Origin: Flaccisagitta enflata
Lineage: Eukaryota
Assembly (NCBI GenBank): GCA_965153355.1
Contig: OZ231126.1
Location: forward strand, 41,974,001 to 42,038,000
Direction of reading: 5' to 3'
DNA: 64,000 nucleotides
Made by a program: the position numbers and the translations under genes
Notes under the pieces: model-generated
Database searches by the model: none
What the model was told of the DNA's origin: nothing
Seen by the model: only the letters and a program-made list of their open reading frames with translations
Shown here: positions 1 to 64,000 of the stretch, piece by piece
Numbering within the stretch: the stretch's first letter is position 1
How the letters are laid out: every line of letters begins with the position of its first letter

Positions 1-388
1 ACACTCTCAGTCTAACCCAAATGCAAACAGCTCACCAAAAGTAGTTAGGGCTAATTATTGTCACCTGTATAACCAAAATTCAACAAATCACCCGAGGGTA
101 ACATTATTAAGAAACCATACCCTTAGAGGATAGAATCGAGGTCAAGCTTAATGCGACCGCCGGACATTCCAATCCAAGGTACTGAGTAGTATGACATGTG
201 GAACAATATCCCTCACTATACCCAAACTAAAACAAATGGAAGAGGGCCTTGTGAACCCTCACTGACTAGTTAATACGCGCACCACTCCTAGTTTTCCATA
301 AAACTGAATCTAAAAAACACACTCTCAGTCTAACCCAAATGCAAACAGCTCACCAAAAGTAGTTAGAGCTAATTATTGTCACCTGTAT
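1..388. repeat. End of a 318-bp-period tandem repeat (probably continues left of the window)
   Basis: 1-70 (acactctcagtctaaccc...cacctgtat) recurs almost identically at 319-388. Confidence 0.8.
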
Positions 389-470
389 GTTTCAGATATC
401 ACTCCCCTGGCTTCATTTGCTTTTTTACAATGCTTGCCCCTGTTATCGCAAGTCTAGACGAGATCTACTG
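387..470. mobile_element. Right TIR of a TA-TSD DNA transposon, same family as 1713-3229
   Basis: ...gcttgcccctgttatcgcaagtctagacgagatctactg|TA matches the right end at 3191-3231. Confidence 0.8.
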
Positions 471-1117
471 TACACCATAAAGGATCGGAATTTCTACATC
501 AGCCACTTTAGTATTCACTGTGAAAAAGACAAATGAGTGAAATGACAGATGACTTTAAAAGGCAAAGAGCTAAAGACTGCTCAACTTGATGTAGAATTTA
601 AACTGCAAATACTTTGCTTAATTATGATTTTTTTAACTAGATTTTTGAAGGAAAACCAGTTAGCTCTCATGTGATGGTGATTAGTGACGGTGACGAAGAC
701 GATAGAACTAGCTGCATATAAAAAGTTATATTTTCATATGATTAACTAAATGTAGAGGTGGAGTCAATGTTGCTGCTCGCCCTAATCCTTACCGCTAGAT
801 TCAACATTACCAGTTTCCTCAAATAAAGTTTTATGGACAAACAATTGATAAGGCAACTGGACACTGGCAACTGGCAACTGGTTGACCATACCTCATTCGG
901 CAAAAAAAAAAGAAAAAAAAAAAGACAGAAAACCGCAAAATCGACTTTTTTTTCTCTGTTTATATGAAAGAGGAACTTTTTTTCTGTGGGTGGGCCGTCA
1001 AATTTCCGTCTAATAAATGCCGCTCAGCACATCAACCTCGCCTGAACTCTGGGAAGCGGAAGAAGAACCCAAATAGCCGATCAGAATTCGAAAAAAGGGG
1101 AGAGTGAGAGTGAGAGT

Positions 1118-1184
1118 GAAAGAAAGAAAGAAGAGAAAGAAAAAAAGAAAGAAAGAAAGAAAGAAAGAAAGAAATTAAGAAATT

Positions 1185-1228
<44 letters not shown>

Positions 1229-1272
1229 AACAAACAAACAAACAAACAAACAAACAAACAAACAAACAAACA

Positions 1273-1336
<64 letters not shown>

Positions 1337-1340
1337 ATGA

Positions 1341-1392
<52 letters not shown>

Positions 1393-1395
1393 AAA
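1118..1395. repeat. (GAAA)n/(CAAA)n compound microsatellite
   Basis: Direct reading. Confidence 0.95.
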
Positions 1396-1712
1396 AACAA
1401 GAAAGCCAGAAAAAAAGAGAGATGCACGGCTACCCCAATCGCGAGTCCCAAGTCCCAGCGATATGTATGTAAGAGTCACAAAGACTCTGTGAGACTGTGA
1501 GGCTGTGAGGCTGCGAGGCTGTGAGGCCAAGCTCCAACAGTTTGGAAATGAAAAGTTGTACCGATGGACCAAAAAAAAAAAAACTTAAATGATAATGACG
1601 TAATAATGATAATAATGACAATGATTTATATTTTCGTCAACATAAAATGCGACAATCCAAGCAGCACTCAAATCGGTTGCATAGCTACGATTCTACCACA
1701 TGGAATCATGTA

Positions 1713-3229
1713 CAGTAGATCTCGTCTAGACTTGAGATAACGGGGGCAAGCACTGTAGGAAAATAAATAAAGCCAGAGGAGTGATATTTCAAACATAGAC
1801 TAATAAGGAGGTGCTCTATTGCCCATGATAACTGGTTGCCATGGAAACACATTTCCATGTAACCATGGCGTCAATAAAAATGGCCACCATGTTCAATTTG
1901 CTGCTGTGAGTTCAATTTTTGGACTAGATTGATAATTTTTGACATGGTGATAATATTTCAAATTTCTGACTTAGCAAAAAAATCAGAATTCAAAAAAGTT
2001 AATTTTTGTGTCCGCAGCATTAATTTTTGTGAACAATATTCTAATACAAATTGATCAATACCTTTTTACAATGATTCTTTTTAGAACTTTAAAAAATGAC
2101 TTTTTTTTCATCATTGCATTTGAATTTTTCAAAGATGAAGAAAGTATGAATGATATTTGACCCAGCAAAAAAATCAGAACTCAAAAAAGTTAATTTTTGT
2201 GGTCACAGTAATGATTTTGAAACAAGGGAGTAAAATCAGTTTTTGATAAGAATTTTTTACTAACTTCAATTTTTTGCAGTGAGCTCATTTTTTCAGCTAG
2301 TCTCACAATTTTTTAGGTGGAAATAGTTCATCAAATTTCCGACTCAACAAAAAAATCAGAACTTAAAAATGTTGATTTTTGCACTACTTTTTGTTGATTT
2401 TACTAAAAATGTGCAAAATTATCTCTTAACCACCTGTTGTCCCACCTCTTTAATGAAGTATTTTTTTGAAACAAGGGCAATTTTTTTAAAGTGTGTGATA
2501 GTTTTACAATTTATTGACCTGCTGCAAAAATCAGAACTTGAAAAAGTGTATTTTTGTGCCTGTGGCATGAGTTTTTGTAAAACATTACAAAAACCAAAAA
2601 ATGCAAAAAAAAAGTGATTCGGCAGTTCATATTTGGATGCCTTTCACAAAAATTGATGCCATGGGTACATTTGTTGACTTTTTTGAGTTCTGATTTTTTC
2701 TCTGAGCCAGAAATTTGGAGTTCTATTACCACCTAGAAAATTTTGAAGCTAGTGAAAAAATTGAACTCAGGGTAGGGGTTTGAATAGGCGGCCATTTTTA
2801 TTGACGCCATGGTTATTCTTGCTAAAATATCAATATTTTGAGAGATTTTTTTAGGGAACATTGCTTAGAATAAAATTTGCTACAACTTTCCCACAGTATG
2901 TTCTGTAAGAATGTCGCTCGTTTAGCGGTTGCTAGGGGTTGTCACACATGGATATGCTCCCTAGCAACGGCCAAACAAGCGGCATTCTTACAGAACATAC
3001 TGTGGGAAAGTTGTAGCAAATTTTATTTTAAGCAATGTTCCCTAAAAAAATCTCTCAAAATATTGATACTTTAGCGAGAATACATGGAAATGTGTTTCCA
3101 TGGCAACCAGCTATCATGGGGAATTAAGCATCCTTTGATTAGTCTATGATCCAAGTATCGCTCCCCTGCCTTTATTCGTCTTTCCACAATGCTTGCCCCC
3201 GTTATCTCAAGTCTAGACGAGATCTACTG
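1713..3229. mobile_element. Non-autonomous foldback-type TIR element, TA TSD (Tc1/mariner-like ends), with internal ~175-190-bp degenerate repeats
   Basis: TA|CAGTAGATCTCGTCTAGACTTGAGATAACGGGGGCAAGCA at 1713 and its exact reverse complement ending 3229|TA; degenerate IR continues >200 bp; motif aaaaatcagaact..aaaa.gt..atttttg at ~1975, 2165, 2348, 2525 and inverted at ~2650-2700. Confidence 0.9.
2816..3080. mobile_element. 265-bp palindromic MITE, TA TSD, nested in the right TIR of 1713-3229
   Basis: Arms TTCT(T/C)GCTAAA(A/G)TATCAATATTTTGAGAGA..., ~120 bp; removing it restores cgccatggtTAcatggaaatg, the reverse complement of the left TIR. Confidence 0.92.
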
Positions 3230-3455
3230 TATGTGCTACTTGGGAAAGGGAAATGGGGAAAAGGGGAAAAAGAGGAAGAAAAGAAAACAGAAAAGTCCTC
3301 AAGGTTTCTAAAAGCTTTTCATTCAATTTTTCATTTCGAATTAATGCTATGGACTTACAACGTGATGTTAATGATAGGATATTGAAAAAAAAAACACTTA
3401 CTATCTTCACAGATAAAATCTTCCCACCTCAAAACAAAGATATATTTTGAAAATG

Positions 3456-3573
3456 TGCTGCTCCTAGACAAACAAAGCTACTGACCCCAGATTGGTCCCA
3501 TTTTAATAGGTTTAAACAACTCTTTCAAATGGGACCAATCTGGTTGTCATAGCTTTATTCGTTTAGGAGTAGC
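3456..3573. mobile_element. Short palindromic MITE-like element
   Basis: tgctgctcctagac...ccagattggtcccattt pairs with aaatgggaccaatctgg...tttaggagtagca. Confidence 0.65.
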
Positions 3574-3645
3574 ACTCTCCCAAAGTTGATGGTGGTTATC
3601 AGGTGGGAGGATTTTTATTACAAGTGAATATAGTATATCGGTGTA

Positions 3646-3762
3646 CAGTTGAGCCGAAAGACTTACATTTGGTGAGTCTGCCTTTTGAAAATAGCTACAT
3701 CATCTCTTACAAAACATCGAATTATTTGCGTTATAGGCGTGCGTTAAAGCAGGGCTTCACTG
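3646..3762. mobile_element. Degenerate TA-TSD MITE (CAGT termini, pogo/Tigger-like)
   Basis: TA|CAGTTGAGCC ... GGCTTCACTG|TA; resembles the MITE at 24539-24716. Confidence 0.55.
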
Positions 3763-4284
3763 TATATGTTGTACATACATGTAAAAGGTTGTGTCGGCAA
3801 TCTCGGTAGATCGGCATCTCGAGGTCTGTCTTTTTCCCATTTTGTACTTTTTTTTTCTCTTCCTTCAAAGAGGCTTTTGAATGGAGACGGTTTACCGGTT
3901 ATCACTATCAGCTGGTCTCGTCTTGGTTTTTATGGCACTCATGAATAGATATAGACAATGGAATTAAGTGAAAGTAAATGACGCGGGGTCACAATATCGT
4001 TGCGGACCGGTGGGCACTCATCAAACCCCCCCCCCCACTACACACACGCCAACGTACACAAAATTTTTTTCCCAAATTTCGACTTGTGCTGACGGACGGA
4101 TGGACGGATGGACAAAGCCTCTTATAGAGTTATGTGTCCGCAACTAAAAAGAAAAGAATTACGAGCGAAGATATTAGACTGAGAGAGGAGTATAAGAGAA
4201 AGGGCAGCAAAGATGAATTTTATGAAGATGTATATGCAAGAATAGCATTTTCAATCTGGCCCAAAAGTAAGGGGAAAGAATGGC

Positions 4285-4748
<464 letters not shown>

Positions 4749-4937
4749 ACATACGATTTACCCTGAAACAAAAACGAAATTTAACGTCTTGGAAGCCTGA
4801 GTTTAGAACAGACAGGTTACGAAACTGGCCCGATGGGACAAATTGTGTTCACTCTTTTCCCCGTTTCATTGTGATCCATTGTGATTCATTTCACTCTTGA
4901 ATGTACTGCTTCAGTATATTGCAGGAGAGAAGTACAA

Positions 4938-5082
4938 AATCACCCATTGTCAGATAAATCATAATGAATCAGTAAGAAATCAGTGTCATAGGGTGTGAGC
5001 ATAATTAGTATTAAATCACCCATAGTCAGATAAATCATAATGAATCAGTAAGATATCAGTGTCATAGGGAGTGAGCATAATT
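4938..5082. repeat. Two-copy ~76-bp tandem duplication
   Basis: aaatcaccca..gtcagataaatcataatgaatcagtaaga..tcagtgtcataggg.gtgagcataatt occurs twice. Confidence 0.85.
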
Positions 5083-5589
5083 CATACATCTCGCCTGCCG
5101 TTTTCCAAAATCAGGCCATAAAATTTTGTTTTCGAATCGATTGACAGACCAAAACAGTCCAACAGACTTCCCAAAAGTAGCTCTAGCGCTGACTTAGACG
5201 AAGAAGATGGAAACAGGGCCGGATACAGGGCGGTCGGGCAGGGGCAGTATCTTAAGTTACTTGGGCATTGAGGCAGAAGCAGTGAGGCCAAAGACAGCAA
5301 AAACATAACAAAAAAGTAAAAAAGTGACGGACGGACGGACAAAGCCTCTTGTAGAGTTGCGTGGCCGCAACTAAAAAAAAAAACGCGTAACGCCCCCAAA
5401 GACGGCGCTTTTTCGGCCCTTTCAGCCTCTTTTGCCCTATTTCGCTTTTATACTCCGCTTCTTGTTTTATTTACTTTCCAATTTTGCCTCTGTTTCGATG
5501 TTTGATTTATCTTCAGTCTATGACAAGAATCTTTGTTTACCTTTCGTCGAGCGCCGAGGATGGAACGCTATATTCAGAGAGAGAGAGAG

Positions 5590-5738
<149 letters not shown>

Positions 5739-6099
5739 ATGAAAGAAAGAAAGAAAAAAAAAAGAAATGTAAGAGGAACCAATTGGGAATGACCCACACA
5801 CAGAAATCAGAATATTTATGAAAAGCCAAAGTGGAGAGTGCAAGCTTGAGCTCCGCAGCGAAGCGCCATTTGTTTTCAGCTGCGTCGTTGCGATTCTACA
5901 TTTATTTGATTTACGTCGCTGTAAATGTGAATTGCCATTTGGGCAACTTTAGCTGAAAAGGCCATATATGCCATGAAACACAATCTAGCGTGGATAATTG
6001 CTGAAACGTGATCTGGCATTGTGATTTAGCGGAGGCATGGCCTCTTAACCATGGCCTCTTAACCATTGGATATTCATGGTGTCGCTATCGTCTTGGTCT

Positions 6100-6267
6100 T
6101 TTTTAGTTGCGGACACGCAACTCTATAAGAGGCTTTGTCCGTCCGTCGGTTGGTTGGTCGGTCGGTCGGTTGGTTGGTCCGTCACGCTCGAGTTGAAAAG
6201 TGGGAAAACGCGTATTTCCGCCCCTGCCCACCCGTCCGCAACTGATGGCCGTGTATCCGGCCTTGTT
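6100..6267 (+). mobile_element. Helentron-associated/DINE-1-like short element (type copy of an abundant family)
   Basis: T-run, subTIR AGTTGCGGAC forming a 5' hairpin with CGCAACT, (GTCC/GTCG)n microsatellite, inverted subTIR GTCCGCAACT (6234-6243), 3' hairpin GGCCGTGTATCCGGCC, TTGTT end, no TSD. Related copies start at about 3975, 5212, 29240, 29384, 29620, 31767, 35180, 35268, 35766, 36945, 41435, 43010, 46908, 51401, 58676, 60784, 61447. Confidence 0.8.
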
Positions 6268-6312
6268 ATCTTCGTCGCCGTCTTTGTGATATGGGCATAT
6301 CTTTGTCGTCAT

Positions 6313-7040
<728 letters not shown>

Positions 7041-7280
7041 GTACTTCTTCTATTGTTGTTGTTGATATTGTTGTTATTGTTATTTTTGTTGTTGTTGCCG
7101 GGGACTAGAGGGGCAATGCTTGCTGGGTAGCTGGAACCCAGGTATATTTTACTGTGTATATTTTACTGTGTTTATCTTTACTTACATTAAAGGAAAGCTT
7201 TGTCTCCACATAATTGAGTTGGTTCTGTCACATTTTGCCACGAGGATCTGGATCCAAGGCTATTCAAACACAAGAAGACA

Positions 7281-8057
7281 AGAAAATGTTCCATTAGAAA
7301 AGAAAATGTTCCAATAGAAAAAAAAATGTTCCATTAGAAAAGAAATCGTTCTATTAGAAAAGAAAATGTTCCATTAGAAAAGAAAATGTTCCATTGGAGA
7401 AGAAAATGTTCCATTGGAAAAGAAAATGTTCCATTAGAAAAGAAAATGTTCCATTAGAAAAGAAAAGTTCCATTAGAAAAGGAAATGCTCCATTAGAAAA
7501 AAAAAATGTTCGATTGGAAAAGAAAATGTTCCATAAGAAAAGAAAATGTTCCATTAGAAAAAAAAATGTTCCATTAGAAAAGAAATCGTTCTATTAGAAA
7601 AGAATATGTTCCATTAGAAAAGAAAATGGTCCATTGGAAAAGAAAATGTTCCATTTGAAAAGAAAATGTCCCATTAGAAAAGAAAATGTTCCATTAGAAA
7701 AGAAAATGTTCCATTGGAAAAGAAAATAATCCATTGGAAAAGAAAATGTTCTATTAGAAAAGAAAATGTTCCATTGGAAAAGAAAATGTTCCATTAGAAA
7801 AGAAAATGTTCCATTAGAAAAGAAAATGTTCCATTAGAAAAGAAAATGTTCCATTAGAAAAGAAAATGTTCCATTAGAAAAGAAAATGTTCCATTAGAAA
7901 AGAAGATGTTCCATTAGAAAAGAAAATGTTCCATTTGAAAAGAAAATGTTCCATTAGAAAAGAAAATGTTCCATTAGAAAAGAAAATGTTCCATTAGAGT
8001 AGAAAATGTTCCATTAGAAAAGAAAATGTTCCATTAGAAAAGAAAATGTTCCATTAG
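7281..8057. repeat. 20-bp minisatellite (AGAAAATGTTCCATTAGAAA) x ~39
   Basis: Units stay in register across the array, with substitutions only. Confidence 0.97.
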
Positions 8058-8175
8058 GCCTATGGCTACGATTCTCCTCTGGAACCATGGAAAGCCAAAC
8101 ATTTTCTTTTAACGCTTACAGCTTCCGATTCTCACTCCTCTGGACGTCAATTTCTGACCAAGTTAGCCTCACAGA

Positions 8176-8298
<123 letters not shown>

Positions 8299-8315
8299 AA
8301 AACAGAGAGAGAGAC

Positions 8316-8418
<103 letters not shown>

Positions 8419-8483
8419 CAAGAAGGAAAAAAAAAGAAAGAAAGAAAGAAAGAAAGGAAGAAAGAAAGAAAGAAAGAAAGAAA

Positions 8484-8559
<76 letters not shown>

Positions 8560-9071
8560 AGAAAGGAAAGACAGGGAAAATAAGGAAAAAGCGATCCATA
8601 ATTTCTGACATTTTCGGACAATTATTGGATTTCTTCGCTGTCAGATTGGTTCAGCCTGAATCTGAGAAATAACTTATTTTGGGCTGAAGACCTTGAAGAA
8701 CGTGATGACCTGTGGCTTTGGAGTCTATAGAGTGGGGAACTTTTTTCTGTAGAATTTCATATTTCATCTTTACCTTATTCCTCATTAGATTTCCCGTGAG
8801 CAAATGATTCTTGGCCGAATCCTCATCTGTCATCTCCCTTCCCCTCTTCACCTCTGCCACTGGCTTCCCGTTGGTCCACCTTTCTTTTTTCCTTCTTTCC
8901 TTCTTTCTTTCTTTCTTTCTTTCTTCTTTTCTTTCTGTTTGTCTCTGCATCTCTCTATCTCTCTGTCTCTCTGTCACTCTGTCTCTGTCTCTGTGTCTTT
9001 CTCCCCATCTAATTCAAAGGATCAATCATCCCCTTTTTTCTCCCATCCATTTCCAACTCTTTGTAACCGGG

Positions 9072-9165
<94 letters not shown>

Positions 9166-9170
9166 AACAG

Positions 9171-9368
9171 AGACCCTGGAGCTTCAAGACTTTCCATTCG
9201 ACGTTCAAGACTTGACGATCACGTTGTCGACGGAAAGAACGGAGAATCAAGTGAAACTCGTCCAAGACCCTCGAGACAGGTCGGCACTCATTCAACAGCC
9301 TTTCGTGCAGCAGCAAGAGTGGAACCTCTACGACCACATCGAGACCAAAATACTGAGGACATCCGCTG
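9171..9368 (+). CDS. Internal exon of a pentameric ligand-gated ion channel extracellular domain, probably Cys-less (Pro-loop) type
   Basis: cag| acceptor, |gtacga donor, 198 bp, phase 1-1. Peptide (E)TLELQDFPFDVQDLTITLSTERTENQVKLVQDPRDRSALIQQPFVQQQEWNLYDHIETKILRTSA contains the FPFDxQ loop and the downstream EW motif, with no Cys at either Cys-loop position. Confidence 0.85.
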
Positions 9369-10479
9369 GTACGAGGAGAATATTTGGTCATTGACAATGT
9401 GCGACTGTGTGTGGATTTCTAGATGTGAAATATCGTTTGAAAATGTTGTTTGATGAAGTCTTTATGTTAAAAGGTTGTGTTGAATGTTGACATTGTTAGT
9501 AGTTTTTAAATGAAGTTATGCTGAAATATTTTGCAGAAATTCACAGTGAAACCCTGCTTTGAACCGGCAGTAACAAAAATTTGCTTTTATCAAAAACCCT
9601 GCTTTGAGCCGGGATTAACAAAAATTTGCCTTTATCTAAAACAGATAAAGAATAATCATTTCAGACTTTCAACCGTTAATGCCGAAAAAAAACCTGTATG
9701 TTACTGTATGTTGGTTGCATCAAGATTGCATGATGATTAATAGACTGCTTTTATGGAAAGGTTTGATGCATAATTTTATAGACGTCATTGATTGAAAAAA
9801 ATATCAATCTTTTCCTTTACTTATAAGAGATTATCCGACATGAACGTAAGTAAGTCAGGGTGATCACTGATCAAAGTGTGTAAAACAGGTCTCCGTCCAG
9901 CCGCTGGCGGGAGGTCATCATAAGAAATTACGATAAACAAACAAACAAACAATAAATTCAGCGTAGACATTTTTTTTTCAAATTAGATTTACTGAATCAA
10001 AAAAGGTAGTCATAGCATCTTCCGAGATAGTTGGTTTACCACTAATATCTTTAGTAGTTTTGTTTACAAGTTTTAAACCGCTGCGCTATAGTTGATCAAT
10101 GATGAGAGCGAGCTTTTTTTTAGTAAAAAAAAAACCTTGTCTTTGCCTTTCATTTTAAACCACAATAGGAGCGTTTTGTTTTGCCCCTCGTCACGACCAA
10201 TTCTAGCTCATTCTAGCTCATTCTAGCTTATCATAGCCGTCGATGGCATCGATGCAGCGAACATTAGGAAATATAAAACTTAGTATTAGTAATTTCCTTT
10301 TAATTTTATTTGGACTTTCGTTGCGTTGTCAAAGAACGCAAAATGATCAGAACCGCGTTTTCATTATACTGGATGTTGACTTTTCATAAGGTGCTTGATT
10401 TACGAGTTCATTTTCGTCGTTCTGAAACGCGTTGAGAATAAGACAGGCATCCCTGTCGACGTGTCGACGTGCCGCACGC

Positions 10480-10700
10480 GTCTTGCTACTTTCAATGGGC
10501 GCTCTGTTACTTTATGTGGACGTCTTGCTACTTTAAATGGACGCTCTGTTACTTTATGTGGACGTCTTGCTACTTTAAATGGGCGCGCTGTTACTGAAAT
10601 TGGACGTCTTGCTACTCTTAATGGGCGCATTGCTTCTATAAACGACCGTTTTGTCATATTTAATGGGCGTATTGTTACTTTCAATGGGCGTTTTCTTACT
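10480..10700. repeat. Degenerate ~42-bp (2 x ~21-bp) tandem repeat
   Basis: gtcttgctactttaaatgg.cgctctgttacttta.gtggac repeated about 5 times. Confidence 0.75.
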
Positions 10701-10704
10701 GTGA

Positions 10705-10972
10705 GGGCGTGCTTCTAGTGACGACCAAAAACGCGTTTCTTCCCTTTGAACACGTTTACAGCATGAACACATATTCATGAATTTCAACTGTCCCACGAGA
10801 GAGTGAGCTAAGTGAGTGAGCGAGCACATGAACGGAGCGACCGAGGGAAGCGAGCGTAGCAAAGCGGAGCGCTGCGGAGCGAGTGAATGGAGTGAGCGGT
10901 GCAAGCAAACGAACGTAGCGAGCGACCGAGTGGCCCGTTAAAACGCGATTGTCTGTGACTAGAAACGCCCCC
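10705..10972. mobile_element. MITE with GGGCG..TTCTAGT / ACTAGAAACGCCC ends (possibly PIF/Harbinger-like); second copy at ~32213-32458
   Basis: Short TIRs; shared internal tgaacacatatt.atgaatttcaactgtcccacgag and (GAGC)n segments in both copies. Confidence 0.65.
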
Positions 10973-11987
10973 TAAGTGGGCATCTCATTACTTAAATGGG
11001 CGTTGTGCGACATAAATGGCGTTACTTTAAAGAGCGGATATAGGCTGCATGATAGGATATCCATTGTCCAACTGAGAATAATCAGCGCGGAAAAAAAGAC
11101 TGCCATAACCTTTTTCTTTCCTCTCTTCACAGTCTTTAGTTTCCTTTTGTTTTATTCCCTTAGAAATAATCATTTGCAACGTTTATTTGGCGTAGAAAAG
11201 ATGCAAAATTTACAGAAGATAAATTGATTCAATGTTACGCTTTGTTCAAGACGTGTTGTTGTTGTTGAAAATTATCATGCGAAAACTGCGTGACAATTAC
11301 GATGATCAATGGATACCCTGTCAAGTTTATATAACTTATGTCGCTTAAGTGCGTCGTTTGGAATGAAAAGACCGATCTGAACGTGATGGCAAAAGTTTTC
11401 AGTAGGCGAACTCATTGAAAATGTCTTGAAATCTGTACAATTACTTGAAAAAAGTCTTATCTAACACAAGGGCGCTGTGAAATAATTTAAAAAGAATTTT
11501 GAAATGTGGACAATTTCTTATAGCCTCCCTATTGATATCATTTGAGAACTATCTGCATTATCTACATCTTTTCTCATTTTTTACGTTTTTGATGAGGGCG
11601 CTCATTTTGAACACAGCCGATACTGCGCATCGTAATAAAAATTTATGTTTGTAAGATGCAATACCCGGCCGAGCCGAGGTTGTTAGTGAGCTAGCCATTT
11701 GTTTAGATAATTTGTTTGCCTTCTTTTGTCTGCTAGTTTGTCACGTCGTGATTCTTCGTTTAGTCGCTCCGCGGAGCTCCGTTGCTGCCTAACGTGTGGG
11801 ACAAAGATCGCCCAAAGCGCTTATTAAATGTAGTGTCAAAAAAGTGTGTGTTTTTTTTTCAAGTTAGCTATTCCAATGAATTGGCCTTGAGTTATAAGAA
11901 ACATAGAAAGGGCGTCTGCTTCATGTCGCGTCAAAAAAAAGAGGATCATTTTCTTTCGGAAGCTGGAACTAATTTTATATTTTTATT

Positions 11988-14900
11988 CTGCTGGATCCAT
12001 CCCCAACTTAGTAGTAGGTGTCTGCTGGGTGTCTGCTGGTACAATCCCCACATTAGTAGAAGGTGCCTGCTAGACATTTATAGAGTCAGTACAGCGCTAA
12101 GTACTAGGTGTCTGCTGGGTGTCTGCTGGATCCATCCCCAACATAGTAGTAGGTGTCTGCTGGGTGTCTGCTGGTCCAATCCCCACATTAGTAGAAGGTG
12201 CCTGCTAGACATTCATAGTCAGTACAACGTTAAGTATTTGGTGTCTGCTGGGTGTCTGCTTGATCCATCCCCAACTTAGCGGTAAGTGTCTGCTCGGTGT
12301 CTGCTGAGTCAATCCCCAACTTAGTAGAAGGTGCCTGCTAGACATTCATAGTCAGTACAACGTTAAGTATTTGGTGTCTGCTGGGTGTCTGCTGGATCCA
12401 TCCCCAACTTAGTAGTAGGTGTCTGCTGTGTGTCTGCTGGATCTATCCCCAACTTAGTAGTAGGTGTCTGCTGGGTGTCTGCTGGTCCAATCCCCACATT
12501 AGTAGAAGGTGCCTGCTAGACATTTATAGAGTCAGTACAGCGCTAAGTACTAGGTGTCTGCTGGGTGTCTGCTGGATCCATCCCCAACATAGTAGTAGGT
12601 GTCTGCTGGGTGTCTGCTGGTCCAATCCCCACATTAGTAGAAGGTGCCTGCTAGACATTCATAGTCAGTACAACGTTAAGTATTTGGTGTCTGCTGGGTG
12701 TCTGCTTGATCCATCCCCAACTTAGTAGTAGGTGTCTGCTGGGTGTCTGCTGGATCTATCCCCAACTTAGTAGTAGGTGTCTGCTGGGTGTCTGCTGGTC
12801 CAATCCCCACATTAGTAGAAGGTGCCTGCTAGACATTTATAGAGTCAGTACAGCGCTAAGTACTAGGTGTCTGCTGGGTGTCTGCTGGATCCATCCCCAA
12901 CATAGTAGTAGGTGTCTGCTGGGTGTCTGCTGGTCCAATCCCCACATTAGTAGAAGGTGCCTGCTAACCATTCATAGTCAGTACAACGTTAAGTATTTGG
13001 TGACTACTGGGTGTCTGCTGGACCCATCCCCAACTTAGCGGTAAGTGTCTGCTCGGTGTCTGCTGAGTCCATCCCCAACTTAGTAGAAGGTGCCTGCTAG
13101 ACATTCATAGTCAGTACAACGTTAAGTATTTGGTGTCTGCTGGGTGTCTGCTGGATCCATCCCCAACTTAGTAGTAGGTGTCTGCTGGGTGTCTGCTGGA
13201 TCCATCCCCAACTTAGTAGTAGGTGTCTGCTGGGTGTCTGCTGGTACAATCCCCACATTAGTAGAAGGTGCCTGCTAGACATTTATAGAGTCAGTACAGC
13301 GCTAAGTACTAGGTGTCTGCTGGGTGTCTGCTGGATCCATCCCCAACATAGTAGTAGGTGTCTGCTGGGTGTCTGCTGGTCCAATCCCCACATTAGTAGA
13401 AGGTGCCTGCTAGACATTCATAGTCAGTACAACGTTAAGTATTTGGTGTCTGCTGGGTGTCTGCTGGATCCATCCCCAACTTAGTAGTAGGTGTCTGCTG
13501 GGTGTCTGCTGGATCCATCCCCAACTTAGTAGTAGGTGTCTGCTGGGTGTCTGCTGGTCCAATCCCCACATTAGTAGAAGGTGCCTGCTAGACATTAATA
13601 GAGTCAGTACAGCGCTAAGTACTAGGTGTCTGCTGGGTGTCTGCTGGATCCATCCCCAACATAGTAGTAGGTGTCTGCTGGGTGTCTGCTGGTCCAATCC
13701 CCACATTAGTAGAAGGTGCCTGCTAGACATTCATAGTCAGTACAACGTTAAGTATTTGGTGTCTGCTGGGTGTCTGCTGGATCCATCCCCAACTTAGTAG
13801 TAGGTGTCTGCTGGGTGTCTGCTGGTACAATCCCCACATTAGTAGAAGGTGCCTGCTAGACATTTATAGAGTCAGTACAGCGCTAAGTACTAGGTGTCTG
13901 CTGGGTGTCTGCTGGATCCATCCCCAACATAGTAGTAGGTGTCTGCTGGGTGTCTGCTGGTCCAATCCCCACATTAGTAGAAGGTGCCTGCTAGACATTC
14001 ATAGTCAGTACAACGTTAAGTATTTGGTGTCTGCTGGGTGTCTGCTGGATCCATCCCCAACTTAGTAGTAGGTGTCTGCTGGGTGTCTGCTGGATCCATC
14101 CCCAACTTAGTAGTAGGTGTCTGCTGGGTGTCTGCTGGTCCAATCCCCACATTAGTAGAAGGTGCCTGCTAGACATTTATAGAGTCAGTACAGCGCTAAG
14201 TACTAGGTGTCTGCTGGGTGTCTGCTGGATCCATCCCCAACATAGTAGTAGGTGTCTGCTGGGTGTCTGCTGGTCCAATCCCCACATTAGTAGAAGGTGC
14301 CTGCTAGACATTCATAGTCAGTACAACGTTAAGTATTTGGTGTCTGCTGGGTGTCTGCTGGATCCATCCCCAACTTAGTAGTAGGTGTCTGCTGGGTGTC
14401 TGCTGGTCCAATCCCCACATTAGTAGAAGGTGCCTGCTAGACATTTATAGAGTCAGTACAGCGCTAAGTACTAGGTGTCTGCTGGGTGTCTGCTGGATCC
14501 ATCCCCAACATAGTAGTAGGTGTCTGCTGGGTGTCTGCTGGTCCAATCCCCACATTAGTAGAAGGTGCCTGCTAGACATTCATAGTCAGTACAACGTTAA
14601 GTATTTGGTGTCTGCTGGGTGTCTGCTGGATCCATCCCCAACTTAGTAGTAGGTGTCTGCTGGGTGTCTGCTGGATCCATCCCCAACTTAGTAGTAGGTG
14701 TCTGCTGGGTGTCTGCTGGTCCAATCCCCACATTAGTAGAAGGTGCCTGCTAGACATTTATAGAGTCAGTACAGCGCTAAGTACTAGGTGTCTGCTGGGT
14801 GTCTGCTGGATCCATCCCCAACATAGTAGTAGGTGTCTGCTGGGTGTCTGCTGGTCCAATCCCCACATTAGTAGAAGGTGCCTGCTAGACATTCATAGTC

Positions 14901-15100
14901 AGTACAACGTTAAGTATTTGGTGTCTGCTGGGTGTCTGCTGGATCCATCCCCAACTTAGTAGTAGGTGTCTGCTGGGTGTCTGCTGGATTCATCCCAATG
15001 GCTCTTATTTTTGGTGTCTGCTGAGGTGCCTGCTAGATCCATCCCCAAAAGAAGGAAAATTTTAGTGGAGGTGTCTGATGAGTCCAAGTGTCTGCTAGAT
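11988..15100. repeat. ~45-bp satellite with multi-level higher-order repeats
   Basis: Subunit tgctggatccatccccaacttagtagtaggtgtctgctgggtgtc and variants; marker gagtcagtacagcgc spaced 446,313,446,313,268,313,268,313 bp. Confidence 0.95.
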
Positions 15101-15285
15101 CACTATGGTAACAACCCTGGGCCCCATGCTCTCTTTTGTGCGTTCAATGCGGAACGTTATTATTTTCATGTTTTTTACACATTCGCAGATTTACTGGGAA
15201 AGTGGCCCCAATATCTTGATCGTCAATTTAGTACTTCCATTTTTAGTGTTTTGATTGAGAGACATTACACATATGGTGAAAATTG

Positions 15286-15480
15286 ATGGAAGAAAAATAT
15301 TTCGTTTGGGAGACTCATATGATGTTTTTAATGATAAAAAGAGAAATTTTCAAAGCATATGGACGCTTCATCTATAATTTGTAACAGCTGAAGATAAAGC
15401 GTTCATATGCTTTAAAAATTTCTGTTTTTTATCATTAAAAACATCCTGTGAGTCTCCCAAATGAAATGTTTTTCTACATC
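15286..15480. mobile_element. Palindromic MITE-like element
   Basis: tttgggagactca.a.gatgtttttaatgataaaaa...aaagcatatg pairs with catatgcttt...tttttatcattaaaaacatc..tgagtctcccaaa. Confidence 0.75.
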
Positions 15481-15593
15481 TTTAGTGTTTACCCAATCGA
15501 AATCGTGTCAAAATGAAATCCGTCAGGTTCGTACTGAACTATAGGTTTCGATGTGAACTCCGCAGTTTCCGGAGGAATGATTTTGCTAAGTCC

Positions 15594-15905
15594 GAGATTA
15601 TTTATTCACCGCGTCTCCTCCACATTGATGATTCTGTCCGTCTCCTCAAGAGACTGTCCAAACACTCTAAAACCAAGATTATTTGTTCACTATGTCTCTT
15701 CCACCTTTGATTGTTCTGTGTGTCTCCTTAAGAGACTGTCCAAACACTCTAAAACCAAGATTAATTGTTCACTATGTCTCTTCCACCGTTGATCATTCTG
15801 TCTGTCTCAAGAGACTCTCTGAATGTTTTAAGTATGAGATTATTTGTTCACTGCATCTCTTCCACCAGTGAATCATTCTGTCTGTCTCTCCAAGTCCAAG
15901 AGACT
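15594..15905. repeat. ~81-bp degenerate tandem repeat, 4 copies
   Basis: agattatttgttcac... at ~15595, 15677, 15758, 15837. Confidence 0.8.
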
Positions 15906-15909
15906 GTAC

Positions 15910-17460
<1,551 letters not shown>

Positions 17461-17461
17461 A

Positions 17462-20400
17462 TGAGACAATCAGAATGATGAAGTAGGGTCAGCTTTACAT
17501 GGAAATCAATAGGAGGAGACAGAGTAAAGGGGTTAGGTAGTGGACAAACATCCATGAGACAAACTATTTTCTCAGATTATAACAACCTATTTTGATTGTC
17601 TCTTTATATAGAAATTAAAGGAACCCTAACCCTAGTTATGCATTCTGATTGTCTCAATCTTTGTTACCCCCTCAAAAACTCAAAAAAATCAAGTAAGTTA
17701 GTAAGTAAGTAAGAAAGTAGGTAGGTAGGAGTAAGCTTAGTTTTAGTGGGGGTATCATGTTTTGAGACAATCAGAATTAAGAAGTAGGGTTAGCTTTACA
17801 TGGAAATCAATAGGAGGAGACAGAGTAAAGGGGTTAGGTAGTGGACAAACATCCATGAGACAAACTATTTTCTCAGATTATAACAACCTATTGTAATTGT
17901 CTCTTTGTATAGAAAATAAAGGAACCCTAACCCTAGTTATGCATTCTGATTGTCTCAATCTTTGTTACCCCCTCAAAAACTCAAAAAAATCAAGTAAGTT
18001 AGTAAGTAAGTAAGAAAGTAGGTAGGTAGGAGTAAGCTTAGTTTTAGTGGGGGTATCATGTTTTGAGACAATCAGAATTAAGAAGTAGGGTTAGCTTTGC
18101 ATAGAAATCAACAGGAGGAGACAGAGTAAAGGGGTTAGGTAGTGGACAAACATCCATGAGACAAACTATTTTCTCAGATTATAACAACCTATTGTAATTG
18201 TCTCTTTGTATAGAAAATAAAGGAACCCTAACCCTAGTTATGCATTCTGATTGTCTCAATCTTTGTTACCCCCTCAAAAACTCAAAAAAATCAAGTAAGT
18301 TAGTAAGTAAGTAAGAAAGTAGGTAGGTAGGAGTAAGCTTAGTTTTAGTGGGGGTATCATGTTTTGAGACAATCAGAATTAAGAAGTAGGGTTAGCTTTG
18401 CATAGAAATCAACAGAGGAGGAGACAGAGTAAAGGGTTAGGTAGTGGACAAACATCCATGAGACAAACTATTTTCAGAGATTATAACAACCTATTGTAAT
18501 TGTCTCTGTATAGAAAATAAAGGAACCCTAACTCCTAGTTATGCATTCTGATTGTCTCAATCTTTGTTACCCTCAAAAACTCAAAAAAATCAAGTAAGTT
18601 AGTAAGTAAGTAAGAAAGTAGGTAGGTAGGAGTAAGCTTAGTTTTAGTGGGGGTATCATGTTTTGAGACAATCAGAATTAAGAAGTAGGGTTAGCTTTGC
18701 ATAGAAATCAACAGGAGGAGACAGAGTAAAGGGGTTAGGTAGTGGACAAACATCCATGAGACAAACTATTTTCTCAGATTATAACAACCTATTGTAATTG
18801 TCTCTTTGTATAGAAAATAAAGGAACCCTAACCCTAGTTATGCATTCTGATTGTCTCAATCTTTGTTACCCCCTCAAAAACTCAAAAAAATCAAGTAAGT
18901 TAGTAAGTAAGTAAGAAAGTAGGTAGGTAGGAGTAAGCTTAGTTTTAGTGGGGGTATCATGTTTTGAGACAATCAGAATTAAGAAGTAGGGTTAGCTTTA
19001 CATGGAAATCAATAGGAGGAGACAGAGTAAAGGGGTTAGGTAGTGGACAAACATCCATGAGACAAACTATTTTCTCAGATTATAACAACCTATTGTAATT
19101 GTCTCTTTGTATAGAAAATAAAGGAACCCTAACCCTAGTTATGCATTCTGATTGTCTCAATCTTTGTTACCCCCTCAAAAACTCAAAAAAATCAAGTAAG
19201 TTAGTAAGTAAGTAAGAAAGTAGGTAGGTAGGAGTAAGCTTAGTTTTAGTGGGGGTATCATGTTTTGAGACAATCAGAATTAAGAAGTAGGGTTAGCTTT
19301 ACATGGAAATCAATAGGAGGAGACAGAGTAAAGGGGTTAGGTAGTGGACAAACATCCATGAGACAAACTATTTTCTCAGATTATAACAACCTATTGTAAT
19401 TGTCTCTTTGTATAGAAAATAAAGGAACCCTAACCCTAGTTATGCATTCTGATTGTCTCAATCTTTGTTACCCCCTCAAAAACTAAAAAAAATCAAGTAA
19501 GTTAGTAAGTAAGTAAGAAAGTAGGTAGGTAGGAGTAAGCTTAGTTTTAGTGGGGGTATCATGTTTTGAGACAATCAGAATTAAGAAGTAGGGTTAGCTT
19601 TACATGGAAATCAATAGGAGGAGACAGAGTAAAGGGGTTAGGTAGTGGACAAACATCCATGAGACAAACTATTTTCTCAGATTATAACAACCTATTGTAA
19701 TTGTCTCTTTGTATAGAAAATAAAGGAACCCTAACCCTAGTTATGCATTCTGATTGTCTCAATCTTTGTTACCCCCTCAAAAACTAAAAAAAATCAAGTA
19801 AGTTAGTAAGTAAGTAAGAAAGTAGGTAGGTAGGAGTAAGCTTAGTTTTAGTGGGGGTATCATGTTTTGAGACAATCAGAATTAAGAAGTAGGGTTAGCT
19901 TTACATGGAAATCAATAGGAGGAGACAGAGTAAAGGGGTTAGGTAGTGGACAAACATCCATGAGACAAACTATTTTCTCAGATTATAACAACCTATTTTA
20001 ATTGTCTCTTTGTATAGAAAATAAAGGAACCCTAACCCTAGTTATGCATTCTGATTGTCTCAATCTTTGTTACCCCCTCAAAAACTCAAAAAAATCAAGT
20101 AAGTTAGTAAGTAAGTAAGAAAGTAGGTAGGTAGGAGTAAGCTTAGTTTTAGTGGGGGTATCATGTTTTGAGACAATCAGAATTAAGAAGTAGGGTTAGC
20201 TTTACATGGAAATCAATAGGAGGAGACAGAGTAAAGGGGTTAGGTAGTGGACAAACATCCATGAGACAAACTATTTTCTCAGATTATAACAACCTATTGC
20301 AATTGTCTCTTTATATAGAAAATAAAGGAACCCTTACCCTAGTTAGTTACATTCACTCTGATTGTCTCAATCTTTGTTACCCCCTCGAAACTCAAAAAGA

Positions 20401-23400
20401 TCAAGTAAGTTAGGCAGTAAGTAAGAAAGTAGGTAGGTAAGAGTAAGCTTTGTTTTAGTGGGGTATCATGTTTTGAGACAATCAGAATTAAGAAGTAGGG
20501 TTAGCTTTATAGAAATCAACAGGAGGAGACAGAGTAAAGGGGTTAGGTAGTGGACAAACATCCATGAGACAAACTATTTTCTCAGATTATAACAACCTAT
20601 TGTAATTGTCTCTTTGTATAGAAAATAAAGGAACCCTAACCCTAGTTATGCATTCTGATTGTCTCAATCTTTGTTCCCTCAAAAACTCAAAAAGATCAAG
20701 TAAGTTAGTAAGTAAGAAAGTAGGTAGGAGTGTTTAGTTTATTAGGGGTATCATGTTTTGAGACAATCAGAATTAAGAAGTAGGGTTAGCTTTACATGGA
20801 AATCAACAGGAGGAGACAGAGTAAAGGGGTTAGGTAGTGGACAAACATCCATGAGACAAACTATTTTCTCAGATTATAACAACCTATTGTAATTGTCTCT
20901 TTGTATAGAAAATAAAGGAACCCTAACCCTAGTTATGCATTCTGATTGTCTCAATCTTTGTTACCCCCTCAAAAACTCAAAAAAATCAAGTAAGTTAGTA
21001 AGTAAGTAAGAAAGTAGGTAGGTAGGAGTAAGCTTAGTTTTAGTGGGGGTATCATGTTTTGAGACAATCAGAATTAAGAAGTAGGGTTAGCTTTACATGG
21101 AAATCAATAGGAGGAGACAGAGTAAAGGGGTTAGGTAGTGGACAAACATCCATGAGACAAACTATTTTCTCAGATTATAACAACCTATTGTAATTGTCTC
21201 TTTGTATAGAAAATAAAGGAACCCTAACCCTAGTTATGCATTCTGATTGTCTCAATCTTTGTTACCCCCTCAAAAACTAAAAAAAATCAAGTAAGTTAGT
21301 AAGTAAGTAAGAAAGTAGGTAGGTAGGAGTAAGCTTAGTTTTAGTGGGGGTATCATGTTTTGAGACAATCAGAATGAAGAAGTAGGGTTAGCTTTACATG
21401 GAAATCAATAGGAGGAGACAGAGTAAAGGGGTTAGGTAGTGGACAAACATCCATGAGACAAACTATTTTCTCAGATTATAACAACCTATTTTAATTGTCT
21501 CTTTGTATAGAAAATAAAGGAACCCTAACCCTAGTTATGCATTCTGATTGTCTCAATCTTTGTTACCCCCTCAAAAACTCAAAAAAATCAAGTAAGTTAG
21601 TAAGTAAGTAAGAAAGTAGGTAGGTAGGAGTAAGCTTAGTTTTAGTGGGGGTATCATGTTTTGAGACAATCAGAATTAAGAAGTAGGGTTAGCTTTACAT
21701 GGAAATCAATAGGAGGAGACAGAGTAAAGGGGTTAGGTAGTGGACAAACATCCATGAGACAAACTATTTTCTCAGATTATAACAACCTATTGTAATTGTC
21801 TCTTTGTATAGAAAATAAAGGAACCCTAACCCTAGTTATGCATTCTGATTGTCTCAATCTTTGTTACCCCCTCAAAAACTCAAAAAAATCAAGTAAGTTA
21901 GTAAGTAAGTAAGAAAGTAGGTAGGTAGGAGTAAGCTTAGTTTTAGTGGGGGTATCATGTTTTGAGACAATCAGAATTAAGAAGTAGGGTTAGCTTTACA
22001 TGGAAATCAATAGGAGGAGACAGAGTAAAGGGGTTAGGTAGTGGACAAACATCCATGAGACAAACTATTTTCTCCGATTATAACAACCTATTGTAATTGT
22101 CTCTTTGTGTAGAAAATAAAGGAACCCTAACCCTAGTTATGCATTCTGATTGTCTCAATCTTTGTTACCCCCTCAAAAACTCAAAAAAATCAAGTAAGTT
22201 AGTAAGTAAGTAAGAAAGTAGGTAGGTAGTGGACAAGCATCCATGAGACAAACTATTTTCCCAGATTATAACAACCTATTGTAATTGTCTCTTTGTATAG
22301 GAAATAAAGGAACCTCAATCTAGTTATGCATTCCCGATTGTCTCAATCATTTTACCCCCTCAAAACAAAAAATCAAGTGTTAGTAAGTAAGCAAGCAAAG
22401 TAGGTAGGTAGGAAGTTAGTTTAGTGGGGGTATCATGTTTTGAGACAATCAGAATTAAGAAGTAGGGTTAGCTTTGCATAGAAATCAACAGGAGGAGACA
22501 GAGTAAAGGGGTTAGGTAGTGGACAAACATCCATGAGACAAACTATTTTCTCAGATTATAACAACCTATTGTAATTGTCTCTTTGTATAGAAAATAAAGG
22601 AACCCTAACCCTAGTTATGCATTCTGATTGTCTCAATCTTTGTTACCCCCTCAAAAACTCAAAAAAATCAAGTAAGTTAGTAAGTAAGTAAGAAAGTAGG
22701 TAGGTAGGAGTAAGCTTAGTTTTAGTGGGGGTATCATGTTTTGAGACAATCAGAATTAAGAAGTAGGGTTAGCTTTGCATAGAAATCAACAGGAGGAGAC
22801 AGAGTAAAGGGGTTAGGTAGTGGACAAACATCCATGAGACAAACTATTTTCTCAGATTATAACAACCTATTTTAATTGTCTCTTTATATAGAAATTAAAG
22901 GAACCCTAACCCTAGTTATGCATTCTGATTGTCTCAATCTTTGTTACCCCCTCAAAAACTCAAAAAAATCAAGTTAGTAAGTAAGTAAGAAAGTAGGTAG
23001 GTAGTGGACAAGCATCCATGAGACAAACTATTTTCTCAGATTATAACAACCTATTGTAATTGTCTCTTTGTATAGGAAATAAAGGAACCCTAACCCTAGT
23101 TATGCATTCTGATTGTCTCAATCATTTTTACCCCCTCAAAAACTCAAAAAAATCAAGTAAGTTAGTAAGTAAGTAAGAAAGTAGGTAGGTAGGAGTAAGC
23201 TTAGTTTTAGTGGGGGTATCATGTTTTGAGACAATCAGAATTAAGAAGTAGGGTTAGCTTTACATGGAAATCAATAGGAGGAGACAGAGTAAAGGGGTTA
23301 GGTAGTGGACAAACATCCATGAGACAAACTATTTTCTCAGATTATAACAACCTATTTTAATTGTCTCTTCGTATAAAAAATAAAGGAACCCTAACCCTAG

Positions 23401-23700
23401 TTATGCATTCTGATTGTCTCAATCTTTGTTACCCCCTCAAAAACTCAAAAAAATCAAGTAAGTTAGTATGTAAGTAAGAAAGTAGGTAGGTAGGAGTAAG
23501 CTTAGTTTTAGTGGGGGTATCATGTTTTGAGACAATCAGAATAAAGAGGTAGGGTTAGCTTTATATGGAAATCAATAGGAGGAGACAGAGTAAAGGGGTT
23601 AGGTAGTGGACAAACATCCATGAGACAAACTATTTTCTCAGATTATAACAACCTATTTTTATTGTCTCTTTGTGTAGAAAGTAAAGGAACCCTAACCCTA
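17462..23700. repeat. 301-bp satellite, ~22 units (two internally deleted)
   Basis: gagacaatcagaat at 17463, 17764, 18065, 18366 ... 23228, 23529; units highly homogeneous. Confidence 0.97.
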
Positions 23701-23737
23701 TCTCTGTCTGTCTGTCTTTGTATGTCTGTTTGTCTGA

Positions 23738-23797
<60 letters not shown>

Positions 23798-23799
23798 CT

Positions 23800-24317
23800 C
23801 TTTTTTTGTGATTTGGACAGTCTCATGAGACAAGTGGAACTACTTAGTCTCACCATACCTGTTGTATCTCTGTATCTGTCTATCTCTCTCTTTTTTGTGA
23901 TTTGGACAGTCTCATGAGACAAGTGAAACTACTTAGTCTCACCATACCTGTTGTATCTCTGTCTATCTCTCTATCTCTCTCTTTTTTGTGATTTGGACAG
24001 TCTCATGAGACAAGTGGAACTACTTAGTCTCATCATACCTGTTGTATCTCTGTCTATCTGTTTAACTCTCTCTTTTTTGTGATTTGGACAGTCTCATGAG
24101 ACAAGTGGAACTACCTAGTCTCAACATACCTATTGTTTCTCTGTCTATCTGTCTATCTCTCTCTTTTTTGTGATTTGGACAGTCTCATGAGACAAGTGGA
24201 ACTACTTAGTCTCACCATACCTGTTGTATCTCTGTCTATCTCTCTATCTCTCTCTTTTTTGTGATTTGGACAGTCTCATGAGACAAGTGGAACTACTTAG
24301 TTTTACCATACCTGTTG

Positions 24318-24389
<72 letters not shown>

Positions 24390-25068
24390 TCTCACTTTAT
24401 GTCTCTGTCCGTCTCTATCTGTCTCCTTCTCTGTCTCTCTCTCCCTGTCTTAACTAAAATTTCACTAAACCAGCTTATCATCTGTTTTGTGATTTGGACA
24501 GTCTTGTGAGACAAGTGGAACTACTTAGTCTCATCATACAGTTGAACCCCGCTCTAACGGATTTCAGGGGACCAACAGATTTCTTCTGTTATAAGCGGAC
24601 TTCTGTTAATGCCAATAAAAGAAATAAAAGAAATTAACTTGAAGGGACCATGAACTTGTGTCTGTTATAGGCGGAATTCCGTTGGTGGCGGGTCCGTTCA
24701 GAGCGGGGTTCAACTGTACCTGTTGTATCTCTGTCTATCTGTTTAACTCTCTCTTTTTTGTGATTTGGACAGTCTCATGAGACAAGTGGAACTACCTAGT
24801 CTCAACATACCTGTTGTATCTCTGTCTATCTGTCTATCTCTCTCTTTTTTGTGATTTGGACAGTCTCATGAGACAAGTGGAACTACTTAGTCTCACCATA
24901 CCTGTTGTATCTCTGTCTATCTCTCTATCTCTCTCTTTTTTGTGATTTGGACAGTCTCATGAGACAAGTGGAACTACTTAGTCTCAGCATACCTGTTGTA
25001 TCTCTGTATCTGTCTATCTCTCTCTTTTTTGTGATTTGGACAGTCTCATGAGACAAGTGGAACTACTT

Positions 25069-25130
<62 letters not shown>

Positions 25131-25733
25131 TCTCACTTTATGTCTCTGTCCGTCTCTATCTGTCTCCTTCTCTGTCTCTCTCTCCCTGTCTTAACTAAAA
25201 TTTCACTAAACCAGCTTATCATCTGTTTTGTGATTTGGACAGTCTTGTGAGACTAGTGGAACTACTTAGTCTCATCATACATTTAAACCCCGCTCTAACG
25301 GATTTCAGGGGACCAACAGATTTCTTCTGTTATAGGCGGACTTCTGTTAATGCCAATAAAGGAAATAAAAGAAATTAACTTGAAGGGACCATGAATTTGT
25401 GTCTGTTATAGGCGGAATTCCGTTGGTGGCGGGTCCATTCAGAGCGGGGTTCAACTGTACCTGTTGTTTCTCTGTCTATCTGTTTAATTCTCTTTTGTAA
25501 TTTGGACAGTCTCATGCGACAAGTGGAACTACCTAGTCTCACCATACCTGTTGAATCTCTGTCTATCTGTCTATCTCTCTCTTTTTTATGATTTGGACAG
25601 TCTCATGAGACAAGTGGAACTACTTAGTCTCACCATACCTGTTGTATCTCTGTATCTGTCTATCTCTCTCTTTTTTGTGATTTGGACAGTCTCATGAGAC
25701 AAGTTGAACTACTTAGTTTTACCATACCTGTTG

Positions 25734-25794
<61 letters not shown>

Positions 25795-26493
25795 CACTTT
25801 ATGTCTTTGTCCGTCTCTATCCGTCTCCTTCTCTGTCTCTCGCTCCCTGTCTTAACTAAAATTTCACTAAACCAGCTTATCATCTGTTTTGTGATTTGGA
25901 CAGTCTCGTGAGACTAGTGGAACTACTTAGTCTCATCATACATTTAAACCCCGCTCTAACGGATTTCAGGGGACCAACAGATTTCTTCTGTTATAGGCGG
26001 ACTTCTGTTAATGCCAATAAAGGAAATAAAAGATATTAACTTGAAGGGACCATGAATTTGTGTCTGTTATAGGCGGAATTCCGTTGGTGGTGGGTCCATT
26101 CAGAGCGGGGTTCAACTGTACCTGTTGTTTCTCTGTCTATCTGTTTAACTCTCTCTTTTTAGTAATTTGGACAGTCTCATGCGATAAGTGGAACTACCCA
26201 GTCTCACCATACCTGTTGTATCTCTGTCTATCTGTCTATCTCTCTCTTTTTTATGATTTGGACAGTCTCATGGGACAGGTGGAACTACTTAGTCTCACCA
26301 TACCTGTTGTATCTCTGTATCTGTCTATCTCTCTCTTTTTTGTGTTTTGGACAGTCTCATGAGACAAGTGGAACTACTAAGTCTCATCATACCTGTTGTA
26401 TCTCTGTCTATCTGTCTATCTCTCTCTTTTTTGTGATTTGGACAGTCTCATGAGACAAGTGGAACTACTTAGTCTCATCATACCTGTTGTATC
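23800..26493. repeat. ~89-bp satellite (palindrome GTCTCATGAGAC) with ~660-740-bp higher-order units
   Basis: tgtgatttggacagtctcatgagacaagtggaactacttagtctcaccatacctgttgtatctctgtctatc... repeated; interrupted three times by the same CT tract, spacer and MITE. Confidence 0.95.
24539..24716. mobile_element. 178-bp TA-TSD MITE (pogo/Tigger-like); co-amplified copies at 25280-25457 and 25941-26118
   Basis: TA|CAGTTGAACCCCGCTCT ... AGAGCGGGGTTCAACTG|TA inserted at the monomer site catcaTAcctg. Confidence 0.92.
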
Positions 26494-27990
26494 AGACTTT
26501 GTCTCACAAGTCTCAGCTTTTGTCTCATTTGTCTCAAATTTTGTCTCATTCGTCTCAATTTTTCGACGTCTGTCTCATCCTTTTACATAGAAAATAACTA
26601 CCACTGCGGCGCAGAGTCGTGAAAAGATTAGTTCGACAGACGACGGATCTAAAATTCTGGATGTATTTTCAAACAGAAAAAACAAGGACGGATAAACGGA
26701 TACCTAAATTGCGGGTGGGTGGGCTGGGTCAATAACTAAGGCTTGATGGCATTTTGGCCTGGAACTTAGTGTGTGTGACTTAGAAATCGAGTCGCATTTT
26801 CTGGACAAATTTCAACACCACTCAGAGAAGCAGTCCGGACGCATCGTTGCCCCGTCGAGCTTGTTCGTGCTTTAAACTTAATGGTCCAACCGGCAATAAA
26901 CCATCATTTAACTAAAATCATTCTCTAATGATTACACGCGACACGCAAAAAAAAAAAAAAAGTCGCTGATTTTGCAACATTTGCTTTCTAGTTTTCGTAT
27001 GCTGCCTCAGGCCACCAGATTAGAAAATCAATATTTGAGTTTTCCCCCCGCAAATGAAAAAAGGCAACTCGTAGTAGAATTTGCTCTCCTGCTTAAAGGT
27101 GCCTCGAATCGATTGATTGAAAAAAAAACAAGGTCTGCAGATGATATTATAACAGATTGATGCATCTTCAAACTGCTTTAGACTAAGAAATCCATGTTTA
27201 CCTGACGATGAATCATATTGGTCGCATTCGTATCAACAAGAAAAAAAAAACTTATGAGAGACAGTTAGACGGACATCTGCGGCAGCAGGCGCACGGTCCA
27301 ATGCATGGACACAAGTACACATCAATACTGTCCTTCTGTAATACACGCATCGAATGTATATATATCCGAATTTAACCGTATCTGACGTTGAAGGACCTCT
27401 CAAACCACAGCCAAAGTCCCACAGCGGAAGCTACAGTCCCACAGCCACAGTCACGACTACAATCTACTAGCCAAAGTCCCACAGTAACACCGTCACACAG
27501 CCCCACACCCACAGACCCACAGTCACAACGTCCCACAGTCCCACAATCACAGTCACACAGACACACAGTCCTTCTGCCTAAGTCACTGTCCACAGCCCCA
27601 CAATCCTATAGCTCCACAGTCCCCTAGTCCCACAGCTGTTAGCACTCATAGAAATTATAATTTTCTCTTCCAATCTCGGTAGAGTGATTCGCGGCCCCTT
27701 TTTTTATCGTCAATTGCGGCAATTGAGATAGTTTCACGCTTGATTGAATTTACCACTCCCAAAGTACAGTCCGACCGACTCCAGACCACATAAAATAGCT
27801 CCATTCCTCGTTCATTTCATTTCTGTGTTGGTTAACATTTTTTTTTTGCTTTGTTGTTGCAATTCTATGTAGTAAAATCATACATAAAATAAAGTTTAAG
27901 AGAAGCCTAATGCAACGATCCGTTGAATGAATTCAATTCAATAAAAAACAAAAACAAAAACAAAAAGAATAAAATAGATTTAGTTTCTTT

Positions 27991-28160
27991 GTACGTTCCG
28001 AGCAAAAAGGGCATTATATGGAGGATCTACTGTACGCAACACATTAAATTCAAATATCATAATCTGTGGTTTTTCTGAAAGCCAATGATGCAAGGAATTC
28101 CGCGAACATATTTTTGATACTCTGGCTGCAAAAGGTGAGCACACAGAAAAAAAGTCGTGC
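27991..28160. mobile_element. Left terminal repeat (first 2 nt missing) of the tRNA-cassette TIR family; inverted partner at ~42443-42608
   Basis: About 165 bp nearly identical to the reverse complement of the segment ending 42608|TA. Confidence 0.8.
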
Positions 28161-28262
28161 ACATGTCTGGTTTTGAACCCATGACTTGACAGAATCGCTT
28201 TTCCCAATGCAGAGAAAAGAAGATCTGAAGTCGCGCACGCTAACCATTCAGCTAGCGAGACA
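28157..28262 (-). promoter_or_regulatory. tRNA-derived Pol III A/B-box cassette (not a functional tRNA)
   Basis: - strand TAGCTGAATGGTTAGCG ... GGGTTCAAAACC followed by a T-run; extra hairpin between the boxes; acceptor stem does not pair. Confidence 0.6.
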
Positions 28263-28535
28263 CGGGTGCTAAGGAGGAAAAACAGTTGGATAAATTCTAA
28301 TCCAGCGCTCATTTCACCATCCAAGCGCGGTTGTTCAAAATGTTTTTTTCTTTGTCATGTGCATCGCCAACTTTCATTGATTCATGTAATTGAACCGATA
28401 AACGACCGAAAAAAGAGATAAACAAATCAACTTACGAACTAACAAGTAGACCAAAGACGGAACAATTAAAGGAAAAAAGCACTGCACTGAAAAGGAAATA
28501 GAAATGATCTACTTACAAAAAAAGAACGAAAACGC

Positions 28536-28607
<72 letters not shown>

Positions 28608-28895
28608 AAAAGAAAAAAGAAAGAAAGAAAAAGAAAGGAAGAAAGTAAGTGAAAAAAGAAAGAAAGAAAGAAAGAAAGAAAGAAAAAGAAAAAAGAAAGA
28701 AAGAAAAAGAAAGGAAGAAAGAAAGTGAAAAAAGAAAGAAAGATAAAGAAAGAAAGAAAGAAAAAGAAAGAAAGAAAGAAAAAGAGAGAAAGAAAAAGAA
28801 AGAAAGAAAGAAAAAGAGAAAAAGGAAAAGAAAGAAAGAAAAAGAGAGAAAGAAAGAAAAAAAGAAAAAGAAAGAAAGAAAGAGAAAGAGAAAAA

Positions 28896-28967
<72 letters not shown>

Positions 28968-29240
28968 AAAAGAAAAAAAGAAAGAAAAAGAAAAAAAGAA
29001 AGAAAATGAAAAAAAGAAAGAAAATGAAAAAAAGAAAGAAAAAGAAAAAAAAGAAAGAAAAAGAAAAAAAGAAAGAAAAAGAAAAAAGAAAGAAAAAGAA
29101 AGAAAAAGAAAAAGAAAGAAAGAAAGAGAAAGAAAAACAGAAAGAAAGACAGAAAGAAAGACAGAAAGAAAGACAGAAAGAAAGACAGAAAGAAAGACAG
29201 AAACCGATTGATGGACGTACTGACTATCAGAAAGAAAGAA
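28536..29240. repeat. Degenerate (GAAA)n polypurine tract
   Basis: Direct reading. Confidence 0.95.
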
Positions 29241-29999
29241 ACAAGGCCGGATACAGGGCAAGACGGTCGCGGAAGGTTGGGCAGGAGCCATAATGCAAAG
29301 GTGTAGAATTGCGTGTCCGTCACTAAAAAGGCAGAGAAAGAAAGAAAAAATAAAGATAAAATTAATGGAAGAAATGTAGAAAAAACAAGGCCGGATACAC
29401 GGCCAATACCAGTTGCGGACGGATGGGCGGAAATGCGTGTTTTCACACTTTCCAACTCGATCATCACGGACGGATGGACCAATGGACCGACGGACGGACG
29501 GACAAAGCCTCTTATAGATTTGCGTGTCCGCAACTAGAAATATAAACTGTCTCTAGACGACCTAAATATTCGCACAGTTACACCTACTATAACAAAAAAA
29601 AAAACGCCAATAGCAAATCAACAAGGCCGGATACACGGCCAATAGCAGTTGCGGACGGGTGGGCAGGGGCGGAAATGCGCGTTTTCACACTTTCCAACTC
29701 GATCATCATGGACCGATGGACCAAAGGACCAACGGACGGACAAAGCCTCTTATACAGTTGCGTGTCCGCAACTAAAAAGAAGAAATATACAATTCCAAAA
29801 AGCGTCATCCACGCGATTTTCGAGCCGCGATGGAACGTGATACCAACCTTCTGTCAAGACTTTTGCAAGTAATTGTCTACCATATTCATTCATATTTATT
29901 CATTCATATCTCATACCGCTAAAAGTTAGATGCATTTTAAAACTAACAAGTATATATCAAGAAAATGACCTGTGATTTACAGATTTTCACTTTCCGCGC

Positions 30000-30240
30000 T
30001 ATTCATGAACATTCACGAACATTAACGAATGTTCGAGGACATTCAAAGACATTCTGGGACATTTACGAACTTTCATGAATATTCAAAAATGTTAACGAAA
30101 ATTCATGGATGTTCACAAATGTTTACAAATGTTCACGAACATTCTTGTACATTCACGAACGTTCTTGTACATTCACGAATGTTCTTGTACATTCACGAAC
30201 ATTTACATACGTTCACGAACATTCACAAACATTCGTTCAT
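30000..30240. repeat. ~10-bp degenerate repeat (ATTCACGAAC); inverted counterpart at ~32730-32870
   Basis: Direct reading on both strands. Confidence 0.75.
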
Positions 30241-30825
30241 CATTTTATTGAAATGACACGCGTCTCAACGGTCGCCTCTGTACATAATAAAGGACGTATA
30301 AATATATACAAATTCCCCCTCAGTGTAGAGACTGAGCGACAACCGTGATGCTCTTTTCTCTCCTAATATTACGCGTATGGGGCCGCTGCGGATTTTCGTG
30401 ACAGTAAAGCTGCAGATTTTCATGACTGTAAAGCTGCTGATTTTTATGACAGTGAAGCGACAGAGCTCTGCCAGTCCGTTCTGTCTACGTTTTGGATACA
30501 CGGCCAATACCAGTTGCGGACGGATGGGCAGGGGCGGAAATGCGCGTTTTCACACTTTCCAAGGCTAAGAACCAAGGGCAATAGGTTTGATGATTTAATT
30601 GTCAAAATACGGACCAACCGACCAATCAGTACTATACTAACAGGCAGTCAAACACGCAGCTGTAAAGGAGATGACTAAGAATATGGCGGCGACGATGATG
30701 AAGACGCAAATCAAAGTGAATATTGTATCGACGAAGACAAGATGAAGATGACAAATTGACGATGATATCAAAGATGAAAACGTTAATAGAACTGAGATCA
30801 CGGAATATGATTTAGGTGCGGATAT

Positions 30826-31448
30826 GACGCACTGAAAATTACCATAGAATTTGTTACCCGAGATAGATAAATCATGAAATTTATAAAATGAAATTTAATG
30901 ACAATTTTTGTTTCTATGTTTTCAATTAAACTGTCAACAGCCATATTTTGCATGAATTGACTTGCATATGCCGGTTTTAAATTCCAATCCTTTATTTTAC
31001 AGCTGAAAAAATATGCAAAATACATTAAAAAACTTTTGTCAATGTACCATGGCTCATTGAAAATTTCAAATTTGCATAGAAAATCCAAATATCAACAAAA
31101 CAAGAACATAGCGCGATTCCTAAGACACAAACTGAGGGCGCTATGTTCTTATTTTAATGATATTTGGATTTTTCCTGCAAATTTAAAATTTTCATTGAGC
31201 AGTTACGGAAAAAGATTGTCGCTATTTTTTTAACTTTTTAGTCTCATCAGAATCGAATTCCCTTCAATCTTATAGCATCTTTGTCATTTGACAGTGACAG
31301 ATCGATTTCCTCATGTAAGTTTACACATTTAAGTAAAAAAAAACAAACAAAAACAAGCATCAACCTAAGCAAACATAGTAAAGCAAACGCGTTTAAACAG
31401 TAACTCTGTCCTCTGGGTAAATTCCTCTTGCTTTTATTCCAGTGCGTC
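30826..31448 (+). mobile_element. ~620-bp non-autonomous TIR element with a 4-bp TSD (ATAT)
   Basis: ATAT|GACGCACTG ... CAGTGCGTC|ATAT; internal ~150-bp palindrome at 31050-31200; homologous copy at 34357-34966. Confidence 0.85.
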
Positions 31449-33087
31449 ATATGATTATTTATCATTCAAACAATTTTGGATACCATGGTTGTGTATGATC
31501 CATAATATGAAAAGCTAATCAAGCAATTTTGAGTCTTTATGCGTAATCCACGCTCAGTTCACCATCATGATGAATGGAAGGATTAGCTGACCGAACAAAC
31601 AAGCATGAAGTTTTGACGAGGCTGCTGTTGTTGCTGACTTGCTGTAGCTACAACTGTAACTTGTATTGCTCCGCCTATCGTTCCTCCTGCTCTTCTTCCT
31701 CCTTCTCCCCTTCCTCCTCCTTTTCTTCTTTTCTCTTTCTCCCCTCCCCAGTAGGAAATACAAGACAAGGTCGGATACACGGCCGATAAGTATTTGCTGG
31801 TGTTTGGGCAGGGGAGTAATACGGTGGGCAGGGGCAGGATGGGGCAGGGTTAGGCTGTTATGTGGCGGGGTAGGGTCACTATTGCTTAGAAATCACCAGT
31901 ACAGTCAATTTTGTGTCATTAAGATTCTCGCGTTACCATACTTCCAACATACCTACCTACCTACCTACCTACCTACCTACCTACGGACACAACCTCTTAT
32001 AGAGTCGCTTAGCCAGTGACTAAAGATTGGTAATTGAAAATTGTTATGAACAAACGGACTGACAGACCAAGATGGCAAGGTGTGGATTGCTTGTTCGTGA
32101 TTTAATAAGGCCAAGATTTGGCAAATAAGTGCGCCTCGCTGGATAAATGAGAAGTGAATGAACGTTTTGAATGAATGAATGAATGAATGAATGAATGAAT
32201 GGATGAGTGAATAGCGCATCTGTTCACGACCGAAAACGCGTTTCTTTCCTCGAAGGTGTTTACAGCGTGAACACATATTTATGAATTTCAACTGTCCCAC
32301 GAGGGAGTGAGCGAAGTGAGTGAGCGAGCCTGAGAACCTAGCAAGCAAGCAAGCAAAGCAAGCAGAGCGAGAGCGAGTGAGCGATGCGAGCGAACGAACG
32401 AAGCAAGCAACCGAGTGGCCCATTAAAAACGTGATTGTCTTTGACAAGAAACGCCCCCTGAGATTATGGGTCACTTGTGCGTGCATTTGCACATTCCCTA
32501 GTGCATAGATTTGCAGGTTTGCTCGTGCGTGAATTTGCACATTCGCTTGTGCGTACATTTGCACGCTCGCTTATGTATACATTTTCATGCTTGCTCGTTT
32601 ATGCGTTTACGCGCTCGCTCATGTGTACTCATTTACTCGTTTGCACGCTTTGTTCGTATTTTCCCGCTTTCTGCATTTAAATTTCCCCCATGTATGCATC
32701 AGTACCCTCGATCATGAATGCATTCAATTTGATGAATATTGGTGAACGTATTTTCGTGTGTTTGTATTTTTGTGAACGTATGTTTGTGAATGTTTGTAAA
32801 CGTACGTTAAAGTTCGTGACTCTCCGTGGATTTCCGTGAACATTTTAAACGTTTGTTAATGTTCAAGAGCATTTGTGCACAGCGGGCCTTAACTGGGTAT
32901 GAGTTTAAAAAAATCCCCAATGGTAGTGACTTGTATGAGAAGGTACAATTTATAGTGGAGAATTGATGTAAACCCTTAAAAAAAGATTTCCCTTGAAAAT
33001 TTTTGCAAAAATCGTCTAAAAGTATCAATTTTCGCATATGTTTACATATAGATCTCAAGGATAAATCAGTTTCAAAATTCTTACTAA

Positions 33088-33801
33088 AGATTCACATTTT
33101 TGGTGAAATTTCCAATCATTTGATAGATCACACTTGGGTGCTTCGCATAGAAAAAGTTGGTTATTTCTTTTCACCCTCTTTACCAAATTAGAGTAGATAA
33201 TTTTAGAACCCTTAGCATTTTACTTTTATCAAAAATCGTTCATCTTCCGTTTTTTAGAAAATTGTTATTGAGGACCTAATTTGCATAATGCAGTGGGATG
33301 AAGAAATATGCTGACATTGTTTGAATCAGCTTTCACAAACTTCTACTCTTCATAAAGTTGTAATTCTGCTTTTTTATAAGCTCTTTCATAGCTTATTTTC
33401 TGATGTTTCATTTTATTTTTACAAACATCATGATTTTATAAACCAAATAATTGTCCTTTTTGTAACAAAACTAGAAAGGATTTTGCTGAATTCTGGGCAA
33501 TCAGTGGGAACTTTAAGGCCAAAACAAAAACGGAAGATAAAGGAATTTTAAAAAATGGTCATCTTCATGATTTTTACTCCTCCACATTACCTAAATAGGG
33601 TAAAGGGATACTCACAACTTTTGCTATGTGAAGCACCCAAAGGTCACACTGTATACTTTTATGAAAAAATAAGATTTTCATTTTTCATACCACCGTTACA
33701 AAGAAAGCAACGGTGGCCTAAGATATGAAAATCTTATTTTTTCATGAAAGTATATAATGTGACCTATCAAATGATTGGAAATTTCATCAGGAATGTGAAT
33801 C
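33088..33801. mobile_element. TTAA-site TIR element (Kolobok/piggyBac-type target) inserted in the left TIR of 32878-41212; itself contains a palindromic MITE at ~33642-33764
   Basis: gattcacatt..tg.tgaaatttccaatcatttgatag.tcaca inverted at both ends; the empty site cttaagggtattat is present in the right TIR. Confidence 0.7.
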
Positions 33802-34008
33802 TTAAGGGTATTATCGACCCATGATGAAAAAAAATTACTAAATTCTTTGCTGGTGATGAATGTGATGAATGAACCAGAAGTAATTATTCGCAAAAAACCG
33901 TTCCCCTTTTGCTTAATCCGTTCTATCTCGACAAAATATGTGTCATAACCACCAAAGTTGAGGGGAAATGCAAGAAAAAAAGAATCTTCGCCTCAGCGAA
34001 AAATTGTT

Positions 34009-34087
34009 AATGAGCGAGAGTCGAACTCGCAACGTAATAATGTCTAGGAATTCTTGGTCACAAACGTTACCACTAAGCTAACATCTC
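34009..34087 (-). ncRNA. tRNA-like sequence (tRNA pseudogene or SINE head)
   Basis: - strand A-box TAGCTTAGTGG, perfect T-arm GCGAG-TTCGACT-CTCGC, downstream TTTTT; anticodon arm not canonical. Confidence 0.55.
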
Positions 34088-34356
34088 ATGCTGATAGCGA
34101 GGATAACAATGATGGTTTTATTTCAAAAAATCAATTCTGGCAACCAACCACCGCTGTCAAAAGAAATTCATAGGAAGTCGACTCTGACGCGTCTTGGATG
34201 CTTGATCAGCTGGGATTAGCATTGGTCAGTGAATCAAAAGGAGGGAGAGAGGGAGCGAGAGAGGGGAGGGAGTGAGTGAGTGAGACAGAGCAAGGGAGTA
34301 GTATGGGAGTGAGCAAGTAAGATTGGGACTGAGCAGAAGAGCATGTAAGGCTGTAA

Positions 34357-34966
34357 GACACACTGAAAGTAAATCAGGAAGAGTTTACCCGGAGGACAAA
34401 CTTACCAATCGCTTTACCATTTTTGCTTCGATCCATGATTATGTTATTATCTCAAAAATTAGATATGCATACAAATGTAAGGAAACCAATCTGTTGCTGT
34501 CAAATGACTGAAATGCAAAAAAACGAAGGTAACTTGCTTTTGATGTGACAAATCAGTAAGAAAAATGATAACAATCATTTCAGCAACTGCTCATTGAAAA
34601 TTTTGAATTTGCATTGGAAATCAAAAAATCAACAAATTAAGAACATAGCGCGCCCAGTTAATGAGTTAGGAATCGCGCTATGTTCTTGTTTTGTTGGTAT
34701 TTTGATTTCCTATGCAAATTTAAAATTTTCAATAGACCATGGTACATTGACAAAGCAAGTTTTTTATTCTATTTCGCTTGTTTTTTCAGCTGTAAAACAA
34801 AGGATTTGAGATTAATACTGCCCAATGCAAGTTATTTCATGCAAAATATGTATGTTGACAGTTTGATTGAAAACATCAAAGCAAAATTTTTCATCAAATT
34901 CCATTTTATAAAATTCATGATTCATCTAGCTCGGGTAGCAAATTTGATGATAATTTTCAGTGCGTC
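34357..34966 (-). mobile_element. Second copy of the 4-bp-TSD TIR element (TSD GTAA), opposite orientation
   Basis: GTAA|GACACACTG ... CAGTGCGTC|GTAA; reverse-complement homology to 30826-31448. Confidence 0.85.
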
Positions 34967-36144
34967 GTAAGCAGTAGAGCGCTCAAGCAAGCGTGCACCG
35001 TGCAAGCAAGCAAGGGAGCAGGCACAAGAAAAGAATGAAAGTTATTCTGCAGTATCTTCAAACACTTATTTGTATTTTCGAATGGTTCTGTTTTATTGAT
35101 CTTTTTTTACGTTTTGTTTTCATTTGAAGATTTTCTGTAATTTCAAACTTTATGTTATATCTGAAAGTGTGGTTGTATGACAAGGTCAGATACACGATTA
35201 TGCCAGGCGCGTGTGGATGGGCAGGGGCAGTGATAGAGAAGGGCATTTGGGCAGGAGTAGTGAGCTCAACAAGGCTGGATACACGGTAAGACAGTCGCGG
35301 ACAATTGGGCAGGGGCCGTAATGCAATAACCGCTCGGAATTCAACAAAATTTGTAACGGACCGACTGACCGACGGACCGGCCGACCGACACAGCAAGGTG
35401 TAGAGTTGCGTGTCCGCGACATAAAAGCTCAAAAAAGCCGAAAAAGCAAAAAGGGGACTGACCGACCAATCAACCGACTGACCACTAACAGACAAAACGA
35501 CCTACCAACTGACGAACAAAGTGGATGTAGAGTCACGTAGTAGGTAGTTGGTAGTATTACTGAAATTTTTCATATATTCTTGTAAGTTTTTCAAGTCCTC
35601 AAATGTTCTGTTGTATTATCAAATTTATTTTTGCAATTCTAATCTTTGGTTGTATTTCTGATTATTTTGTAGTATTTTCAAATGTCTTATTGTATTTCCG
35701 AATGGGTTGTCGAAATTTTTGCTTTTTTTTTTGTTTATTCGCATGTTTGCTATACTTGTGAATGTTTTTAGTCGTGGACGCCAGACTGTACAACTAGCCG
35801 TGTTGGTGGGTAGGTAGGTCTGTCACAATCCTGAATTGCAAGCGGTTTTTGCATTACTGCCCCTGCCCAACCATTTGCGACTGTCTTGCCGTGTATCCGG
35901 CCTTGTTTATACTTAGAAAGGTTTTGCTGTACCTTCAAATTGTTCTTTTTTTTCACATTCCATTTTTCCAATGAATTGCTGTTATTTCTGGTCTATACGG
36001 ACTAGCAATCCCCTGATGAGGGGCTTCAGGAGGAGAATTACAAAGAGGACAATAAAGATGGTGCTAACAATCAGTGTGCTGCGTCTCTTTGCATGAATGC
36101 GTGTGTATGAAATATTTACGAAATGTATATACAATATATATGTA

Positions 36145-36225
<81 letters not shown>

Positions 36226-36611
36226 TGTGCGTGTGTGTGTGAGGTCGATGTTGCTGCTGTTTTGGTAGTCGCTGTCATTGTTGTTATTGCCGTCGTTATC
36301 GTAATTGTCGTCATTCACTCACTGAAGCACCCCGTCCACGGAGGGACACGCTTACCGATTTGGGCTCGCGTTTGTGCTGCGCACAGTTAGTTTTTGCCAT
36401 CTATACAGCGCAATCACACACTTCTCTTGCATTCTTGCAGACTCAGTCCTTATCATTCTCGTCCTCATCGTTATTGTCACTGTCGTTGTCATTGTCATTG
36501 TCATTGTCATTGTTGTTGTCGTTGTCATTGTCATCGCTGTTGTCGTCATCACTGTCGTCGTTGTTGTTGTTGTTGTCGTCGTCTTTGTCGTCGTCGTCGT
36601 CGTCGTCGTCG

Positions 36612-36681
<70 letters not shown>

Positions 36682-37459
36682 ATGTTGTTGTTGTCGGTGA
36701 TTCTCATAGTCGTCGTCGCATTTATTTGTTGGTTGTTGTTGTAGTTGTCGGTTGTTGTCATTGCTGTTGTCGTTATTGTCCGCTGTTGTTGGTTATTGTT
36801 GTCATCGCTCATGTCATCATTATCGTTGTCGTCGTTGTCATCGCCATCGTCAATGTCGTTGTCACTGTCGTTATGTGATTTTTGCTCGTTTTGTTTTTGT
36901 TGTTTTCATTTTTGTTTAGGTTTTTGTTTTCATTTTTGTTGTTGTTTTTAGACGCGTGCACGTGACTCTACAACCGGCTTTGTCTGTTGGTTGGTCGGTC
37001 GGTCAGTCAGTTGGTTGGTCGGTCACGTTTTACTTTTATGATTTTATTTCTTTGACCTCACTGCTCCTGCCCAAATGGTCTAGTGACCTCAAATATGGCC
37101 CCTGCCCACCCACACGCGACTTCCGTAGCCGTGTATCCGGCCTTGTTGTTTTCTTTGTTGATTTTTTTTTGTTGTTGTTGTTGTTGTTATGGTTTCTGTA
37201 TTCATTTTCGTCATTATTTTTTGTTTTGTTGCTGTTTTTGCCTTTGTTTTCATCTTCCTTGTTGTTGTTTTCATTTTCGTTATTGTGTTTTCATTTTTGT
37301 TGATGTTTTTGTTTTTGTTTTAGTTATCGTTTTTGTTTTTGTTAATGAAATTTTTGTTTTTGTTGGCGATTACGAAATCGAATTCGAATGTGCGGTTGCC
37401 GATCATCAGAGCTTTGCGTACTTTTCCGTAGCACTTGATGTTTGTTCCGTTCGCTGCTC

Positions 37460-38245
37460 ATAGCATAGCTGAGTGCCGTTGGGGCCAAGGCGACGTTGGG
37501 GTTTTGTTGGCAGGATGATGGAGAGGAGGGCCCCGCCATCGACTTGCAATTTGTTTCCTCCAATTTTGTCCTTTTGGTGAAAGAGATCGCCGTTTTGGCC
37601 AGTCGCGGCATTCACGCTTGTCGATAGATGGGACGTTGTTGAACTTGTCGCTGCCGCGCTTGCAAGTGCCCGCGAGCCCCATCGCCGAATTGCACGTGGT
37701 ACTTGCATAATCTCTGTGCGGTGGCTGCGCCCTTGTTTTTTTGTGAACCGGACTGTTGCGGCTTTCCTCTTTTGGGAGTGCCGGCTGAAATGCCGCTGCG
37801 TGAGTTCGGGGTGGAAAATGCTTTGGGTGAGTCCGCTTTTTGGCGTTGCTGGTTGCCGCAGCGGTTGCGCTGCGGAAGACCGCGTCCGACGGCGTTGGCG
37901 TTGTCGTCGTCGATGCTGAAGCTCTCAAAAGAGGCGGAGACTGCGTTTGCATTGCTCGCTGTTGTTTTGTTGGGCCAAACTCGGAGCGGAGGTAGTTCAA
38001 GAATGCTGTCCACTGTGCGTCAGTTGCATCGCCGTATCAGTACTCGTCGATGTTCGGGTCGTAACCCACGGGAAACTTGATTTCCGGAAATGCTAACGTC
38101 TCGTTCGTTGCACTTATGTTCGCGCCAGTGATGGCGTAATCGTAAGCGGACGCAGACGCGCTGTACTCAACATTTTGGCTGTACTTGTAAGCGTGATCAT
38201 AAGCGTTCCCTCAATTTCTGCGTAAGTGTTCATCATTCCAACGCC

Positions 38246-38313
<68 letters not shown>

Positions 38314-38605
38314 CCCGAATGACAGAAACGGGATGTCCCCTTTGATGCAACTTATGAGCGTCCACGCACATCACTAGGTTGATCAGTTGTTTGCTTGCTT
38401 GGTAATATGCAAAGGTCAAAAATCGCGCAAAACATCCAATTTTTCTTTCTTGCTCTATTTCTTTCTCTCTTTCTCTCTTTCTTTCTTTTTTTCTTTTTTT
38501 CTTTTTTTCTTTTTTTCTTTTTTTCTTTTTTTTCTTTTTTTCTTTTTTTCTTTTTTTCTTTTTTTCTCTTTTTCTCTTTTTCTTTCTTTCTTTCTTTCTT
38601 GCTTA

Positions 38606-38673
<68 letters not shown>

Positions 38674-38939
38674 TTTCTTTTTTTTTCTTTCTTTCTTTGC
38701 TCAGTCTTTCCTTTTTTTCTTTCTTTCTTTCTTTACTCAGTCTTTCCTTTTTTCTTTCTTTCTTTTTCTTTCTTTCTTTCTTTGCTCAGTCTTTCCCTTT
38801 CTTTTTTTCTTCTTTCTTTGCTCAGTATTTCCCTTTCTTTTTTTTTTTCTTTCTTTCTTTCTTTGCTCAGTCTTTCCCTTTCTTTCTTTCTTCCTTTCTC
38901 TTTCTTCTTTTCTTTCTTTCTTTTTCTTTTTTTGCTCAG

Positions 38940-38990
<51 letters not shown>

Positions 38991-39196
38991 GTTTTGCTCA
39001 GTCTTTCCCTTTCTTTTTTTTCTTTCTTTTTTCTTTCTTTTTTCTTTCTATTTTCTTTTTTTTTTCTTTCTTTTTTCTTTCTTTTATTCTTTCTTTGATT
39101 CTTTCTTTGATTCTTTCTTTGATTGATTTGATTGATTGATTTGATTGATTCTTTCTTTGATTGATTTGATGGATTGATTTGATTGATTTGATTGAT

Positions 39197-39248
<52 letters not shown>

Positions 39249-39653
39249 TCCTTCATTCGTTTTTTCTTTTTTTCTTTCGTTGAATTTGGCCAAAATTGGC
39301 TTTACTGTGTAAGAGCTCTAGTAGATTGAGTTGTACTCGTTGTGTACTCGTAATCGTAATCGTACGTGGTCAAAGATAGAAGGAATCATAAGCGTAATCG
39401 TACTCACTCATGCAGTAACGTACGGTGCCTCGCAATTGGTCTAAAACACATCGCGTTACCATCGCTGGTTCGCGCATGTGAAGGCGTTCTCCGTCCTTTT
39501 GATCCATATTTCTACATGGTTCTTGTCAAACGGAGGGATTTCCGGCTTTTTGCGGATGGCGTCTGGCATTGAGGCTGCTGCTACGGCCGTTTCGTTGCGA
39601 ACTTCGTCGCGGAGTTGTTCGCGGAGCCCGTCGAGTTGCTCTTGCGTAGTCAT
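37460..39653 (-). pseudogene. Decayed Gypsy-type LTR retrotransposon gag-protease fragment
   Basis: N-terminus MTTQ...KKPEIPPFDKNHVEIWIKRTENAF continues in frame after removing 38126-39467 (…FPEIKFPVGYDPNIDEY*YGDATDAQWTAFLNYLRSEFGP); knuckle LCKYHVQFGDGAR/TCKRG; protease-like LFHQKDKIGGNKLQVDGGALLSII. Contains a stop and frameshifts; no RT/IN seen. Confidence 0.8.
38126..39467. mobile_element. hAT-like non-autonomous element, 8-bp TSD GTTCGCGC
   Basis: TSD at 38118-38125 and 39468-39475; ends CAGTGATGG / CCATCGCTG; subterminal gtaatcgta and gtactc motifs; interior mostly microsatellite. Confidence 0.88.
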
Positions 39654-41781
39654 TTCTGTTGCAGCTGGGGCATTGTCAAATTGATGAGGTTTGTTTCATT
39701 TTGTTTTCGTTGTTGTTATTGTTTCTGTATTCCTTTTCGTCAATGTTTTTTGGTTTTGTTGTTTTCGCTTTTGTTTTCATTTTTGTTGTTGTGTTTTTGT
39801 TGTTGTTTTTATTTTTGTTTGTGTTGTTTTCGTTTGTTTTTGTTGTTGTTTTCGTCGTCATGGTTGTTGTTTTCATTTTCATTGTTGTTGTTTTCATTTT
39901 TGTTTTGTTGTTTCTCTTGTTGTTTTCATTTTTGTTGTTATCATTATTTTAGTTTTGTCATTGTTGTTTTTGTTTTTGTTCTCGTTATTGTTGTCTTTGT
40001 TTTCATTTTTGTTGTTGCTTACATTGTTGGTTTTGTTTCGTTTTTGTTGTTTTTTCATTTTTTTTATTGTTGTTCTCCATTTCATTTTTGTTGTCGTTTT
40101 CCATTTTGTCGTTTTTTTTTTCATTTTCATTGTTGTTTTTGTTGTTGTTGTCAGTTGATGTCATTGTTCTCAGTTGTTGTTTTCGGCGAGTGTCATTGCT
40201 GTTGTCGTCGTCCCTTTCGGTTGTTGATTGTTGTTGTTGCCATTTTCATCGCCATGTCATCATTGACGTTGTTGTCGTTATCCTCGCTGTCGTCATTGTC
40301 GTTGTCGTTGTATGGTTTTCACTCTTAGGGATGTTAAGCTGGTAATGGTGCATTAGTGTATCGCTGAATAATGACCACGGTAATAGCTTTCGTCTACACT
40401 TGGTTGCCTGCTGCACTAAAACTCAGAATAGTGTGTTTCCCTAGTAACCCGTTTCCTAGATACCAAGCCGAAAACACAAAGATCAAAGTCTAAGTTATTT
40501 GATTCAGGCTTTACCCAGTTCATATCAGGAAAAGTCAAAGGAGCTGATATGAAAAAATAACAGGTACGTTTTTCCTTAGGTTCTAGATCGCAGAGAGCCA
40601 CGAAATTTTACATGTGACATCGGACAGAGATGGTGAAGGGTTGTGGGGATCAAAATTTTTGAAACATTGGTTTTTTGGCACCTTCACAGCGGCTTCCATT
40701 TTTCATTCATTGTTTTACCTATAATAGATGGCTTCCAGTGAACTTTTGATTCCCCACAGTTGTTAGTGCACATTTACTTAATCCAAATCTGCAATTCATT
40801 AGGATTTTGAAGGTCCACTGTCTTCCTAATATGTTCCAACATGAGGTGTTACTTTTACTAATTTAGCAAATATTGTATGTAGAAGAAAATAAACATTGGG
40901 CCTATCGATTTCACATTCGTTGGCACTCATTGAGTGTCTCTAACCCAAACCAGGCCCGAAAAAGTCATCTCATGAATTTTCATCAAGAGCTTATAATACC
41001 CTTAAGTCAGAATTTTGAAACTGATATATCTTTGAGATTTATCTGCAAATATATACAAAAATTGATTATTTTTAACAATTTTTGAAAAAATTTTCAAGGG
41101 AAATTTTTTTTCAAGGCTTTGCATCAATTCTTCAATATAAATTGTACCTACTCATACAAGTCACTACCATCGGGGATTTTTTAAAACTCATACCTCGTTA
41201 TGGCCCACTGTGTGTGTACGATTGTAAACCACGGGTGAATCGCGCGGCCAGTGAAAATCGCCGCTCTTTTTTTTAATCTATACTTTTTCAAAATGCGACT
41301 TGTACGGTATGAGATTTGAAATATTGCCCAGTCCGGATTGATTTTTTCTTTTTCTCTTATTTTGTCTTTTTTTTTTCTGTTTTTCTTTCTTTCTTTCTCT
41401 CTTTCTCACTTTCTTTCTCTCTCTCTTTTTCTTTAAAGTTGCAGACACGCAACTTTAAGAGCCTTTGTCCGTCCGTCCGTTGGTCGGTCCATCTGTTGGT
41501 CCGATCCATAGCCAAATCGAAAAGTGGGAAAATGAGTGTTTTAGAACTTTTTTTTGTATGTGTCTGTGTTGGGAAGGGGGTTGGGTGTGGCTGGGGGTTG
41601 GCCCCCCCCCCTGCCCACCCGTCCGCAACGATATTGTGACCCCGCGTCACTTGTTCTTTTTCTTTTTCACTACTTCCTCTTTTACTACTTTCTCTTTTTT
41701 CTTTCTTTCTTTTTTGTCTTTCTCTCCTTTTTTTTTCTTCTCTTTCTTTCTCTCTTTCTTTCTTTCTCTCTTTCTTTCTTC

Positions 41782-41815
<34 letters not shown>

Positions 41816-41816
41816 C

Positions 41817-41847
<31 letters not shown>

Positions 41848-42339
41848 GTCAGTTTTCACGTCCATCAATTGGTAAGTTGGTCCACTTAGCCTCTTCATAA
41901 ATAGCGCGGATGATGGAACAAGTTACCTTTTCTTTCTTTCTTTCTTTCTTCCTTCCTTCCTTCCTTCCTTCCTGCCTTCCTTCCTTCCTTTCTTTCTTTT
42001 GTTTACATCCTTTCCTTGTTTGTTGAGAATTTTAAATCCCGTTCTTGTGCAGCGTTTGCCGTTTTTTATCAAAATGTCCTTTCTTTGGTTTACTTGTTAG
42101 TACGTTTGTTGTTTTGTTCATCTGTTTGTCTACCCGACCATAGGTTCATTAATTGGTCATTTCATTTTAGCTTAATTTCCATTTTTAAATGCTTTTATAC
42201 AATGTCATAGAGGCATTCTATTTAAAATTATATGACTAATCCACGATGCGAAATTTCATTTCAAACAACTTGGCGCGTGAGTGGAAAAAAAGCAACAAAA
42301 TAGAATATGATTGACTGCTCTTCCTTCACTAGCGCCCGT

Positions 42340-42450
42340 GTCTCGCTAGCCTAATGGATAGCGTTGTGACTCCTGGACTTCTTTTCTCTGTAATGAGAAA
42401 AGTGATTCTGTCAAGTCTCGGGTTCAAAACTGTACGTGTGCACTTTTTTT
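42340..42450 (+). promoter_or_regulatory. tRNA-derived Pol III A/B-box cassette next to the right TIR (which ends 42608|TA)
   Basis: TAGCCTAATGGATAGCG ... GGGTTCAAAAC ... TTTTTTT. Confidence 0.6.
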
Positions 42451-42655
42451 CTGTGTGCTCACCTTTTGCAGTCAGAGTATCAAAATTATGTTCGCGGAAT
42501 TCCTTGCATCATTGGCTTTCAGAAAAACCATAGATTATGATATTTTAATTTAATGTGTTGCGTACAGTAGATCCTCCATATAATGCCCTTTTTGCTCGGA
42601 ACGTACTGTACTTAGTCGCGTTTGCGTTGTGACTCCAGAAAATCTATAAAACAGT

Positions 42656-42914
42656 GAATGAATGAATAAATGAATGAATGAATGAATGAATGAATGAATG
42701 AATGAATGAATGAATGAATTAATGAATCAATGAAGCGATGAATAAATGAATAAATGAAAAAATGAATGAATGAATGAATGATTGAATGAATGAATGAATG
42801 AATGAATGAATGAATGAATGAATGAATGAATGAATGAATGAATGAATGAATGAATGAATGAATGTGAATGAATGAATGAATAGATGGATGAATGAATGAA
42901 TGAATGAATGAATG
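42656..42914. repeat. (GAAT)n microsatellite (another at ~51105-51315)
   Basis: Direct reading. Confidence 0.95.
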
Positions 42915-43459
42915 GATTAGGAGCATTTTTTCGAACATATGATTGAAATAATGTTTATATGTCTCATAAATGAATGGATTGAATATTCACACCGAATGAT
43001 ATGTCTTGAGTGTGCGCGACTAAAAAACTTTTTCCCTATGTCCGTTGGTCCTTCCGTGGGTTAGACTCAAGTCTGAAAGTATGAAAACGCGTGTTTGATG
43101 CCGCGGCCCGGTTGTGATAGTTTATGTGTGGAGGGGGGTAGTATGCCCCTGCCCACCCGTTCGCGACGATATTTCAACCCAGCGTTACTTGTTAATTTTG
43201 CCGCTGAACTTTTTAGGTTTATTTTATATGTCAGTCTTTACTTAGATGATACGGTTATTTAAATCCATTCCACGAATTCTTTTATTAGGTAACGGGCGTA
43301 TTGTCCCTATTTTCATTTACATTCAAGACCATGGGTATTAGGCATGCCCGGGAAAAAAATTTATGGGCCCATAGAAATTTAGAAATAAAAATTCGAGTTC
43401 TTTTTCTGTTTTTCGTTTACACATTAAATCTAACACACACTCCAACAAAAAAAGCTTAC

Positions 43460-45366
43460 TTGTAACAAATCACAGCCAAGTTGAATTTTTCTTGGTTCGT
43501 TGGATCATCTTTTGCGTAGTCATGGTTCTGCAGCAAAGTCCGTGACGTTGAAACTAAAACATTGGATGACGATGACGACGATGAAGTTGATGATGACGCC
43601 GACGGCGATGAAGTTGATGTAGGGCACGTCACTGACAACGCCAATCGCGTCGTTGTCGCCGTCGTCATTGGCGTGGGCGTCGTCGTCATTGTCGTCGTCA
43701 TTGTCGTCGTTGTTCCAATCAACGTGGCGGACTTTAAAGAGGTCAATAACGCCGATGACGACGACGGTGATAACGAGGACGACGTTAATGACGATGATGA
43801 CGGAACCGGTGATGTCACAATTTTGGCGGAACGCGCACGACGCGAGGATGATGATGATGACGATAACTTCGATGAAGCTTGACGCCGATCGACGCCGGGA
43901 TAAGCAGAAGCTGTTGACATAGTCTCTAGGGCGCCGGCGGCTGTGATGGCTGCGGCGGCGGCAGCAGTTACAACGGCGGAGGCGGTGGCGGTGGCGGTGA
44001 CCGGATGAACAATGGTGGCGGTGGCCGTAACGCTCGGTTCCGTGACGATGGACGCGGTGCCGATGATGTGGCAGCCGGCGCCGATAATATTTCCGCCTTT
44101 GCTGGCGCCGAAAATCGGCGTTGCTCTCGTGAGACCGCTGCCGGAAATCGGCGTCGTCGTTGTCGTTATCGGCGTCGTGTCTCTGCCGATGGAGCAAATC
44201 GCCGATGAATCATCTCTCAATAATGACGAAGCCGTCTTGGCTCCATTCCGTGTCCCGGGTGAATGCGTCGCGTTTATGTTCGTCGTTAATTTCGTCGTCG
44301 TTCTCGTCGTCATCATCATCGTCGTCGCTGGTTCCATCGTCTTTGCCGTCGTCTTCATCGTTGTCGCTTCACTTTGCCTCGTAGAAAGTTGTATCAATTC
44401 GTATTTTCCATCTAACGAGAAAGACGCTTTTCCCTCGTCGTCGTCGTCGTCGTCGTCGTCGTTTTTGTGGCGAATTTGTTCGTCCACTCTGCCGCCTTTG
44501 TCGAGTTTGTTAACAATATTATCAATTTCATTGCATTTGTTGCGTTCTCCGTTAACATTTGCCGTTTTACCGTCGCCGTCATCGCCGTTACGGTCGCCGT
44601 CATCGCCGTTACGGTCGCCGTTGTTTTCAGTACTCTCGACGTTCATTCTCGCCGTCGCGCTGGTCCTCAAAAACGCCGTTGGCGAAATCGCGATGGGACG
44701 AATCGCGTACGGAAATTTGGTCGAGGTTGTGGTGGTAGTAGTCGCTAAAGATGGAGGTTCCGAGGATTGACGCTGGTCTAGAGGAAGTGGAGGGTCGTGA
44801 TGATGATGATGATGATGATGATGAAGATGATGATGAAGATGAGGAGGAGGAGAGATAGGAGGGGTCGAAGCGGTTGAACTAGGCGGAGAATATAGAAGAT
44901 GATGTTGATGATCGCTACGAGGCTGATCGCTCGCATTATCATTAATACCACGAGATGATTCGTTTTCATTAGATCCGTATCTTTGATGATACGCTCTAGA
45001 AGCGATATAATGACGAAGATCCGGGGAAGTTCGATTTCGCGGGATTGAACCCGGGGAAGACGAAGCGGAGGAAGGGGAAAAAGAGGACGAAAAGGAAAGG
45101 GAAGGAGAGTAGGAGGTAGAAGAAGCGTAGAAAGGGGAAGGTCCGAAGTAAGCAGGCTGAGGCGGAGGAGGAGGAGGGGGAAAAAGAGGCGGGTCATCGT
45201 CTATGTTTTTGTCCCTTGAGGAGTTTAGATCATGACGCCCATGAAACTGAGGAGGGAAAATCACTTGAATAGGTTCAATTGAGATTCGAGGAAAATCTGA
45301 TAAATCCTCGGAAGAAGAGGAGGCGGAGGAAGGAGGATGCTCGTTCCACCACTCGAACGATGATGG

Positions 45367-45464
<98 letters not shown>

Positions 45465-45957
45465 CTTTTGAAAGCGTGAATTGATTCACTCGTCCATGTT
45501 TGTCAACGTTAATTGTCGTTTTCCCAAAGTCGCTTTGTGACATCTCTTCCCTTCCATTGATCCCTTTCACATTGTTCCTTCTATCTCTTCCTTCTATCTC
45601 TTCCTGATATTAGCATTTCCTCCTCTTTTCCCTCCTCCATCTCGCCTCCCACTCCCACCTCCGCCCATCTCGTGTTTCTTTTATCATCTTCCATTTCGGG
45701 ATATTCTCCAAGGGACAGTTCTTCCTCCATTTTATCTAAATCGCTCACGTCAGCAGGCGGATAACTTTCGCTGCGGGCGATAACCCTTCGCGAACCACCC
45801 GGTGAGCCTTGTCTCGTCGTTTCCTGCGCTGCCGACGTCGTCGTCGTCGACATTGTCTTTTTGTTCTTCACTGTCGTCATCGTCGTCGTTATCGTTGTAA
45901 CGTCGTCTGCGCCACTTTCTGTCTTCGACATCACGTTTGCGTCAACACTTGAATTAA
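43460..45957 (-). CDS. Large internal exon encoding an intrinsically disordered S/T/P/Q/H-rich region of an unidentified protein; frameshifted at ~45578-45603
   Basis: Acceptor ttccttctctcctctcgttcag| at 45958 and donor AA|gtaagc at 43459; GC-rich coding-like composition; 704-codon open frame; the two ORFs fuse if one 13-bp copy is removed; ends ...HDYAKDDPTNQEKFNLAVICYK. Confidence 0.72.
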
Positions 45958-47329
45958 CTGAACGAGAGGAGAGAAGGAATTTATGTAAATTTGTACATGT
46001 CTTTTTTTTTCTGTCTGGAATGAGCTTTTTTTCTGTTCGGCGAAGATAGCCGGCAGTCATAAAGGTATAAAGGTAAAGGAAAAGGAGTTGAATATGTAAC
46101 TAACGTTTTAGAAACTTCGATGTCAGTTTAGAAGCTAATTTGCATATTGCATCGTCGAATATGTTGTCATTTCGCTACAACAAGACAAATGCAACTTCGT
46201 GTAATAGGAGAAGAAAAAAAGAATTAAACTTAAAAGCATGAAAGGGGGGGTAAAATCAGGTTTATATGAAAAAATATGAATAAGCAAAGCTTTAAATGTT
46301 GCCTGCCCTTGTATTTGGACAATTAGATCGACCTGTATCCATCAAGTGAACCAAAAAATGACAGGCCCTCTGAAATTTATGGGCTCTTTTCCTCGGAACT
46401 ATCGGAACATCTTACAGTTATCCGAGCAACCGGTCGACCTGTACCCAGGTTAGCAATCCGGCGGGATCGCTCAGCAAACAATTTTGTCTTGATGCAGCGC
46501 GCTCAGTAAGAGGCACAGAAGCAACTGCGTCATCTTGGGCGTCTGGACGATCGGTTAAAATTTCCGCCTTTATTCACCCGGCTAGGTGTAGTAACATCCA
46601 CAGGTACGTACAAAAAAAGAACGTGTCGATGTCATTATACTAACAATATCCTCCTCGTGTGGTAAAGACACAAACTGGCGCACAAGCACGCGCACGTCTC
46701 TGCCGTAAGATTATTCCATTTCAGCGATTGCATTGGGATACCCACGGCTGTCATTTGGTTGAGTTATTGCCTCAGAATAGAATGGGGTATTCGCCCTATA
46801 TGTTGGTTTGGCGGAGTTGGTTGCTCCATCTGCCACGGCAGTTTATTTTGTTGTTGATAGTCGTTGGTTTATGGATTTTGCTTGTGGTTAATGTCCGTTA
46901 GAGAGAAAACAAGGACAACCCTTTACAGTCGCGTGCGGTTGTTAAGACCATTAAACCAAAAGACTAAAAGACAAAGAGACTTAAATTAACTTTGAATAAC
47001 TTAAAATGACTTAAAATGACTTAAAATGTCGTAAAATGTCGAAAAAAGCTAAAACAGACCGACTGACAGACCAACCGACCAACCGACAGACGGACAGAGT
47101 GGGGTGTAGAGTCGCGTGCACGCGACTAAAAAATCCGGGTGCAGTTGTTGTTTAGGGAAGAGATCGTCAGAAGTGGGAATGGGTGGCAACTACCGACTAG
47201 TGAGGGAGAAGTTGCTCATAATTTGTAACCTATTTAGGTAATAAGTAATTTACTACAAGTAAAATGTACTGAAAAGTTTTTTGGGCAGGCGTAGTGATGC
47301 AACATAGCAAAGCCAATAGCAGCCCAAAG

Positions 47330-48720
47330 GCAGTAAGTGGTCAGCGGTACCCGTGCCCCGCTTGAGTAGTATGTGATTTAGGTTGAGGGGGAGCAGGGCA
47401 GCGGCTCTAAAGGGTACAAAGTCCGAAGGAATCTGTCCGTCTGTCCATCCGTCCGTCTGTTCGTCCTTCTGTCTGTCTTCCGTCCAGGATGTCCTGTTAT
47501 TCAAACTCTCATTGAATAACATGGTGAAAGGACAAAAGGCAGTATATGGGCATTGGCTCCCGTCCCTTTCTTAAAAATTGACTTGAGGAGGGGAGCAGGC
47601 CAGGATCTGGGTCTCTGAGGCCAGGATTTGGGTCTCTGGTCTCAGAGATCAGAATCTGGGTCCCAGAGGTCAAGATCTGCGTCAAAATCTGGACTAGCAA
47701 GTAGGTTCTAGAAGCCAGAATCTGTGTATCAGAAGCCAATAGTCGCAAAAGCGTTACATGGTCAGCGGTACCCGATGCCCCTAAATTAGTTTATGCAGGG
47801 ATGTGAAGGTGAGAGGGGCAGATGACCTATGATTCCACACACGGCGATTTTCAAGAGGCCTAATATGGGGTCTGAAAGGCCTGATTTTAGGTCTGGGAGG
47901 CCTGATGTGCCTTATTTAGGGTCTTAAAGATCTCAGGTAATTCTGAAAGGCTTGAATTGAGGTCTGAGAGGCTTGAATTTGAGTCTAAGAAGCTTTTGTT
48001 GAGGTGTTAGAGTCCAGATTTGCAGTCTGAGAGGCCTGATTTGGGATTCAAGAGACCTGATTTGGGGTCTGAGAGACCTGATTTGGGGTCTGAAATGCCT
48101 TATTTGGGCTCTGAGAGGCATGAATTGGGTCTCAAGGGCTTGAATTAGATTGAAGGACTTGAATTGGAGTCTGAGAGGCTTGAATTGGGGTCTGGAGGCG
48201 TGATTTGGTGTCTGAGAGGCCCAATTTTGGGTCTGAGAGGCCTGATTTGGAGTCTGAGAGGCCTGATCTATGGTGTGAGAGGCCTGATTGGGGTCTATGG
48301 ATCTGATTAGAGGCCAAGGGGGGGGACGGAAAATGGAAAACGGAAACCGGAGAAAATCGCCCTGTGTGGAATCATAGGTCATCTGCCCCTCCGGGGCCGC
48401 TGCCCAAAAAGAGGCAAAATGATAGGACTGGGACCAGAATTTAGGTTTTCTAGCCTGATTTTGGCCATTTTGCTTGGATTTTTGCCATTTTGCTGGGATT
48501 TGGGCCAAACACTTTGAACTTGGGCCCCAAAGGAGACAAAGCCCTGAAGAGGGGGCAAGGGGGGGACAAACGGACGTACATATGGATGGATGGATGGATG
48601 GACGGACGGACGGATGGACGGACGGATGGATGGACGGATGGACGGACGGATGGATGGACGGACAGATTCCCTCTGTGTTCTACAGGACTTTGTCCCCTTC
48701 AGGGCCGCTGCCCAAAAACC
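47330..48720. mobile_element. Cluster of short interspersed elements with GGGCAGCGGCCC heads, (GTCC/GATG)n tracts and internal ~21-bp repeats; related copy at ~52915-53200
   Basis: Heads near 47395, 48345-48410 (-), 48660-48720 (-) and 52918; repeats ggtctgagaggcctgatttgg at 47860-48320. Confidence 0.6.
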
Positions 48721-48791
48721 TGTCCGCAAAGGCACTAGCTCAAAGATCCCAATTCATAAAACGGAGAAAACTTGTATTTCTTTTTTTTTTT

Positions 48792-48837
<46 letters not shown>

Positions 48838-50394
48838 CAGAAGACAAAGCTTCTGTCGATTTTTTGTCATCCAAAATTTCACGTTACCTACCTACCTACC
48901 TCTGTACCTACCTACCTCCCTCCCTAACTACATACCTACCTACTTACGGACACTCCCTCTTATAGAGTCGCTTTGCAAGTATGGATAAGGGAGACTAGAC
49001 AGCAGCGGTGAAATGTTTCATTATCCCTTCGTTATATTTTCCCTTTGCCTGCTTTTCTCCTTGGTTAAACGTGGGATAGAGCTCATTTGTAATTATGTTT
49101 TCCACCTGCCGCAGTTTATAATGAGTTCATTACGGAGCGGAGCTTGTGCGGCGTATCCACGTCCAATGAAAAAGAATAATTCAATTCGAGACGATTCATC
49201 ATTTTGTATCTAAATTCTTAAACAGCAGAGTACTAAATCATTTGCATGCCATAACACGTGAGTTATCTGTTTCCTCTCATAGAATCATCAAGTTACGACA
49301 TACACTAAAATACGATTGAAGAATGCTCCGATAACCGAAGAAGTATATCCATGCATGGACACAGCTTAGACACAGCCGGAAACTCATGGATTCATTGTAT
49401 TGGAACAAATCTACTCAAGGGTAAACAGAAACAATGGGCGTATGAAGGCAATGTTAAACAAGAGCCCTTCATTAAAGGTCAAATTTACTACCAAAATATA
49501 GCTTCACGGGCTCTCAAACAAAATGCACTCACTAACATTGTAAATTCAAATTATTTCTGCCTTCTTACAACTCCATCCCCTTCCCCCACTTTCTATAACA
49601 AGCAATTCTTACTTACCAATAAAGGCGGCTAATCGCCGTAGGAAAAAAGTCGTAAATACTGAGAGAAACAGAGGGAGAGAGAGAGAAACAGAGAGACAGA
49701 GACAGAGAGACAGAAAGACAGAGAGAAATGCTAAGAGAAAGAGAGAGAGAGAGAAAGCCAGAGAGAGACACAGAGAGACAAAGAGAGAGAGACAGAGAGA
49801 CAGAGAGACAGAAAGACAGAAAGACAGAAAGACAGAGACTGAGACTAAGACAGAGACAGAGACAGGCTACTTGTTCATCATCAAAAACCATGAGCCAGCA
49901 GGGTAAAATGTGATTGTCTTGAGAGCTAGTTTTATCAAAAGCTAGTCGATGTGTATAACAATCTGACTTTTCTTTTCTGTTACAGTTTGAAATTAGGATC
50001 AATGAAAAATATTGATCTTCTGATCTTCTTGCAAAAAAATAAAAAAAAAATTTAAAAAATCATTACGTAAAAACAATTGATCGCACAGAACTCTGCTTAG
50101 CGCCATCTGAAAGAGAATATTTAGCTCTTAGCTGTCAATTGCATGCGTAGTCCGAGTTGGCCCAAAAAAAACATCAACTTTCCCAAATGTGTCAAGGCAA
50201 AAAGGTAAATCTAAACAGCTCTGCAGGTCTCAAAAAGCCAAAGGAACTTCGTTTCTTCGACTTTTTTTCCAAATAAAGTTATGCAAGGAATGCTAAATGG
50301 ACGGTATGCAAAGAGGGAACGTTTTATATTTTCCAGCGTAGTAAGACGCTTGACACTGCGCGTGTGGGTGTGTTAAAGAGCGCTAACTGAGCAG

Positions 50395-50608
<214 letters not shown>

Positions 50609-50912
50609 CGACGCGAAGAAGGATGAACGGACTAAACGACTAAATGGCAACAATAACAAGACTGGCAAACGTTTCACGGGTGAGTAACCACTAAAGAAAA
50701 TTGCTTTTAAAATTTGCTGAGAAATGTTGAGGACAAAATCGGCGTGGAAAAAAAAAGCCGGATACATGAACCAGAAGCGCATCGAGGCGAAATACTGAAG
50801 GGGGAAAACAGGGCTGATACGTGGGAAGAAAATTGGATGAGGTGTTTTATATTTATTAGCCAAGAAAAAGAGAGCAGAAAAGAAAACAAGGAAAAGGGAA
50901 AGAAAGAAAGGC

Positions 50913-50990
<78 letters not shown>

Positions 50991-51742
50991 GAAGAAAAAA
51001 GGAAAGAAAGAAAGGAAGAAAGAACTAAATTAGAGAGAAAGACAAAAAGAAAGGAGAGAAAGAAAGATGCACGGACAAATGAATGGACAAATGATTGATA
51101 GAGTGAATGTATGAATGAATGAATGAATGAATGAATGAATGAATGAATGAATGAATGAATGAATGAATGAATGAATGAATGAATGAATGAATGAGCGAAT
51201 GAATGAATGAATGAATGAATGAATGAATGAATGAATGAATGAATGAATGAATGAATGAATGAATGAATGAATGAATGAATGAATGAATGAATGAATGAAT
51301 GAATGAATGAATGAAAATACATTGTTCGGCGGAAGGACCGAGAGGAAACTCTACGGACAGGCCGACAGAGGGACGGACCGACCGAAATACGGACTTTCTT
51401 ACAACAAGGCCGGATACACGGCCATCAGTTGCGGACGGGTGGGCAGGGGCAGAAATATGCGTTTTCCCACTTTTCAACTCGAGCGTGACCGACCAACCGA
51501 CCAACCGACCGACGGACGGACAAAGCCTCTTATAGAGTTGCGTGTCCGCAACTAAAAATGAGTTGACGCATACAAAAAGACACTGGGGATCCGGTGGTAT
51601 TTTGGACAATCCATATTTCTGTTTGTGTATCATCCTCGCCAATTGCCTTAGGGACCCAATTCATATATAATTCATCCCTGGTTATTACTAGCAAGCCCCA
51701 GTTTAACAACACTTGTCCATCATTTTGTCCTATAGCGGATGT

Positions 51743-51782
<40 letters not shown>

Positions 51783-52121
51783 AGATTGTGACGATGACCG
51801 ATGAACAAACGGACGCACACAACTGAATCTAACGGTTATTGACTTAGCCTTGGTGGACGATAAAGTGCTTACTGCTATGAAATGATATGAAATGATTATG
51901 TTGTCCGGTGGACACTCTTTTTCCCCGGGAACACGTTTCATTTAGCCTGTATGTTTGTTAATACAATTAAATACTTCATGAAGATAAACCGGACACTCTC
52001 TTCTTTTCGTTACTTCTCACCTTTACTCTCCTCCAATCCTCTCCTTCCAACTTTCTATCAATCCTCTCGATCTTCTGACAATCCCTCTCAAACAAAAATA
52101 TGCGCAAATACACACACATGT

Positions 52122-52308
<187 letters not shown>

Positions 52309-54155
52309 TCCGTCAGTCAGTCAATGTCAGTGAATTCATGAAACACAAACGCTCACATAGAGTAAAACGAACTTACACGCTGCACGCACAGGCACGTTGG
52401 ATCTTCATGTCTTCATGCGTTCATACTTTTTTGGTTAAATTCAACCAAACATGGGCAGATACAACTAGTAAGTAATATTTGCACCAATACCTAGTGCTTA
52501 CAACTCTAACTCCTGTCGCCTGTCTTTGCGTATAACCCGGTAATTAGGTCGTATTTTCCGGTTATTAGGACTAACAAGGCTATGTTCAGACGGACGGTTG
52601 GACGGAGGGACAAATTTTGCTTTGGAAGTGCATTAGCGCACCTAAAACCTTCTCTTTGAGAAAGAAAACTCCCGAGATTATAATCAACTCCTGCAGCATG
52701 CAGGACCATGGTTAATTTCTGTAAGTTTTTTTTTCCGAATGGACGCAAATGAGATATCTTCCTCAAAAGGGGGAACGAGAGTGGGTTAACAATGCTGAGT
52801 CTGTAAAGGGGGGGTGGGAGGGGGAGTGAGATAGAGAAAAAAACGGGGTAAAGAAATCTCTTGGGACCAAAGGCACACCTGAGACAATGCCAATCGTGAA
52901 GAAAGGATTTTCTTTTTTGGGCAGCGGGTCCGAAGAGGCCGATGACCTGTTCTGTCACATACAGGGGAATTTCTCCTCCTTCTTCTCGTTCTCCTCCTTC
53001 TTTTTCTTCCCAGTCTGTCCGTCCAAATCTGTCCGTCCAAGTGCCAGCCTCGAGGCATAAATCCCAGCTTTGAAGCCCACGTCCCAGTCGTGAGGCTCAA
53101 TTTCAGCCTCAGAGCCCAAATCCCAGCCCCAAGTCCCAAATTCTAGCCCCATGGTCCTTATACCAGCATTGTAGCCCCATTTCCAACCTCAAACCTCAAA
53201 TCTCAGCCTCGCCTTGTGGTCCGAATTAACCCTTTAGACCATAAAATGTTCCAGGATTCTGGATTCCCCATACGCCCAAGCATAGGTCATCGCATATGAA
53301 GTGTCAAATGGGACAAAACTTTTTATTTTTTTTCCAATTTCCAGTTCTGCCCCGGATGCCGACGCCCAACTGCAAGAGATTGATCGTTTCGTTTAGATTG
53401 CGTGCTACACGACACGACTCTATGCGCCGATTTTTTAGTCAGTCGATCCGACGTTTCGTCCTGCATACACTAAAGGGGTTTTCGCATTGGGAAAATTAAC
53501 GAGATATTTCATAGGGAATATCCAGATAATATCCAGATAATACGCCCAATGCGAAAACCCCTTAAGTCCGTTAGTCACACGAACACTTTTTTTGGCCCCC
53601 TTTACCTATGCCCCAAATGCACTTGTAACCTTCTTGATCACTGCGCCTGCCCGACCGTAGCAACTGGGGTGGTCGTGTTTCCGTTCAATTCTTCTTTTTT
53701 CTTTTTTCTTTCTTGTTCGTATCAGATAAAACCTTTCTTCACGATTTTTGTCGTTAGGCTCCCTGCTGGGATGAAGGTTCCCCTGCTGGTTCAAAACAAA
53801 AGATAAGACCCTGCGCAGGAGACAGAGATTACCACGCGGCGACTCTGTGTGGGCGAAAGGGAAGATGTTTCTTTTTTGTTTGTTTGTTTGTTTGTTTGTT
53901 TGTTTGATCTGAGGTGTGTTTTTTTTCTGAATATCTTTCCATCTAGTTATAAATGGCATCTTCTTCAGTCGTCTGTGTTACGATGTTTTAGTTTTTTATT
54001 GAGTAAATAAAACCATTGATCTTATTCAAGGAATCAAAAGGATCTGTTTTCTTGATTCTTCATCCTGGTCCTTTCTGACTGTCTGTTTGTCTGTCTGTTT
54101 CTCTCTTTGTCTGTCTGTCTGTCTGTCTGTATGTCTTTCTGTCTGTATGTCTCTT

Positions 54156-54261
<106 letters not shown>

Positions 54262-54502
54262 CTATTCTTATCTTGTTTGACACGACTTCTCAAATTCATG
54301 AGTGTTTACGGTCAGCGCCTCCTCGTCAGGCGAACGCGAACGTTGATTCCAGATTGAGCAGGTTGATAATATCGCGGTTGATAACATCGCGGATGGATAG
54401 CTAAGAAGGTATAAGGAATGAGGGAGAAGAAAAAAGAAAAGGAAAAGGAAAAGGAAAAGGAAAAGGAAAAAGGAATTTAAGGAAAAGGAAAAGAAGAAGT
54501 AG

Positions 54503-54584
<82 letters not shown>

Positions 54585-55655
54585 CAGAGATAAGAGCCCA
54601 AGAGAGCGGAAGCGGATATTTCCCCCAATGATCCACTTTCTAAACATGAGAGCGTCCAAATTATCTGCTTGGATTCGAGATGAGTTTTGGCGGTCGCGTC
54701 TTAACGTTGACTTTCTAACGTGAGATGTGTGACGTGAGAGGCGTGATTCGCTATCTCTATCGCCCGTCTTTAGGCCCCTCTCGGAGGGTCAAAAATATTT
54801 CTTTGGAAGGTTCAGAGGGTCGTCGGAATTCTGTGAGAGCCAGGCTGAAGGGACACCAAATTGGCAACGGGTCTGTTAGAGCGGGGTTCAACCATGTAAG
54901 TCATGACGCAAAGCCGGTTTTGATTAATGACTTATCTCGGTTCAACTGTATTTGACCCTCCGAGAAGGACTTGACGACAAAGAATCCGCACGACTCTCGC
55001 TTAAGGTAACCTCTAATGGTCATATGATGGCCTTGTTTCCCATGATCTACAAAATTATTCACCAAAATCAGTATGCCCTTTTTTTCCCCTTGTTCTTTAC
55101 TGTATTTTCCGTATTTTCCGTATTGTGCATTTGTGTATTTTCTGTAATTTCCCCCTTTTGTTTCTCTGTCCTATTCTCTTTTTTTCTTCCTTATCACTTT
55201 GCATCGTTTCCCACCTCCACTCCTGACCCAAAGCTTCCCTGGAGAGTTGAGAGATTAAATCACGATTTCGCATATTGCGAAACCGGGTATTACGAGCGCG
55301 GTCAATCAACCTCTCGCCTCTCTCTCTCATCAGTGGCCAAAAAAGACTCTCGGGAATCGACTTTTATAGAGCTGGCACAGCAGGAAGCTCAAACGCTCGG
55401 TGCGCCACTTTAGATGGTAGAAAGCCACGATAGCCTCCTTATCAAATGAAATTTGATTCGAGTTTAAGATGTGGCTCATTCAATTCTATTGCATTCGTCC
55501 TTTCTCTATCTCAAATAATTTACTCATTACAGCTTCAAACTTGAAAAAGGTGCAAGTTGCGCTGGGTTGTTCAGTGTTTACTAGTAAGAGCGGCTTCCGT
55601 CGACTGGAAAAAAAGAAGCAAGAAATGGAAAAAGTTTTTGCTAACCTATCTTTCT

Positions 55656-56380
55656 TTTTAGATGCGTCCTCGCATCTCTATAAGAGGGTCTGTCCGTCGG
55701 TCGGTCCGTCCGTCCGTTACCCTTTTTCGAAAATCCATCAATCACTAATTCAGTCCCACCCACCCCACTCGGAAAGCCTCGGATACTGCCTTCATCCTTC
55801 CCACCTCCATAATTCAGTTTTTTGCAAATTAAATCCTTTGAAATTGATTGTCAATACCCAAATAAATCTGGTCACTTGCCAATAAACAACATTGGCTCTC
55901 TTGTTTCATGTCAGTTATATATAGCATCAAAGCAGGCCTGTATATTGTTCCGTAAGGGTTTGGAGAAAGAGAAGGAAAAGGAAGGAGGAAAAAAAGAGAA
56001 AAAAAAACTTGGGGAAAATATAACTTATGGCAGTACAAAAATCATAAAACATGATAATTTAAACACAATTTAACACTATTTAAACCTTAAACACCCAGTT
56101 TTAGTGGTTGAGTGGGAAGAAGAACATAGATTTGATAACGCGTCGCGGGGAAAAAAATCAAAGGCAGGGGGGGAAAAAATCAAAGGTTATGGAATCATAT
56201 ACACCCCTGCATCAAAGAAAAAGAAATGTAATTTTTGTTGATTGGTATAATCATAGATTGATGTATTTCTTTACCATGAACAGCGATGTTGATGATAAGA
56301 ACTGCAATATGCAAAAAACATAGAATTCTTTATACATAGAGATAAGTAGAGGACGCATCGTTGCCCGATCGGGCTTGTTA
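55656..56380 (+). mobile_element. DINE-1/Helentron-like element, second subfamily (subTIR GATGCGTCC)
   Basis: 5' ttttagatgcgtcctcgcatctctataagag-(gtcc/gtcg)n; 3' ggacgcatc + hairpin gcccgatcgggc + ttgtt. Confidence 0.75.
55933..56209. mobile_element. hAT-like MITE, 8-bp TSD CATCAAAG
   Basis: CATCAAAG|CAGGCCTGTATAT ... ATATACACCCCTG|CATCAAAG. Confidence 0.85.
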
Positions 56381-56515
56381 TTCGCTGAATAGGTGGTAGG
56401 CTGGTTAATGGTTTGGTTCATAGATATGCATTAGGTTTTTCATGTTGTTCCAGGTTCCATTTTTTGTAGTTGAGAATTAGAAAAAAATAAAAGAAATCAC
56501 ACTTTAAAAAAACAT

Positions 56516-57452
56516 TGTTAGTCGCGTGAACGCGACTCTAGAAGCCGCTATGTCGGTCGGTCTGTTGGTCGGTCGGTCGGTCCGTAACTTTTTTGAAATA
56601 TATGCTTTATAGTCGTTTTAAAGGTTATTGAAGGTTATTGAAGGTAATTGTAGGTAAGTTTTGGTAATTATAGGTAATTTTAGGTAATTTTAGGTAATTA
56701 TAGGTAAATATACAGTACGATGGGAGCAATAAGAGCAGTATAAAGAGGGCCCTCTATATTCTTACTGTTTGAAGGATGAACCTAAAGCTTTGGTTTTTCT
56801 GAAAGCTGATGGTCCAAGGTATTGAGTGAATACAAAATTCCAAACCAAGTGATTCATGACAAAACTGCCAATTGATATTTTAATGTATGTGGTGCGATAG
56901 CTCTGTTGATAGAGTGATGAACTTGAGAAAGTTAATTTCTCTCTCTTCAGTGTCACAGGTTCAAATCCCGAGTGGTGCTGCACTTTTTTTCTTTTTGGTC
57001 AACAGTTAGAGCTAGAGGAATAAAACTATATTCACTCAAAGCTCTTGCTCATCAGCTTTCAGAAAAACCATAATTGAAGCTACTTCATTAGAATAGTGAA
57101 GCAGGAAATGACCCTCCATCTGAGGTTTTCATTGCTCCTGTGGTACTGTAGGTGTTTTAGTAATCTGTATCATATAAGTAAGAAAAGTTGTCTCGGACTA
57201 TAAATTGAGGTAATTGTAGGAAATATAGGAAATAATGGGTAATTTTAGGTGACTATAGATAATTAATGGTAATTTAATGCAATTGTAGGTAGTTATAGGT
57301 ACTTACAGGTAGTTGTGGGTAATTATAGGAAGATATAGCTACTTAGTTATCTTCATTATCTTTATTACCTTAATTACCTTAATTACCTTCATTACCTTAA
57401 TTACCTTTATTACCCTTATTACCACGCGACTAAGGTTTGTTGACCTTGTTTT
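56516..57452 (+). mobile_element. DINE-1/Helentron-like element (subTIR AGTCGCGTG) with 10-bp AGGTAATT repeats
   Basis: 5' tagtcgcgtgaacgcgactct-(gtcg)n; 3' cacgcgacta + aaggt..acctt + gtt. Confidence 0.75.
56713..57148. mobile_element. 436-bp TA-TSD MITE with ~110-bp imperfect TIRs and a central tRNA-like cassette (56891-56990)
   Basis: TA|CAGTACGATGGGAGCAAT ... ATTGCTCCTGTGGTACTG|TA; inner IR ggtttttctgaaagctgatg / catcagctttcagaaaaacc; A-box-like TAGCTCTGTTG, B-box GGTTCAAATCC, T7 run. Confidence 0.85.
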
Positions 57453-57790
57453 ATAAGAGCTCTGCTTTGTTTCAGAACGAATAAACATTGTTTTGCCTCC
57501 AAAACTATTAATAAGCAAAATCTAAAAAATCGATGGTTTCACAAACGGTGAGAAAGCAATGACTGACATTTTGTAGAATAGATATTATGATAAAGCATTT
57601 GGAAATCTTTAAACATTCTTTAACTCTGAAATATTCTTTAGTTTTGAAATATTCTTTAACGTTGAGTCACATCCGGCAAATGGATAATAGTAGAGCCGTG
57701 GTGAGCGTGAGCTCGTAACTCCTGATAACCCTTGATGATGATGATTGCCAAACGTCCATCTACGCTTCTTGCGAAAAGCGGAAACGGAAG

Positions 57791-57866
<76 letters not shown>

Positions 57867-58052
57867 TTCTTTATTTCGTATTTCGTTGGTCAATCTCAGC
57901 GCCGTCCGCCCCCTATTTCCCAGCCCTACTGGGACCTTCCTTTTGTGAGTACATGAATGGAAAATAACTGATAAGGGAAATGGGAAAACGGACGTTTCCC
58001 CCAAGCGATGGAAAGGAAAATAGGAATGGAATGGTGGTTAGAGGAAGAGAGA

Positions 58053-58126
<74 letters not shown>

Positions 58127-58131
58127 AAAGC

Positions 58132-58172
<41 letters not shown>

Positions 58173-58329
58173 GGCAGACAGACAGACAGACAGACAAAGA
58201 GAGACAGACAGACAAAGAGAGACCGAGACAGAGAGCGACAGAGAGCGACAGAGTGAGACAGAGGAAGAGAGACAGACCGAAAGAAACCGTTAGAATCAAA
58301 CAGAAAGACAGACAGACAGACAGACAGAC

Positions 58330-58366
<37 letters not shown>

Positions 58367-58507
58367 GGGACAGACAGACTGAAACAGAGAGAGAGACAGA
58401 GAAAAAGATAGAGAGATGTGGGCGTAGGCCCCTGGAGATTCGGTTTTGGCCCTCATAAAATGACGAATGGACTAGAGTAGGCGCGCGCAAGCTCGTCAGC
58501 TTTTGTT

Positions 58508-58606
<99 letters not shown>

Positions 58607-61600
58607 TCTATCTTTACGTCTGCAACTGTCTGTTTATCTATATGTCTGTCAGTCTCTTGTTCTTTTTCCTTATCTTTTTCCCAAGCGACTCCATAAGAGG
58701 CTGTGACCGTAGGGGGGGAGAACGCAAAATTTTGGATGACGCGAAATCGGTTGAAAGAGTGATTCCCCCCCCCCCTGCCCACCCACAACACAACCTCCGT
58801 CCACCAATATCATTGCCCCTGCCCACCCACATTACTGCCCCTGCCTACTAGCAAGCGACTACTTATTGACCTTTTGTCTGGCCCTGTTATTCTTTCCAAA
58901 CGACGGTGTACGCACGTCTGCTGTGGCGCAAATTTAATTTATCTTTCTTCATCCCTGAACTAGCTCTTTCTTACCAAACAACATTTGTAGCGCAACGGAC
59001 CATGTTTTATCTATCTTTACCCTTCACGTTCTTGGTCTCCCTTATTGGGGACCCGATAAATGATTTGATTGCTCGGGGGAATTTGCTTTTGCTTTGATCA
59101 TCGGAACCATTTTGATGGGATATGGAAAGGAGTAGCACATAGAAAAATGCGGCAATGAAAGTAGAAGAACAAGTAACCCGGAGTTACAATATAGTTGTGC
59201 GGTTGTGGAATGTGGACGGGAGAGGGCCCTAGGGGAAGAGTGGTAATACGCGTTTTCGAACTTTCAACTTGAGCATGAGCAAGGACGAATAGATAGACAT
59301 TTTCAAGTCGTTCTAAATCAGATTAAGTCAACATAAATCTGGGTTACCGGTTCCTATATAACCAACGCCAACTGTCCTGAGAACGCAAGATCCCACAGAG
59401 ACAGACAGATAGATGATCAAGGAAGAGGAGATGGCGGGGCAATTCGAAAAAATAATCCAGTCCGCGTGTTTCAAAGTCGCCGACGACCGTCCAGGCATCT
59501 TTAGTATGTTTATCAGCCAAGCGTCAAGCAAATAATGACAAAGCGATTATCCGATATAAATTCGTTTTCATAACCGATAACAATGGGCCTAAAAAAAAAT
59601 TCGCTTGACAGCAATTTCTACTTCTATCATCCTCCCGTCATGTGCGATAAACATTGAAAGTGACGCGCGACGTCAGCATTCGCGGCAAAAGCGTGTCAAC
59701 AAATGGGAAACGAATAAAGATAAGCACGTATGTGTGGCGGTGTGGGTGGCAGCAGAAGTGGTAGAAGCGGGTGTTTTAATGGCATTGATAGTGGCAGTGT
59801 CGACATTAATCTATGCAACAGGTGTGTTGACAAATGGAGGACCAAATAGAGATAATGGCGTGTCTCTGACAGTGTCGGTGGCAGTGATAGTGCAAGACGG
59901 TATTTTAGGCAGTAGTGGTGTGAAAGACGCCGACTGAAGTTCAGCGGCAGTCAAATAACTTAGATCCAAGGTCTCATTCTGCAGCAGGAGTGTCAACAAA
60001 CGGAGAACTAATGAAGATTATCAGTATCTCGTATAATTTTGTATTGTACTGTATACTTTTAGGGAACATGAAATAAATGAAATACATCTGGGTCATCAGT
60101 TCATAATGACACCGCTACAAGAGCCTATAACGCGACGATTTGAATCATCTCCAATGCGAGGGTGAGATACAAAAGCGAAAAATGTAAGAAAAAAAACCAC
60201 CATTTGCCGCGGAAAGATTTTGAAAATCCGTAGATTTGTCTAACTTGAGTTCCATTCTGCTTAACGGTGTAAAACAACTAATAGAAATCCTTAAAAGAAT
60301 AAAACCCATAATCGAGAAAATACACGACTACTGAGTGATGTTACAGGTTGGATTAGAACGTGGTGGTAGAGACGATGTTTTGATAACAGCGACGCAACGT
60401 CTGATCTTGCCATAAGCAGTTGTCTAAACTCTTTCAAATCCATCCAATCTTGTGTCTGTTTGCTTAGGAGCAGCGCACTAGCAAAGCTGATTGAGAATAA
60501 AGTGTTAACTCATATTTCTTAGTACACCCTGTTAGTGGCAGTAGAGACGGCGGCAGCGGTGTGGGGGCGACAGTGGCAGCGGCAAACGGAGGCAGCAAAG
60601 GCGATAGAAAAGTTAGAAATCGCGATATCAATTGTGAAGACGACAGCAATGACGGTAGTGGCGGCGGCGGCGGTGTTGTTACTTGTTAGCGACAGTGAGT
60701 GGTGATGGTGGTTCAAATCGAACGGCGCTTGCAGTGTCAGAGAAAAAATGGCGATGATAGCCCAAAACAGCGAAAGAGAGAAAAACAAGGCCGGATACAC
60801 GGCTACCCCAGTCGCGTGCGGGTGGGCAGGGGCTGTAATTGAGGTCACCATATCATTTGGGCAGGAGCAGTGAGGCCAAAAACCACAAAACCCCAAAAAA
60901 AGTAGTGTGATGGACGGACGGACCGACGGAACGTCCGACGGACGGACCTACAAAGCGGGTTGTAGAGTCGCGTAGCACGCAACGAAAAACAAGAGAGGAA
61001 AATAGATGGATTATATTTGAGTAAATCGATGTGAAAACGACGTGGTGATAAAGTGTTACTGACGGACCGACAGACGGACAGACCGACAGATGGATGGACC
61101 GACCGACCGACCGACCGACCGACCGACCGACCGACAAAGCCGGGTGTAGAGCCGCGTAGTACGCGACTAAAACCCCTCAGCGGCGGTATTGGTGGTAACG
61201 CTTAGACTTAGAGTGACACAAAATGGGAATGAGAAATTAAAAAATCGCTGATAACTTTTTTTTGGTAGACAAAACTTTTTCCGACAAAACTTTTCCAGAT
61301 CATTTCCGTTTATCATCTTCATTCAAATCGTTTGACAGACTTTTGATGTTTTCTTAAAGATGCGCTGTAAAACTAAATGCAGATATAGACAACTTTTAAA
61401 CCGTGGAAATGAGACTGTCAGTAGGAAATAGGCGAATATTGCGAGAAACAAGGCCGGATACACGGCTACTAAAGTCGCGTGCGGGTGGGCAGGGGCCATA
61501 TTTGAGGTCACCAGACCATTTGGGCAGGAGCAGTGAGGTCAGAGAAATAAAATCATAAAAAAGTAAAGTGTAACCGACCAACCGACGAACCGACCGACTG

Positions 61601-62228
61601 ACCGACCGACCGACAAAGCGAGTTGTAGAGTCGCGTGCACGGGACTAAGAAAAGAAAAAGACTGCGAGGACCATTTTTCTTCAAGATGAAGTTGAACGTT
61701 AATATAGAAGAACAAAAAAAAATGACCAAGAAAAAAGGTTGTTGGCGGAAGTGACACACATAAGACTGCCAGAAAATCGTTAAGGATGAAAAGCGTTGGC
61801 GCTCTCAATCGCTTTTATATGTGCACGCAACTTGATATAACCCTCCATTCGGGTAAGAGGGTTAGTCAGCTGGTTGGTCGGTAGTTAACTTTGTTCCGCA
61901 TTCATGGCCTTTTAGTCTTTTTCCAATGGCCCCAAAAGAGAGAGCACGTTTATGGGATGTCATGTCCTTTTGTTGATAGTATAAGGTTGATCGGCCTGTC
62001 GGTTAGTCAGTGACGCATCTGGCATGACTACTTTATCAATTCCTAAGGCTAAAACTCAGAAGCACGGACACGTGCGCTTTTAGTCACATGCAATAAATTG
62101 CCTACGTTAATGTTCTGAGAAACGTGTTCACTTTGCTCCCACTCATATTACTAAGACATTTCCTCTATTCGCTTTCATCCATGCACGACCATGATGGTTT
62201 TCCCCCTTCTTCTATCCATTAAATGGCT

Positions 62229-62357
<129 letters not shown>

Positions 62358-63455
62358 GCTATCAATTTCTTTTTGTTCCAACTTTGTCTTTTTCTGTCCG
62401 GGAATCAAGCAGATTAAGTAATTAGCAAGAGGGACGACGTTCAGCTTTCGCCGTAGAATTTCTCGGCATTCATTTTCTAAAATACGGTCGCAGAAGCCGC
62501 TTGGACGTTGCGAACATTGAAGCTCCAACACATCCATATCCTCATCTGACGATGAATGAGTGGAATTTCATACAGCTAATTCCAACCAGTAACTAGTCGT
62601 TAACGGACAAGCGCGTGTATCTGGTGGACGTGACGAACTGCATGTGGATCTCCGGTTGGGAATCCTTATAAAAAAAAAAAGAATGTTCTCGTTTTAATGA
62701 TTATTTCCTCCATGAATGAAACAGTGGATTCTTTTAATGATCTTTGGTTCTACAAGCCCCGGTGTCTGTTGGGGGTGGGGGGGGGGGTCGAGGAGGGACG
62801 GAGCTAGGGGAAAAGAGTGAGAGAGCTAAATTACGAGTCGGTCACTCTATTCAATTGGTGTGCCATTGGAAAAGTGCGCCCGACGTCGATGGCATTCATT
62901 GGGGAAACATAAAGCCAAGCCATTAAAAGGGAAAATGAGATAACTGAACGGAGGATTAAGAGGTGAGGGTAGAGAGGTGAGGGTGGAAGAGGTGAGAGTG
63001 GATGAGAGAGACGCAAGGGCAAACTATTGATTATTTTTCACTCCATCTGTCGCATGATGTTTGCCATATTGTGGTTGTCCTCTTGCGTTTGCCTTATGGC
63101 GTTTTCTTTTCTTTTTTTATCGTGTTGGTACGTTTTCAATCATGTAGGTACATGAGTGAACATGATGCGTTTGTGTTTGCCTCCCCAATCAAAATCTTTC
63201 CACATACTGCCTTACCATTTATTGCTTTCATGCCTGCAGTCTCGTTATTTGGAGAATGTCAATCGATTATCTTTTTCCATTTACCATCTTTACCAATAAA
63301 GGCGGCTCTCGCCGACCGGAAAAAAGTCGTAAATGGGAGTTTTTTTTTCAATGCGTGTTCTTCTGTGTGCATCTTAGGATATCTGGTTGACTGCCTGCTT
63401 GTTTTTTTTTTATTCAATCTGTCTCTCTGTGTCTCTTTTTTGGTCTTCCTTTGTC

Positions 63456-63513
<58 letters not shown>

Positions 63514-63659
63514 CATGTGTGTGTATGTGTGTGTGTATGTGTGTGTGTATGTGTGTGTGAGTTAAGCAGCTTCGATATGTTTCGACTTTTGTTTCGATTC
63601 GGTTTTTGGGCAGGATTTTTCGAGTTGGGTCGAAATGGTCATTTTTTCGAAGAGAGGAC

Positions 63660-63773
<114 letters not shown>

Positions 63774-64000
63774 GAGAGATGAGGAAGAGGATAAGGGAGA
63801 GAAAAAAGATAGGGAAATCGCTCGGCACCATTGTGTACCATTGATAATGGCATCATTGCCGCTCATTGTCTAATTTCGTATCGACTTCTTGTTTCGATCA
63901 GGCAAAAAAAGGCATCACCATTTCGTCCACCGGATGGACGAAAAAATAGATAATATCGATCGAATTCGACCGCCCCTTCAAAAACCCTTTTCGAAGCTGC

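What the first reader, a model, noticed from the sequence alone, without database searches (positions are those of the whole stretch)
32878..41212. Transposon ends that read as 23-RSS: heptamer + 23-bp spacer + nonamer-like
Seen: the right end (reverse complement) is CACAGTG-GGCCATAACGAGGTATGAGTTTT-AAAAAATCC and the left end is CACAGCG-GGCCTTAACTGGGTATGAGTTTA-AAAAAATCC. Both spacers are 23 bp and the block matches the V(D)J nonamer ACAAAAACC at 7/9. Established: RAG1/RSS derive from Transib/RAG-like transposons, which make 5-bp TSDs. Here only a 4-bp match (TGTG) flanks the element, as expected of Chapaev, and the ends are symmetric 23/23 rather than 12/23. No transposase was seen inside. Inference: non-autonomous member of a possibly undescribed Transib/RAG-like/Chapaev-related family.
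Basis: partly seen in the sequence, partly recalled or inferred. Interest (0 to 1): 0.7.

Follow-up and report, generated by a model that had tools for sequence, protein, structure and literature searches.

The report
Broken Transib-type palindromic MITE
The 8.3-kb stretch is an ordinary small non-coding transposon, about 620 bases long and hairpin-shaped, that carries the recombination-signal-like ends long known for Transib transposons and was later split by two unrelated insertions.

Summary
TGTG flanks both sides and no transposase lies inside.

The layout is not new. It is the published Transib terminal consensus: CACAATG, a spacer, then AAAAAAATC at positions 30-38. Most Transib families look like a 23-type signal at both ends.

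The object is not an 8.3-kb transposon with 235-bp repeats. It is a 619-bp, almost fully palindromic MITE split by two later insertions: a 507-bp MITE and a 7,196-bp TTAA-flanked element.

Translating the arm found 79 spurious ORFs on metagenome contigs, which are other copies. 48 of them reach the terminus. All 48 have different flanks and all break at the same base. 34 run through the centre with no insertion. One pair looks like an occupied site and its unoccupied counterpart.

Heptamer and nonamer codons are kept better than spacer codons (154/160 against 259/320).

The duplication length stays open. Only this copy shows both flanks: 4 bp exact, or 5 bp only if a 1-nt deletion is assumed. 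So it could be canonical Transib or Chapaev-like. No genome or autonomous partner could be reached.

Verdict: a new member of a known kind, of low interest.

The parts
32874..32877 (.). TGTG, left copy of the 4-bp flanking repeat (putative target-site duplication)
   Evidence: Read. It matches 41213-41216 exactly, while 5 bp do not match (TTGTG against TGTGT).
32878..32915 (+). Left terminal 38 bp: heptamer CACAGCG (32878-32884), 22-nt spacer (32885-32906), nonamer AAAAAAATC (32907-32915)
   Evidence: It matches the Transib TIR consensus nonamer 9/9 at positions 30-38 (PMC1131882 passages).
32878..33133 (+). MITE segment 1: left arm up to the first nested insertion (33125-33133 is the first copy of that insertion's target)
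33134..33640 (.). Nested 507-bp MITE with ~49-nt terminal inverted repeats (TTGGGTGCTTCGCATAG...), flanked by AGATCACAC / AGGTCACAC (8-10 bp, 1 mismatch)
   Evidence: (I23). It is absent at this site in 17 of 44 family ORFs that span the site.
33641..33805 (+). MITE segment 2: second target copy (33641-33649), the central hairpin and the inner right arm, up to TTAA (33802-33805)
   Evidence: (I7, I12)
33806..41001 (.). Nested 7,196-bp insertion with ends GGGTATTAT...ATAATACCC and TTAA on both sides (33802-33805 and 41002-41005). Its interior is a mosaic of microsatellites, other MITE copies and ORFs with no Pfam hit.
   Evidence: Family ORFs run across this site uninterrupted: 33 of 44 span it.
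41002..41212 (-). MITE segment 3: right arm (41002-41005 is the second TTAA copy)
41175..41212 (-). Right terminal 38 bp read on the - strand: heptamer CACAGTG (41212-41206), 22-nt spacer, nonamer TAAAAAATC (41183-41175)
41213..41216 (.). TGTG, right copy of the 4-bp flanking repeat
29950..30330 (-). Inverted paralogue of the DNA into which the MITE inserted. A ~12-nt-period GTTCGTGAATGT-type array runs into GAATAGCGCGGAAAGTGAAAATC. In the occupied locus the array lies left of the MITE and GAATCGCGCGGCCAGTGAAAATC lies right of it.
57030..57149 (+). Unoccupied paralogue of the site carrying another family copy: the flank of metagenome ORF P0002 (residues 71-110) matches here at 29/40 residues

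Best explanation
32878-41212 is one old copy of a multi-copy, ~620-bp, almost perfectly palindromic non-coding transposon (a MITE). Its terminal 38 bp follow the Transib-type, RSS-like layout: CACAGTG heptamer, 22/23-nt spacer, A-rich nonamer. It inserted into a short-period repeat array. It was later split by a 507-bp MITE and by a 7.2-kb TTAA-flanked element, which is why it now spans 8.3 kb. Inferred, not shown: it is moved in trans by a Transib-superfamily (RAG1-like DDE) transposase encoded elsewhere. That enzyme would cut at the CAC end of the heptamer by the nick-hairpin route, use the A-rich block as a second contact, and integrate with a 4- or 5-bp stagger.
For: Shown:
(1) Ends and arms are as described, and the pattern occurs nowhere else in the window.
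(2) The layout equals the published Transib TIR consensus, with AAAAAAATC at positions 30-38, and most families are RSS23-like at both ends (PMC1131882 passages).
(3) Cutting out 33134-33649 and 33806-41005 by coordinates leaves 619 bp. Its left half matches the reverse complement of its right half at 266 of 311 columns. Its DNA folding energy is -219.8 kcal/mol, against -46 +/- 5 for 30 shuffles.
(4) Other copies exist. 79 ORFs on short metagenome contigs translate the same arm. 34 of the 79 contain the inner arm in both orientations, so they run through the centre with no insertion.
(5) 48 of the 79 reach the terminus. All 48 have different flank peptides, and in 48/48 the first codon past ...H-C starts with G, the last base of the element. 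The boundary is therefore exact and the copies are independent insertions.
(6) P0073 (arm plus flank) and P0072 (no arm) are 137/140 identical from the junction outward. This is consistent with an occupied site and its unoccupied counterpart.
(7) The window's two flanks are contiguous in an inverted paralogue at 29950-30330, so this is one insertion.
(8) Over 40 junctions, heptamer and nonamer codons are kept at 154/160 and spacer codons at 259/320, with no length change.
(9) No fixed TA, TTAA or TWA target: the first flank base is A15 T14 C10 G9.
Against: The only copy with both flanks shows a 4-bp repeat (TGTG), not the 5 bp that canonical Transib makes. A 5-bp reading needs a 1-nt deletion at a junction.

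The target is not GC-rich: TGTG here, and the first flank base is G or C in 19 of 48 copies. Kapitonov & Jurka describe GC-rich targets.

Arms of ~300 nt and a strongly conserved subterminal block (the F-C-K-N-F-Q-G-K-F-F-F-K-G codons, about 95-135 nt from the end, containing two CCCTTGAAAA-like repeats) are not stated Transib features.

No transposase was found in the window and no genome could be searched, so the link to a Transib enzyme rests on end structure alone.

The codon comparison uses related copies, hides synonymous changes, and excludes copies with frameshifts.
Confidence: 0.7

Rival explanations
1. Same MITE, but mobilised by a Chapaev-group (CMC) transposase that makes 3-4-bp duplications. 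The nonamer-like block would then be either shared ancestry with Transib or coincidence.
For: The flanking repeat is an exact 4 bp, TGTG/TGTG. The joined flanks align best and without gaps to the paralogue when 4 nt are removed (score 110, against 106 for 2 or 5). Chapaev hallmarks are a 3-4-bp TSD and invariable 5'-CAC...GTG-3' termini (PMC4079192 passages). The target is not GC-rich.
Against: This rests on n = 1 in an old copy whose arms are 14% diverged. A 5-bp TSD with a 1-nt junction deletion gives the same pre-insertion sequence, so the paralogue cannot separate the two. The nonamer matches the Transib consensus 9/9 at the consensus position. The TWA target of Chapaev3 is excluded, because the first flank base varies. 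TSD length has been reported to vary (5 bp, 3 bp, TA) inside the Transib lineage itself (bioRxiv 10.64898/2026.08.26.747230 passages), so 4 bp does not force a Chapaev assignment.
Confidence: 0.2
2. A foldback-type MITE of some other superfamily, whose resemblance to Transib/RSS ends is chance.
For: The whole element is a hairpin. The most conserved block is subterminal, not terminal. No transposase link has been shown.
Against: CAC at positions 1-3 together with AAAAAAATC at 30-38 is the specific two-block signature of Transib. Kapitonov & Jurka note that hAT ends have G at position 3 and no second block. Flanks of 8 or 9 bp do not match. TA, TTAA and TWA targets are excluded by 48 junctions. 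The pattern is absent from 100 shuffles.
Confidence: 0.07
3. One reading: one 8.3-kb non-autonomous element with ~235-bp TIRs whose interior belongs to it.
For: Arm pairing appears to extend to about 240 nt when 33090-33806 is skipped.
Against: Family copies run arm-centre-arm in about 620 nt (P0035, P0064 and others). The extra ~25 nt are the inverted ends of a TTAA-flanked insertion. The interior shares repeats with other parts of the window and holds nothing family-specific. An ORF from just inside the right arm has no relatives.
Confidence: 0.03

Closest known systems
Transib superfamily non-autonomous elements (such as the TransibN families of Kapitonov & Jurka 2005)
   Same: 5'-CAC... 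heptamer, 22/23-nt spacer and AAAAAAATC-type nonamer at positions 30-38, with the same layout at both ends and no coding capacity (passages).
   Different: The heptamer is CACAGTG (the RSS form) rather than CACAATG. The flanking repeat is 4 bp in the one copy that can be read, not 5. The target is not GC-rich. The whole element is a ~300-nt-arm palindrome rather than carrying a short TIR.
Hopper/Kodama and relatives (Nozomi lineage of Transib; bioRxiv 10.64898/2026.08.26.747230, passages only)
   Same: MITE-like non-autonomous Transib derivatives mobilised in trans. That work shows TSD length and TIR ends are labile within Transib (5 bp, 3 bp, TA).
   Different: Those are 1.4-kb internal-deletion derivatives with 37-bp TIRs and a known autonomous partner. 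Here the element is a 619-bp palindrome with no partner identified.
Chapaev transposons (CMC group)
   Same: CAC...GTG termini, and a 3-4-bp TSD is compatible with TGTG/TGTG (PMC4079192 passages).
   Different: The passages I read report no A-rich second block for Chapaev. The TWA target of Chapaev3 is excluded here.
V(D)J 23-RSS and RAG-like (RAGL) transposon TIRs
   Same: Identical heptamer CACAGTG and an A-rich nonamer about 22-23 nt away (7/9 to ACAAAAACC).
   Different: No 12/23 asymmetry. No A-rich TR2 block next to the heptamer, as in RAGL TIRs (PMC10462144 passages); here that stretch is GGCCTTAAC. There is no RAG1L/RAG2L gene, and this is a dispersed repeat, not a receptor locus.

Membership tests
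Transib superfamily (canonical) | Termini 5'-CAC...GTG-3' with a CACAATG-like heptamer | tested here: met
   The heptamers are CACAGCG and CACAGTG. In family copies the H and C codons are kept at 36/40 and 40/40, and the terminal G at 48/48.
Transib superfamily (canonical) | Second conserved block: A-rich nonamer AAAAAAATC at positions 30-38 of a 38-bp TIR | tested here: met
   9/9 on the left and 8/9 on the right. The I and F codons covering it are each kept at 39/40, and the spacer length is unchanged in the 40 junctions that stay in frame. The consensus comes from PMC1131882 passages. That paper says '23-bp spacer' but also '38-bp' and 'position 34 = nonamer position 5', which together imply 22.
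Transib superfamily (canonical) | 5-bp target-site duplication | tested here: inconclusive
   Only one copy shows both flanks: TTGTG against TGTGT does not match, while TGTG/TGTG (4 bp) does. A 1-nt junction deletion would reconcile this with 5 bp.
Transib superfamily (canonical) | Preference for GC-rich targets | tested here: not met
   The first flank base is A15 T14 C10 G9 in 48 junctions. That is 40% G+C, about the window's own composition. This is a tendency of the family, not a strict criterion.
Transib superfamily (canonical) | Autonomous partner encoding a RAG1-core-like DDE transposase | not testable with these tools
   No genome is held, there is none in the window, and the collection scans gave only chance hits.
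Chapaev (CMC group) | 3-4-bp TSD with CAC...GTG termini | tested here: inconclusive
   Compatible in the single readable copy (TGTG), but n = 1. The hallmarks come from PMC4079192 passages.
Chapaev3 subgroup | TWA target between A and T | tested here: not met
   The first flank base is T in only 14 of 48 junctions, and the window copy has TGTG.
RAG-like (RAGL) transposons | Heptamer followed directly by an A-rich TR2 block (RAGL-A/B); length asymmetry of the two TIR spacers (RAGL-A); 5-bp TSD | tested here: not met
   The bases after the heptamer are GGCCTTAAC, and both ends have the same spacing. The criteria come from PMC10462144 passages.
MITE (structural class) | Short, non-coding, TIR-bounded, many copies at different sites | tested here: met
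   619 bp after removing the nested insertions. Stops lie in the inward frames (read). 48 junctions have 48 different flanks.

The most novel reading that the evidence does not exclude
The family really makes 4-bp duplications while carrying full Transib/RSS-type ends (RSS heptamer CACAGTG, constant 22/23-nt spacer, constrained A-rich nonamer). That would make it a lineage between canonical Transib and Chapaev. It would show that the heptamer-spacer-nonamer end architecture is older or wider than the 5-bp integration geometry. It may also still be mobile, given an occupied and an unoccupied version of one site in metagenome data.
Probability: 0.3. Interest if true: 0.4.

Novelty: new member of a known kind. 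Interest (0 to 1): 0.2.

Why it matters
It matters little on its own. RSS-like Transib ends have been textbook since 2005, and Transib-derived non-autonomous elements are known. The case does show that this 'long TIR, long element' call is a small palindromic MITE swollen by nested insertions. The family gives a clean natural example of constraint on the heptamer and nonamer but not on the spacer. If the 4-bp duplication proved general, it would add to recent evidence that TSD length is labile within the Transib lineage.

Tried and rejected
Own genome: none is held.

Sequencing runs: 18 runs were listed, none holding half of the words. Two runs of a coded organism held 0.36 and 0.31, and the rest had small shares and were labelled marine metagenomes. 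None was laid, so I draw no conclusion on habitat or host.

DNA pattern scans:
- A 20-mer from the arm, in metagenome and viral contigs, hit one 38.7-kb phage-like contig twice. It was a 21-nt chance match with no further similarity.
- A 21-nt terminal pattern gave 4 bacterial MAG contigs in genome contigs, all chance, and 0 in viral contigs.
- The search for related loci with the family profile in viral contigs matched 81 stretches, none confirmed.
So no DNA of any other copy was obtained, and the TSD could not be read from other copies.

Other searches:
- Earlier findings: nothing.
- The ORF just inside the right arm: no relatives.
- The 717-aa ORF at 43459-45609 was tested as a possible transposase. 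It is low-complexity with no family and no PDB relative.
- Rfam and tRNA scans of the window: nothing.
- A paper search for the 11-nt terminus found 14 papers. The 10 listed look unrelated by title and abstract.
- ESM Atlas: best score 0.78, uninformative.

Partner junctions: I looked for the opposite junction of the P0002 insertion, whose frame against 57030 would have given the TSD length, and for that of P0073. Neither was among the 79 ORFs.

Rejected reading: I first took 33084-33806 to be a MITE nested in the left arm. Family copies show it is the element's own centre.
Full report
**1. The observation**

The repeat finder gives arms 32878-33089 and 41001-41212, 212 nt long and 86% complementary. 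BLAST of either arm against the window finds only these two copies.

Outside the arms the sequences do not align. The left flank ends ...CATTTGTG and the right flank begins TGTGTACG.... Four bases match exactly, and five do not (TTGTG against TGTGT).

The pattern CACAGTG-N22-AAAAAAATC with at most one mismatch occurs only at these two ends. None of 100 dinucleotide-preserving shuffles has a match. With three mismatches there are 25 matches against 2.2 expected, mostly from a 301-bp satellite. Because the arms are copies of each other, this is one observation, not two.

No transposase is present. Of 83 ORFs taken from the whole window (82 of at least 90 aa after a low-complexity filter, plus one of 79 aa), none reached a Pfam curated cut-off and none hit a transposase family.

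**2. The layout is the published Transib end**

I read passages, not the whole text, of Kapitonov & Jurka 2005 (PMC1131882). They state that the 38-bp consensus TIR of 21 Transib families is a CACAATG heptamer, a variable spacer and an AAAAAAATC nonamer. They state that most families have RSS23-like TIRs at both ends, and that Transibs make 5-bp TSDs, preferably in GC-rich targets.

The paper says '23-bp spacer'. Its '38 bp' and 'position 34 = nonamer position 5' imply 22.

On that count the left end here is CACAGCG + 22 + AAAAAAATC (nonamer 9/9). The right end is CACAGTG + 22 + TAAAAAATC (8/9).

**3. What the object really is**

No genome is held, and DNA scans of the public collections gave only chance hits. 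The outward-reading frame of the left arm happens to be open, so I used its translation as a probe (window:32810-33091:-).

The probe found:
- 9 ORFs;
- 22 cluster representatives;
- 43 ORFs with a profile of the arm parts;
- further cluster members.

In all, 79 ORFs lie on short contigs of ENA and JGI metagenome assemblies. They are gene-caller artefacts on other copies of the repeat, and I use them only as proxies for the DNA.

Long ones (P0035, P0064, P0041, P0008, P0019, P0030 and others) read arm, inner arm, small loop, inner arm, arm. 34 of the 79 contain the inner arm in both orientations.

Against this template the window copy carries two insertions:
- **33134-33640**: 507 bp with its own ~49-nt TIRs, flanked by AGATCACAC / AGGTCACAC.
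- **33806-41001**: 7,196 bp with ends GGGTATTAT...ATAATACCC and TTAA on both sides.

Removing each insertion with one copy of its duplicated target leaves 619 bp. The left half matches the reverse complement of the right half at 266 of 311 columns (85.5%). As single-stranded DNA it folds at -219.8 kcal/mol, against -46 +/- 5 for 30 shuffles.

Of 44 family ORFs, 17 align across the first insertion site uninterrupted and 33 align across the second. Because the element is palindromic, an ORF can map to either arm.

I had first read 33084-33806 as a MITE nested in the left arm. The family copies show it is the element's own centre.

**4. It is one insertion and a mobile family**

The left flank is a ~12-nt-period array of the GTTCGTGAATGT type. 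An inverted paralogue at 29950-30330 runs from the same array into GAATAGCGCGGAAAGTGAAAATC. The right flank of the element carries GAATCGCGCGGCCAGTGAAAATC. The two flanks were therefore once contiguous.

Of the 79 ORFs, 48 reach the terminus with at least one flank residue. The other 31 stop or shift frame before it and were dropped. The 48 have 48 different flank peptides. In 48/48 the first codon after ...H-C starts with G (V14, E11, A10, G9, D4). So the element ends at exactly the same base in every copy, and the next base varies (A15, T14, C10, G9). This excludes fixed TA, TTAA or TWA targets and shows no GC preference at that position.

P0073 (arm, junction, flank) and P0072 (same flank, no arm) are 137/140 identical from the junction outward. 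This is consistent with an occupied site and its unoccupied counterpart.

The flank of P0002 matches window 57030-57149 at 29/40 residues. Flanks of P0021 and P0044 match other repeat families of the window. The metagenome copies therefore probably come from the same or a related organism.

**5.

I used 40 junctions: 38 ORFs plus the two window arms. Six of the first 44 ORFs were dropped because they do not reach the end in frame.

| Codons | Kept per codon | Total |
|---|---|---|
| Nonamer and heptamer | I 39, F 39, H 36, C 40 (each of 40) | 154/160 |
| Eight spacer codons | 28, 39, 29, 38, 27, 26, 37, 35 (each of 40) | 259/320 |

These counts come; the sums are mine. There is no length change between the two blocks.

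The result is in the direction expected if both blocks are contacted by the transposase. Three caveats apply:
- The copies are related, so subfamily changes count many times.
- Synonymous changes are invisible.
- Copies with frameshifts are excluded by construction.

The family consensus heptamer is CACAGTG. CACAGCG (an R codon) appears in the window's left end and in P0002 and P0011.

The best-kept block of all lies about 95-135 nt from the end. It contains two CCCTTGAAAA-like repeats, read, and may be a subterminal binding site. That is an inference.

**6. Which transposase**

Passages I read:
- Chapaev elements have 3-4-bp TSDs and invariable CAC...GTG ends (PMC4079192).
- Kapitonov & Koonin 2015 place Chapaev as a clade of the Transib superfamily (PMC4411706). 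Repbase moved it to EnSpm (PMC4455052).
- Kojima 2025 groups them all as a clade with CA...TG ends and 2-5-bp TSDs (PMC12730594).
- A 2026 preprint reports 5-bp, 3-bp and TA duplications within one Transib lineage and calls TSD and TIR architecture labile (10.64898/2026.08.26.747230).
- RAGL TIRs carry an A-rich TR2 block next to the heptamer, and RAGL-A TIRs also have asymmetric spacers (PMC10462144). Neither feature is seen here.

For the window copy, the joined flanks align best and ungapped to the paralogue when 4 nt are removed (score 110, against 106 for 2 or 5). A 5-bp TSD that lost one base at a junction predicts the same pre-insertion sequence, so this does not decide the matter. Parsimony favours 4 bp, and the end architecture favours canonical Transib.

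My weights:
- about 0.7 that a Transib-superfamily enzyme in the broad sense moves it through these RSS-like ends, with the TSD length left open;
- 0.2 that the enzyme is specifically of the Chapaev group;
- under 0.1 that the resemblance is chance.

**7. Shown and inferred**

Shown:
- the ends, the anatomy and the nested insertions;
- multi-copy status and the exact boundary;
- absence of a fixed target;
- better conservation of the two end blocks.

Inferred:
- the kind of transposase;
- the nick-hairpin chemistry;
- the role of the A-rich block;
- current mobility.

**8. Novelty and limits**

This is a new member of a known kind. I could not consult Repbase or Dfam, so I cannot say whether the family already has a name. 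A paper search for the 11-nt terminus returned 14 papers, and the 10 listed look unrelated by title and abstract. I did not read the supplements of the cited papers, which include the TSD tables. They could bear on how often non-5-bp TSDs occur in Transib.

Noticed in passing
33806-41001: A 7,196-bp insertion with perfect 9-nt inverted ends GGGTATTAT...ATAATACCC (about 20 of 26 nt alike further in) and TTAA on both sides. The ends are GGG...CCC, the reverse of the piggyBac CCC...GGG that I recall. The interior is a mosaic of microsatellites, other MITEs and ORFs without Pfam hits (for example 37461-38036 and 39456-39695, - strand).
   Followed up: partly
33134-33640: A 507-bp MITE with ~49-nt TIRs (TTGGGTGCTTCGCATAG...) and an 8-10-bp flanking repeat AGATCACAC / AGGTCACAC (1 mismatch). 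That TSD length suggests a hAT- or Mutator-type element.
   Followed up: partly
17457-23700: A 301-bp satellite, about 16 copies at 97% plus variants with 478/485-bp periods. Each unit contains a weak match (3 mismatches) to the heptamer-N22-nonamer pattern, which is why the loose search gave 25 matches.
   Followed up: no
11987-14996: A tandem array with 313/446-bp periods. Its overlapping ORFs give sub-threshold hits to the cysteine-rich Follistatin N-terminal family (best 25.9 bits against a cut-off of 27). It could be a repeat-built exon or just a satellite.
   Followed up: no
43459-45609 (- strand): A 717-codon open frame with poly-Q, poly-His and Ser/Thr-rich runs. It has no Pfam family and no PDB relative. 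It is probably a low-complexity exon or an accidental open frame, and it is not a transposase.
   Followed up: partly
56712-57149: A ~440-bp element with inverted ends (ACAGTACGATGGGAGCAAT... / ...ATTGCTCCTGTGGTACTGT) and an internal GGTTCAAATCCC tRNA-like box. ARAGORN and Rfam call nothing here. A copy of this family elsewhere hosts the P0002 MITE insertion.
   Followed up: partly
35180-37146; also 5231-5377, 6096-6186, 29466-29784, 41426-41496, 47034-47135, 60764-61201, 61446-61665: A multi-copy MITE family rich in GGACGG/CCGTCC motifs, with TIR ACAAGGTCAGATACACG.... A member interrupts the arm of another family copy, seen in ORF P0044.
   Followed up: no
27991-29784 and 41426-42606: An outer inverted pair of colinear repeats (27991-28286 with 42314-42606 at 89%; 28412-28854 with 41654-42127 at 72%) brackets the whole region. 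A further inverted pair is 30823-31451 with 34354-34969 at 77%. The centres differ, so these are separate repeat copies, not one large palindrome.
   Followed up: no
P0072 / P0073 (metagenome ORFs): At the occupied/unoccupied pair, the first flank base inferred from the junction codon (G-G-N in P0073) differs from the corresponding base of P0072 (C-A-Y), although the next 140 residues are 98% identical. This could be a SNP, a paralogue or an excision footprint.
   Followed up: no
flanks of 48 metagenome copies: The second flank codon is Gln in 6 of 48 junctions and His in 1, so C-A at flank positions 3-4 may be over-represented. This hints at a weak target preference but is too thin to use.
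   Followed up: no

What the first reader, a model, noticed from the sequence alone, without database searches (positions are those of the whole stretch)
56713..57148. DNA-transposon family carrying an internal tRNA-like Pol III cassette
Seen: a complete TA-flanked MITE has an A-box-like/B-box/T-run cassette at its centre. Diverged relatives at 27991-28262 and 42340-42608 share the TIR motifs (gctttcagaaaaacca; ttgctc.....gtactg|TA) and also have A/B boxes and a T-run at a similar distance from the TIR, although the cassette sequence differs greatly. All three have an extra hairpin between the boxes (GAGAAA..TTTCTC; TTTTCTC..G(A/G)GAAAA), where a tRNA intron would lie; the 42340 copy loosely recalls intron-containing tRNA-Arg(TCT). 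tRNA heads are normal for SINEs, not for TIR elements. Inference: the boxes are retained for a function, such as a small Pol III RNA or a TFIIIC-bound barrier that protects the element from silencing.
Basis: partly seen in the sequence, partly recalled or inferred. Interest (0 to 1): 0.7.

Follow-up and report, generated by a model that had tools for sequence, protein, structure and literature searches.

The report
Mini-transposon carrying a decayed tRNA relic
This is a very abundant small cut-and-paste transposon of a marine eukaryote that carries a worn-down tRNA-gene-like piece as a passenger; nothing here shows that the piece is kept for a function.

Summary
The described anatomy is real. 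56713-57148 is a complete 436-bp non-autonomous TIR element: TA|CAGTAC...GTACTG|TA, 15 of 18 terminal bases inverted, ~125-bp arms ~70% alike. It sits in a 10-bp satellite whose phase is restored when the element and one TA are removed. Its centre holds an A-box-like motif, a perfect B box and a T7CT5 run. The Rfam tRNA model scores this only 15.2 bits (threshold 29); ARAGORN finds nothing.

27991-28271 (-) and 42331-42608 (+) are not two independent relatives. They are a 90%-identical inverted pair of right ends, homologous to E1 from the cassette's 5' end to the terminus. Neither gives any tRNA hit.

The family is hugely abundant in two DNA runs of the organism, but the E1-type centre has only 13-20% of the arms' summed depth.

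Between the pair, the arm is 97.4% identical and the cassette 83%, so the cassette diverges faster. The boxes are not measurably better kept than neighbouring bases.

Best reading: a Tc1/mariner-type MITE with a DNA-level captured tRNA-gene relic as passenger. Selection for a Pol III or TFIIIC role is unsupported but not excluded, because the B box and terminator are intact. No transposase lies in the window and no genome was available.

The parts
56711..56712 (.). left TA target-site duplication of E1
   Evidence: the phase of the flanking 10-bp satellite is restored when the element and one TA are removed; joints skipping 438 bases
56713..57148 (+). E1: complete 436-bp non-autonomous TIR element (MITE), CAGTAC...GTACTG
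   Evidence: 3817 contig pieces of run X1 and 3639 of X2 lie on it at 80% likeness or more
56713..56838 (+). left arm, including the 18-nt TIR (56713-56730) and the subterminal motif TGGTTTTTCTGAAAGC (56791-56806)
   Evidence: inverted alignment to the right arm, ~70% identity; nhmmer arm profile E = 2.5e-34
56839..56890 (+). centre-left spacer, specific to the E1 subfamily and the most variable part
   Evidence: 35-40% identity to E2/E3 over 56871-56890; 10 of 38 positions (56853-56890) with common variants plus small insertions
56891..56980 (+). tRNA-like segment with a ~20-nt insertion in the anticodon-loop region
   Evidence: Rfam tRNA 15.2 bits, E = 2.7, below the gathering score of 29; ARAGORN none
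56898..56908 (+). A-box-like motif TAGCTCTGTTG
   Evidence: 7 of 9 specified positions of the recalled consensus TRGCNNAGTGG; no common variant
56925..56941 (+).
   Evidence: z = -1.07, 33 of 200 shuffles fold as well; not formed in the minimum-energy fold of the cassette
56958..56968 (+). B box GGTTCAAATCC
   Evidence: exact match to GGTTCRANNCC; no common variant
56984..56996 (+). T7CT5 run (Pol III terminator-like), at arm-level depth in the runs
   Evidence: ACTTTTTTTCT is invariant in E1, E2 and E3
57024..57148 (+). right arm, including GCTTTCAGAAAAACCA (57055-57070) and the 18-nt TIR (57131-57148)
57149..57150 (.). right TA target-site duplication of E1
42331..42608 (+). E3: right-end copy. 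Cassette ~42337-42450 (A-box-like 42347-42357, B-box-like GGTTCAAAACT 42421-42431, T7 42444-42450), arm 42451-42608, ending GTACTG followed by TA
   Evidence: no tRNA hit
27991..28271 (-). E2: right-end copy in the opposite orientation. B box 28169-28179, A-box-like 28244-28254, A7 28147-28153, arm 27991-28146. The last two terminal bases and the TA are missing
   Evidence: no tRNA hit
41995..42330 (+). sequence inward of E3 that is still inverted-homologous (~69%) to 28272-28540 inward of E2, followed by the (CTTT)n / (AAGA)n arrays

Best explanation
E1 is a member of a very abundant family of non-autonomous cut-and-paste elements of the Tc1/mariner type: TA target duplication, CAGT... termini, ~125-bp inverted arms, no coding capacity. 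The arms, above all the 18-nt tips and the 16-18-nt subterminal motif, are the part that transposition needs. The centre is cargo that differs between subfamilies.

In the lineage leading to E1 and to E2/E3, the cargo next to the right arm is a piece of a tRNA gene taken up as DNA. It kept its A and B boxes and its own T-run terminator, and has no CCA or poly-A. It has since decayed and no longer reads as a tRNA. It spreads only because it lies between working ends.

Because the B box and a T7 run survive, some copies may still bind TFIIIC or give a ~100-nt Pol III transcript, but as a by-product rather than a maintained function.

Shown: the element's anatomy, abundance, homology between subfamilies and the divergence pattern. 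Inferred: the superfamily, the capture route and the passenger status.
For: - TA|CAGTAC...GTACTG|TA, satellite phase restored on removal; joints skipping 438-439 bases in X1, X2 and X3.
- Arms inverted at ~70% identity, with a conserved tip and motif.
- Abundance: 3817, 3639 and 756 pieces laid from X1, X2 and X3.
- No coding capacity and no transposase. 0 of 7 ORFs (7 chosen of the 20 ORFs of 200 aa or more listed). 0 of 106 ORFs (106 given of 196 that passed my low-complexity filter, out of 312 ORFs of 70 aa or more).
- tRNA origin: Rfam tRNA 15.2 bits across the whole model. The E-value of 2.7 counts 4227 families; for the single family asked about my arithmetic gives ~6e-4. The D-arm is close to a standard one. 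The near-fixed family letter C at 56893 turns the U.G pair 3-70 into C-G.
- The T-run lies 3' of the tRNA-like part in sense orientation, as in a gene and not in a retrocopy.
- Cassette ancestral to both subfamilies.
- Passenger status: E2 against E3, arm 97.4%, cassette 83%, next 300 nt 69%. Centre/arm depth 0.20, 0.20 and 0.13. Contigs in which the centre is skipped or replaced, e.g. 56854>56985 in X1, X2 and X3. Boxes not significantly better kept.
- Precedent for Tc1/mariner MITEs spreading Pol III-element pieces: MER6 (PMC6887750; abstract, section 2.4 and passages read).
Against: - The tRNA score is below Rfam's threshold. E2 and E3 give no tRNA hit at all. ARAGORN fails even after the two near-fixed family letters are put in. 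So the tRNA origin rests on one weak model hit plus motifs.
- No transposase or autonomous relative was found, so the superfamily rests on the TA duplication and the termini only.
- The B-box core GGTTCAAA and ACTTTTTTTCT are invariant in all three copies. The two E2/E3 differences in the A box fall on the two free (N) positions of the consensus. This is what selection on the boxes would also give.
- Summed contig depth is not a copy number (tool's own caution). A lower depth in the centre may partly reflect divergence beyond 80% likeness rather than absence.
- The step in identity between E2 and E3 could also come from recombination or conversion of the arms.
Confidence: 0.62

Rival explanations
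1. The cassette is kept by selection. It is a working Pol III unit (a small RNA of ~100 nt) or a TFIIIC-binding site that shields the element or its neighbourhood from silencing.
For: - Perfect B box in E1 and E2, and 8 of 9 specified positions in E3. A-box-like motif 7-8 of 9. A-to-B spacing of 60-74 nt and a T7 run 15-16 nt after the B box (consensus and workable spacing recalled).
- The B-box core and the T-run are invariant in all three copies. The E2/E3 A-box differences lie at the unconstrained positions.
- 0 of 22 box positions carry a common variant in the runs.
Against: - None of these contrasts is significant: p = 0.19 for boxes against the rest of the cassette. By my Poisson arithmetic, 1 mismatch where 3 are expected gives p ~0.2 for E2 against E3.
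- The cassette as a whole diverges about six times faster than the arm between E2 and E3.
- The E1-type centre has only 13-20% of the arms' depth, and centre-less joints exist.
- The acceptor, anticodon and T stems are broken and the anticodon differs in all three copies, so any RNA is not a tRNA.
Confidence: 0.12
2. The unit [tRNA-like head - arm - GTACTG] is a SINE-like retroposon whose 3' part was borrowed from a mariner-type element, as in HaSE2 of Helicoverpa. E2 and E3 are such copies, and E1 is one that landed in or recombined with a MITE.
For: - Homology between E1 and E2/E3 begins at the 5' end of the tRNA-like head and runs to the terminus. The 20 nt before the head (56871-56890) are only 35-40% identical.
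- E2 and E3 have no left arm.
- HaSE2 shows that a tRNA head joined to a mariner 3' end exists (PMC3272025; abstract and passages read).
Against: - A T7 terminator lies between head and arm, so a Pol III transcript should stop before the arm.
- E2 and E3 remain homologous for ~300 nt or more upstream of the head.
- E1 has both TIRs and a TA duplication.
- No A-rich or LINE-like tail, and no variable-length duplications.
Confidence: 0.07
3. The tRNA likeness is a chance resemblance. The centre is ordinary MITE filler that happens to contain a B-box-like 11-mer and a T-run.
For: - 15.2 bits is below the threshold of 29, E = 2.7. No hit for E2 or E3.
- ARAGORN finds none.
- The cassette fold is not better than shuffles (z = -1.19).
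- The B-box motif is expected 0.8 times per window by chance.
Against: - The model match spans all 71 positions with an intact D-arm, and the A box, B box and terminator are in the right order and spacing.
- The same three signals recur in the diverged subfamily at homologous positions.
- The near-fixed family letter improves an acceptor pair.
Confidence: 0.12

Closest known systems
MER6/MER6A of mammals: a Tc1/mariner MITE with an embedded V-SINE fragment (PMC6887750; abstract, section 2.4 and passages read)
   Same: A non-coding, TA-flanked TIR element whose centre is a piece of a Pol III-type repeat. The piece is then multiplied by cut-and-paste transposition rather than by its own mechanism.
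   Different: MER6 carries the SINE body and tail and explicitly lacks the tRNA-related head. Here only a head-like tRNA relic with its own T-run is present, with no body or tail, which points to DNA-level capture of a gene and not a SINE insertion.
HaSE2 SINE of Helicoverpa armigera: tRNA-related head plus a 154-bp 3' region from a mariner-like element (PMC3272025; abstract and passages read)
   Same: A tRNA-related region joined to the end of a mariner-type element. E2 and E3 look like this at first sight.
   Different: In HaSE2 the head is the 5' end and there is no left TIR. E1 has two TIRs and a TA duplication, with 178 bases (56713-56890) upstream of the head. A T7 run separates head and arm, and E2/E3 homology continues upstream of the head.
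Tc1/mariner-derived MITEs in general, such as Stowaway-like elements (recalled, not looked up)
   Same: TA duplication, short size, conserved ends with a variable centre, very high copy number.
   Different: No autonomous partner could be examined, and a tRNA-like centre was not found described in my literature searches.
tRNA genes and extra-TFIIIC (ETC) sites as chromatin boundaries (search listing and abstract starts only: PMC3395662, PMC4226948)
   Same: A B box is present, the element that TFIIIC recognises.
   Different: No occupancy data exist for this organism, and the sequence is not a tRNA by any detector used.

Membership tests
Tc1/mariner-type MITE | TA target-site duplication | tested here: met
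   TA at 56711-12 and 57149-50. The satellite phase is restored on removal. Joints skip 438 bases. E3 is also followed by TA. E2's tip is truncated.
Tc1/mariner-type MITE | terminal inverted repeats, termini 5'-CAGT (recalled hallmark) | tested here: met
   15 of 18 terminal bases inverted; CAGTAC/GTACTG; arms ~70% alike over ~125 bp
Tc1/mariner-type MITE | short, non-coding, many copies | tested here: met
   436 bp; no Pfam family for the one ORF that overlaps it among those scanned; thousands of contig pieces in two runs of the organism
Tc1/mariner-type MITE | ends shared with an autonomous element that encodes a DD(E/D) Tc1/mariner transposase | not testable with these tools
   No genome is held. 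No transposase in the window. No family copies in the viral or metagenome collections.
tRNA gene / tRNA pseudogene | cloverleaf recognised by a covariance model or ARAGORN | tested here: not met
   Rfam tRNA 15.2 bits against a gathering score of 29 for E1; no hit for E3 or E2; ARAGORN 0
tRNA gene / tRNA pseudogene | A box, B box and downstream T-run in order | tested here: met
   E1 56898-56908, 56958-56968 and 56984-56996; the same order in E2 and E3
tRNA-derived SINE | head at the 5' end of the repeat unit, LINE-like or A-rich tail, variable-length target duplications | tested here: not met
   In E1 178 bases including a TIR arm lie upstream of the head. E2/E3 homology continues upstream. 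There is no tail, and a T7 run follows the head directly.
Composite MITE with a SINE insert (MER6-like) | insert homologous to a free-living SINE, with body and tail | not testable with these tools
   No repeat library or genome of the organism was available. In the window all 3 cassettes adjoin an arm and none stands alone.

The most novel reading that the evidence does not exclude
A cut-and-paste (TIR) family, present in thousands of copies, spreads intact B-box/terminator units through the genome of a marine eukaryote. It thereby seeds many new TFIIIC sites or small Pol III genes, a job so far ascribed to SINEs. The subfamily that carries them is favoured because TFIIIC binding keeps the element accessible or unsilenced.
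Probability: 0.1. Interest if true: 0.6.

Novelty: new variant of a known kind. Interest (0 to 1): 0.3.

Why it matters
If the passenger reading is right, this is one more example of a MITE centre filled with captured host DNA, and is mainly of use for repeat annotation. A tRNA-scan-based classifier could wrongly call this family a SINE.

It would matter more if many copies prove to bind TFIIIC or to be transcribed. A DNA transposon would then be a vehicle for dispersing Pol III promoters and boundary elements, a role known for SINEs and tRNA genes. In six searches of the open literature I found no description of a tRNA-like Pol III cassette inside a MITE. Subscription journals and repeat databases such as Repbase and Dfam were not searchable.

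Tried and rejected
- Whole genome: none is held, so no census of copies, no search for solitary cassettes and no search for the autonomous element.
- Public collections: the 18-mer GCTTTCAGAAAAACCATA gave 5 loci in viral contigs and 77 in metagenome contigs. With the terminal GTACTG added it gave 0. blastn of E1, E2 and E3 against all 82 loci found no match longer than 48 bases, all around the typed word, so these are chance hits.
- PolyA RNA run X23 of the same organism label: 0 reads laid from about 6% of the run. The tool calls this no test, and polyA libraries are poor for Pol III RNAs. Nothing follows about expression.
- ARAGORN with introns allowed: nothing at default or at the 90% threshold within the elements. 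At the 80% threshold it reports 62 'genes' in the window, i.e. noise. Putting the two near-fixed family letters into E1 inside a script did not help.
- Earlier findings of the scan: three look-ups, nothing.
- Pfam on ORFs found only weak sub-threshold, low-complexity hits.
- The 717-aa ORF next to E3 is low-complexity (poly-Q, poly-H, Ser/Thr runs) and was not pursued.
- The repeat finder on 31 kb was swamped by microsatellites; blastn and nhmmer in scripts were used instead.
- One large 14.6-kb long-TIR transposon spanning 27991-42608 was considered. The inverted homology reaches 600-900 bp inward and both copies stop at the same terminus. But no coding capacity lies between them, E2's tip is truncated and no TA pair is seen. 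Left open.

Full report
**What is at the coordinates**

The stretch 56713-57148 (E1) reads TA|CAGTACGATGGGAGCAAT ... ATTGCTCCTGTGGTACTG|TA.
- 15 of the 18 terminal bases are inverted-complementary.
- The inverted likeness runs on for about 125 bases on each side, 56713-56838 against 57024-57148, at ~70% identity.
- A 16-nt subterminal motif is kept on both sides: TGGTTTTTCTGAAAGC at 56791-56806 and GCTTTCAGAAAAACCA at 57055-57070.
- The element lies in a 10-bp minisatellite, (AGGTAATTNT)n. AGGT recurs at 56682, 56692 and 56702. After the element and one TA are removed, the next AGGT falls exactly at the expected phase (my reading).
- Contigs of two DNA runs of the same organism label join 56710 to 57149, skipping 438 bases: 7 contigs in X1 and 3 in X2. 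Similar joints occur in a marine metagenome. These may be empty alleles or other arrays of the same satellite.

This is a complete, TA-flanked, non-coding TIR element.

**The cassette**

Between the arms lie three signals:
- an A-box-like TAGCTCTGTTG at 56898-56908;
- an exact B box GGTTCAAATCC at 56958-56968;
- a T7CT5 run at 56984-56996.

The Rfam tRNA model aligns 56891-56980 over all 71 model positions, with a good D-arm and a 20-nt insertion in the anticodon loop. The score is only 15.2 bits against a gathering score of 29, E = 2.7. That E-value counts 4227 families. For the single family asked about it is ~6e-4 by my arithmetic.

Other detectors give nothing:
- ARAGORN finds no tRNA, with or without introns.
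- Rfam at gathering thresholds finds nothing in the whole window.
- The acceptor and T stems have mismatches.
- The RNA fold is no better than shuffles (z = -1.19).

It is best called a decayed tRNA-gene-like segment. The T-run follows it in sense orientation, as in a gene. There is no CCA or A-tail, which points to capture as DNA rather than retroposition (inference).

**The two 'relatives'**

27991-28271 (E2, minus strand) and 42331-42608 (E3, plus strand) are 90% identical to each other, inverted, with 14,059 bases between them.
- Each is a right end only: cassette, T7, 156-bp arm, terminus. E3 ends GTACTG followed by TA. E2 lacks the last two bases.
- They align with E1 from the 5' end of the tRNA-like part to the terminus.
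- Identity to E1 by segment: 58-62% in the A-box part, 32-41% in the anticodon part, 67-76% in the B-box part, 85% at the T-run, 94-100% at the 18-nt motif and 59-71% at the tip.
- The 20 bases before the cassette (56871-56890) are only 35-40% identical to E1.

The cassette was therefore already next to the right arm in the common ancestor of both subfamilies.

Neither E2 nor E3 gives a tRNA hit at E <= 10. The suggested tRNA-Arg(TCT) likeness thus has no support from the model. The three copies also differ at the would-be anticodon.

The inverted likeness of E2 and E3 continues inward for some 300 bases at ~69% identity and then into (AAGA)n/(CTTT)n arrays. Whether they are the two ends of one 14.6-kb element or two separate ends is open. 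Nothing between them codes for a recognisable protein.

**The hairpin claim**

E2 and E3 share an 8-bp hairpin, CUUUUCUC...G(A/G)GAAAAG (z = -2.48, 1 of 200 shuffles as good). As one subfamily they are one witness.

E1's GAGAAA/TTTCTC hairpin is not convincing:
- It is no better than chance (33 of 200 shuffles).
- It is not part of the minimum-energy fold of the cassette.
- In the alignments E1 simply lacks about 14-15 bases there.

**The family at large**

No genome is held, and the public contig collections hold only chance hits. The one wider view is. At 80% likeness, 3817 contig pieces of X1, 3639 of X2 and 756 of X3 lie on the 516-base stretch.

Summed depth by region (thousands):

| Run | Left arm | Right arm | E1-type centre | Centre/arms |
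|---|---|---|---|---|
| X1 | 475 | 662 | 113 | 0.20 |
| X2 | 410 | 410 | 83 | 0.20 |
| X3 | 6.1 | 8.4 | 0.9 | 0.13 |

(Ratios.)

- The T-run bin is at arm level, and depth falls stepwise through the B-box half.
- Some contigs skip or replace the centre, for example 56854>56985 in all three DNA runs.
- Others bridge from the cassette into both arms' inner parts, for example pieces 56809-57007 and 56837-57013.
- The sharp dip at 56871-56888 reflects indels private to E1. The loose ends there read a close variant of E1's own sequence.
- The tool warns that summed depth is not a copy number, so the 'one fifth' is rough.

**Is the cassette conserved for a purpose?**

Three tests were possible.
1. 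*E2 against E3.* The arm is 152/156 identical (97.4%). The cassette is 95/114 plus 6 gap columns (83% or 79%). The next 300 bases are 69% identical. The step at the T-run is significant (Fisher p 8e-5 to 1e-6). The ends are the constrained part and the cassette is not.
2. *E1-type copies in the runs.* Positions with a variant in 10% or more of depth number 8 of 90 in the cassette and 17 of 308 in the arms (p = 0.32). Within the cassette they number 0 of 22 in the two boxes against 8 of 68 elsewhere (p = 0.19).
3. *Box positions between E2 and E3.* 1 of the 18 specified box positions differs, where about 3 are expected at the cassette's mean rate (p ~0.2, my arithmetic). The two A-box differences fall on the two free positions of the consensus.

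The direction of tests 2 and 3 is what selection on the boxes would give, but neither is significant. Test 1 speaks against the cassette as a whole being maintained.

The near-fixed family letters C at 56886 and 56893 show that E1 is itself a slightly worn copy. The second improves acceptor pair 3-70. ARAGORN still rejects the corrected stretch.

**Mechanism proposed**

Transposase, encoded elsewhere, binds the tips and subterminal motifs, cuts the element out and re-inserts it at TA. This is inferred from the TA duplication and CAGT termini, which are recalled hallmarks of Tc1/mariner. No transposase lies in the window: 0 of 7 and 0 of 106 ORFs scanned.

The centres of such elements are reshaped by abortive gap repair and template switching (established for DNA transposons; inference here). 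One such event placed a tRNA gene with its terminator next to the right arm. From then on it was copied as cargo and decayed. Copies with a good B box may still attract TFIIIC or give a short Pol III RNA, as a side effect.

**Comparison with what is known**

- MER6/MER6A is a Tc1/mariner MITE that spread a V-SINE body and tail, but without the tRNA-related head (PMC6887750; abstract, section 2.4 and passages read).
- HaSE2 is a SINE with a tRNA-related head joined to a mariner-like 3' end (PMC3272025; abstract and passages read).

The present family differs from both. It has two TIRs and a TA duplication like MER6, but its passenger is a head-like tRNA relic with its own terminator and nothing else.

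Six literature searches found no MITE described with a tRNA-like Pol III cassette. The library lacks most subscription journals, and I had no access to Repbase or Dfam, so this absence is weak.

**Verdict**

The functional inference is unsupported. The thing is a new variant of a known kind: a MITE with captured cargo. Interest is modest (0.3). It would rise if RNA or ChIP data showed many active copies.

Noticed in passing
window 56622-56707, 57207-57345, and inverted at 57342-57423: A 10-bp minisatellite (AGGTAATTNT)n into which E1 inserted. In the runs its summed depth (1.4-1.7 million in X1) exceeds that of the MITE arms, so it is a major satellite of this genome. It switches to the complementary (CTTAATTAC)n at 57342.
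   Followed up: partly
window 17457-23700: A 301-bp satellite, 15.9 copies at 97% identity in its main block, with 478/485-bp higher-order variants further on.
   Followed up: no
window 11987-14996: A tandem array with a 446/313-bp period built from a 45-bp sub-repeat. Long open frames run through it, with weak sub-threshold FST_N hits of 23-26 bits against a cut-off of 27.
   Followed up: no
window 23779-26493: Four blocks of a 91-bp tandem repeat recurring every ~660-740 bases, i.e. a higher-order repeat. ARAGORN's relaxed mode gives recurrent false 'tRNAs' there.
   Followed up: no
window 43459-45609 (-): A 717-codon open frame just outside E3, made of low-complexity runs (about 34 Q in a row, poly-H, poly-D, Ser/Thr tracts), with no Pfam family above its cut-off. 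Possibly an exon of a disordered protein, or repeat-derived.
   Followed up: partly
window 28536-29203, 38442-39278, 41688-41847: Long (AAGA)n and (TTTC)n arrays in inverted arrangement inside the E2-E3 interval. Together with the ~300-bp inverted homology inward of E2 and E3, they suggest a large foldback-like structure of 14.6 kb with no recognisable coding content.
   Followed up: partly
window 7276-8057: A 20-bp minisatellite, 39 copies at 91% identity. The whole window is unusually rich in satellites and microsatellites, which suggests a heterochromatic or pericentromeric setting.
   Followed up: no
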